From contig NC_092675.1 of the NCBI RefSeq assembly GCF_964355755.1, positions 25,764,912 to 25,828,911 of the forward strand: DNA of 64,000 nucleotides, written 5' to 3'. Source of the stretch: Antedon mediterranea. Lineage: Eukaryota > Animalia > Echinodermata. Of this stretch, positions 1 to 64,000 are shown piece by piece. Every line of letters starts with the position of its first letter. Position 1 is the stretch's first letter. Both the position numbers and the translations under genes were made by a program. The notes beneath the pieces are model-generated. The model searched no databases, was not told the origin of the DNA, and saw only the letters and a list, made by a program, of their open reading frames with translations.

Positions 1-156
1 ACCCACTTCGGACTTATATTCATTTCATATGGAAATGACTTTATCTTAGTTTTCAAAATGTACCTTTGACTTAAACGGTAACACCAACTTTATCTAAGAA
101 GGAAAATCCAATTTGCAAAAGTCTAAATCAATTATGCACTAGCTATTATAAGTTAC

Positions 157-3100
157 CGTATCAAATGCTGTTTGCTCCTCTAGGCCAACTTTTATCAGCT
201 CATCAATAAACATTGTCAGGTAACGTTGTCGTACAACATTTGGTATATTCTTACCGTATCCAAGTGGTATAACAGGTCTCTTGCTGGCCTAAAAAATAAG
301 TGTTCTTAAAACATTTTGAAACTTTTAAATGATAAACAGCTAAAGTAGTTTAGAGATAATTGTACAGTATACAAGGGAAGATGCATTAAAAGAAACATTA
401 CCTTTGTTTTTGGTACATGGGCTACTCTTTTGACACCTTTGTCTGCCGTTCCGGCAATAGTGACCCAGTCTACAGATTCTCTTGGTGTGGGTTTCGGGCT
501 TTGTAAAACTTTTTTGCTGGAGACTACCGATCTGTCAACCGACGTCCTTGATGTATTGGAAGGAGTTGTTGATCTGTCAATTGATTTCCTTGATGCACTA
601 GAAGGAGTTGCTGCAATTGAGTTGAAAGAGTTGGTCTGGGAAGGAGTTGTTGATCTTTCAGCTGACTTCTGTGATGTTCTGGAAGGAGTTGCTGTAATAC
701 TTTTATTCCCTTTTGGTGTACTTGTCTTTGGAACAACTTTAGGTAGATGTGCTAATCTTCGTTTATCAAGAGATGACTTTTCTTCAGCAGGAACATTTAT
801 TCTTCTGGCAAGCATCTCTTGTATTTTAAGATATCGATTGTGACATATTTGAGCAGGGCTCTGGGCTGGAATACGACGTTGGACTGGACGTCTAACCTAT
901 ATATAAATTATATGCCATCATTATAATGCAAAGTCTTTCCCAAATATCCAACAGAAACATAAATATATAAATTTTATATTTTTTTTCTTCACATCATTTG
1001 CCTAATATTAATAATTTTTTAATATGATATGAATGCAATGTGTCCTTTTGTGCCTACCTCTCCATGTTTGGATACATGTGCTTGTCTTTTTCGCCCTGGG
1101 TGATTTGTATCTACATATTCTTCTTCAATATTCTGGAAGAAAAAATATTATAAATACACAATTAGTTATTGTATAACAACATTCCAAAAATTCCATTATT
1201 ATCTTATTTTAAGTAACAGTTTAATAAAATAATTCCCTTTGGCATTTTTCTACCAATTTCACAGTTTTTTTCTATCCTTAAGTGCTGCTTACATTGTAAT
1301 ATAAGCTCCACATTTACAATTTCCCTTTTTTTTTTAGAGTAAAATTTTATATTAATCATAAAACTGACCATTTTAACATCAGGAACTTCCTCAATTTTGA
1401 CTTTAGTTTCTTCGTTGAAAATCTTTAAGCATTCTTCATATGTATCTGTTTCAAAGTCAGTAAGATCACTTGAAATGTCATTGTAGGAAACACTGTCATA
1501 ATCATCACTGGTTGTAAAACTTTTCTTTTTAACGATTTTGCTGGTTTTGTGTTTTTTAAACACCTTGTTAGATGGTTTTTCTTCTTCAGAAAGTGTTCTG
1601 CTGGCTTCCCTTAAGTTTTTAGTACATTGTTGTTTTTTCGATGATGACACAATTTTCATTTTCTTAAAAATATTTCCACCTTCTTCCTCAGAATCTTCAC
1701 CAAACAGTTCTATGCTTATTTTTCTTTTCTTTGTCTTTTTTATTTCTTCACTACTGGAGGATGATATAATATAAATTTCTTTTTTAGGAGCTTGGTTTTC
1801 TGACTTTTCTTTCTTTATTTCAAGATCTTCTGTTGAATCTATTTCCTCTATATTTTTCCCACTATGCATAGTTGAACAATTTTTCCGCTTATTTTCTTCA
1901 TGTAAAAAAGGAGATTTAGATTTTGAAATACTTCTTTTTGATTTTTCAATCTTTAACCTTTTTAATTCAACAGACTTTCGTAAGAGTTGTTTAGATTTTT
2001 CTTTGGAACTTCCTTTTTCAATTTTCAATAAATTTGATTTATCACTTTCTCTTTTTAAAAGAAAACCATCTTTATTGTCAATTTCCGTACTGCTATTGTC
2101 TGTCTCAATTTTATTGGCTTTTTTGGTCAAGTTTGAATTTTCTTTAAACTTCTGCACAGATTTCTTCTTTTTCATTATCATTTCACCAAATGATTTATTG
2201 ACTTTACATTTCTTAGAATATGTTTTAACAGGTTTTTTAATGGTCTGTATTCTGCTAAAGAACTCTGCTAATTTTTCTTCTGAAATTTTAGGTTTAATAA
2301 CAACATGTTCTTGCACATGGTCAGTTTCCTCTTTTTCAGAATCCTCTTTGTCATGGTCATCACTTTCAATGATCTGCAAATCTCCAGTAGTATCAGAGCT
2401 ATAGTAATCATTATTTGGTTTGATTTTTTCCTCTTTCATTTCTTTATTGTTTACATCTTCAATGACTATTAGAGAAGCTTCATCTTTTTTAATTTTCTTA
2501 TTAGATACATTATCATCATCTACTTCTATCAGCCTTTTATTTTTAGTCTTTTGTGAATTTATTTTCTGATCAATTGGATTTTCTTTACTTTCTTTTGTAG
2601 AATAATTTTTGGCAGGATGATACTTTTGTTCATGGTCTTCTGAAGATGATGCTGTCGAGAGGTCATTATAGGTCAACTTTGTTGCATGATATACTAACTG
2701 TGTGCTACTTGGAGAATTGGCTGTATCTTCAGATGCATCTTCATTGGTTTGTAATTCTTGCACAGGATCATATACAAAATCATCGTCAGTAGGGAGTACG
2801 CTGTCAAATGAATATCTCTTTGAACCATGCAGATCATCACTGTTTTCAAGGTATTTATTAGAATTTGTTTTGTCTGTGATTTCATCAGGTTCGGTTTCGG
2901 AAAAAGCCAAGTCATTACTACCAAAATGACCATACATCGGTGTTGCCTTGTAGGAAAATTCAGCAGTAGTTGACTTCTCTTTCGGTATCGGTGTTGCCTT
3001 GTAGTGTAAAACACCACTAGATGTGTCTTTGCTGCCACTGGCTTCATCTTTAGGGCATTTAGCCAGAGGTGTCGCCACATAAGAGCAGCCATTCCCACCA

Positions 3101-4833
3101 ACACTTTCAACTGGATTTGAATTTTCACTTGTAACCACAGGAGATTCTGCTGAAGAAAAAAATGCCCAATTTGAAGGACCATTTTATAGAGGCTAGAATT
3201 AATTAACTGAACTTTTCCAGTTGACTCAACACAACCACAATCGTTAAAATTTACTTCCAATAAAACAATTATTAAGAAATTAAATATTTCTACATAATCT
3301 AATGATTGAAAACATTTCAATAGAAATAGGAGTGTGATTTAAAAAAAATTAGATTCAGGTTTTCATATTTATCAACTGTGGCGTGGTCTTTCAAAATTAG
3401 CTGTAAATGAGGGTGGTGAGGTCATTCAAGATGGGCATAATACTAGGCATAATATTTGGAAACCTGTTTGAACTTGCCGGTTGACTGAAACTAATAGTAG
3501 TGTTATTGTTGGGTAAAACGTCTGTGCAGATGGCATATGGTCTATTGTAAAAGTAAAGTTGTTCAACTCAAGAATACATAAGAAATGAGTGAGGCTACTG
3601 AAAAGGATTGTTCCTGGTACATACTACACATTGAATTTAATAATGTAAACAATTTTGATCATCTTTTTTACCTTCTTCCAAGATAAGATTTGTAATAAAG
3701 TTGGGACCTTCTGGCCAAATTGGTCCGGCAGACGAGTCCAGGATAGAATCATGTATGGAAAAAATCCTGACAGGATAGGCTAGGCCAACCATTAGTATAC
3801 TATCAGTATGCGAGCATTATTGATTGAAGATATATTTCAATTCAATTCAATTCAATAAACTTTATTGTCAAACTCATGAATGGCTTTAAATTTTGGCTGA
3901 AAGTACACACAATTGTCTAAAAACATTGTCGCACAAACAGTAAAAAAGAATAAAATCACATAAAACTGAGAACAAGATGTCATATAAAAAAAAAAATACA
4001 GATTGAGTTAAAAATACAGCTAAAATACTTATTGCGTTTATCTTTTCCACATTACATTAAAATGCCTCATAGCAGATGGGAGAAAGGATCTACGTAGGCG
4101 TTCAGTGTTCCAGCGAGGATACTGTATGTAGGGCCTAATGCGCCCAGACCGGCGTTACGTAATGTACTGGTTAAGGGGGTGGCTAACATCTGACATAATA
4201 ATAATAAGTTTATTTGTAAGTGCGTTGTTAAGAACTTCATCTGATTTCTTAATATCGTTTCCTATTATCCTTTTGGCAGATTTACTTATTCTTTGTACTT
4301 TTTTCATGCATTGCTGGTTTAAATTGTATATAATTATGTCTTTAAATAAATGTTTTACCGATGACATACATTAATTAATTACATTAATTTGATACAAGGG
4401 CTGATGGCTTGTTGATGTATTCTGCCCAGGGACAGTGCATCTTTATTGTGTATAGCCTAAACATAGGCCTAGCATGGAGTAAAGAATATTATTATTCTTT
4501 ACTCCATCATGGGCCTAGGTAGCCTGGCTAGGCATATACTAGGCCTAGCTAGGCTAGCTAGGCCGTAATTAATATAATGTGGAACCTTATTAATTTTGCC
4601 TAGGCCTAGATGACTAGCTAGGCTTAGATCCATTGGATAGATTTGCTTATATTCAATCCAAATGTTAGGAAAACTTGCTAGCTGGGCCTAGATAGACATA
4701 TCTTTTGAAACGATCGTTTACCTTTGGAAGTTCGAACATGCCTGAAATGACAGTACGGCCGACGACACATGCCGCGGCCTTGAACATAAAACGGGCAATT
4801 TACCCCTCGGAAATAACCAGAGGATGTAAACAT
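157..4833 (-). CDS. REXO1: RNA exonuclease 1 homolog (REXO1 / Elongin A-binding protein 1), 5' portion; gene continues beyond the left edge
   Basis: Exons with GT-AG ends and matching phases: 4833-4722 (MFTSSGYFRGVNCPFYVQGRGMCRRPYCHFRH, the REXO1-type N-terminal C-C-C-H motif), 3149-1369 (large low-complexity K/S/E-rich exon), 1132-1058 (GRKRQAH), 896-402 (SPAQICHNRY...KRVAHVP), 288-157 (KRPVIPLGYGKNIPNVVRQRYLTMFIDE, resembling REXO1 KRPIIP..VIRQRYLNLFIEE). The C-terminal DEDDh exonuclease domain is outside the window. Confidence 0.9.
3835..4390 (-). mobile_element. 5'-truncated, decayed LINE (Rex1/Babar-like 3' end) in REXO1 intron 1
   Basis: Minus-strand translation ...SDVSHPLNQYIT*RRSGR...RWNTERLRRSFLPSAMRHFN resembles the conserved Rex/Babar ORF2 C-terminus (HPL..SGR..R...SF.P.A). 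It is followed by a 3' UTR, AATAAA and a (TTGAA)n tail near 3836-3866. One in-frame stop is present. Confidence 0.7.
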
Positions 4834-5125
4834 TATTATATTGTAAAAAAACCCTACGAATATCCTTTCGTTATCGCTCACATTGTTATCATATATAATT
4901 AACTATTAAAGTGAATTATATAACAGATACAAGCTGTAAAACAGTGTAGGCTAGTATAGGCTAGCCACCACTGTGTAGGCCTAGTAGCTTCTTTGTGGAC
5001 GACTACTCAGCAGGCTCCTGTCCTCGATCCTGTGCAGCTTTTTGTTGAGTTTATGCTGCTCACTACTATTAGTAGTACGGAGCGCCATTTATGCCTTTAT
5101 TAACTTCAATAATAGAAAATAGTAC

Positions 5126-5738
5126 TACGGTAACTGCTCAAGTGGACCCAATTTAGCACCAGGGTAGCACAGTGATATAAAATAGAAATAAGTCACTACT
5201 TTTAATATCGTTTCGTATGTTAATACACTGTGCTCAAGTGGACACAATTTGGCACCAGTGGAGCACAGTAATATGAACTCCATTGGCTCCAGTGGACCCA
5301 ATTAAGTTTCAATATATGTTCGTATGTAATAATACACTGTGCTCCAGTGGATCCAAGTTGACGTCAGTTGTGGAGCACAGCGAAATATTCACATACAAAA
5401 ACATCGAGAAAAATGCTTCTGAAAAATGTTAAACTTGCTATAATGTTAAATATCGGTTACTCAATCCGTACTGCATAAGAAAATTTTGTTTCAATCCATC
5501 AGTGATTTTAATAACTTGCGTTTGTCTAAGATAAAAACTTATTCACTGTCCCCGTAAAGTGCACATATTCATCATTGAAATATCAAATTAAATATTAAGT
5601 ATGAAATAATAAAAAACTTGTGACTTTATTTCCATGTTATCTGTGTTCCACTGGCGCAAAATTGGGTCCACTTGAGCACAGTGTATAGAACACACAAAAG
5701 GATATTAAAGTTGTGATTGGTCAAATCACTTACGGTAC
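5126..5738. mobile_element. Non-autonomous TIR element (Tc1/pogo-like MITE) with internal sub-repeats, in the divergent intergenic region
   Basis: Ends read TA-CGGTAA and TTACGG-TA. Several direct copies of GTGCTCAAGTGGACCCAATTTGGCACCAGTGGAGCACAG lie at 5130-5380, with an inverted copy at 5641-5690. Confidence 0.5.
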
Positions 5739-5842
5739 GTCTCTATTGAGAACCAAGCATTAGTTTGGCCAAACCCAGACAAGACGGTCATGTGTTTTCT
5801 TTTTATATCAGATGTACGTTGATTACTACAAAATAAACAATA

Positions 5843-8800
5843 ATGGCTTTTACGTTGTTGAAATACACGAGTTTCCTATTTATGTGGTTTATATCAGAAT
5901 CTGCAGACGGTAAATGTTTATTTTACATTCTTTCTAGATCTAACACATTCAGATAAGGCCTATGATTATCGTTATTATTATTAGTAGTAGTTTTAGTGCA
6001 TTATTTTCCATATAACATCTATTAAATCATTCATAATTAGTTATATTATTTGGACTAACTAATTTTAATTATTGTGAAACCTCATAAACTCAGAACAAAA
6101 ACATTAACATTAATTTTCTGTTCTGAAATTATGAGTTGTCACAATAATTAAAATATGTAATATGTAGGTAATTCTTTTTACGCATTCTTTTTAGGTAATT
6201 CTTCTTTTGTGGGAATTTTGTTCTATGAGATTTTATCGTGAAATAATAGTTTCACTTTATATTAGGATATATCGTATTTTGTATCTTCTTCCCAACTTTT
6301 TTATTATTTTTTTCTGGGAGGTGTAAAGTTTCGAACTTATATGGGTTTCCTTCCACACATACTGTACTATGTCTTTTATTTTGTTATTATCGTACGTGTT
6401 TATATAATTATAATTTTTTATTTATGTATTTTTAATACGTGTGTGGAGAACATTTAATGAATATTTATTGAATAAACGAATAAAAGTATAAAGTATATTT
6501 CGTCAGAAAAATACAATCATAACAAAAACAATTCAAAGAGCATAGGCCTAAAAAAAGATTTCAAAATCTCACAAAAATTTAATAAGATACAATATAATTC
6601 AAAATAGAGTAACATTCTTAATAAACAATTCCATTTATTAAAGTCTTAAGGCCCATTTATACTACGACGATAACCGATAAGACAAATACATTTTTCATAC
6701 ATAAAACAAAAGATATCTAAAAAGTTTTCATTCTAGAACTATAAAATAACCATCTGCTTCCTTTTATGAAAATATTTTCACACATGATTAGTAAGAGCAA
6801 TAATATCGTGACAATACAAAGATTTTATTGTTTTTATTGGATTAAAAGAAATTATATTTCTTTCAAAGACAGCATAAATGATTAACCTTTCTAATTTCTT
6901 TTGTTTTACGTAAGGAAATGCAGGCTTATTATTTATCGTCGATCGTTATCGTCCTATGTGTAAATGGGTGTATGAATGGATTTCTAAATCTATTTCATAA
7001 TAATATCCCTTGATTTATATTATAGCGCCTAATTTTGTGAAACCTCTAATCGCTGTACAAAAACTAATAGGCCTACGATAAAAGGGATTCCACCATGGCA
7101 TGGCCTTCGTCGCTAACCAGGGATCGGTCTAATTGAACCACCAGTTTTGTTTTTGGACTTCTTTGCTTTATCGGATTGATTTATAATGTTTGTTTGATAT
7201 TTAAACACAATTTTAATTTCTCTAATGTGTGGGTCACTGGGTAGTAAGTTTCTCAAGTTGACGGCAGACATTAAACCCAATTACTGTTTAAGCCATTTTC
7301 ACCATCCTATTCATTTTTAATTTGTCAAGTATATCTCCACATGTGAAAACAGATACCACTAATGTACATATAATAATAAATAATGTATATTTATAAATGT
7401 AAATAATATATTGTTTGAAGGTTTGCATGACGAAATCTAATGTTGATATAAAGTTGAGGACGATCAAAGCATATTGATCGAAATGTCAAGAAACTCTACA
7501 GTTCTTTTCAGTACTAATATACGTGGTGTACCGAAAAGTTTATATCTATATTAAATAACTGATGAGAAAAACATAATGCATAAGATGTCAATGATCTACT
7601 CACACAAAATTACATTACTGCAGTTTATAAAAGCAATTTATTTATTTACGTTGTCATTTTCTTATTGCATCTTTTTCTTTGCAATTCTATTAATAAAAAA
7701 AAATCAGTAGTTCATAATTTTTTGGAAGTTCTTCTATGAATGTTAGTCATTCAACCAGATGTCGAGCCAATCGCAAGTAGCGTAGGGCATGACACTTTTA
7801 AACAAAATCTTAGACGGTGACATTGAATTCGGATAAAAAATTAGTTTTTTTGTTGCTATTGTTATTGTTATTCACGTATTTATTCAATATAAACACATCT
7901 GTTGTAGTGTGAAATTTTAGTAGAATAAAGAAGAAATTACGCTTTGGTAGATGATTTTCAGATATTCAATGAGTCTAAAGTACTGTTTTTCATGCTTTGT
8001 ATATAACACCCTCTTATTTGTGTTTTTATAGCTTGTACTGGAATTGACTTTTCTTCTTATAAAAATGAATACATCCACGACGGCAACCTTGGGTCATTTA
8101 GAAACTGTATTGTTGTTGAACACAATGTGATAATAGAAACGGAATCATTTCGGGGGTAATAATAGCTTTTTAATTCATCATCATTATCATTATTATCATC
8201 ATTATCACTATTATTATTATTATTTGTTTTATTGGTTATCTTCTGGGTTATTGGTCATGTCTCAACTGCTTCCCTTAGAGACATAGCGTGTGCTGCTCCC
8301 TGGATGGCCGTCATTTGAGCGCTCCCTACGATGTCCGGTACATTACATTTTTCATGCCTTGTTTTTAAATTTTTGAAAATGTTTCCAAGAGCGTCAATTA
8401 CGTTTGGAATCAGTGCCACTATAACTTTTTCTTGGATTCACTAATTGATTTCAAAGCGAGTTCTTTGTATTTTCTACACAGCTATGACAACAAAATGTGT
8501 GGGCCTACATTTCTTATCAGTGTAAACTGTCATGTCCCAAGTAATTCGAATGTTTATTCTCTGTGACTTCTAATGGCTGTTGGTCATACCATTTGTCAGT
8601 ACATTCGATTCCGTATTTACTGAAAATCTCCCAGTGTACCCACAATGCTACCTTGTCATGACGCTTTCTATACTCTCGCTTTATTATTATTATTACCGCT
8701 ATCGCTACCGCTACTATTTATGAAAACGTATAATTAAACATGTTTTTTTCTAGAGATCCGTTTAATGGTGTCATACCAACGTCCTATCAAATATTGTTTG

Positions 8801-9702
8801 CTTTAGAAAATATTCAAGTAATAAAGGGTTACCTAAAGATTACTGGTGATAGCCCTGAAATGAAACATGACATGAAATATTTGCGAAATCTACGAGAAGT
8901 ACATGGAAATGAGTTGGATGGGTATATAGTTATTTTCATTTTTACTTGACTTATCTTTATCATACTAAACATGAAGTTCCATCTCATAATATCATAAGTT
9001 GTTTCTATGCTTAAAAGACATGTATTCGATAGTGATATATTGACTTATTTAAAGATGTTAATATATACATAATTATTAATTTTATTTCAAGTTGTAAATT
9101 ACTTTCAATACAACCAACTTAGGCCTATATTTGCTGTATATTTTTTGTATAGTGGAGCAAGCATCATAATCTCCAGAACGGCATTGAAAACGTTGTCATT
9201 AACTTCATTGAAACTAGTGGAAAAGGGCCACATATTTATTCAAGACAACGACAATCTATGTCTAACAAACGAATCACAGTGGCATGTTATTGTTTTAGAT
9301 AATAATATACAAGATATTATCATCTCTCGTAATCAATCGCCAAGCACTTGTGGTAAGTAACTTGTGGACTACCTCAATTTTGATTGTTGAACACTATAAT
9401 AATTAGTTTTTTTGCTGAAACATGCTCAACTATATACATATATTGTTATATCCAAAATCAATCCTGATCTGCCCATTTTAAATTACCTAATATGCATAAA
9501 ATCAAAATGGCTGCCAATTATCTCTTAAACCATAAATATATTTTTAAAATTATTAATCATGCGCAATAGGCCTACCAAATTTGTTTTTGGTTTTGTAGAT
9601 GCCGAAGGCTATGTATGCCATGAAGATTGCTTGGGTGGTTGCTGGGATTTGGGATCAGATAATTGCCACCGGAAATTTTCAAAGTATAAATGCCCAAAGT
9701 AA
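5843..9702 (+). CDS. Secreted single receptor L-domain protein (EGFR/ErbB domain III plus start of furin-like domain IV), 220 aa
   Basis: Exons 5843-5909, 8032-8155, 8754-8921, 9153-9352, 9599-9702 (663 nt, all GT-AG, intron phases 1,2,2,1). Protein: MAFTLLKYTSFLFMWFISESADA (signal peptide) CTGIDFSSYKNEYIHDGNLGSFRNCIVVEHNVIIETESFRGDPF...LENIQVIKGYLKI...YLRNLREVHG...LKTLSLTSLKLVEKGHIFIQDNDNLC...W...IISRNQSPSTC DAEGYVCHEDCLGGCWDLGSDNCHRKFSKYKCPK*. It is colinear with EGFR CNGIG..FKNC..FRGDSF..FENLEIIRG..SLGLRSLKEISDG..NKNLC..VCHALCSPEGCWG. Confidence 0.88.
6649..6970. mobile_element. PIF/Harbinger-like MITE
   Basis: Imperfect TIRs: AGGCCCATTTATACTACGACGATAAC on the left and GTTATCGTCCTATGTGTAAATGGG on the right. 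Confidence 0.5.
7454..7490 (+). ncRNA. Degenerate minimal hammerhead ribozyme core in a Penelope-like repeat fragment
   Basis: TTGAGGA-C-GATCAA-agcata-TTGATC-GAAA-TG-TC: a CUGAnGA box with C3 changed to U, a perfect 6-bp stem II, GAAA, and UC. Confidence 0.45.
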
Positions 9703-10494
9703 CATTTCCCAAAAAAGGAGCATGGAATTCCAAGTAAAATGGAAGTTCTTCGTGATGGCGAAGACTATGAGCCGATTTTCAAATTTGACATTGAACAATA
9801 GATTTTATTTTAATATCCCAATTATACATGTTATGGAACTAGAATTTGAATATAATGTGTATATTTTCAATGTTAGTCTAGTAGACGAGGAGGAAATAAA
9901 GATGGGCATCCGGCTGGGAGATTTGTCGGACCATTTTTTTAAACATTTTTATTATTTATGAATTGAAACATTTTATTTATACTGGGTGACATCTCCAGAG
10001 GGCATAGTTATGATCAGTGGCTGTAGTGAAAGATGTAGTAGGTTCTTTAAAGAGCACACGAGTCGAGAAGACTCTTCTAACACCACCAGAATCGAGTGAG
10101 CCCTTGCCGATAGTATGGCTAAGTAATTACGGTTCCATTTGCAATCAATAAACACTCAAACAGTTAATATATTATATTATATATTATACATAAATGTCAT
10201 CATATTATACGCTATTGGTATACTCAGCGTTAGTCACCTTACTTTATAACATAAAACATTTATAATAAGTATTGGCAATTAAAGTAGTTGCTATTTAATC
10301 CTGATTGTTGCTTATAAGACCTTTTTTATTATTATTGTTGTTGCCATTGGTTTCTAAATCCAGATTTAATTGTAGATTTTAAAAAAATATTGCTAATTTG
10401 GCTATTAATATTATTAAATGTATACTTGGTTCATTATATAGTCCGTTCCAATAATGCAGAAATATGGAGATAATAGAATCGATCGATAAATGGA

Positions 10495-10750
10495 CCAAAC
10501 AAAACATTTATTATGTACTATAGTAGAATCCTAAAAGAGACACTTGGATAGGGGTTCCCGTTTATTATGCGGGAAGTACCGGTATGGTGTTCCATAAATA
10601 GAGGTGTCAGATGAAAGGGATTCTGCTGTAATTTTTCTTTTCAATTTCAATTTGTTTTTCTTTCTTTTTCGTATTTTTATGGTGTTAGATTATTGTGTAA
10701 TATCACGAACTTGTGTAAAAACGATCAATGTTGATTGAATGAGTTGTACA
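10495..10750 (+). mobile_element. Diverged copy of the 3' UTR of the LINE at 23.2-26.7 kb
   Basis: CGGGAAGTACCGGTATGGTGT...AAATAGAGGTGTCAGATGAA.GGGATTCTGCTGTAATTTT...TCACGAACTTGTGTAAAAAC...GAGTTGTAC is the reverse complement of about 23248-23510. Confidence 0.8.
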
Positions 10751-11132
10751 ATTTGTTCTAACAAATGGAAAAATCAAAATACGTCACGACGTATCTTGGA
10801 GTATTTTATATGATTAACGTATACTATAAATATACTATTTACTATATTTTATCTATTATTACGTACTTTGTACAATTTAGATATAGTTTATTTCGTCATT
10901 AATAAAAATAAAACAAAAATTCCCTGTTCGTCCGCATCTTGGGATCCGGGGATAAAAATTGGTTTTAACTGACAGTATTTACACGACGACCCCCTATTAC
11001 CGCGGACTATTGCACCATACCATTTTCTAATCTGGATCGCTTCTCTTTTTTTTAATATTTTCAATCTGAAAGACGGGGTGAAACTAATCTAAGACATAAG
11101 AACAACAATTTCGACTGATCAAAAACAGTTTC

Positions 11133-11138
11133 TTTATT
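11133..11138 (-). terminator. Candidate polyadenylation signal (AATAAA) of the guanylyl cyclase gene
   Basis: TTTATT on the + strand, at the end of about 4.3 kb that is U-rich on the minus strand downstream of the stop at 15494. Assignment is inferred. Confidence 0.35.
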
Positions 11139-13582
11139 CATGGTCACAGATATTTTGCATAAAATCACTTGTGCGCAAATACAGAATGTAGCTATTATAG
11201 GCTGTACATTAGAGGAGAAACTAAATCATCAATAAAGACTTGGCACTGAGTGGTGTCGTAATAATCGGGCAATAATTTACACATGAGGCCCAAAACACTA
11301 TATCACACCCTTCGTCGGATCGTTTTTATATTACCTTTTTTGTATAATGTAAATGGCATCGAATTGGCCTATGTCATTAAATACAATTAAATAAGCTCTA
11401 TAACATTGGTCATACGGATCGGCTAACGGGACATTTATATGTGATAAAAAAATTAAAAAAATAAAACCGAGAAAAAAATAAATAAACGAAAATCCAGTAG
11501 AGCAAGCCAACTAATAATATACATTTAGTATTCTCGTGACATATACGTACTATTAATACTGTATCGCGTAACAATCATGTATCGAATCGAATGTATGATG
11601 ACTTTATAATACGCCCTAAGAAAATTATTCTTCCTCCAAAAAAAACTTGTAATTAAACCCTTATTGGTAATCTGATCTTTCAGTAACCAAGTTTAATTCT
11701 GAATAGGACAACATACTTTACATGATAATTTAAAAAGCTCTGGTCGAATGCATTACTAATTTTACTGCTAGGCCTACAACTGGTGAAGCGAATTTAGATC
11801 AACCCTTTCTCCTACTTTTGTGTTTAATGAACATGTATCTTTGGTTGACACATCTGAATTATCAATATAGGATAGATATCGTATTCAACAAAATAACTAA
11901 TGCTTATAATATATGATTCCTGTAGGCTTACCAAATTAATATACACACAACATTTTTATAATTATTGTAACAGGTAGCTGGTCTGAATGACACCTTCACC
12001 TCTTGATAGTAATCGACATTACTAGATCACTGCTTAAAATCACTTTAAAAATTAATGTTAAACATGATTATTAGTAATAATTGTATATTACAAACTATAA
12101 AGACACGAGAAGAACTCAAAACATTATATATACATAATAATGATGAAATACACTTTCGTGCACCATCTACATTCAATATAAATACTATTTATTTAAAAAT
12201 ACGGCATGACGTCATTGTACATCACATGATTTTCAATACACACTGCATCAACAAATAATAACATTTTGACTTTTTAAATGTTTGTAAAATACAGTACATA
12301 GGTATAGAAAATCAACGAAGACATAGGATCAGTCCTCACGTTATCTGACACTATAGCGAGAGTACCCTTCCCACCCCGTACACACTTTGTATAACAAACA
12401 AATCTAACAACACACTGGGGGTAAAGTAGGACATTTAGACACAATTTCCAAGTAGCAGATCATTTTCAAATATAGTTTAAAACCTTCCCATTTACTATAT
12501 TCCTGCCATGTCGATACCTCACACGCCATGGAAAAGCATAGGATGGAGGCATTGGATTTTAAAACATTTTATAGTGAAGGCACCATCAGAATAAAAAGAA
12601 TAATAAGACAACAAATTCGTTCAAGAGATTCATTTTAAGAAAGCAAATATAAAAAACAAACAAATAATATACACAAATAAAAAGAGCATTGGTCATTTTG
12701 TTTCATGTTACGTAATGATGACGTGTTTTGATCTTCCACTAATATAACAGGACTGAATACTGCACATTATTTTATACGATACTAAACTGCAGCAGCTCAG
12801 TCATTACATTTGGTATCAATTTTAAATCCACAATGTATTGCTCTTTTTTAGGAAGACAGCAATACTTAGGCAAGAACAGAGCATTGTGTTGAGGCCGATT
12901 GCATAGATGAAGCGTGCGACAAAAACGCGTTTCAAAAGAATAATAGGTTCACCGATATGAAAAAGCATTTTATAAAGTTTAACGCATTTCAAATGGGCAA
13001 TCGGGTACACACACATTGCGAAATACAATTTACATTCATGTAACGCAACACAACAAAGCAAAACTGACACTAACCTACAATTATCTTACACACGAATCGC
13101 TGGTCGAATTAAACAATTGAACAGATTTTCATTTTTGTGGTGGGTGGGAGGGGTGGTGTTTGGCCTAACCAGGCCTATACACTTATTATTATTATTATAC
13201 ATGGCTACAGTTGAATACAAATACATTATTTTTAAAAATAACATTTTTCTGGAAGTTATAATGGGATGGAAACGGCTGTGCCATTATTATCTATTAATAT
13301 AAATAAATACTATATATTTTATTTATATAAATCACGTACGTAACGTGGAATAAAACTTTCTTTTACTATGTACACTGGCAATTACATTATATTATATTAC
13401 AGTAAACGTTCCGGCTAAATTAACCAAGTAATTTCAATGTTTTCGTTTTACACGTAAAAAGAACTATCAATATTTAACACTTTCACTCCTGTGTTAATAG
13501 TAGACAAGAAACGCTCAATCGATCTCTTATATAAATATATCTATTATTGTAAACAAGTAAATACGTCACTTGTAGTTCCTAA

Positions 13583-13851
13583 AGCGTGGTTCCCACTAGA
13601 ACGCAACGCAACGTAACGCATAAAAGCGAGGGTTTACTCATTTAAGCTTGGTTCCCACTAGCGAGGCAACGTAACGCAACCTACGCAATGTAAGAAAATT
13701 CCCTTCCAATAGTTGTGTTTGCCCCCGCCTCCGTGAAATCAAACCTGCGATGTTTGCAGCACTGTTGTATCGTCGGTTCTAATTTGTGATTACGCAATAC
13801 AGCACTTTGCCTCAATACGTCGCTGCGCTGCGTTCTAGTGACAACCACGCT
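13583..13851. mobile_element. Harbinger-like MITE (AGC(T/G)TGGTTCCCACTAG family): one partial and one full copy
   Basis: Left TIRs at 13583 and 13645, right TIR CTAGTGACAACCACGCT ending at 13851, internal ACGCA repeats. The same family occurs at 40221, 57985, 61052 and 61286. Confidence 0.7.
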
Positions 13852-14990
13852 TAAAATGGACCTGAAATGGATTTTCGATTTTTTTCATTTTAGAATGATG
13901 TTTTGGGGGCTATTAGGTGTTGCTAGAATGTATATTGTTACAAAATATAAATTGGCCCTTTTGGGGAAAGCCCCATTTGAAAATCAAAAAAATTCGCGGG
14001 TGACGTCACTTTGCGAATATATTCCTATCCCTCCAATGGAAAATTTGCAGTTTTTTGGCTATAACTCTTGAAATCTATGGAGTATTTTCTAAAAAATGCT
14101 TGTGCATTTGCAGAAACGTATTTAGAATTTTTTTAGATAAAATTATTACCGTATAAACGGTTATTCATCGAGTAAATGACGATTTAAAATCTTAAAATCA
14201 ACGGTTTTTTTCTGGCAATACCGAAGTTGGCCTGGCAACGTTGTCCGGGATACAGCTCCGTGCGCAATGATGCGTATCCATATTTTCCGTTCGTGTATTT
14301 TGTATATCGTTCGTAATTTATACTGCTAAAATGTGTTAGTTTCTTTAGTTTTTAGTTTAGCAGAATTAAATTAGTAATATGAGATGATAATTTATTTGTC
14401 ACGAATCAGGCAGTTCGAAAACGAATTTTATTCATATTTTTACTTTGGCTTGACAATGAGCGAAGCAAGTTGTTGATATCGCTTTGGTCCTTGGATGCAC
14501 ATGAAACGGAGCCTCGCCGCATGATGTGGGTGGTGGATCGACTCCGCGCGCTGGATTGGGGGGCCTAGGCCTAGTAAAGGTTTGGGAGGTAGGCCTTCTA
14601 AATTCGGGTTTTAGAACAAACGAAGTACATTTTAGGGACCTATATTTCAACAACATTAGATATTGAATAAATTAGTATTAGTGTCAACGCTTCGCGTATC
14701 TTTCCAGGCCGTCGATCATTCACTGACTATCGGGCGGCATACACGCTCTCGATATCATCGTGTGTATATGTGACGTCGTGAATATAGAGGCTTCCGACGG
14801 CCGTTAAAATAGAATATTGCAATGGCGTGAGTAATTTTCGCTAATTTACCATGGTATCTTAAAATTTCGTTTTTACTCAAAATACTATACATTTTGTTTT
14901 TATTTGTATGGGTTTGTGTTAATTTGATACATTTAAATAACATGTGTGAATTTCTTGAAAATCGAAATTCCATTTCAGGTCCATGGTTGA
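13852..14990. mobile_element. ~1.1-kb non-autonomous DNA transposon (TTAA-associated, Kolobok-like)
   Basis: TIRs ATGGACCTGAAATGGATTTTCGATTTT (about 13856) and AAAATCGAAATTCCATTTCAGGTCCAT (ending about 14984). Starts at TTAA; CpG-richer core; no transposase ORF. Confidence 0.65.
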
Positions 14991-15493
14991 AATATCATTC
15001 ACTCGAAAGAGTTCGGTTTTTAGTTACAGTAACGGTATGTCGTTATGTGCACTGTCACTTTCTATGTGTAAGCTATATTTGCTGGAAATTCCGTCTACAA
15101 ACTAAAGTTTTGTTGGTAATAATATATAACATTTTTACATTACGATACTATTTATACATTTGACTGACGTTTAGGTCTTCCTTTATCAATAATGTTGTAT
15201 GAATCTGGAATGTGTGGCGTAATGTGCGAGGATTGATCTAGGAAATTGGGGATGTTTTTTATCTACCTTTTCTTCTGTCTTTTGTATTTTTACACTAAAC
15301 GATGGCAATTTGTTACAAATATCTTACACAGTAAAGTTGAAGTTTTTATCTCAATACATTTTAATTTTTATTTAAAAAATCTTTCTACCAATAAATATGT
15401 AATAGTAATCCAATAATTTATCTGGCTGGTTCGGTTTTCCTGATTTTCAAGAACGGACTTTGGTGAAGACGTTGTTTAAACACATTTTGTAAG

Positions 15494-18400
15494 TTAAAAT
15501 GAACTCTCGTTTATAAGTAATAACTTCTCTGACATTTCTAAACCGTCTTTTTCTTCTATGGAACCTATAAGGAACAAAAACATAATAAATTATTAATGAT
15601 GATGGCAGTATTACAGTTTATTGTTCTGACGTTGACCGGCCAATTGTACAATTCATATTGATTTTCAAATAGTCAAACTTAGGCCTTATAGTATAACCAA
15701 TGGTCAACATAATGTATGTAGTTGACGTAGGCATACGCAGGCTGAAATCAGAGGAAAGTGAGATACAACTCTTTTCGGTATAACAAGTGTTTTGTTTATC
15801 TAGTTTGTAATAAGTTAACAAAAATTATATATTTAGGTATGCAAGTATTTACGATTTATAATTAATACATTTTGTTTATAGTTTTTGCGAGATATTTAAC
15901 TTATAATGATAATATGTATGTATAATAATATTATAAGACAAAATAACGCGCACATGTCATTGCATTAGTTAATTGGGAAAATAGTATTGCGCATGCCCGA
16001 TACACAGGGCCTACTATCACAGTCATATCAACGGGAGGACTAAATCAAAAGCTCTGTCTACAATATCAAACTTTATGTAATGTGATCATATATGGACACG
16101 ATGACGTCATATCACTACCATATTTGGGCACATCATACTTTTTTTGTCAAACTAGTTGGATATTGTAGACATAGCTTAATAGTGCTTTGATCACCTGTAC
16201 CTGGAAGAGAAAATCTTCTGAAACTTCCGTCTTCACTTCGTTCTTCTAGAGATAGTTTCTTTGTTCTATTGTCCTCTTCATCCATTATGATATTAGTAGA
16301 TGTTAGTCCAGATGAAGATCCACCTGTTGTTGCGATTGAATGATGTGAATGACGTAACGAATGTGATGGAATACGCACACGCCCCATTACCCAATACGTC
16401 CTCATCATTCCCTTTCCCTGAAAAAAAACCCAAAGTTATTACGTAGATTATTAATCCTGCCTAATAAAACTTTGACTATAAATTATATTAACACCTTCTC
16501 TTCCCATGGCTTGTACTTATCCAGCGTCCATTGTAGAACAAGGTGTGTCATGGAATTATATATATTATGTTTTACACTATCGAATTAATTTTTGCGATTT
16601 CTTCTTCTTAAAATAATACTATACCTTTTTGTTGATTGACTTACAGTGTGTTTTTAAATGTATTAATTTGCCTATAGGCCTAGACAATCTTTTCATTTAC
16701 GGTTCACAATTCTGGAATTATGAGCAATAAAACACTTTCAAAGTGACGGTAGATTGCGTCACAAACTGAACCCGACAATGATATTAGAGGTGAACTGTGA
16801 CTATCACGTAAGATGCATACATTAACATGTTTTCTACTAAGTACCCGTGTGACACTTAAACACGGAAGGTATGCCATGTAAACAAAATAAATGGGGCATT
16901 CGTAGAAATACGTCAGTAAAGAGAAATTGCTCTATCCCATAAACTCGAAACATTTTCTAGTAATAAATTAAGATTAATTTCAAATATCAGCATTTACGTT
17001 TTATGTCTTGGTTAACCTTTGATGATACCCATTCATTATTGTATTTGATGCAGGTGTCAATTCCCAAGGTAAACCCGGCAATATACATCGTAAACCTAAC
17101 TCAACTTCGTTTAACTCTTGTCATAAACTTACGCGGGAAAGTGTCTTAAAAACGGAGCCTAGTCATTTTTCATCTTTGAGCAATTATAAGCATAATTGCA
17201 TTTCGACCACTTAAGTGTATACTAGTAACTAACTGGTTAATTTCCAAGACATTTTGAATACTATTATATATCATGATAATATATATTTCAGATAGTATAT
17301 TTTGGACAGTAACCTCATTAGGGGCTCAGAATATGTTACACGTCCTAGTTAAAGTGTTTTCCTGAAACATTTCTTCTGTAGAAACCAAATCGTATTGAGA
17401 ACCTGCATTTCAGAAGAAACCATATCTCCTAAAATAAACAGTTCTTAGACAACCCGTCGTATTCCAAGATTGAGACCGGAAAAAGAGAATCAAATCATAT
17501 ATTTTTATAAGTTAGCCCTGACAAAGATCTTACCGCTTCATCCTCTTTGCCACTATGCAGTGATGTAGGCCTACGTGCATTAAGTTGACCAATCACAAGT
17601 GACGAAATATAAGTATGCAGTTTCCAGAAACTTTGTTTCACTCCATACTTTCTTTCTACACAATGTGGTACTTATACTAATAAGCTCATACGTAAGTGCG
17701 TTGCGTCCAATGGGAAAGAACCAGACATTATTATTGTGAATATAGCCTGGTTGTAATGACTGTTGAATCTGAACTGAATTGTTTATTATTTACCTTCACT
17801 TGCATTTCTCCCCTTTCTTCCACACTGTACCCACCAATCTTATCGAGAACTTTCTTACAGTTATCACTAGCCTGTATTCTTAAAGCTGAAAAATAACATA
17901 TCATCATCATTTTATCAACTTTTCTAAAAACTATTGTAGGACGCCCTCGCAATAAACATGGTTACGTCAATTTGTATTTTCGCTTAAATTTTCTTTAATT
18001 TGATAGCTTATTTCACTGTAATAATTATACGATAACGGTAGTACATGTTCCATAGCAATCACGTTTTAGAATGCATTTCACATACCAGTTTTTCAACGCT
18101 TAGGTTTGCGCCTATAACGTTGAGCTATCATCATGTTTAATTGTCCACTAAAATTAGCTATTACTTTGCATACCTTCTCCTGTGGATTCCATTCTAGATG
18201 CCGTGTTGACCGTGTCTCCGAATAAACAATACCGCGGCATTTTCAGTCCTACAACTCCAGCCACAACAGGACCTAAAATGTAACAAAACAATTATGAATT
18301 GGATTTATTAAATTATTTACTTCTGATTTTTATTCATACAGTATAATTTTATACAGAAGTATATCAAACCCAAACACAAAATTACAATTTTTAAATGTTC

Positions 18401-21400
18401 TCCTATCAAAGAGCAAAGTTCATGAAATGTAAAGATTATCAATGTAAGAAATTATTGAAAACATTTCTCATTTAGTGAATTTAACAAACAATCCATTGAT
18501 TACAATTATTATTACTATTTGTACTGCAGAAAAATGTTCCTATGAAGATTCAATTATTCAGAAATGCCATTTTACGTTTGAAAATCATGTTTTATTTTAA
18601 AGAAGAAGACAATTATAAATGAAACTTCTTGAGAGCGAAATACATGCTATAGTCATTATGCTTATTATGATTTATATTCCGATTGTACATTATGGTACTA
18701 TTGCACTTTGTAGTTTAACTACTGACAATATGATAGGAGGATTCCGCCTATGGGAAAGCGGTTGCCTGGAGTACATATTAAGTATTAAATAACACGTTCA
18801 ACGTTCAGAAAATCCCATCTAGTGCCTGCACACGAATTACGTCATATGCGCTCTTTCACTGATTGATAGTTAATGACATTTTATTGATCTTTATTGAACA
18901 CACATCATTAAACATTGTGATGGATGAGATTATATAGAACGCGGTTTGTGACTACGTGGATAGAAGATTGGTCACAAAGTATGGGTGTTAGATCCACTGG
19001 GATTCTGAGGTATTCAGACCCTAGGAAGATCTGAAATGATTCCATGCACTGAATAATATAACGCTAGTACTAATTTAGTCCTGATTCGTTTGAAAATTGG
19101 TTGGAAATATTTAAAATAAACCTGTGAGGTACACTGTGTGAAGCAAAGGTACTCAGCGTAAACTAAAAAAGAAATCCTATTTCAGTGTAGACCTACCGTA
19201 TCTAATATTTTGACATGGAAATTTTTTGTTTAAATAAAGCTAATCAATCAATCAAATCGTATTAAAAAATTACTATTTCATTCTTGATGACTCTATAATA
19301 CATTCTTTACCACATCAAGTGAGAAAATATTGATTTTTTGAAATTTCTAAACTCCAATCATCAATTCGCCTCTGGCTGGGCACATATCGAGTTTGTGCAA
19401 CAATGCTGCGCTTAATTTTCTAAAAAATAATCACATCTAGACCTACATCTAAATTTCTTAAATTATTAAATAGAGTTTAACAGAGTACATTGATATTAAA
19501 CTGTGTAGGCAGTAAACAACTTCACTGAATTGGTATTGGTAACATGTCTCATATATGTTTTCCTAACAATTATAGTCAAATTTAAACCAAGCTGAAATTA
19601 AATAGTGTGTAAGATATACCACCGTGACGTCACTTTTTTTTATTGATATATTTAAGTTATTTTCTTTAAATGAGACCTTTCATAAGCATTCTGAACCATT
19701 ACTTCAAACAATGTATAATAAGACTATAAATGATTGCAGTACGTAATATTACCTCATGGGTACATTTACCATATGGACAATTGTCTGAAATAAAAGTTGA
19801 ATTGAATTTCTATTATAATCTAAACAATGAATGTTTATTTAATAATATTTCACAGTTATGAAAAGTGATTTATAAATATATATGGACTCGTATTAACCAA
19901 TTGTAGAATCAAAGGCATTCTTCAGAAATGATAATAAACATAATGTGGCATAGGTAGGTAATAATACACGGCATTGGACTAAAATAAACCATTTTTATGT
20001 CTAAAAGGTGATATTCCAATTCGGAAATCTATGCACAAATAACCAACGCTGATTAATTTGATAACACGTTTAAATGTAATTATTCAATAAAATTACTGGT
20101 TTTCAGTTTCATAATTAATTATAATTCATTCATTCCATTATATCAATGGCTAAAACGTAAACACAACGTATATCGATCCCGAAAGTCCAAGCAACCTCCA
20201 TTTTTGTTGTTGAAGAATGGTTTATATTAAGGCCATTGCGTTATCTTTTGATTATCATCTCAGTTCAGTTTCGGGCCGCGGTAATAAAATCATTGGACAA
20301 TACATCTAATGGACAATGATACACGACAATACGTTATTTAACGCCATTCAAACTTAATGACCTGATTGATGTGGATGTATAAAGTGTATGTGTTTTTCAA
20401 TTTCATCAAATTTGATTACATTGTCGAGTATAGGTACGTCTACTCTTGCTAATTCAGTCACTTTCTTTTTCTTTATAATGTCACTTATGGTAAAATGTTT
20501 AGAGTTATATAAGTATAGTAAATGATCGTCGCATTGTTTGTAGAGTCAAAATATCGATAATTTAGTCTTAAAAAACATTTATACGGAGCACCTATACAGT
20601 AGAACCCATTTTCCACTTTAAAAAAAAAATCCCTCGAATCGAGCATTTCCACGAGGTCTGGTGGATTGGTTGCGAATTATTGATTATGGTATATCTTAAT
20701 CCCACTAATCTAGTCAAAGTTCTTCCACTTTTCTAATAGGTGAGTCTGCAGGTGGATTAAGGTGTACAGTATCTTATATCTATGTACTTCTTCAATCATA
20801 TTTTGAGTCTGCTGGTGGAATCCCATTTATCTAATTTCAATGATGACTCTATTGAATACCTGAACTAGACATTACAATCTAATTGAAGCGGAGCAGGTCA
20901 AAACAAAAATATAAATCAACATTTGATTTGATTGGAAAATTAACTTACCAGAATGAATTCCAGCCCTAATTAGCAACTTGGTGTCTGGTTTATGCGGTAT
21001 AACGAATGTGTTACACACCCTAACGAGGTCCAGTGCCATGCTTGCAATTTCACCGGCATGCTTATCTCCATTTCTATTTGGAAGACCGGAGACGACCATA
21101 TCTAATGTGGAAATAAAAAAAAATAGATTTATTAATATCTATACATATTGTTGCAGATGTATGCATTTCAAAAGGTGTGATAAACGACGCAACCACATGC
21201 AGAGTCCTGAGTAGTGTCAAAAGTGGTTATGTCTTATGTATCTTATTTGTATGGCGCGCCAACCTGTCATTTAGTTGGAAATAAAGATATCTCTATTTAA
21301 AACTAAGATATCTCTATTAAAAACTATTCTATCATTTCTTATATTCTAATATGAATATACCCTTTTTAAAAGAAAGTACATGTAGTCTTACAATATTCAA

Positions 21401-24400
21401 GGTTGTGTACGGAATAGTTAAAACAAATTCTGTAGGCTTATAGTGTGATAAAACATGACATTATAAATAGAGAAAATAAAAAAATATATTATAAATCCAA
21501 AGGCAAATAACTGAAAAAATGACAATGCTGTGGGTATTAGTGGCTGGATCTCAATGGATCCAAAGGCAAATAACTGAAAAAAATGACAATGATGTGGGTA
21601 TCAGTGGCTGGATTTCAATGGAGATACAAAAAAAAAAGCGAAAAGCTAAATCAAAACGATAAAGTAAAACAGCCAGATATCAGTTTTCTGTAATAAATAA
21701 CCAAACAATATATTAATTTGTGTTTAATTTCAACAGTTCAGATCTTCTGCTTTGCCAATTTTCTATTTATATAAGATTGGACGCAATTTTTAAACATTAG
21801 AATTGATCCGAAACATTTGGGAACAAGGTACATGGATGTAACCCATCTGATTGTATCCATTTTCAATGATTCTTTATTCCGATTAAAGTTATTTATTATC
21901 TTTACTATCATCTATTTTCTTCCACATTGTGGTCTGTAAATTAAACAGTAGCTACTATTTCAATGTAATTATTGCTTTATTTGTCTAATAATTTTGCTAT
22001 ATTGCTGACATACTTTACTGTAAATAATTCAGTATAAATACATATTAATAAGCCACGCACTTAGAATAATCGGTATTCATAATGAATATATTTACATGAC
22101 ATTTGCATAGAATGTTTATTTAAGATGAATATATTTGCATAAACTTGACTTAGAATTTTATTTAAGATGATTGATACCGGTAACAAATATTATAGTATAT
22201 TAATCTGTCCATGTGTCATATATACATTTTGTATACAATGTTACATGTATACTACCGTAATACGCCGTCTTATGTTTAGACACGTGTGACACAGTATTAC
22301 AGAAATGGCTGAAATATTTGAGCTGTAACTTCTTTAATCTCCCGAGGTTGTGCACAAATATTTTTACAAATTTATAGTTGTTATTTCAATTTTAATATGT
22401 TGGTTAGGTTATGAAACTACTGTTCTAAGAGGTCAGAATGTGTGCTAGTATAAAAGGCTAAATTGCTACCAATATTGCACAGATTAATCATAATTCAATG
22501 GTAAAAGGCAATATATGTCACTATTCATCTTCCTTGAAGCTACTTTTATGTATTTTATATCGCTCTTCAATTTATTATGACTAGCATTTCAATTTCACGA
22601 GAACATGATGTGCACCTTTACACTCGTTAATTGAAAATTGCCAAAAGCCGTAATCTATATTTAAAACAGCTAGTATATTTAAAACATCTAGATAAATTTC
22701 CGCTAATAACCCCTTGTGGCAAATTGAAGTTATTAATTACAATTGCTACTATAATAAATATACAATATTCGAAACGGTTCGGTTACCAACGTGGTAATAC
22801 TGGTAAGATGATATTCCGATTTTCTATGGGCTGCTTTTGGTCGACTGGCCGAGCAGTTAAGGCCGCAAAAGGATCAACATCGAAAGCTTTCACCGTAAAG
22901 GCTTCTGGAGGTCCTTTGTACACATACATATAGTGTGAACAAATAACCAGAACTGTTCTTAAGAGTAAGGGTTTACCCGGTGTACATGACCCATATGCAC
23001 TGCACTGCGCTGTAGTAACTGTCGTAGGCAGAAGCAAACTACATTTAATGTAAAAAGTTTGTGTAAGAGGAGGCGGTGTCCAAATCACTGGTTTGGAAAG
23101 CAGAACCACATTGAAAAAAAAAACCTATTGCGATATATCTGTACATGAATCTGTCTAATTCTGTAGCATAAGTTTTATCTGATTCCCACCCCTGTCGTGT
23201 TTAACATATATATATATAAACTTTATTTAGACACGAGACTGATGTGCAGTACAACTCGTTCAATCAATATTGATTGTTTTTACACAAGTTCGTGATACTG
23301 TATTACAAAACAAAAAAAATCAACACCATATAAATACAACAGAAACGAAAAAAATTGAAATTGAAAAGAAACAAAATTACAGCAGAATCCCCTTCATCTG
23401 ACACCTCTATTTAGGGTACACCATACCGGTACTTCCCGTGTAAACGGAAACCCTTATCGAAGTGTAGAATTCATGGGGATTCAACTGTAATACATAATAA
23501 GTCTTTTGGATTTCATTTACCTTAAAATAATAGTGATAAAACACACATTTTACTTAGTATTTAGCCATTTTAAAAGTTGGATGTAGATCGTAGATTACCA
23601 TACCATTATGTTTTACAATGCATTTTTCAGATACGTTTTAAACAACTTAACTGAATTTGGAAGGGTATCAACATTGAGACTATTCCATATAATTGCTCCA
23701 CGATAAGACAGACTTCGTTTTTTAAAATCGGTTTTTGGCTTTGGGATGAATAGATGTGTATCACTGTGCCTTAGATTATAATTTATATCATTGAATGTAA
23801 ATACATTATTTAGGTAAGGTGGGGCATTATCTGTCAAAACCTTATATATAACCATACAACATTCATATCTATCTTGATAAAATAAAGGTGACCAATTAAT
23901 TTGCCTTAGTGCCTCACTACTAGGTGTGTCCCATGTTAGACCACACACGATTCGAGCTGTTCTGTTTTGTATAGTTTGAACTCTTTTCATTAGAGTTTGA
24001 CTACTATTTCCCCAAATTATGTTACAATAGCTCAAGTAAGGTATTACAATAGAGTTTGCAATATGTTTTAATATGTTTTGTGGAAAATAATAGCTACATC
24101 GTCTAAGCATACCCAATCCATTTAGAGCTTTACCTCGAATGTATTCAATCTGATTTTTCCATGATAAATGTTCGTCTATTATGATACCGAGGTGTTTGCA
24201 ATATCGAACGCGTGGTACAACATCGTTATCTATATTAACTGATCTATTTTTTTCTTTGGTGGTTGCCAATCGGTTTGTCGATCCGATCAACATGAACTCG
24301 GATTTAGAGACATTTAGACTCAATTTATTATTTTTTAGCCAATCGTCGATTTGTATAAGTTCTTCATTTATACTTTGGTATATTTCATTTTCATTTTTTG

Positions 24401-27400
24401 AAGAACAATAAATTATAGTATCGTCAGCATACATACTTATTTTACATTTGTTTACAACTTTCGATAGGTCATTTATATATAAGAGGAAAGCAAGTGGGCC
24501 CACGATTGACCCCTGAGGCACTCCACATTGGATGTGTGTATAGTCAGACAATGTATTATTTACATTTGTGAATTGCTTTCGCTCAGACAGATAGCTCTCG
24601 AACCATTTTAAAACATATTTACTTAAACCATAAAGTCTCAATTTGCTTAATAGTATGTTATGGTTTACCGTATCAAAGGCCTTTTTAAAATCTAGTAAAC
24701 AGATTCCGACCAGCTTACCCTCGTCTATTGCACTATACCAGTCTTCCGTCACTTTTGTAAGTGCAGTAGATGTTGAGTATGATGGTCGAAAACCTGATTG
24801 ATTTATACATAACAGATTATTATTATTCAAAAAAGCATAAAGTTGATTAAAAACGACTCGTTCAATTATTTTTGAAAGTATAGGTAGGACGGAAATGGGA
24901 CGATAATTATTAGGGTTAGTTTTTTCACCATTCTTAAAAATTGGCGTGACCTTTGCTATTTTCCACGTATTTGGGAATTTACATGTTGTGAAGGAGTGAT
25001 TTATGATTCTTGTAATTGTTGGGGATATAATCGGGGCAGACAGTTTTAGAATGCCCGGTGGTAAGTTATCATGACCAGTGGCTTTGTTTTTTGAAAGATT
25101 ACTTAAGTATTTATATACAAATTCACATGTGATGTGTTCGAATTCAAAATTATTTTCGGTGAAAGCATCGATTTCATCATAATTTATATCATTTATCGGC
25201 TCATGTATTTGTGATGCAAGATTTGAACCTATATTTGAGAAAAATGTATTAATTTCATTTGCGATGTCCTTAGCTTTATAGAGGACATCGCCATTATCAT
25301 TGCAAATTGTTTGAATAGTTTGAGTTTTCTTTTTTGACGATATAATATATCTTATGGTATCCCATGTTTTTTTTACATCGTTTTTATTTTCTTTTATACT
25401 TTCTTGAATAAAATTAGCTTTACTTTTACGTATTAATTTATTGCACATATTTCTATACTTTCTGTACCTTTTCCAGAGTGATTCATTTTTAGAATGTTTA
25501 CATTCTCTTTTGAGTTTATCTCTTTCTCTCATATTTTCAATTACATCATCAGAGAGCCAAGGAGCTGTTTTTTTACGTACCCTGTGTTTTTTCCAAGGAG
25601 CATGTTTATCTAAAATGTTGGTTAGTGTAGTTTCGAGAAGTTTGGCACTCTGACTTACGTCGCCACTGGCGGTAATACCATTCCAATTTACCATTAATAA
25701 ATCGTTTAAAAAACTGTCTTCATTAAATTTTTTAAAGTTTCGTGTCATTTTATAATTATGATCCTGTTTAATAATTTTATTTGTTTTATTGGAATCTTTA
25801 TTATTTTTCGCCCCTTTCCCTATTATAGCGAATGGCATTGAGTGGTCACTTAAGCCGACGTGGATAACTCCAGACTTTAATATTTTAGAAACATTTGAGA
25901 AATACATAACATCTATTAATGTAGAGGAATGTTTTTCTATACGTGTTGGTTCTTCAATGATCTGTTTTAGATTAAAATTTTCACTTAATTCAATTAGTTT
26001 CTTTGTGTAGCAATGTGGATTGTCAGACATAACGTCACAGTTTAAATCTCCCATCATCATAATATCTTTGTGTTCCAGTTCAATCTTTTGAAATATATTT
26101 TGTAAATATTCAAAAAGAACTGCTGTAGTATTTGGAGGTCTATACCACAATAGAACAATTAGATTTTTACATTTATCACGTACTATTTCAATAGATAGGA
26201 GTTCGAGTTCATTACACATTAGATCATTCCTGATTTTGTGGTTGGTTTTTAGGTTTATATAGAGTGCTACACCTCCACCTTTTTTAGTTTTACGTCTATC
26301 TAGTCTGTGTAATATATAATTGTCAACATGAAAATCTTCATCAATAAATGTATTATCTAGAAATGTTTCGCTTAAGCCAAAAACATTGAAATTGTTGTTA
26401 TTTAGAATACGTTGCAGTTCATCAAAATGTAAGTCTAGGCTACGTATATTTAAATGTGCAAATATAAAACCCTTTTGATTAAGTTCCTCAAATATATGAG
26501 GATCTTTTTTTACTATTTGGTTTATATCTGTTATTGTATTATTCCTATTATTTATAACATATGAGTGGTTATCATTAATTAATACATCATCTATGGCCTG
26601 GGAACATTCAGTAGTATTGTTAGTCTCTTTTTCGGACTCTGGCTTTAATGTACTTCTTAGACTCTTTGGTCAATTATTTCGTTCGTAATAATGAATGTGG
26701 TTGCAGCTTCTTGCTAGATATTTCAAACTTGGAGATACCGTAACTCTTCATACGATTGATAATATCATATCGATAGGCCACCTATACTATTTATTCGCAA
26801 GAGGTATGTATACATTACAGTGTACTTTAGAAAACCTTAATGGGATTACCTACAGTTATTAATAAACGCGAATGTGTCAACTCAAGTGGTTCGTCTGTTT
26901 TAAATAAATCAGCTTATAACCCGTCAGATTGAATAAGCCTTAAACTGTTTCTATATTCAATTATATTTACATTTGGTTAAGTGAGTTCTCTATATCATAT
27001 CCAAAAGAATAATTCACTTGTGTTCATTTTACTAAAAATATTTATGGAATATGAAAATATGATTCAATGCGTTATGATGCAGGAGTAAGTTATAATAAAC
27101 ATCGCGATCACCTTAGGGGTGACGCCTACTCAGAAGGGTGCTCACTCTTGTATGCTATTACGGACTAACACCCAATGCCCATCGGCTTACACCAACAAAT
27201 CAATGGCGGCTATGCTTTATTCAGTTTAATTGATTGACACATCGATCATAGAAAGTAAAAATAAAGCATGTCTTAAGGTGAACTATGCTTTATATTGGTG
27301 TGTTCGTGGTTAAATATCTGTCGACATACACAGCAATTATTAAAGCATAATTATGAATTCGGGGCAAAATTTGTAGACCTTATATACATGCGATTTCCTT

Positions 27401-30400
27401 GGATTCAGCTAGATAACTTACATGCATCTCCGATTGTCTCAACTTTGTATACGTCGTAGTTATCGATGATTGAGTCAAAGGTCACGTAAAGTTTGTTGAG
27501 AAGAGCAATGATCTCATACGGTGAACTGGAACTTGAAAGTTTCGTAAAACCAACTATATCACTGTAAGGGAAAACAGAAAATTAATAATATATTTTTATG
27601 AGGTTAGATCTTTTTTTTCTCAACTAAAATCAATGAGTGATAAAAGAAAGTATTTAAATTGGTATTCATAGCCTTAATCATTTTGCCAGTGCGTGACTTT
27701 AACACAATTCTCGTTAACTTACAAATCAGACTCCAGATTCATGCTTTGAATTTAAAAGTATGCTTTAAAACATTGAGTTATAATTAAAAAGATCTTTCCA
27801 ATCCTTCCTAATTATCCTAATATTTTAAACATAGAGAATGATCGTATGTATCTTCACATAGACTCACTATAGAAGAGTGAGATTACCATGAACTGATCAT
27901 AATTTAGAGTTTTCAGAGGCTTACATAATCTCCAGACTCATGCTTTGAATTTAAAAGTATACTTTAAAATATTTAGTAATAATTAAAAAGAACTTTCCCA
28001 TCGTTCCTAATTATCCAAGTATTTTAAACATAGAGAGTTATCGTATGTCTCTTCCCATAGACTCACCAGGGAAGAGTAACCACCATAAACTGACCATAAT
28101 TTGGAGTTTCAGAAATCTTACATAATCTTGCTTAAAGAAAAATATGTATACGGCATTATGGAATAAGGCATTGCTTCTTGATATCTCGTTGTACAAGTTG
28201 TTTAATAGTATTTAAACATTTTCAATAGCGTACCTGAAAAATATGGTGCAACCTTCAAAGGATTCTGCCGTTGCGCTTTTCCCACGTTTTAACTCGTCCG
28301 CTACAGACTTAGGAAGCATACCTGAGAGGAAAGGATAATTTAATTTTGTAAATCTAGATATTGATGACGTTAATTACATTAGTAAAAAGTATCGTAGATG
28401 GTTTTCTGATAATATTCAGTTTTGTCGTATGTCACTGAATGCTCTCATCCAGATATTCATATATTCTGTTTCCTTAGATTATTAACCCGATTTATGACTT
28501 TACTATATTTTGATTAAATTTATTCAATAATATTCATACTACAGTTGAGAATTTTAATATTTGATAAAGGTTAATACATTATTAGTAAAAAGGTAGAAAT
28601 TGTCTTTCTTTAAAGATATATTGTCCACTGAAAAAATAATTCTTAACAATTTTTTTTTAATATTCCATTTTAATGTAACATAATAGTTATCCACTTTGAC
28701 CAAAAATTGGATCAAAACAAAAGATGTATTTACCTGAAAATGGTTTTTGGTTGAATTTAACCATTTATTTTGTCATTTATACATGAAAACAAATAAACGG
28801 AAATATTTACGTAAAAGTGATTCACAATAAGTGTGATAAAGTATATGATAGTAGTTTAAATTCCAGACAAAATATCCTATAATGTACGAAGTAATTTAAG
28901 CTTCACATAATATTCATACAGTAGTTTATCTCGTTAAAACCACCTTTTACTGCCGCTAGCCTTTAATTACATCAAACCGGTTTATTATTCCAAAATATTC
29001 TGCTTCTATTAGTTTAGAGTTTTGGGAATTATTAATAAGGATTATTAATTTCGGCACTAATTACCAACTTGAAAGAAGTATAGAGCTTCATTGCGACATG
29101 AATATAAAGTGGCCAATAAATATTTTACAATGGAATTCTTAAAATAATTAACGCTGAAGAATATTTCAGTTAATGTGAACTTCCCTATACTAACAATTTT
29201 GTATTATTGCGCATGATACAATATAATATCATAAATGACCTATAATGAGTATTGTAGAAAGTAAAAGGCCTATATTTTATAATGATAATATCTAAAATTG
29301 CACTCTCGCCATTATGGCGACATCGCACATCGATTATTAATATATCAATTTAATTCTAATTTTAATGTTATACGCATTATAACTGTAACTCGTGTGTTGT
29401 CATAGCTACTTCACTTATTTAAGAACATTAATACAGAAGTGTCGACGGTTCTATTTGAAACTTAACGATATATATAACTACGATACAAGCATGCCAGTTG
29501 ACGACGAATACATAGGAGTATTTTATCGTTGTTAAAGATAGTTTACAAAGTTAAATTGCGTTCAATCTATAAGATAATAGTGTATACTATAGGAATACTT
29601 TTCTAGCATCGGAATTGGACTTATGATAATAAGAAACTTTTGATTTTGTACGGCCTAATAAGCAAACATAAGCATTAATTGTTTTGCCGTTAGTCCGGGA
29701 TATCGAGTGAGGGAAGCACACCCCAGTGTTCCCGCATGCGCACAATGAATTATTATAGTTCCTGATTCATAGGTCTCAAATAAAATAAAACGCACTCACT
29801 CATGTAATTTAATTTAATATTATGAAGTGTTAATTCTTCAGTAGATTATTAAGGTTTGGTAAAAGAACACAAAAATCCAATAACCTACTGTAAAGTAATC
29901 TGTCTGTCTTCTGTTTTTCGTGGATAAGATCTTGTGTTCGTTCGTTGACAAGGACCTCAAGATGTTTGGAATACTTCTCCATTAACTGCATCATCATATC
30001 GACAGGACTGAGTTTCGACGGATTAATAGTGTACAGAGTTTGCTTAATATGACTAAAGGTGGGTCTGGCTAAGGCTGAATCTTGCCAACAATTTGTAATC
30101 AACTGCATAGAAAAAAAAAATATCAAAAACATCAAACAATTACCTATACACATTTAACACAATGCATACAGTCTTAATTTTATTTTTGAAGCACGTTTAA
30201 AAAATGGTACATGATTTAACTAATATTTTTAACTAAAAATGAAAAGTTACAAAATGAAACTAAAAAACCCAAATTAAGTTATACGTTATAAATCAATATA
30301 ATTTTGAACAGATAAAACTAAAAATGAAAAGTTATTTAAAAAAAAATATTTAAAAGTCTCGTCACATGTTGGGATTTTTTCTAAGGATAAAATGAACTCT

Positions 30401-33400
30401 ACTCCCAAAGACTAATTGTAATAAGACTTGTTTATGTAGAGCATCTTGTGTATATGCTTGTCTTGTGAACCTCTGAGGGTCCCTAATGATCAGCAACTGC
30501 TGAATGGATTACCCTTATTAAATATGAAAAAAAAAAACAGATTGGTAGTAATAATACATTTCTCTAAAAATGTGATAATTGTATAATTATTGATTAAACT
30601 AGATATAGTAGTTAGTAGTCACAATTCGATATTTTTATTCGAAAATGTTTTCAATATTATATAACGTTGTATTATTAATTAATTAATTAATTACTCACCA
30701 AGTTAATTAAATCAAAATAATTAAATTATTCATTCAACTTATCATCGAATTGAAATTATCATTTAACATAGTAATAGCGAAGCAATTAAATTAAATCAAT
30801 TGCAAAGAAATTAAAAAAATCAACGGTTTGTGGTATCAATTCTGAAATATTGCGTTGATAAATGAAATCACGTGTAAATATTTAAAATTAATATTGTAAA
30901 TAATATATATATGAAATATTGAATAATTTATGAGGAAAAAATACAAGATTATCTTTATAATTTGGTTTTGCCAACTTTTTATAAGCAATATTCCCATGTG
31001 TGAACTGTAAATCCTGATGCAAAATAACGTCTAAAAAATATAGCCAATCAAAGACAGAAATGTTTATAGCCTAAATATCTTGAAGAAAATATCTTAAGGA
31101 TAAGAACTTAAAGGTTCTACGTAACTGATTTTTGATTAAACAATTTGTTATTCTCCTTCTGTCGTCCTGTTGGTGACGTAAGGTGGATGCCGAAGTTCGT
31201 ACTCAATAAGTGATACGAAAAGAATAATTTTTCTATCTAACATATCTAATGGTGTGTGATGTAAATTTTGAAAACCCGGAAAACATTCGTCAGAAATATT
31301 GTGACTATACTCTGTACCGATTATAAAATATTGCCGATATTGTAAAACACACATGACCCGATGCATCATTTTGCTAATTATGTGATAACTACACAACTAT
31401 CTGAACCCGAACGAAAAATATCGATAACACCTTTATTTATATATGAGGAATAATGTGTTTTTTTGTACTTGTATTAGCTTAAGGAAATGAGTTCCTTCAC
31501 AGCTAACGAAGAGTCTACCCGATGGCAGTTTATTCAGCTTTCTTGACTTTGTGTCAAAATATTGAATAACATTCAGATAACATAACTCCTTGAGAGACAC
31601 TCCTATTCAGAGGCACTTTCCCGTGGAGAAAAAGAGAAGGGCAATCTATAATCAACACTCGGTTAACCCATTATACTCAGGAGAAGTCTTTATTGTATAC
31701 TGAAAACAATTACCAACCTCTATATATTCTTTAGGACAAGGACAATGTTCATCATTGTTGTTTGATCTTGGTATATCTGCAAGATCAGGTAATTCAGGAC
31801 GCCATACTCCATTGATCTTTTCTAAATCTTCTGATTCATACGGCTCGCTTCTTGATGCAATCTCCACTAGTATTACAGCGTAGCTACAAAATAAGCAAAA
31901 CTGACGGTGTAATAACATGTCACCATACTGGATGAGAAAGAATTGGCAAAAGCGTTAAATATTTAAAAGATGGTGATGGAAATATTAAAATCATAGGATG
32001 GAAATGATGGTGAAGAAAAGTATTTTTTTGTGGCGATAAAAATATTTAAAACAATGTTTTATTATTAAAGATAGTATGATAGTGGTAACAGTTGAACTGA
32101 TAAATTTTAAATACCAATACAGAATAACATTCCATATTAACGATATCTATAACTTGATAAATGAAATTATTTGCTCAGCGCTGACGTTTTGTCCCACTCG
32201 ATTTTTTCTTCAAAATAATTCTCTATGTAAGTCTAGGCTGCCGAGTATTCGCTTAGATTTCGTCAGAGTTGGGCAGAAGATTTAACAGCTTAACTCTCTG
32301 ACCAAAAATTACTATTATTTCCTGTAGAAACAATCATAATTATACTACATCTCTAGAATAAAGTAGTAATTTTGATAATTAACACGCGTAAGGAAAAGTT
32401 AATGGTGATGATGAAAAATGATGATTAACTTTCTATTAAACAATGTATTAAATTACTTCGAAATCTCTTGTTTTGGATTAAATACAACTACTTTAAATTC
32501 ATTAAACAGTTTTTCTATTAAGCTCTATCTAACTGTCAAACAAATTTGACAACAAATGTGTCATGTGCCAAAATATGGTAGTGATATGATATCATTATTT
32601 CCATATATGGGCACAGTACATTTTGTTTGTCACATAAAGTTTGATAGTGTAGACAAAGTTTTAGACGTTACCATGTTTTGCTTACTTTTCCAAAATAGCG
32701 AAATTGTTTTTTCATAACGCGCCACTACCACTGGTTAGAAAACTGTGGAAGTGTGGAAACGACGCTATTAGAAAACTAGCATGTGGATAATGACTGCTTG
32801 ACGCAATAGCTGCGTATAGTTGCTTAAAATTAAAAGTACGCTACTCACCTGTATACATCAGTAGTGGGTGACTGTACAATGCCATGGCCATTGATGACCT
32901 CCGGTGGTAGATAAACACGTGCCACTTGGTCCTTATACGTTCTGTCAAATTCTTGATCTTCAACTTGACGAGTAAGGGGCATACCGTAATCTGAAAATAT
33001 GACCAAACAAGACTACAGCTTTATACTTCACATTATTCGGTAACATGATATTCGTCTACTTTGTAAATATCTGAATGTATTGAAAAAGAGAATGGGAAAC
33101 GTCCAGACGCCTTATAGAAGAAATTTCTTCCCGTTAAATCAAACTTTGAACAACTTACATACTGGCCTATCAACAATTTAGGAACTTATACATTTTTTTT
33201 CAAAGAACAGACAGTATAGCACTGATATAAAAGTGATTAATGGGGCCGAGTTGACTTGGGGCCGATTTGGCTTGGGACCGAGATGACCTGAGGCAGAGTT
33301 GACTTGAGGCCGACTTGACTTGGGGCCGAGTTGACCTTGGGCCGACTGGACGTGGTGCCGACTTGATTTTGGCCGAGACGGTTTAGGGCCGATTTTTCAG

Positions 33401-36400
33401 AAGAAATAACAGTGAATTATTATTTAGTTACAATGATAATCAAACACAGTTGATTCCTAACACACTTGACCTGATCTAATGGATTTTGCCGTAAGAAGTT
33501 CAAGATATTGGATAGTTAGTACTTTATTTAAGATTGATTCTGTGTCAGATGTCCAGAAAATAGCAGTATAGACGATATCCTTTATAAGCTTGCTAAGTGC
33601 ACAATTTGAAATTTCCAGATACAAGAAACGATAGCGTGGTCTTTATGACTACATGCTTTGGTACATATACATTGAAACTGTCTCTTAAACATTTTTGTTT
33701 GAAAAAAAACCCATCGTTATTGAGAACAAACCAAGACACTGGCTAAATTAAGCCCATTTATTAAGCTAGATCGACTGTTTCGTTTTTCTCTTTAAGCTAT
33801 TTGCCAATCAAATCAAACTCATTCATTCGATTTTTCTAAGTGGTAATCTTTCTTGTCAGCTTTCATCATAATGGACTTTCTGATAATTCAATCATACGTT
33901 TTCTCCAAGGACATTATGTATCAGCTTGTTCAATTTCAACTTAATACATTCTTTAAATTCGTCCACTTTGTTGTAAATTGGCAGAAATAATGTTATTGTG
34001 TACGGCGGTGAGTTCAAGAAATACGAATATAGGAGTCTACAGTTTGGTTGCGTTTTGCGTCAAACTGTCTATATATTTTAATGAATTTGAAGCAAACTTA
34101 TGCAAACTTGTTGTTATACAACCATTTACAGTTATCAGTACAGACTGCTAATGTTTTAATACGCGGATTTAAAACCCTGATAGGGTCTACTAAGGCTAAG
34201 GACAAGGGTAGAGGATCCTTGTAACATTCCCCAAAGATGTTCTTCGAAAGATAGGAAACTTTCTAAATGCGCATGATCTATACACGGAGAATATCAGCAT
34301 CTGTAGGCTATGGCTTAGTCCTACACAATTGTTCTGGAAAACACCAGAAGTTTCAATACACAATATATAAAATTGCATTTGGGCTAATGGAGAAGGAATC
34401 GTTTAGGACTTTTTGAAATCAGCTTTGAAAGTACCTACTCAACATATCAAGGTCATATTATGCACAGACATAGAAATACATGTAATATACTAATTTAATA
34501 ATAAGGCATAATAATTCTGAAACATGAATATTTATTAAATTAAATGAATTAACAATCACTGCATTTGAATTAATAAGGTATATATATTTCTATTTGTGAA
34601 ATGCGTATTTTAAGGAAACCCGAGAATGTTGGCTGTTGCACGTAAACAGTTTTAATTTTTGGATTATTGCATATTTAGACATATTGACGCTGTAGTTGTA
34701 CGCCATTCTGGCGACAAAGGTATTCATAACTATTTATTCATTATTCATTTTTATCATCGTTATGACTTACAAGATTACAATGAATGATATAACAATGTTA
34801 ACTGATTAATGTTATCAGACAGAGATGAATTAAGGTAGGGCTACATTATCTCTCTCTCTTGGACCAATAAACCGTTAAAGGAACATACAATCCTAGCCAT
34901 GCCTATAGCTAAGGATACTGTTAGTAATCATAACTATCTTTCGGACAAGACGTAAATCCAATTTTACAGTAACATTGCGAAATGTTGCAACATTGCTGTG
35001 GAACAATTGTTATGGAAGAGCTAACTACTGTACATGTGTCTCTCTGTCATATAAGAAAATTTAGGGTAATATGAATTAAAGTTTGCAATCAAACTATAGC
35101 TATACGCGAATGTAGCGATCTGCAATACTAACAGGTGCCCCTGAGTCTTTATATCCAATAATACCAGTGTTTTGTACTGAATAGTAATTGCACTTTAAGT
35201 TTCAAAACAATAATCCCATATAACCATAACGAAATGGCATATTATTAGTAATTGATTTAAATTTGTTGGTTGAAGTTGAAGCCGACTTATTCGGGTAAAC
35301 AGCTAAGCCTGAAATGGACACAGTGAATCGTGCTGAGCTAGATATATCCGTTTGTCAATTTTCAGGAAAGTGCGCCGTTATCAAACCATCGATTAAATAC
35401 CATTGTATTCCCTCATTAGTGTTTGTATTTATTTCTTATGTAACGTTTATATGTTCAGATTTATAGATGGTTTGTCGTGGCGCATAACTATTTATAACTT
35501 CCATTGCATTATATCATCATGTTGTAAATATTACATAATTTAATGAGTCTAATAACATTAGGTCTCTTAAGTTTAAATTACATGTTGACGTATGTGACCT
35601 TTCACATGATAATGTGTTTCTGTGGCTGAGTAAAGGAATCCCCGTGCATTTAACTATGCTTGGAACTCGAGCGAATAATTGAGTTGACTGGTGCAGTGAA
35701 ACAGCTAATTCCACGCATCATCAACTAATCCTAGATACATTAGAAAAGATTAATGTATCGACACATGTCACGTGGTTAGGACATAGTTTGGTGTCGCAGA
35801 CGGTAGTGTCCAGATTGATGTTGGATTCATTTAACTATCGTTCAGATCTAGTTGAACTCGTCAAACATAAAAGAAGCCGGTATCATAAACGGCATATCAA
35901 ATGATAGGAATCACTTACATTAGATAGTAGTAACTTTAATTTATGAGACTGTAACGGATTATTATTATAAACAAGCTGTTCTATTGCAAGTTTACATTGG
36001 TGATACGGTAAAGACGTTACACCATTTCTAACTTAATTACAATATCAATTAATTTGCTTGGATCTTGCTATTTTTGCTTTTTCTAACAAGTAAATAGCAG
36101 ATGAAGTTCTAAGAAAGGATGAAACAATTTGTTGTTGGAATCATTTATTACAAACCTGTGCAATATCATTACTCGTATACTAAATAGTATTTAGTGTCTA
36201 TATAAGCTTAATTATCTTGTCATTTGAATGAATCAATCACACGACCTCATTCCCCATAGGGACCCATGTTAATTTTGTGTGTAATTCAGTATACACTAAA
36301 TGTCAAAAACGTCATTATTTTTACAGATTCTCATTTATACGCCTTGGCAAAGTAAATCGAATGAAGATAAATGACAAGCCTAAAGATAAAGGCAGTATGG

Positions 36401-38951
36401 CTAGCCTCTCCTCACCAACATCACTTTCCCCCAGGCTTGATAATCATCATTATAGGTTCAAGTTCACTTTGATTTCTCTCAATTCTGTTTGTGTTTTTTT
36501 ACATTCAAAAATTAAACCGTGTTATTCATAAAAAAAAATCATATGTAGATTCCTATACTTTTCACCAGAGAAAATTTATATCATATTGCCATGCGTTTGC
36601 TAAAAGATGTTATATGCCTATAATGTTAGGCTATACTTTATCGTTTTTGCTTATTTTATTTGTCATTAAGATTCAGCCACCCACAGCATTGTCATTTTTT
36701 CATTAATTTACCTTTTGATAGGTAGATAAATACTTCTTATCTATTCTCGATATCTTGTACCTTACAGTATTCTACGGTTCTAAACCAACGATAATGACAA
36801 TGGTGTATCGATGACTCATAGTTATTACCGTTTATCCAAATGTCGATGAATTTACTTTTATGTCTCTTCTATCCTCTTGTCTTAATGATAATGTCACACC
36901 TTTCTAATGACGGGTGTTTAGAAGTATAGAATGGCGCCATTGTTTTTAATCCACTCTGTCTTAAAACGTGTTTATGCCATCAACGATATATTACTATTCA
37001 TTTCTTCACAATTGCATATACAGTAGTTCTATAAGCAAACTGCAACAACGCTTCGTCTCCAGTGGGCCAATTATAGGCCTACATTTATAAAGCATGGACT
37101 TTAGTTAAAGAAGACCATAAGTCCAGTTAATCGTTTCGCGCACTCTTCGTAATACAAATAAGATGGATAATTGTAGGAGAGGTATTTAATGATAGTAACA
37201 CGAGCATACAAGCACAATTCAGAGAGTATTTTCTACGTACCCATTCTTTTCTCTCTTATCTATCTTTAATTGATGATTTTTTTTACTATATATGTTGTAA
37301 ATGAATTGTATGCTCTTTAGATTTACAAGGATTACAGAAAACTTAACTTATAAACACTTTTCATTGAAGCAATTCCGAAGCACAAAGCGAACAGAACAGA
37401 AATGAATAATTCAGTACGTATGGATCATGTGCAGATTTATGACTTCAATTCTGAATTCAAGAATGAACAGACGTCCATTTTAATTCAATTCCACCTGTAT
37501 TAACCTTGCCAACCGACCTTCATTATGTTTTTTAAAACTATGTAATGCATTATTGTCTTAATATACACTATTATTATAAAACTCTTAAATAATATAGTTG
37601 TAGAACAGTATGCGTATACAAATGAATACTATCGTGTACATAGAAAAAAAATTGCCATACATGTAACATATTTGCATGTTAGGAACTAGTACTCCCTTCC
37701 ATTTTTAAATTAATTTACCTTATATAATTATTTACACTATCTTTTATTCACGATTGTTTAATTCTTTGTTAAATGATTCAAATTAATGTGGAGCATCTAA
37801 TCCACAGAATATAAATAGTTTAGGCGAGAAAGAGAGAAAACAAATTCGACTTATTGTTAGAAATGGCAGTACATTTATTTTGTTGACGATCATAAAATAA
37901 CGTTTACGAAAGTATATTTACCTGTGACTTTGACAACCCATCTGTCATCAACAACACAATTTGATGACGTCAACCGTCCGTGGTATATTTTATTCTGATG
38001 AAGGTAAGTCATAGCACGAGCTATGTCAGTACAGAAAGAAAATCTAAAAAAAACCAATTATTTCTAATTGAGGCTATACATTGAAAATAACTGAAAGAAT
38101 GTCTGCAAACAATCAAACAAGCCCTAAAACGAAAAAAGATAATTGAAGTATCGACAAATATCAAAGTCGTTAGCGTTCGGTCAAATAATCAACTGTATCT
38201 ACAGGTGTTATACTTCAGAGTACATAATATATTACATTTTTCATTCGCACGTTGCTTTTGAAATTGTATCGTCTGTCGTGATTTCCCGCCCAAGGCGAAA
38301 TAATTGCGACAAAATTCAGAAGTGAAATTAAGCTTTCAATACTAATCAACTCATATGGGAAGAAAATGTTAAAGGATGTACTAGTTATTACAAAGTTACC
38401 AATACAACACAACGCATTCTAATTTGGTGAATACAGTGTCAGAAATAAATTTTTTCTAAAGTTTGTAGGCCTAACGTAGAATTAAAATCCAACTACGTGT
38501 TTAAATTTATATTGTTCAATACAAAGGTTACGGGTTGCACTATTGATTTTAATCACGCTCTAATACATTAACCTTGGTAATTCACATAATTAAACTTTTT
38601 TACAGAGCAAACTTATTGATAAAATAGCATTAAGCCTAATAGGAATATAGTATTTTGTTTAAAAATAGTTAAATGCCCATTGAATCAACCGTGTGATAAC
38701 ACGATATTGGACATACAGTAATTGGCAAAGATTTCATACGACCAAAGTATTGATTATTTCGTTACCTGAAGCCCCAATTTAGTGGAATGTCTTCATTAAG
38801 AAGAACGTCTTGCACGCTTCCCTTTGGGCAGTACTCTGTTAAAATGGAAACATTTGGTACCTCGATGCAAGCTCCAATGAATTTACATAAATTGACATGC
38901 TGAACATCCCTATAAAAAGAAATATAGATATAGTATTTTAAGACGTTCTAC

Positions 38952-38988
<37 letters not shown>

Positions 38989-41900
38989 CAAACACTACTG
39001 ATTTCTATTTGGTTTTGAGTGTCAATCAATTATCAATGTGGGTATGGTATAGCTACCTACCTTACACTTTTAACTTCTTTTCTGATTGCTTTCGTAAGTT
39101 GAAACACTGTCTTCGCTATCCGTTTCACTGCTAATGTTTGACCATTACTAAAAAAATATAGAATAGATAAAAAATAAGGTTAGGTTTACTTTTATTGAAA
39201 TATTTAAGGATGGAGTTATAATAATAGAAAGAAGGATGCAGGGAAGCCAAAGTAATAAACCATGACAATGATTACTGAAAATGTAAAAACAAAAAAACAT
39301 TTAGATTTATTGGAAGAACTAGGAATAGGAAAACAGAAGTCATGGAGGAAGCTAGAGAATCCAAAAAAGGAGCAATGAATCATGGCAAGAGATGACAGAG
39401 AGAGATTCCTGACAAAGTAATTATTTTCAATTTCGTTGGAAGTAAGATCTTTTTTGTAAAGAAAATAACAGTTAGGCCTATGGGAAAGTAGAGGTAAGGA
39501 GGCAAGCAGGTAGTTGATGAAAGAAGATGCAGAGGACAGAGACACACATTTAAGATGCTGCAGTGAAAAGAGGTGAAGGAGGACATGCGATAATTATCTT
39601 CTGGAACACAGTGATACTATGTTAACAATTGTATGTCATAAGTTAATTTAATTTCTTAAAAGTTTATACTGTTCTTCGTAGGTTTTTTAAAATAACACTT
39701 ATTGCCAAACGCATAAAGTGTTTCATTTACAATGGTTGATCAATGGTCTGTAGACCGTTTCCAACATTGGCGAATGATTACGTATTCCGGTAATGCTTAC
39801 TGAAGATTACCTCTAAGATGGGATTGATCTACCTTCTGTCGCACGTCAGTCTATGACTCAACGAGTTTGATATTGGCATACGCATGGTTTAGTGGCATTA
39901 CGCATTTAAGAGGTTGACTGTTTTAAAATCTTATAGGAGACATTTTTAAACAAATATCAACCGACGATGAGGTGAAGAAGTAATCTAAACTCGATTACGG
40001 TAGAGTAAGTATTTAAAACGTTCAAGCGGTCGAAAGGTCAATGTAATTTCATAATTGTGGTTTGGTGTGAACTTAAAAAGGAGTAATTAACAAACTGAAC
40101 CATGCGTATCATTTGAAGCAAGTCCCGAGTTAAGAACACACACATAAATTATAAAAATATCTTTCTTAATATACTGTATCGTTTTTACATTGCTACAAAA
40201 TATAATATTGTTGGAGAGTAAGCTTAGTTCCCAATAAGACGCTAAGGCGTAAGCGCAACGTAAGCGAGTTGACCAATCACAAGTGATTGGTTAAACTGCT
40301 TACGTTGCGTTTACGTCGCTGCGTTACGTCCTAGTGGGAATCAAGCTTGAGAGAGTTAAGCTCTCGGTTCTAATCTGAGTGCAACCACGTAGGCCTATTA
40401 TGATAACAGTGTGTGGCGCTGATATTGAGTATCAGCAACGAATATATTATTGAACAACAGCATTATATTGTGATTGTTCAAGTAAACTATTTTTCCTGAT
40501 TTTTGTTAACATTGGAAAGAGAAATAATAATACAAACATAAACATGGCAATATATAATATAATATAATTATTATCATTATTTTTGCTTCCTATTTTGTTT
40601 ACATTTCAAATTGTTAAAAGAGTTTTACATATTGTTTATATATTGTATACGCTAAATGTGAGTGAGCGAAATTTAATTCTAAAAATGTTTTCTCAATTAT
40701 TAAGCTCACAAAACAGGTTAAAAGTGTAATAACCATATTCTGGTATCTGCTACTATTTCACAAGATTTTTACCAACACACTATTTATTATACACATCTCA
40801 CAGGAAACAAGCATCGACTAATTTGAATTTTCTTTTAAAGTGATTATCTGATTGATATCTGTTCGACACTTAACTCTTTCTGATAGTAGGCCTACCATAG
40901 AGAATTTAAAGAAGTTAATGTTACCAAAGCATGAATGGTTAGTTCATTTAATGTACAAATAAGATATTCGGATCGAGAGATATATACAATAAAAACATAC
41001 TAATAATTAATAAAATTAATGTTTAGAAACAAGTATAATATTTAGAAATTTGAGTATACTTGTAAATAATAAACTTACGCATCGCTATGAATTGAATGAA
41101 GCAACAACAAAAAAATTGTATTTGTGTCAATATCTTTAAAAAAAATATTTTTCTCAATAGAAATGCAGTATATGATGCTAAAAATGAAACTCATTATATT
41201 GATTTATTTGGGTAATTTCAAGGCTACTTCAACAAAACTTCTTTGTGCAACGGCATAAGAAGCCTGAATATTAATGGAATAAAAGTTCCTGAACAATTTT
41301 GTATAAATGTTTTGTATTTGTTGGACGGACAGAAAACATTTTCACGAGATGAAAGATTTACCGTACTATTCAACTCGGATACGCATCGTTGAAAAAAAAA
41401 CCAGTCGGTTCAGCTTGGTTGAATAAAACAGTAAATCCTTCAACTCGTGAAAATAGTCTGCAAATTCGATTTTTAACAAGTTATTATTTGTGTGAGTGTA
41501 TTTTTAATGATTACAATAGGAGACCTAAAAGACGGTAAAAAGTTCACGTTTTAGAAATCCCGTCTCACCAGCCATGATTACTTTTGTTTTTCTTGTTCCC
41601 TGTCACCATGTATTGTATTTTTAGTCGCGACGCGACTCTCTACAGCTCACTATGTCGTTGGTCGGTAAAAACATTAACTTGAGCACTCGACTGCACCCAT
41701 GTATATGGCCTTGCTATGTATCGTTTTGAGGTAAATAAATGAAATGAATATTGACCAAATTATAATGTAGAAAATAATGAAATTAATGTATTGTACAGTT
41801 TCACAGAAATACTGAAGCAGCAAACAGATATGTTATTTTCAGGATTGTATTGGGGGATGTGGGGGCATGGACTCAGATAGACATGATCTTGTGGCACACC

Positions 41901-44900
41901 CTGGATCTAAAACCAGCGAGGTTGCGGTTGTGCATATTTGAACTCGACCAATAATTATACTGAATAGTTTAAAATACGAACTATGACTATGTTCTATTAA
42001 ATGAGTTCTGGTGATTTTCTCAAAAATTAATAATGAGGTCATAATCTCTAAATATATCAGCAGTGTTCTGCTGTTCTTGTTAAGAGGACGGTTTAGCGTG
42101 AAAATGGTCAGTTCCAGTCCAATTCATGTCATAATTCTTTTCTAATTATTATCATTATTTTTGCTTCCTATTTTGTTTACGTTTCAAATTGTTAAAAGAG
42201 TTTTACATTGAAGAAATATTGTTTATATATTTTATACACTAAATGTGAGTGAACGAAATTTAATTCTAAAAATGTTTTTTTCAATTATTAAGCTCACACA
42301 AAACAGGTTAAAAGTGTAATAACCATATTCTGGTATCTGCTACTATTTCACAAGATTTTTACCAACACATTATTTATTATACACATCTCACAGGAAACAA
42401 GCAACGACAAATTTGAATTTTCTTTTAAAGGGATTATCTGATTGATATCTGTTCGACACTTAACTCTTTCTGATAGTACCATAGAGAATTTAAAGAAGTT
42501 AATGTTACCAAAGCATGAATGGTTAGTTCATTTAATGTACAAATAAGATATTCGGATCGAGAGATATATACAATAAAAACATACTAATAATTAATAAAAT
42601 TAATGTTTAGAAACAAGTATAATATTTAGAAATTTGAGTATACTTGTAAATAATAAACTTACGCATCGCTATGAATTGAATGAAGCAACAACAAAAAAAT
42701 TGTATTTGTGTCAATATCTTTAAAAAAATATTTTTCTCAATAGAAATGCAGTATATGATGCTAAAAATGAAACTCATTATATTGATTTATTTGGGTAATT
42801 TCAAGGCTACTTCAACAAAACTTCTTTGTGCAACGGCATAAAAGCCTGAATATTAATGGAATAAAAGTTCCTGAACAATTTTGTATAAATGTTTTGTATT
42901 TGTTGGACGGACAGAAAACATTTTCACGAGATGAAAGATTTACCGTACTATTCAACTCGGATACGCATCGTTGAAAAAAAAACCCAGTCGGTTAGGCTTG
43001 GTTGAATATAACAGTAAATCCTTCAACTCGTGAAAATAGTCTGCAAATTCGATTTTTAACAAGTTATTATTTGCGTAGTGTATTTATTATGATTACAATA
43101 AGAGACCTAAAAGATGGTAAAAAGTTCACGTTTTAGAAATCCCGTATCACCAGCCATGATTACATTAGTTTTTTCTTGTACCCTGTCATTGTTAGTAGCG
43201 ACGCGACTCTCTACAGCTCACTATGTCGTTGGTCGGTAAACATTAACTTGAGCACTCGACTGCACCCATGTATATGGCCTTGTTATGTATCGTTTTGAGG
43301 CAAATAAATGAAATGAATATTGACCAAATTATAATGTAGAAAATAATGAAATTAATGTATTGTACAGTTTCACAGAACTACTGAAGCAGCAAACAGATTG
43401 TTATTTTTAGGATTGTATTGGGGGGGGGGGATGTGGGGGCATGGACTTGTGGCATACCCTGGATCTAAAACCAGCGAGTTTGCGGTTTTGCATATTTGAA
43501 CTCGACCAATAATTATACTGAATAGTTTAAAATACGAACTATGACTATGTTCTATTAAATGAGTTCTGGTGATTTCTCAAAAATTAATAATGAGGTCATA
43601 ATCTCTAAATATATCAGCAGTGTTCTGCTGTTCTTGTTAAGAGGACGGTTTAGCGTGAAAATGGTCAGTTCCAGTCCAATTCATGTCATAATTCTTTTCT
43701 ATTTGTAATACAATTATACACGTATTAACTAGGTCTCAATTAATTTCAAGATACTATCAATCATTACGAATAATTCATTAAGTGAAATGATGAGAAAATA
43801 GTATTAAATGATTGATTTGCTCAATACATGAGATCATAATCAATAATGATTTATTATGAATAATTAAACTGAACAAAATCCTATGACATGGGGATATTAT
43901 GTAATAATTAGAATTTCCATGCCGTATAATGAACTATCCATTATTAGTATAAGTCTTATCGAATACATAATCACTGGACCAGTAAAAAATAGTTTTTACC
44001 TGCTCTTTCTTAGTATAGAAGTACAGTAAAAATACTGGTTTTACCGTCAATGTTACTAATTATACTTTATTCAGTCGATGAATAAAAGCTATCATGGCTA
44101 TTTGAAATTATAGTTTTGGTTCGCGTAAAGCCCATTCTTGATTCTAATTGGTTGTGCGTTTTTTCGCGTCACAAAAAGTAGATAAACATAGTTATTACGC
44201 ATGCGCAGTAATCATCATCACGAATACATTCGCATGATTATACAGAAAGATGATCTATCGTAAGTCTATTTATATAACACATTTAGAAACAATGTTTTAT
44301 ACTTAAAAAAGAATATGTTGAGCGCAAATCTTCAGAAATGGTTTCGGTATAATACAGCACAATTTACGTATTCTATGGAAAGTCAAGTGATATTATAATG
44401 TCAATCAGTGTGCTCATTCATTCTGATTAATTTTCACTTTATTAACTTTTTATTTTGATACTCTATAACAGTTTGATTATTAAGGTTATAGACTAAGATT
44501 TTAATTAATATGGTAATCAATAATAATGAAAAATATTACTTTTAAGACGTCTAGATTTCATGGGCACTTAACGTCTAATTATACGGTATCAAAATATGTA
44601 ATTAAAATAATGATACATTGCTATTTGTGAAGAGTTGATGCATACTTAATTACCCGTCGTCTATCTAAATTTAATGTAATACTTAATCAATCGTTCTATC
44701 GTAGATATATTTGATTTTACTGGTTTAATCAACTTTATTAAACATTTTCTTTAGAAACACAATTTTCATTATTACTTATTATACGAAAGTTACGTTTGTA
44801 TTTCCAACAGGAATAAGTATAGTTGAATGCCTTCGGTTGTTTTGCTAAAACCTTCTTCTGGACATATTGTTTTCAAAGAAATGGTTGCAGCATAATCCTG

Positions 44901-47900
44901 GAGGCATTCTCAACTATACTTCCTTTTGGAAACACATGGTGTACTGCAAACCTCGATGTGCATTGTTTATTTTAAGCCTTGTCTACACTATCAAACTGTT
45001 TGTTACAAAAAAAATGTGGCGTGCCCATTTATGGACATGATGTCATATCACTACCATATTTGATCATATCACAACCATATTTGGCCACATCACACATTGT
45101 AGATAGTGTAGACAGAGCTTTAAACAAGATTATTTCCTTTTTATTTGTCGTTTTCACTGATCTTCTTCTGAATGTGATATTTAAAAAAAAACATACCGAC
45201 AATTGAAAAAATATTATTATACGGTCTATAGTTATATAATACACTTTGTCTTCTTTCAAAACAAACATAATGTATTTATCTAAATTATTCAATTATTATA
45301 TTTGTGTATGCTGAAGTAATGTACTTACTAAATAGCTGCATTATTAATGCAAATTGGATACATAAGGCTTTTAGATTCTCAGAAATGGTGTTATAGTTTA
45401 CACGCATAGGAATCGCCTTGCTTATTGAAAGACAGTCAATGTTAATGAATAATAATGATAATGGTGTCGGAACGTATTTGTCTCTAAAGAAGGGGCTTAA
45501 GTTAAAGAAGTCACACTCGAAGTCACAGAGCATATTGCAAACTGATGAAATACATGCAAGTGTGTAAGGCCTTCTTTATTTCAAAGCAGGCATTACGCAA
45601 TCAAAGTTTGTGTATATATTTTGATGTGGTATAATGGTAAGGTATCAAATCATGCAGAAGATTCCGGTTTATTTTTCATTCTCGGGTATATCCTAATCTT
45701 CTACGGGCAATCATTAATGTTAGTATTATCACTAGAGTTTAATATGCCTGCAATATCACGTGATTCGTTGGCCCCTTCGTTGCCAACTGTGTTGGCCCTT
45801 TCAGAGCATCCCAATGTTCCTTTTTTATGTTCTCCTTTTACGTGCATGTTGCAACGATGACTTGCCATTCATATTAAATAAATTTACAACCAATACTTGT
45901 TTCCTTGTATTTGTTTATCGGGCTCACGTGTGTCAAAATACTATCTTGTTTTTTGTATGTATATTTTCCCACCTTTGTAAGGTTGTATATGATAAGCATA
46001 AACTATGTATGAATTACAAATATTAATTTGGAAATGTTCCGCCTACTATAGCTCCACTGTATTTTGTTGTAGGCCCTACTTAGAAAATAAAACCAAAACT
46101 GAATTGATCGTAATGTAGAAAGTGTATACTTACTAAAGCCCTAGTTCAGCAAACACTTGTTTGTTTTGCATCTGTGACGCCAAACCTGTGTGTCCACTAC
46201 TGATATCAGTAAGGTTTTCTGCACTTAGTAGCATGCTAACCATACTGCCCATTAAACCTCTTGCAGCTCCATTATCTATCATTTGTAAGCAAAACAATAA
46301 AGGTAAGCCGACAGTAAAACTGTAAATTAATCTTAGATATGATCATTTACTCTCCAATCAGCAAAGTTATTCGTCATTATTCATCATAAAAAAAAAATGA
46401 ACTGAAGTTAGAGTGGGTTGATGAAGAAGGTTTATAGATACAATTTATTTTAACATCACTATTATTTATTTTTTAATTAAAATGTTCATTGAAAAAATAT
46501 TAATTTAAATAAAATCCAGATTTAATTTAAATGAATAATAATATAAGAATTACCGACATTAATAACTAAATAAAAATCATTCTGATGCTATTAATTTTCC
46601 ATTACTGTCAACATTAAAGGACCATATTGTGTTTTTGAAATTTATACCATACGGACAGTTGTCTTTTACAGTTTTACTTACAACAAAAGTGTTAGATATA
46701 TCGTGTTGTAATCCCTAATCTCGCTTGAGATAAAGTAATAATTTACCTGGCTTTATTTCATCATAGTTGATTATCCAGCTTTCATCCCATAACATTTTTT
46801 GTTGTTTCCAGTAGAAATACTAAAGATGACAAATTATAATAATTTAAAAAAACCTCGCAGATATGATTAACGTAAATAGTTTGATTGAAATAGCTAGAAA
46901 GGAGGAGGGGTATGCTTCTCCCCGGCGTTTCCATTTCCTCAGACACCCCACTCTACCTTTTAAAATGTTGTCCCGAGTGTATATTGATTGATAGATTGAT
47001 CTTTAAAAATTAATTCAATGTTGACATTTAAACGGCACCGTCAGAAAAACTTAAACGTGTCTAAATTATAGGCCTACACGTGTTTGTCTTTTCTTTAAAA
47101 TCTGTCTTAAGTCGTTTTGATTATACTGTAGTGTTATATTTTTTAAATTTATGCCAAGGCAAGGCAAACATCATAAAAAACCATCCTGCCCATGGCTGAC
47201 GAAAATGGCAGAAACTCGTGTCATAAAAGAGGCGTAACTGACGATGATTATAAATGCAAGAATCGTGTCAGGTGTTTATATGATGGGCCTCCGTGGATAT
47301 ATATTAAACTTGAACTTAGAATATAACAATGACATAATGCACTCGTAGGAAATTGTAGTTATATTTGGGATACTATCTGAATTATAATAATTTTTAATGC
47401 AAACACAGCGTCTTTTAACAATATCATGTTCTATATTATTACGATAGTCTCACTTTTAAGTATGGCGATTATTAATGATAGCGATGGGTGAATAACTCGT
47501 TAAATGGTACACATTTTTCTAGACAAACAGTTATTAGTGGCAACACATACCACATGCACGAAGGTGGGGGGGGGGGGGGTTGGAAGAAGAAGGAACTTAA
47601 TATAATGTTTTATTAAAGGAGCTTTCCGTATGCGATCACGGTCACTGGACATACACTTTACAGTGGTGACTTAAATAAACCTAATTTCTCTGTAGTATTA
47701 CTAACCTAATTTAACAGTTTAATCAGCTGTATTTAATTGACGCTCCCTATAACTATCACTAAAAACAAATAAGCGGGGCCTATGTCATACTATCTGCAGC
47801 TTTTAAATAGAATCAATAACGAACGAGCTGAACTTAAATTGCAAATAAATTAAAACTGTTAACAATGTCGTTAGTAATGTGTTTATTAATCTCCAATTAC

Positions 47901-50900
47901 ATAGAAAGTAATGGTTTATTTGATTCCACTCATTAAAACACACGTGATCAATATTCGGTGTGTGATTTTGTTCTACCGGGACTTTACTCGTCTTACAGCA
48001 CTGTCCACTTCCGTGCAGTAATTCGTGATTAGTTTTATCATGAGTATCAATAATTGAGTAGAATTATATCTCTTAGAAGTTATTCAATTACATTATTGCG
48101 CTTTAATGGTAAGAGTAGACAAATAGATGCAAGTTATGGCAATTTGGAGATAGTTCTGTTGTTGCGGCATTTCCGATGGTAGGATGGATCGTATGCAGAT
48201 TCCTGAATGTATGAATAAAAATGAACTAAGTATAGGTTGCTTATAATTAAGATTATAGCTTGAAGAAAATTATGATACTACATGAATAATAAATAACTGG
48301 ACATTAATATGTTACCTAACTCTAGACATGAAGAACCGTCTGATTTAAAACATAAAGCATCAACATTTTTTTTTATTAACTTTAAAACAAATTTAATTCC
48401 GTTTCAAATGATATGAAGTTTAGTCCAGATGTTTTGCAACAATATAGAACAAAATAACTATTAATTATTAATATTGAATAAACTGGCTGAAACAAATTAA
48501 ATTTAACAATTAATACACAATATGTTTCTTGTCAACGCAAACAACAATCCAGTGAAATATATTATACTAAAATGATCCTGGAAAGGTAAGATTAATCAGT
48601 TATCCCTATAATTATCATGGGCAAGTGGACCAGAGACCAAGACTATGCTGTATACAGTAGTGTCGCTGCTACGGAAAAAGACTAACTCCACACCCCACCC
48701 CCCCCCCCCCCCACCCCAAAAAAAAAGATAAGAAAAAAAAAAGAGGGCGGAGATGGAGGAGATAGGAAGCGAGTAGAAAGATACATAAATGCTTACCAGA
48801 TATATAAGTGCTAATAGCACAACGATTGTGAAAATCGATGCAATGATAGCCGCAATCTCTCCTGTACTCAGAGGACAGCTACCACAATCAGCAGGGCATA
48901 CGCTACAATCTTCGTCTCGTTCGGTATCACAAAATGCATCACCACAAACTACAAAATTATGTAAAACACGTTTATTCGTAATCGTTGCAGTTAATTTTTG
49001 TTAATTTTTGTTAATATACGGTAATATAAATAATATTTACGCTTTACTATATTTTGAGGAATGATCTATAATACTTTGCAAGTATCTTCATATTTGCCAG
49101 TTCTTATACTATGACGTTATATATATATATATATACTATGACGTTATCCAAATTCCTTCACTTGCACTGATGAAGGGCTAGCGTTGCCCGAAAGCTCTGC
49201 TAACTTTTCTGGCTGTTTTACCTTATCGTTTTGATTTAGTTTTTCGCTTATTTTGTATCTCCATTGAGATCCAGCCACTGATACCCACAGCATTGTCATT
49301 TTTTTCAGTTTGGATTCATATTTAGTACACATATTATATTCACAGTTTTTAAAATTCGTATCCTGTAAATAATTATCTGCATTTTATTAACGCGGCTCAT
49401 TACTAGAATAAACCCTAGTTTCTTTTGTATCTGATATTTAAAAAAACTAAATTAATAATCATTTAATCTGTATTTTCCATGTCGTTAATTTTTCTTTTAA
49501 TTAGAGAAAATTGATCTCCCATCCATCACATAAATTAAAAAAACATTGGTTTGGCTGAAGTGTTATTTGGGATCACCAAATAGAAAGCAAGATAATTTGT
49601 TTATTTATATTAATGAGTTATAATGCTCGTGTAATAATATTGCATTGTACGATAACCAGTTTGTCCTTGTTTTATTTAAAACATCATTTCTACAGTAAAC
49701 CATTCAGTGGCGGATTACCATCTAGCCGAAAACTATCATTAGGTATATTTAACGTAATAAAGCAATTATTTGTACGGAGTAGGCAGGAGGATGTTACAGT
49801 ATTATCTTTCTTTTCTTAGATTAGTCTAGATTCTCGAAAATAACATAGTTTAATTTCGTTCATATAGAGCTATAGGGCATATGTGAAAATATTGGTAAAG
49901 TGGTCGTCTCCCCGTACCGGTTCTAAACACCCAGCTCGCAAATATTTAGCGCCCCCTTGTGTCATTATACTGTACAATCTAACCATTTCTTTGTAATAAA
50001 GTTATAAACATGATTCATCATAGAAAATACGATGATAAGATGGCACTGTAATTTATCATATACAACGTAAGTAAAAAGTGGTATAATGTGAAAAAAAAAA
50101 ATATTCTAAAGACAGTATGATAATGATTATAACATGCGTGTTATGGTCATTTGAGATCAAAACAAAAGCAAAGAATATGATGGAACTACGAGCACCGTGA
50201 CTTATCGCCATGTTTGTGGTCATTAGTATAAATATACTTTTTAACTGTCAATACGAAACGCATGCATATTATAAATTATTTGAAATGAGCCCTGATCTTC
50301 TGATGACAACTAACTAAAATACATCGCGCGTATTACTCCGTTAACACTGATTTGTATACAGGTGTTACAAAAGAATTTCATGGTTCGTGCGTTTTCTATT
50401 ATGACACCCCACGAGACGATTGATACAGAATATTATCCCCACGTCCATTGCGAGACATTTCACGTACTAATTGTATTAACATGCAGAAAACATCACTCCT
50501 CGCACACACAGCATACCAGAAGTTGGTTGCTCTTAATCGTCATTAACTTTAAAAATAGTTCCTAACTAAACATTCACAAACGAATATCGATCAATTACTC
50601 AATGTTATTTTAAAGCCAGTTGAAGAAATTCAATTTAGCTTGATATAGAAGTCATTAAATTATAAAGTACAGTAATCTAATAAAGATTTGCTTAAAGACC
50701 TTTCCCACTTATATTGACATCGATCTTTAATATAAAGTCAAATGTATGCAAGTTAAAGAATGATGAAGCGGCGTATACGGGTTAATAATACTTAGTAGAG
50801 TTTGTCTACCGAATTACCCCGATTCTAAAATCATCTTATGCAATGCATGGTGAATGATATTCCCAAAATGGAGGTTTAGCATTGAAACTTTGTTTATTTC

Positions 50901-53900
50901 GTGAAGTGGGGCCTAGAACAAAACATTGTATATATATATATGCCTAGTTGTGAAGAAACTGAAGACCTGTAATAATACAAATACCAAGGCAAGGGAACAA
51001 TTATGTTTTTTTCTTTTCCTTAATTCAACAAACCTAAAAAATAATTAAATAATAATAATAATAACTTAAATATTAGGAAAAAAATGCAAAAAAAAGTTGT
51101 ATGATTGACATAAGTACACATTCCATTACTCCTATCCTTTTTTACATAACCTATTTACTGTTTAAAATTTTGTAACCTAATTGGCAAACTTATATATAAC
51201 TTACAAAGAAATGATCTGACATTAAATGACCTACATATGTGGGGGAAAAACCAACTTATTTTTTCTGCAAAATTATACAACTTTGAAGTTTATCCACAAT
51301 TCTGTAGAAATTGTGAAATACACTGCTCACAAAAGTAGGCATATTTTTGTTTTGGTGAACCCAAGTAGCATTATAAAACACCCATTTCACGTCAGATCTA
51401 AGAGAAGTAATATTATATTTTGACAGCCATTTAAAATTATTTCGCTTGTTGGTGCATTGTCAGATTCTCTGTGGAGCATTGTTTGATTTCGTGTCTAAAA
51501 TTAGCACGTTTTCGGACAAATATCGATACCACAGCCATCCGTAAATAAAAGAAAAGTCTAGGGACTTCTGTTTGTTGTTCCTCTTCAGTAAACATTCTTG
51601 TACAAAGGTGCGTTACTTATTCAAACACTTACGGTACACGTCTTATGACATGACCTAAATATGAATAAAGTGGATAACGAGACCTGGGGGTACTACTAGA
51701 AAATATACAATGGGTGATACAGTGCACGGTGAACTTGCCAATACCTTTAAATATTGATTTTGTGTAGGCTACCATCTTGGCTACCATATCAAAACTATGA
51801 CAATGTTCTATCAGGGAAGAGTTAACAATTTAACTCTTCCCTGGTTCTATAAATAGATATATTGCAAAAAGGTTTTAAACATTCTCTCGTGCTTAATAAT
51901 TTACTAATAATGATTAGAATTATCTGCAATTAAGCTGAATGTTTCGAGTTAGAACCTTGATTGGGAGGCTTTTTCTCATTCTCACAAAGTTCCTCATTTT
52001 AATCGTTTGAAAATTAATTAATTAAATTCAGTATATCACTGGTGGTTTAGAATTTCTTCGATGCCTGTAAATGTTTAAGCTGTTTGTCATTCTTATGAAT
52101 ATATTCTAAACCACCAGGTGAAATATGAAAATTGATTAGTTAATTTAGATAAAGATGATGATATTTATGGGAATGAGAAAAAGCCGCCCCAACCAAGATC
52201 CGAACTCACAATATTTCTGCTTGATATGCAGATGTCGTAACCATTATAGATAATATATGCAAAAATGTTATGTAATTTGCATAATTGTCTCAGATGGAAT
52301 AAATATTTTACGATTACATAATGGTATACTTTATTTTGTATCAAAGTTTGTTGTTAGATTATTTTGGATATTTGTTCAAGCAAGTTAAGGGCAGGGGGCA
52401 AGGATATTTCAATAAGCCGAAGTAAAACTAGATTATAGTTATGGTAATAGATACCACATTCCAAACTGAGATTGTTGTCTTAGGCCTAAGGGTTTTGGCC
52501 GTGGGGTCACAGCATTTATGATCATAGGACGAAGGGTTATTCGCCTTAAACAGATCATATCGATCTGAAGATCAAAGGTTACAAGACTGGTGATTCTGAG
52601 TAACCAAAAGTCACAACCAAAATATAAGCCAAAACTGATACAATTTACCGTTAATACAACTTTCCTACACATTGTGTTGCCTTTTTTTAAATTAACCGAT
52701 TCTTTCTGTTCTGTTTAGAAATCACGTTTTCTACATCTTATCTTTGAAAAATATTACCGGTACTAGTATTAAATTATATGAAGAGGTTAGCTTAACTTGA
52801 TGTTCATGGTTTACAGAGTGCATCTCGGTTTTTACTTTCCAATCTTTATCACATCTTTATCGTTGCTTATCGTTTTGGCTTCATTTCATTTTTTCAGGGC
52901 AAGGTAACACATTGCGCAAAACAAAACTTGAATCTCTTAGGGAGTTAAATACAACTTTACAATATAAAAGGTGTGACGCATGACTTGAAATATATTAAGA
53001 AAACAGAAAAATAAAAACGTCTTAGTTGTCACGGTTTGAGTATGATATACTGTAGAACAGGTTTAAGACAACTGTTACAAAAAGTCAAGATTTCTAGCGG
53101 AAAAACATAATTTAATGTAGCCTAGCAAATGTCGAGTTCTCTTTTACAATAATAAAACATGTTGAAATGCATTTTTATAATCAAGTTGTATTATCGGAAT
53201 GGCAAGCAGTCTGACCCCAAAGCTATCAGATTAATCATTATGTGTTGTCAGTATTGATTATAATGTATACAATTCTACTTGATTGAGGCGTACCATGTAG
53301 AAATGTTATACAAACAATTTATATATTTTTTTTGGTTTCTATAAAAAATCTTAATATGCCATATGATAATAAAATAGTTAATCAACTGCAGTACGTATTT
53401 TTTCTCATCGTGAATGCAATGGCACAGAGAGTAGTAAAAATACTAATTAGTGTGGTTTTGTGTAAAAACTACTTTTGGCGCTGATGAGCTGCTGACGCTG
53501 GAAACTCGCATGTTTTTAAAATGACGTCATTTTCAGAAACTGTAGAATACATTCGCTATTAGACGCGCAGCTCATAAAACGCTTCATTTTATGGTTTTAC
53601 GCTACACGGACAAATTCAAATCACGTAAACAGTATATTGTTGTGTAAGGCTTGGTTCCACCATGGTTCCACCGTAAGCCGATTTTCCACTAGGCGAAGTT
53701 ATTCGCGCGAATCGAAAGTGTCAGCTTACACGCATGCGTATTAATGCTTCCATCTTCCAAATCTTTCTCTACGCATGCGTATAAGCTGACGCTTTCGATT
53801 CATGCGAACAAATACGCCTAGTGGAAAATCGGCTTTAGGCTCAACGCCATTTACTTTACCAATAATTACTTGCTTTGCGCCTAGGTTCTTGCGTTGTGTC

Positions 53901-56900
53901 CTAGCCCAATATCCACCCCCATTATATCACAACTAAACGACTATTTTGGGATGGTTTTCCGTGATCTAACCGAGCTACAATATCAATACTTAGCAAAATA
54001 GATAAAATGATAATGTAATTAACGGTGAGGTCCCTAACCAACTTCACAACTACTGATGACATCATTTATTATTTTAAAATGTAATGTAAACTACCATGAA
54101 AATGAACCTAGCGTAAAATGTAATTAACCATACCTACTAAATGTATATTTATGAAAATTGTACAAGAAAAATATTAGGATAAAAAAAAAATTAGCATTCG
54201 TAATTTTTTTTTTCGGTTAAATGACTAAATAATTGGACCGTATACGACATGACTTTAAACAAACTAACTAGGTCTATGATATATTTTAAAAGAAAAACGT
54301 TAATATCGATTTCATTCGTAGGAAACAGCGTGATATTTAATAGTTAATGTGCAAATTTAAAAAAAAGTATGCGATTGAATTAGAAATAAATTCAGTTTAT
54401 AGAATAGGTCTAAAAGAGTACCACTACAAGTCAGACTTTCTACAGTAAAATCAAACTTCATTGTTAAACTAGCATCATCTAGATTTCCAAAGACAACTAA
54501 ACCGGTAACGATAACACCTGGATTTATGATCAAAGTGGAACTCTATATAATAGACCAATCCCACCTGCATCGTTGGTATTAGAGTAAATTAACAAAGATA
54601 AGTTGGCGGTAATTAAATACCCGACGGATACGTCAGACTATATTAACCGGAATTTATTGAAGCGTTGGAGGAAGTAAAATAAATTTTATGGTTTACTTAC
54701 ATAGTTTATGCATAATTATGTCATGAATATTATAACAATAGTAATAAATATAATGATGCGTTGATTATTATTATCATGGTTTGTCCAGCTGTGTCAATTG
54801 GTAATTTTAATATTTATGAATTGTTTATTTATATATTTATTGTTATTCTGTGTATTTTTTAAAAGAATAATATCACAGAGGAGTTATAGCATATTGAAAC
54901 TTTCACTAATTTTTGTTTGTGTTCATATTTGTTGGTATTCAAAGATGCCACATTATATAAAATAATTGTCTAACAACAACCAAGATTTTTGTCAAGACTT
55001 TTGTCAAGTTAGAGATATTGATATTCACTGACCGATAATCTATTCTTCCACAGTTAGCAGTTACTGACAATCTTGAAATTTACTTATTGTTTTGTAACCA
55101 ATTCTGAAAATGTCAATCTCGATAAAAAGACCAATTTTACAAATCTTTTATTCATTTTTTTTTAAATTAAACATTTTTAAATTATTTTTGTAGACTGATA
55201 TTTAGGGTCCCTCTTTAATGAATATGAAATACTGTACTAATAATAATATATATACTGACGTTTCAATATTACGCCATCATAGAAAAAAACTGAACATAAA
55301 TATAACTTAGACATGCACAAGGTGACAGTTGACGTCTGTGATTACATCGCCTATTTCCATCGGGAAATAACATTAAACATGAATTTTCTCTTCTTATTGG
55401 TAACATTAAACGTATTACAATTTAACTTAATTTAACAGTCAATGTGCTTTTTACACAGATTTGCGTCAATGTCGACAGCCCATGAGTTTCGTCAAACAAT
55501 CTTGAATGTAAATTAACCCGTATCAATTTAGTTGATTTATCAAAATTGAAAAAGAAAAATCACACTAAAACATACATGTGTCACGCCAATATGAAATGGT
55601 TCAGATGTTATACGTCAGACAAGAGTTATGAAAAAAAAACTAATATTTATCAAGTTTTGTAATTTTTTAGGTTGAATTTAAAGTGATTAAAAGCCCACTA
55701 GCACTTAGACTGTCGAGTAGTATGGATAATCTAACAATGATAGGTTATTAAATACTGTAAATGTCCAGGCTTTACGTCAACGAATTATTATGGAGCATCT
55801 ATCTAGTTATCAAACACTGGAGAAATAATTAATATTGAGGTTAGTTCATTCTAAATATACAGGAAAATCCTATGAAATGTACTTTTACTAATACAAAATT
55901 AGCGGAATAAAAAAAAAACTTGTGGTCAGAAAACATATATTCTCTCAATATTTGACTGTTCTTTTTAACATTTTTATAAACAAGTTACTACAGCCTGTAT
56001 ACATTTTAAATAGGTTAGGTCGAAAAATCATGGTAGAAATATGGTATATTTGTCTTATTTAATCTTGTATCAAATAAACTAATCTTCGACGACAAGCTGT
56101 CAATTCGCATTTCTATGTGTTTAAATGTGTAATTGTGTTTTGGTTTACTACAATTTACCCTTGTAACCTTTAAATATAATTATGTTAAATTAACTGAGAC
56201 TATTTTGTGAATTGCTTGCAGGCTTGTTTGCTATACAAGTGATAAAATGACTAAAATTGATTTTAGACGAACAATGCAATTACTGCATTGAATAACTAAT
56301 AGCAAAAGAAAAACACTTAAATATAACTACATGACCCTTGAAATTCTTTTACATAATATTAAAGCGGATAATTGTTACATAATATTAAAGCGGATAATTG
56401 TTACTCAAAATTAAAGGAACTAGGCATACACCCGAATCTGCATCTGTCGCTAGGTAGATAATAACTGGCTATTGAGAGTCACCTAGATACGAGTTAGGTT
56501 TGTTTTAATCCAGTCGTTTTTTTATGTAAAAACGTTTGATATGATAATATCATATATATTATTTATATAATGTGATATAATACTTTGGTATATTAATTTG
56601 TTTGTGTAACCGTGTAACTGCTTTACAAACTTAAAATCCGAAAAACGGCAAAAAAGAAAAAAAATGAGAGTCGCACCGGAGTACAGTCGCACAGTGACGA
56701 TTAGCGTTAAAAAATCATCGTATAAAATTGGATGGCGATTGATGACAATGCCGTAATTATTGCTACTGTATACAGATTTTGATCAAACTATTTAAATAAA
56801 ACTGTATAATATTTGTACTGTTCTTTTCCTCTTATAGGAGGTTGAACTCAAATGTTTTAGATAACAGAATAATTTAATTTTGCGAGGAAGCCTTTTTTTT

Positions 56901-59900
56901 CTTTTAACACTCTAGAGAACTGTGATTAGCATTACAAGATTGAAGTATCGCCCAAATATAGTAATATTATCGATTTTCACTAAATTCAATACGAGTTATG
57001 TTATGTAGTTGATTGAAATTTAGATGGCTGACAGAAATTCATAGGATTGCCCGATTTTCGTTAACGCCATGGACATTTTGTATCGACATTAAGCGATGCC
57101 AAAAATATGTGTAAATTGTAACGGAAAGTTGAATTCAAATGCTCATACCAATCTATAGTCCCTAATACATCATTGTTTTCGAAGTTACATATCTTTCAAA
57201 ATAATCCCAAAATAGATCAATAGAGATCAAGCGTGTCATAAATAATTCTCAGTTACAAAGATATCCCCACCTCACATACACACCCCTTGTTTAGTGGTGT
57301 ACCATCTACTAAGCCAATTATACTGAATTCCTCAACATATGTGGTATTACACTCTCAGTATACGGATGATTCTTATGTTTAGTAACTTATATAGATTCTT
57401 TCAATTATTCTTCCTTCCGTTTTCGGTTATACATACAATGCGTTGCGCACGATTACACGCGAGCGTGTTGTTGTTGACTTAACATAATTTTGGTGTGTAC
57501 ACCTGTTTGGTGTTCAAGCTGTTTCCGACCAACTGGCAAAAACAGGTGTTAAACTTTGGTCGCTTAGTTACGGATTCAGTTTGTTCCGCCCGTGCCAAAT
57601 ATCGTGTAGCAATTAATGATATTTAAAGAATGTGCTTTACGTTATTGGATTGCATTGTGTAAATCATATACACAATGAATTGTGTTGACGAATCTAATTA
57701 TAGATGTCATACGGTCATTCTGCATTATGATGATTCTTTGCTTTAGAATCTGTTTATTGCCTAAGCTACACCTTATACTCATATAGGCAAAGATTTAAGG
57801 CCAATTTACACAGACGAGCGCGTAGCATGCCCCATGTAGGATCTGTATATCCTTAATGGGAAAAAAGGCTTTGTGTAAATGGTATAAATAAGGAATAACA
57901 TAGATCCTATATTATTTGTATGCCTATTTACTGTGTAAACTGGCCTTCAAAGAGAATTGTTTCATTTTAGTCTTACTCTTCTAAAGCTTGGTTCCCACAT
58001 GGAGGCAACACAACGACGTATACGCAATGCAAGTGTGTTGTCCAGTAACAACCGACAGTTCGAATGACACATTGCATCGTGATTGGTCAAATACTTACGT
58101 CGTCCTTGCGTTGCGTCCTAGTGGAAAAGAAGCTTTACTAAAGGAAAGTCTAAACACACATTAGAGCCATAAATAGAGAGAGTTACGACTTTGAATGGAT
58201 TAGAAGCCATGTTTGTGTCCAACTACTATTCTTAAGTAGCGTATGGAGTTGAGTCTTTTGTTTTGAAAATGTATAACGTTCAAAAGGCTTTAATTATCGA
58301 ATTTAATATCAAAACAATCAATTTGTTTAAAGGTTTTTGTTAAAATAATTAGAAAATTATAAAGTTACTGCGAACATGATTTTAAACAACAAAAATAGCA
58401 ATTTCGGAACGGCTCTGGCTGTGCGCTCCATGCACGCGCCTACGCGTGTGCGTTTAGTCTGTACAGCGATTCTCTATAATAGTAATGCATTGTTTTTACA
58501 TTTTGTTGTTTAAAATCATGTTCGCAGTAACTTTATGATTTTTGATGGCGATTGATGAAAATTCCATAATTATTGCTACTGTGTGTATACAGATTTTTGA
58601 AACAAAAACTCTTTAAACAAATTGATTTTTTTTATATTATATTCGATATTTAAAGCCTTGTGAATGTTATACATTTTTTAAGCAAATGACTCGACCCTAT
58701 ACGCTATAATAAGCATAGTTGGACACAAAGATGGCCGGTGTGCACACCACGTGACTTTCTAAAATCTGTGAACGCAATGTCGAAACTCTCTCTATATATG
58801 GCTCTGACACACATCAAGGAAATGCGCCCTCTTCGGATGAATAATTTGAAAACTTTCATGATTGGTTCCCTTATTTTTATTTCCTTGGTCATTAAACAAA
58901 AGGTCATTACAAAAAAATGAATGACTCAGATCATGACCGTCATGATACCTTTTTATGTTATGTTATAAAATTGTATATGTTTGAAATATATTCGTACATG
59001 CACGAAGCTATGAAATCAATATGAAGAACTCCACTGGGGACAATTAAACGTTTGTATTGACATCTGCTACACAAACATAGGTTATTGGCTTAAGAGTTAA
59101 AAAACACGTTCGTAACTTACCGACTGCCTCTTCCACTGTCAAGACGCTATGCAAGGCTGCCTGAATGTTCCCTATGCGAATGTGAGCAATTATGGAAGTC
59201 AGGCCTGTTGTAACTAAAGCAACCTCCGTGCTCCACATCGCTGTTGCTAGGTTACCGTAAACGGTCGGAGTATGTGTAAATATGGTTCCATTTGGAGGAA
59301 TCCATGGTCCGCAGATACCATTACCAATCTAAAAATAAATCCGTAATAAGCAAATGAAAACTTACTTCCATAACATATTGCAATTTATAATAGGCCTAAG
59401 AATAAGAAGTAATTTCTGCCAATAAAAATAACACACACAAACAGAAATATATATACATATTTTTTCTCATTATCACAGATGTTTTCATCTTTATCGTTTA
59501 AAATTAATTAATTAAATTTCACCGGGCGGTTTACAATTTATTCTGTGCCTGTGTGATGTTTATATACATGAAGGGCTAGTGTTGTCTGAAAGCTCTGCTA
59601 ACGTTTCCGGCTGTTTTACTTTATCGTTTTGATTTAGCTTTTCGCTTTTTTTTTTGTACCTCCAATGAGATCCATCCACTAATTTTTGTTTTAGTAATTT
59701 GCCTTTGGATTTATATATGCATATATATAAACTATAAAGTACCTCCTCTCATGTTCACATTGAATAATGATACATAGGCCTATTTCTTACCACACTTTGA
59801 GGACATGAGTGGACATTAATATGATGTAAGCAGCAGTTATTCTCGTCGTAACTTGTATCCCTATCGTCACATGTAGTATTATAGCAAAAATCCTTTGCTT

Positions 59901-62601
59901 CTGCTACAGAGCTGAAATAAACCAAACTTGTGTAAATCATGAGATAAAATACATGCAATTTTACTTGGAGGGTTAGCGAAGTTTTTTTTTTCTTTTTCTT
60001 TTTTCTTATGATATTCAACAACTATTGAATGGGCATTTGATTAATTCATTGTATTTGTTATCCTGTATGTTATTATATTGTGGAAATAAATAAAATAAAA
60101 TAAATTGAAAAATGATAATTATTTACATTACGTTAAATGTTAATATTGTTTTCAGGCTATAGGCCTATATGTGTTTTTTGATAAAAATGTCCATCTTATA
60201 GGTTTAGTTGTTACTAATTTAATTTTACATCCAAACTAATTACGTGTAACACGTAGGCTCATAAAAGGCGGGTTATCGTACCATAATGCCACTAAGCGGT
60301 AGCAAATGCCCATCAAATAATATTGCATGGACCTATATATCGATGTACAGGTCTATGTTTATTGTACAAACTGTTCAAAATTAAGCCCCTTGTCATGTTT
60401 ATTCAACCTACTACAAAAAAAAAAAAATAATATTTCCATTTCAGGTTTTACATACTTTTTGTTTAGTATTCGTCCATGTAACAGGGCATAATCTGAATTA
60501 GTATCTATCGCCCATTCGAAAAATTCATCAGTAGCTGATAAACTGTAATTTACATAAAATGTCTCCTCGGCGACAACTGTGCTGGGAACATCACCAACCC
60601 AAGCAAACGATAAGCCTAAATTGAGAAACAAATATTAAAATTTGTTAAAATCATCAATAATATACTCGTTTTACGAGTGGCAGTTTCAGGACGTTATTTT
60701 TGTGATAAAATATCATTCTGTCTGGGCATACATTATTTTGTGTAAAACTAACACAACCTTATTTTCTATCAATGTCAACAATATTTATTTACTTTTCATT
60801 TTACATTTTATGGAAATGCGAATGTGAATGGCGCATAACATCGAAGTGTTGACGTTTTTTAGTAAAAATTGTCCACAAAACTGAAAAAGTAAATTACATT
60901 TGGAATAGATTATAATTTTGCCAATAACACATAACTCGTTACTTCATCATCGATAATAATAATATAATTCAATAATAATAATAAAAATATAATTTTAGAA
61001 TGGACAGCATTGGACCGCTGATAATGAATTAACACAACCGTAAATATTTAAAGCTTGGTTCCCACTAGGCCGCAACGCAAGGACGTAAACGCAACGCAAG
61101 CGAGTTGACCAATAAAAAGCGACAGTTCGATTAACTTATCGCTTCTGATTGGTCAAATCCCTTACGTTGCGTTACGTCGTTGTGTTGCGTCTCTAGTGGG
61201 AACCACGCATAAGATGGTCTGTACGTATTCATAATTAGCGTGGACGCAACGCAATGGCGCACGCAACGCAAGTTACGCATTATAAAGCGTGGTTCCCACT
61301 ATAACGCAACGCAGCGACGTATCGACGCAAAATGGTGTATTGCGTAAACACAAGTGGGAACCAACGACGCAATAGTGCTGCAAACATTGCAGGTTTGATT
61401 TCATTTTCTAACGTTGCGTAAGTTGCGTTACGTTGCATCGCTAGTGAGAACCACGCTTTAGCGACAGTTTGAATGCATGATCCACCACCGCGTCGTGATT
61501 GGTCAAATTACTAGCGGTCCGCTTCGTCCGGTCCTTGCCATCCAAATGAGAACGCTTTAACCTTACTTCGGTAATGTACTGAATTGTTACAAAGAAATAC
61601 AACTTACTTAATTACAACTATGAAAAGGGTCACAGCAAGTGTAGTATAATCATCAGAAATATAACAACAAAACCAAAATGGAAGTACTAGATACTGTCGA
61701 TTATACTCATTAGTACGGGAATGAAAGGTAGTCATTTTGAAAATAATTAGCCTACATTTCTTGAATGTTTCTCCAGACAATTTATGCTAACTTCACTTCA
61801 TATATCTAATCGATTTCATCATGTTATTATTCACAATATTAATCTTCGGTGCCGTTTTCTTACTGTATGCAAGAATCGTGCTTCAAGTTAGCATCACTGC
61901 TTTTTTCGTCGAATCATAAAAAAAAAACGTTCATACAATACTCGTTTGCACTTTCTTCATAAGGAAAAAACACAGTAACATTTACGAATAACTCCATGTT
62001 TTAAAACTTTAATTCTGTGTTAAGAAAGTGAATACAATGAGACAAATAGGCCTACAATTAGGCCTATTATCGATTTTTTTTATATTTTATCGATATATCA
62101 ATATTGATTGCTTGGTGCTCGTGTAGCCTAATCATTTTCTTTTGATGCTGCCTTCAAAATGCAAAACACGAAGAGGATGTTTATGTTATATTTTCAGAAG
62201 TCATATTCATATAAATATAATAAGTTACATATAGGAACCGGCCAAAAAACAATACACCAATGCACTAAGCAAATTATCGACATAATAGAGTGTTCAAATT
62301 AAAAATGCTTTTAATGTTTACGTTTCATAACATTTATCAACAGTCTAGTCATTTATTAACAGTCTAGTTCAAATTAATAGTTGATACTGATAGTGCAAAA
62401 GTAAGATCAGGGAATGAAGGATGAAAAATGAAATTGAAGTAGGTGAGCCTAACAAATAATAAATCTACAATTTGTAAAAAAATAATAATAAACTTTACCT
62501 TTTGCGCGACAGTCAAATACATTGTCTTTATCTTCAGATCCAGCATCTAACGACCAACAGTGAAAAGTTGAATCACCCAAATTATGCCATCCATAACCTC
62601 T
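15494..62601 (-). CDS. Receptor (membrane) guanylyl cyclase with an atypical Cys-rich ectodomain; 5'-partial, 897 aa visible
   Basis: 20 GT-AG exons with consistent phases: 62601-62499, 60615-60456, 59911-59791, 59328-59121, 48948-48797 (Cys module plus [22 protein letters not shown]), 46819-46747, 46275-46134, 39147-39061 (LAVK), 38909-38766 (TEYCPKGS), 38043-37922 ([20 protein letters not shown]), 32990-32849 (DYG...DVYS), 31883-31718, 30102-29889 (coiled coil [19 protein letters not shown]), 28321-28234, 27561-27422 ([16 protein letters not shown]), 21101-20949 (YMVVSGLP..GIHSG), 18272-18174 ([19 protein letters not shown]), 17885-17794, 16417-16201 (GKGMMRTYW), 15564-15494 (stop). The Glu in VETIGD and Cys in RYCLFG are the GTP-specificity residues. 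Confidence 0.93.
16050..16176. mobile_element. Short MITE (AGCTCTGTCTACAC...GTGTAGACAGAGCT family)
   Basis: TIRs AGCTCTGTCTACAATATC and ATATTGTAGACATAGCT. Related copies at 32522-32660, 44975-45119 and, partially, 63900-64000. Confidence 0.7.
21494..21677 (-). mobile_element. Penelope-like terminal repeat fragment with an internal ~63-bp tandem duplication
   Basis: Reverse complement of the repeat at 49209-49320. ATCCAAAGGCAAATAACTGAAAAAATGACAATG.TGTGGGTAT.AGTGGCTGGAT.TCAATGGA occurs twice. Confidence 0.6.
22840..23122 (+). mobile_element. Degenerate tRNA-headed SINE-like element
   Basis: A-box-like TGGCCGAGCAGTTAAGGC at about 22847, a GC-richer body and a terminal A-run at about 23114-23123. 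No clean B box is visible. Confidence 0.35.
23205..26700 (-). mobile_element. LINE retrotransposon (L2/CR1/Crack-like) inside the guanylyl cyclase intron 21102-27421
   Basis: Intact APE-RT ORF2, a ~400-bp 3' UTR, AATAAA at 23227-23222 followed by a (TA)n tail. The 5' boundary and TSD could not be resolved. Confidence 0.9.
23613..26669 (-). CDS. LINE ORF2: apurinic-like endonuclease plus reverse transcriptase
   Basis: Open stop-to-stop from 26669 to 23613 (1018 sense codons). APE motifs [32 protein letters not shown] and SDH; RT motifs [32 protein letters not shown] and HLG. The first ATG, at 26219, falls inside the endonuclease domain. Confidence 0.92.
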   Translation of the reverse strand, partial: PKSLRSTLKPESEKETNNTTECSQAIDDVLINDNHSYVINNRNNTITDINQIVKKDPHIFEELNQKGFIFAHLNIRSLDLHFDELQRILNNNNFNVFGLSETFLDNTFIDEDFHVDNYILHRLDRRKTKKGGGVALYINLKTNHKIRNDLMCNELELLSIEIVRDKCKNLIVLLWYRPPNTTAVLFEYLQNIFQKIELEHKDIMMMGDLNCDVMSDNPHCYTKKLIELSENFNLKQIIEEPTRIEKHSSTLIDVMYFSNVSKILKSGVIHVGLSDHSMPFAIIGKGAKNNKDSNKTNKIIKQDHNYKMTRNFKKFNEDSFLNDLLMVNWNGITASGDVSQSAKLLETTLTNILDKHAPWKKHRVRKKTAPWLSDDVIENMRERDKLKRECKHSKNESLWKRYRKYRNMCNKLIRKSKANFIQESIKENKNDVKKTWDTIRYIISSKKKTQTIQTICNDNGDVLYKAKDIANEINTFFSNIGSNLASQIHEPINDINYDEIDAFTENNFEFEHITCEFVYKYLSNLSKNKATGHDNLPPGILKLSAPIISPTITRIINHSFTTCKFPNTWKIAKVTPIFKNGEKTNPNNYRPISVLPILSKIIERVVFNQLYAFLNNNNLLCINQSGFRPSYSTSTALTKVTEDWYSAIDEGKLVGICLLDFKKAFDTVNHNILLSKLRLYGLSKYVLKWFESYLSERKQFTNVNNTLSDYTHIQCGVPQGSIVGPLAFLLYINDLSKVVNKCKISMYADDTIIYCSSKNENEIYQSINEELIQIDDWLKNNKLSLNVSKSEFMLIGSTNRLATTKEKNRSVNIDNDVVPRVRYCKHLGIIIDEHLSWKNQIEYIRGKALNGLGMLRRCSYYFPQNILKHIANSIVIPYLSYCNIIWGNSSQTLMKRVQTIQNRTARIVCGLTWDTPSSEALRQINWSPLFYQDRYECCMVIYKVLTDNAPPYLNNVFTFNDINYNLRHSDTHLFIPKPKTDFKKRSLSYRGAIIWNSLNVDTLPNSVKLFKTYLKNAL
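27732..28128. repeat. Two-copy tandem duplication, ~198-bp unit
   Basis: CTCCAGA.TCATGCTTTGAATTTAAAAGTAT...CTTACATAATC is repeated at about 27732 and 27930 with moderate divergence. Confidence 0.85.
32522..32660. mobile_element. MITE, AGCTCTGTCTACAC family
   Basis: AGCTCTATCTAACTGTCAAAC ... AGTTTGATAGTGTAGACAAAGTT; shares the core CCAAATATGGTAGTGATATGA with the other copies. Confidence 0.65.
33241..33395. repeat. GC-rich minisatellite, ~16-bp unit (GGGGCCGAGTTGACTT), about 9-10 degenerate copies
   Basis: Directly visible tandem GGCCGA(G/C)TTGAC(T/C)T units with no unique spacers. Confidence 0.85.
40221..40347. mobile_element. Harbinger-like MITE (AGCTTGGTTCCCACTAG family)
   Basis: AGCTTAGTTCCCAATAAGACGC ... 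CGTCCTAGTGGGAATCAAGCT. Confidence 0.7.
40565..43699. repeat. Tandem duplication of ~1.57 kb (40565-42142 and 42143-43699), intronic
   Basis: Both units start TAATTATTATCATTATTTTTGCTTCC and end CCAATTCATGTCATAATTCTTTTC. They are nearly identical, with scattered substitutions and small indels. Confidence 0.95.
44975..45119. mobile_element. MITE, AGCTCTGTCTACAC family
   Basis: AGCCTTGTCTACACTATC ... GATAGTGTAGACAGAGCT, flanked by T/A triplets. Confidence 0.75.
49150..49320 (+). mobile_element. Penelope-like terminal repeat fragment carrying the hammerhead
   Basis: Repeated at 59568-59712 (+), 21494-21677 (-) and partly at about 36670-36702. The three longer copies abut TA-rich microsatellite-like sequence. 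Confidence 0.6.
49162..49203 (+). ncRNA. Minimal type I hammerhead ribozyme of Penelope-like-element type
   Basis: TTGCA-CTGATGA-A-GGGC-tagcgtt-GCCC-GAAA-GC-TC-TGC(T)AA: intact catalytic boxes, stem II, a palindromic AGCT in place of stem III, and a short stem I. Predicted cleavage after C49197. Confidence 0.7.
51900..52250. mobile_element. Two tRNA-derived SINE copies in inverted (tail-to-tail) orientation
   Basis: A + copy at about 51900-52078 and a - copy at about 52100-52250 share ...TTGGGGCG(A/G)CTTTTTCTCATTC...AATTAATTAA...TCAC.GG.GGTTTAGAAT. The - copy shows an A box (TAATGGTTA), an anticodon-like CTGC-atatcaa-GCAG hairpin and a B box (GAGTTCGGATC). Confidence 0.65.
53676..53835. mobile_element. 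Near-perfect palindromic Harbinger-like MITE
   Basis: AGCCGATTTTCCACTAGGCG...CGAAAG.GTCAGCTTA.ACGCATGCGTA on the left arm and TACGCATGCGTATAAGCTGACGCTTTCG...CGCCTAGTGGAAAATCGGCT on the right. Confidence 0.8.
57797..58134. mobile_element. Two adjacent Harbinger-like MITEs (57797-57947 and 57985-58134)
   Basis: First: AGGCCAATTTACACAG ... CTGTGTAAACTGGCCT. Second: AGCTTGGTTCCCAC ... CTAGTGGAAAAGAAGCT. Confidence 0.7.
58206..58735. mobile_element. ~530-bp foldback element with ~190-bp inverted arms
   Basis: GCCAT.TTTGTGTCCAACTA...ATAAAGTTACTGCGAACATGATTTTAAACAACAAAA on the left is mirrored by TTTTGTTGTTTAAAATCATGTTCGCAGTAACTTTAT...TAGTTGGACACAAAGATGGC on the right. Confidence 0.8.
59460..59712 (+). 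mobile_element. SINE 3' half joined to a Penelope-like fragment with a truncated hammerhead
   Basis: 59460-59565 matches the SINE body at 63085-63230. 59568-59712 matches 49170-49320 but lacks the CTG of CTGATGA. Confidence 0.65.
61052..61457. mobile_element. Cluster of AGC(T/G)TGGTTCCCACTA MITEs (61052-61209 and 61286-61457)
   Basis: Paired TIRs and internal ACGCA/TGCGT repeats. The second copy interrupts a third, older copy (about 61238-61555). Confidence 0.75.
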
Positions 62602-62641
62602 CTAAATAAATAAGAAAAAAACCATTTAGAGCATACGATTA

Positions 62642-63799
62642 TTAAAGACCCATTCCCTACAATTTGTGACTTTTTTTCACGCCGCTGCTCTAGCCAGCTA
62701 GGTCCCATGAGGACTACTCATTTATAAGCTAAAGCAAGCAGCAGTTATAGGCCTAGTATCTAAGACCGGCAGTTTTGCGACTTTGTAAACTCGACTATAA
62801 TTTATAGTCACTTGTATCACCGTGAAGTCACGTTGTCTCTAGAGGGTATTCAGTTGCATGCCTATAGGCTGACGTCACACACACAGCACATTAAAGTTCA
62901 AAATTGACCATTTTTAAATGGGCATGTGATTTTTAAAGAACTATCTTTGATTTGTATGTATTTTTTCCGATTAAAGAACATCTTTTTAATAATTAATCAT
63001 AAATATATCTGAAGAAAGAACAATGATTAATTTTAAAATTTCGAGCAGCGTTTATTGTAAGAAATATTTCTTGTTTAATAATGCATAAGAAGGTCTGGGT
63101 TCGAGTCTCGGTTGGGGCGACTTTTTCTCATTCTCACAGAATTTCTTATCTTATCGTTTCAAATTAATTAATTAAATTTCAGTATATCACCGGGCGGTTT
63201 AGAGTTAATGTTCTTTGCCTGTTGTGTTTATTATAATATACTTTAAAAGCATTAAACCAGGTCATTCCTGGTCTTAAATATGTACGTTTTATGGTAAATT
63301 ATGATAAAAAGAGAGAAACAATGCACTACCTAAGTACCTCGCGGTGAATGTCCTCTCGTGGACGGTCTTTAGGCCTAGCCTAGCTCGGCTTGGTTTTGCA
63401 GGCCTATAGCTGGTAAACATCGGTACGGTAACGTACAAACATCGTACACTAGCTAATAGGCCTAGCCTAACTTTGCATAGTTGCTGTATTAATTGTCTTT
63501 CTATTTTTTTCAGAATCCGTTGATTGGTGAAAACCCGGCATTTTCATCCATTTGTTTTGGCCTTACGATCGATCGAAAAGTGAGTGATAGCTTACAGAAG
63601 AAAATATCAATCCGCGCCCAATGCATGTTGGGATTTATAGTGGGCCGCTTAAATGATTAGAATCGACTTATTTTTCACATTTTTAAGCGTTTAAAGACGA
63701 AAAAAGTTATCTCAATACCACCATATAGTATTTATTTTTATATTAAATGTAGTTTGTGACCTTGAATTAGATCTAAAAAACGAGTGAATGAGACTTTAA
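62642..63799. mobile_element. Possible TTAA-flanked (Kolobok-like) non-autonomous element with a nested SINE
   Basis: Termini TTAAAGACCCATTCCCT and GAGTGAATGAGACTTTAA form an imperfect inverted match. Confidence 0.4.
63085..63230 (+). mobile_element. tRNA-derived SINE copy
   Basis: B box GGTTCGAGTCTC followed by GGTTGGGGCGACTTTTTCTCATTCTC...AATTAATTAATTAAATTTC..CACCGGGCGGTTTA, as in the 51.9-kb and 59.5-kb copies. Confidence 0.7.
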
Positions 63800-64000
63800 A
63801 TGAAAATTATGAAAATTGTTATGATATTGATAACCGGCGCAACAAGTGGAATTAGGACAAACAAAAATACTACAAATGATGATGAAATGATGTTGTTAAG
63901 ATTTGTCTCCACTGTCACATTTTATGTGACAATATAATGTGATATGCCCATGGACATGACGATGTCATATTTAAGTATATCACCACCATATTTGGGGACA

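Follow-up and report, generated by a model that had tools for sequence, protein, structure and literature searches.

A 64-kb window of the Antedon mediterranea genome (the whole stretch of DNA that was analysed, which contains no N) holds a small gene with the signature of part of an EGFR ectodomain. Does this gene encode a functional secreted protein, and if so with which partner, or is it what remains of a longer receptor gene? A preliminary description had read it as a partial EGFR duplicate that gained its own signal-peptide exon and acts as a soluble trap for EGF-type ligands.

Gene structure and domain identity

The gene comprises five exons that join into 220 codons through four introns, all with GT-AG borders, in phases 1, 2, 2 and 1. 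Its features are listed below; P0001 is its closest relative.

5843..5909, + strand: exon 1, with the start codon and the predicted signal peptide, apparently inherited from the parent gene (match to the P0001 N-terminus)
5910..8031, + strand: intron 1, rich in repeats (high repeat depth), the site of the missing domain I-II exons
8032..8155, + strand: exon 2, start of domain III with the Cys24-Cys48 pair (tblastn with P0001, E 1.8e-8)
8754..8921, + strand: exon 3, domain III, carrying D65 and F67, the site-2 equivalents (Pfam PF01030, E 1.5e-4)
9153..9352, + strand: exon 4, remaining part of domain III with the Cys156-Cys186 pair (Pfam PF01030, E 3.1e-6)
9599..9702, + strand: coding part of exon 5, first disulfide module of domain IV with Cys193, Cys197, Cys201, Cys209 and Trp202 (tblastn with P0001 residues 464-489, E 7e-6)
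End of exon 5: 11-residue tail with the unpaired Cys218, followed by the stop codon
9895..9900, + strand: candidate polyadenylation signal, the first AATAAA 3' of the stop (from sequence)

The start codon, the reading frame and all eight splice sites are intact. The frame ends with a TAA stop codon at 9700-9702, and the predicted protein contains nine cysteines. Using P0001 as query, tblastn recovered all five exons separately and in order (exon 1 at E 0.018, exons 2-5 at E 2e-14 to 7e-6). The exon structure is that of the preliminary description, including the first cysteine module of domain IV and the stop. The borders of exon 4 coincide with the start or end points of single-exon gene calls in other genomes (P0013, P0014, P0023, P0025), and the intron positions of human EGFR presumably coincide with those of the mini-gene, as had been proposed. 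The N-terminus of the mini-protein is homologous to that of P0001 and mildly hydrophobic, and no later hydrophobic span follows; the signal peptide and its cleavage site are predicted from this homology and from hydropathy. Upstream of the start codon, in the interval 5790-5842, an acceptor-like pyrimidine tract ends at 5811, with an out-of-frame ATG directly after it at 5812, which points to either an untranslated exon further upstream or an upstream frame that overlaps the gene.

The domain assignment rests on profile, structure database and tree comparisons. A Pfam scan of five sequences placed Recep_L_domain on two of them, exons 3 and 4. The expected GF_recep_IV match was not obtained when exon 5 was scanned alone. 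In the PDB, sequence matches to the mini-protein exons were ErbB ectodomains, with IGF1R far behind. The best match to exon 3 was Drosophila EGFR 358-404, the sole match to exon 2 was Drosophila EGFR 316-343, and ErbB chains made up 59 of the 60 matches listed for exon 4; IGF1R was absent among those 60 and reached E 0.096 or worse with exon 3. The L domain is thus of the ErbB domain III type, colinear with it as first described. It matched the domain III of P0001 with 52% identity over 192 columns, versus 30% over 94 columns for the other L domain of P0001, domain I. No closer likeness to InsR/IGF1R than to ErbB appeared in the PDB matches. A four-domain ectodomain was not found either, as the window contains no domain I or II sequence, including the arm of domain II. 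Likewise, a transmembrane segment with an intact tyrosine kinase was not found in the window, where the search returned one borderline, stop-containing stretch at 22.15 kb. Pfam detected no EGFR-family domain in 96 plus-strand and two minus-strand frames, a scan insensitive enough to miss the frames of exons 2 and 5 as well.

Closest relative and phylogeny

A protein search with exon 4 yielded 26 proteins at E values up to 0.001. The best of these, and the closest relative of the mini-protein, was P0001, an EGFR-like model of 732 aa from Antedon mediterranea itself (XP_071941004.1). Identity to its domain III was 52%, compared with 33-34% for the next EGFRs. We built a tree from 28 L-domain rows of 15 of the 26 proteins, dropping matches that spanned 90 residues or fewer; it contained no insulin receptor, no canonical crinoid EGFR and no IRLD sequence. 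The mini-protein was sister to the domain III of P0001 (support 100/99) inside the domain III group (100/100), in agreement with the proposed EGFR affinity. The two share a long stem of 1.42, and their end branches measured 0.36 for the mini-protein and 0.72 for P0001.

P0001 has a 27-column gap at the dimerization arm and no hydrophobic span of membrane length. Dimers of worm, fly and human EGFR are described as needing this arm (PMC4465127). Since P0001 lacks both arm and membrane span, the parent type looks already like a non-signalling ectodomain, with the proviso that the P0001 model may be partial. The gene may be a duplicate or a paralogue that was reduced in place, and its parent type was probably a divergent, arm-less EGFR-like protein rather than a canonical EGFR. 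The two proteins have a homologous signal peptide and a similar domain III in common, and neither model contains a membrane segment or kinase; P0001 differs in keeping domain I, an arm-less domain II and a long domain IV, again with the reservation that this annotation model may be incomplete. Residues 298-489 of P0001, used as a stand-in for the mini-protein, superimpose on EGFR models at TM 0.89-0.92. P0001 is itself a candidate full-length decoy. Database searches returned no close relative of P0001.

Searches for proteins with the architecture of the mini-protein gave none among 61 candidates (a search that also missed P0001), none among 201 proteins of 30-401 aa and none among 596 in a pattern-match search, while a search of 973 proteins gave one match, P0001 itself. 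The protein atlas returned L-domain clusters only, including a 241-aa cluster with a single L domain whose members are perhaps fragments. EGFR models without kinase occur in amphioxus, hemichordates and a damselfly, and partial EGFRs are therefore not rare in annotations. In the damselfly Hetaerina americana, two models (P0012, P0021) fuse parts of an EGFR ectodomain to DM9 repeats without a membrane segment, and little of the dimerization arm is left in P0012.

Origin of the reduced gene

The signal-peptide exon had been thought to be a gain of the mini-gene. In contrast, the whole of exon 1 aligns with the signal peptide of P0001: 11 of 22 residues were identical, and none of 20000 shuffles scored as high. 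Its local score was 65 against P0001 and 9-24 against ten other EGFR N-termini, and nhmmer with back-translated P0001 residues 1-40 returned a match at 5843-5908 (E 1e-5). Because of this homology, exon 1 is, on sequence grounds, inherited from the parent gene and not gained, and the mini-gene form would thus have arisen when the exons of domains I-II were lost from within the gene.

To map what was kept, P0001 was cut into 36 overlapping pieces that were searched against the window with a cut-off of E<0.01. Nine pieces matched, namely the first one and eight of the nine covering residues 301-500, whereas none of the 26 pieces outside the kept parts did. Domains I-II left no trace in the window, either by tblastn or among the 14 pieces starting at residues 21-281 (E<0.01). 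At the other end, homology to P0001 stops just past Cys209. The gene therefore appears to have shrunk by losing domains I-II and its 3' exons. In the sequence of events that we propose, a divergent arm-less crinoid EGFR paralogue of the P0001 type would have lost its domain I-II exons through an in-frame phase-1 deletion, and its 3' exons from just beyond the final cysteine of the first module of domain IV, which would leave four complete disulfide pairs. Going by the established EGFR structure, eight of the nine cysteines pair off as they do in domain III and the first module of domain IV, and Cys218 has no partner. What the gene keeps corresponds closely to the segment used as human domain III, residues 311-510 (bioRxiv 10.1101/2024.02.21.581471), and a human domain III fragment is reported to have been crystallized in isolation (PMC7922143).

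Tests of the 11-residue tail disagreed. As a frameshift remnant it scored well in a post hoc test, where 18 and 37 of 5000 nulls were as good, but a second test (168 and 208 of 600 nulls as good) and a third (926 and 1015 of 2000) failed. As a domain-II-like segment it was matched by 2 of 3000 nulls, in a post hoc comparison that leans on insect and lamprey rows.

Predicted ligand binding

Human EGFR domain III is reported to bind EGF via D355, F357 and Q384 and a hydrophobic patch of L382, F412, A415, V417 and I438, of which D355 and F357 define site 2 (PMC11400634). D65 and F67 of the mini-protein are the equivalents of the Asp and Phe that hold Arg41 and Tyr13 of EGF in the human receptor. 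Site 3, in contrast, consists of K92, T94, A122, I125, S127 and F148, with K, T, A and S in place of L382, Q384, F412 and V417; it is variable in other invertebrate EGFRs too. Sites were mapped through an alignment of P0001 with ErbB3, with a residue equivalence between EGFR and ErbB3 that we assume, and through the register of exon 4 against EGFR, taken to be free of gaps.

Our preferred reading, held tentatively and at somewhat less than even odds, is that a reduced EGFR-like gene encodes a small secreted binder of EGF-type ligands with low affinity, which serves as a buffer or carrier and not as a tight trap. With D65 and F67 keeping site 2, an EGF-like ligand could dock by one of its faces. 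The mini-protein, if expressed, would then bind the ligand weakly, and buffer or spread it without signalling, given that a protein that lacks domain I, the arm, a membrane segment and a kinase could not signal. More speculatively, Cys218 could link two copies and add avidity. The word trap in the preliminary description is too strong, as weak binding is to be expected of a domain III on its own. Speaking for the preferred reading are the intact frame, start codon and splice sites, the conserved columns and shorter end branch, the fold of the P0001 stand-in, the arm-less parent type, and a human fragment of domain III that is reported to bind EGF at about 450 nM (PMC4282322).

Several observations weigh against this secreted binder. 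Site 3 is altered, and EGFRvIII, a form without domain I, is described as having no appreciable EGF binding (bioRxiv 10.1101/2024.02.21.581471). The unpaired cysteine could cause retention in the ER, the out-of-frame ATG lies 31 bases 5' of the start codon, and the searches described above, of limited reach, returned no orthologue with the same architecture. Two of the at least three coding differences between haplotypes change a residue. Furthermore, the selection signal described below may predate the truncations, and the conflicting tests of the tail provide no date for them.

A more far-reaching version, rather doubtful in our view, is that non-signalling EGFR paralogues of crinoids evolved stepwise, losing first the arm, then membrane anchor and kinase, and then domains I, II and most of IV. 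Its endpoint would be a natural stand-alone domain III protein, cut near the boundaries of the engineered human fragment, selected as a secreted modulator of EGF ligands and possibly dimerized by the new cysteine in the tail.

Selection, variation and expression

Conservation was compared over 180 aligned columns. The mini-protein was identical to P0001 in 38 of the 45 columns that are conserved among 13 outgroup domain III rows versus 25 of the 76 variable columns (p 2.6e-8). Where P0001 keeps the consensus, the mini-protein changed at 2 of 33 conserved columns, both conservatively; P0001 changed at 1 of 32 conserved positions. At the level of sequence comparison, the mini-protein branch shows purifying selection, which spans the whole branch and may predate the truncations and belong to a longer ancestor. 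We also simulated neutral drift, scoring frame, start and splice sites with an assumed indel rate. The gene remained intact in 365, 47, 9 and 0 of 1000 runs at 1, 3, 5 and 10% divergence, respectively. A neutral copy stays intact only below about 5% divergence, which leaves two options for the gene, maintenance or a very recent death.

The second haplotype carries at least three coding differences, one silent and two residue-changing (P66L, R128K); one of these changes leads to the residue that EGFRs of hemichordates and amphioxus carry. Over the exons, DNA depth is like that of unique sequence (88% likeness), although depth does not equal copy number. Run X5 proved to be RNA, with three CT..AC joints at introns of the neighbouring cyclase gene and cover of a REXO1 exon and the cyclase 3' region. 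Its contigs, from this one run, do not cover exons 1, 4 and 5, a blank that is not evidence here, and the 15 of 26 joints that were listed included none at the four mini-gene introns, which we counted neither way.

The most serious alternative, which we still consider rather unlikely, is a dying copy or paralogue that was recently truncated by two deletions, or by a deletion and a frameshift, in a fast-evolving EGFR-like gene, and whose remainder has yet to decay. The simulated survival of 37% at 1% neutral divergence fits such a relic, as this divergence is of the same order as the allelic differences seen. An in-frame join could also have arisen by chance if nearby introns are in phase 1, as we partly assume. 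The missing orthologue, the unpaired Cys218 with a tail that may be a frameshift product (18/5000 and 37/5000 nulls) and the incomplete EGFR ectodomain models common in other invertebrates point in the same direction. On the other hand, both losses end at boundaries of folding units, no remnant of the lost ectodomain exons was left among the 26 P0001 pieces (E<0.01), and the frameshift reading failed its two further tests (168/600 and 926/2000). Moreover, if the possible, heavily decayed kinase exon discussed below (22149-22334, same strand) was part of the gene, decay downstream would have been long while the five exons stayed intact.

Less probable is a secreted L-domain protein that is functional and binds something other than an EGF-type ligand, for example an insulin-like peptide, the ectodomain of a receptor, or a molecule of microbial or matrix origin; the partner of the C. 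elegans IRLD proteins is similarly debated. The stem of 1.42 in common with P0001 indicates fast divergence from ordinary EGFRs, site 3 has changed, and the damselfly models join EGFR ectodomain parts to DM9 repeats. IRLD proteins, moreover, are described as tied to both insulin and EGF signalling (bioRxiv 10.1101/2021.06.07.447366). Yet the site-2 residues are kept, and all close matches of the mini-protein are ErbB domain III sequences, with IGF1R at E 0.096 or worse.

Does the gene continue downstream?

A donor at 9699 (GTAACA) had been named as a possible route to membrane and kinase exons. It lies in phase 2, presumably like the EGFR intron after the equivalent exon. However, it lacks the G at -1 that is present in all seven real donors examined, i.e. 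the four mini-gene donors and all three RNA-confirmed cyclase donors; of the six candidates listed within the last exon or shortly after it, five lack this G, 9699 among them. The interval 9760-11400 contains a single pyrimidine-rich acceptor, which stays open for two codons. P0001 domain IV found no match downstream of exon 5, either by tblastn or with the P0001 pieces. DNA contigs of three runs (X1, X2, X3), from one sample that is possibly the source, cross exon 5 and the downstream junction where homology ends.

A profile of seven EGFR kinases found the kinase-like exons of the cyclase gene itself and one plus-strand stretch at 22149-22334, inside a cyclase intron. This stretch scored 10.4 bits, above the best of 110 simulated windows (9.5), and looks like the C-lobe of a tyrosine kinase of the EGFR type; its frame contains a stop, and a site near 22166 resembles an acceptor. 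Its only PDB matches were to a tyrosine kinase (E 0.05). The stretch had no Pfam match and no companion exons among the best 25 profile matches. In a DNA-level search for further kinase remnants, which was insensitive, even the controls reached only E 0.7-3. The stretch is possibly a decayed kinase exon, as a borderline lead, and it is not a working continuation of the mini-gene. Transmembrane or kinase exons on the strand of the gene were thus not convincingly seen, as first reported.

An incomplete model, in which exon 5 splices on to membrane and kinase exons antisense within the cyclase gene or the assembly dropped exons, is improbable: the phase of the 9699 donor, the kinase-like stretch and the fact that no single contig bridges intron 1 speak for it, but the stretch has a stop and no companions, no domain IV match follows, the one pyrimidine-rich acceptor is open for just two codons, contigs cross the end of homology in a window without N, and the cyclase transcript covers the region down to about 11.3 kb.

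Comparison with known systems

Human soluble EGFRs (p110 and shed sEGFR) likewise combine the ligand site with the absence of membrane span and kinase, and have been proposed to sequester ligand; in EGFRvIII, an in-frame deletion removes exons 2-7 and connects exon 1 with a later exon (both PMC4849047). As described there, the ectodomain of the 110-kDa soluble forms extends to residue 603 or 625, and EGFRvIII remains membrane-bound. All of these come from the receptor gene itself, as isoforms or through rearrangement in tumours, whereas here both losses are fixed in a separate gene. Drosophila SDR and insect DR2 are reported to be separate genes that arose from an L-domain receptor by kinase loss, and SDR is secreted and binds ligand (PMC7253209). 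According to the same source they derive from the insulin receptor, comprise near-whole ectodomains and are conserved across wide clades; the mini-gene, in contrast, is EGFR-derived, has one L domain and is known from one genome. The IRLD proteins of C. elegans (irld, hpa-1, hpa-2) are also described as kinase-less proteins with extracellular L domains; many carry signal sequences, and two members modify EGF signalling (bioRxiv 10.1101/2021.06.07.447366). This family of 68 members is said there to be confined to the genus, with only weak receptor homology. The strong sister link to P0001 argues, at the level of the tree, for an origin of the mini-protein separate from IRLD. By prediction, then, the mini-protein resembles SDR, the soluble EGFR isoforms and IRLD in its working and is a member of none of them.

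For the insulin receptor, separate genes that encode secreted decoys are known, while the soluble EGFR forms in the cited literature are isoforms of the receptor gene. The literature covered, with most subscription papers outside its scope, gave no description of the mini-gene or its architecture in crinoids. A survey of metazoan EGFRs is described as having taken only sequences with a kinase domain (PMC4914847), so that kinase-less EGFR-derived genes would be missed. If real, the mini-protein would be a minimal natural unit for binding EGF ligands, and possibly a regulator of EGFR signalling in a group of animals that regenerate strongly; if a relic, the gene is an ordinary truncated paralogue.

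Neighbouring genes

The flanking genes are as first described. On the left lies a REXO1-type gene with an EloA-BP1 (REXO1) domain, which reads away from the mini-gene, and on the right a receptor guanylate cyclase with kinase-like exons on the minus strand, which reads towards it. Between the REXO1 start and the mini-gene start codon, a high-copy element at 5132-5686 has 46-nt inverted arms that are 91% complementary, and little unique sequence lies directly upstream of the mini-gene ATG. On the minus strand, an RNA-supported splice out of the last coding exon of the cyclase (15562-16199) leads to an alternative C-terminus, and RNA covers 11300-16133, to about 4.8 kb past the stop. Two further minus-strand frames, at 48599-49000 and 59047-60634, resemble extracellular and membrane exons of the cyclase, with a cysteine-rich stretch before the hydrophobic span.
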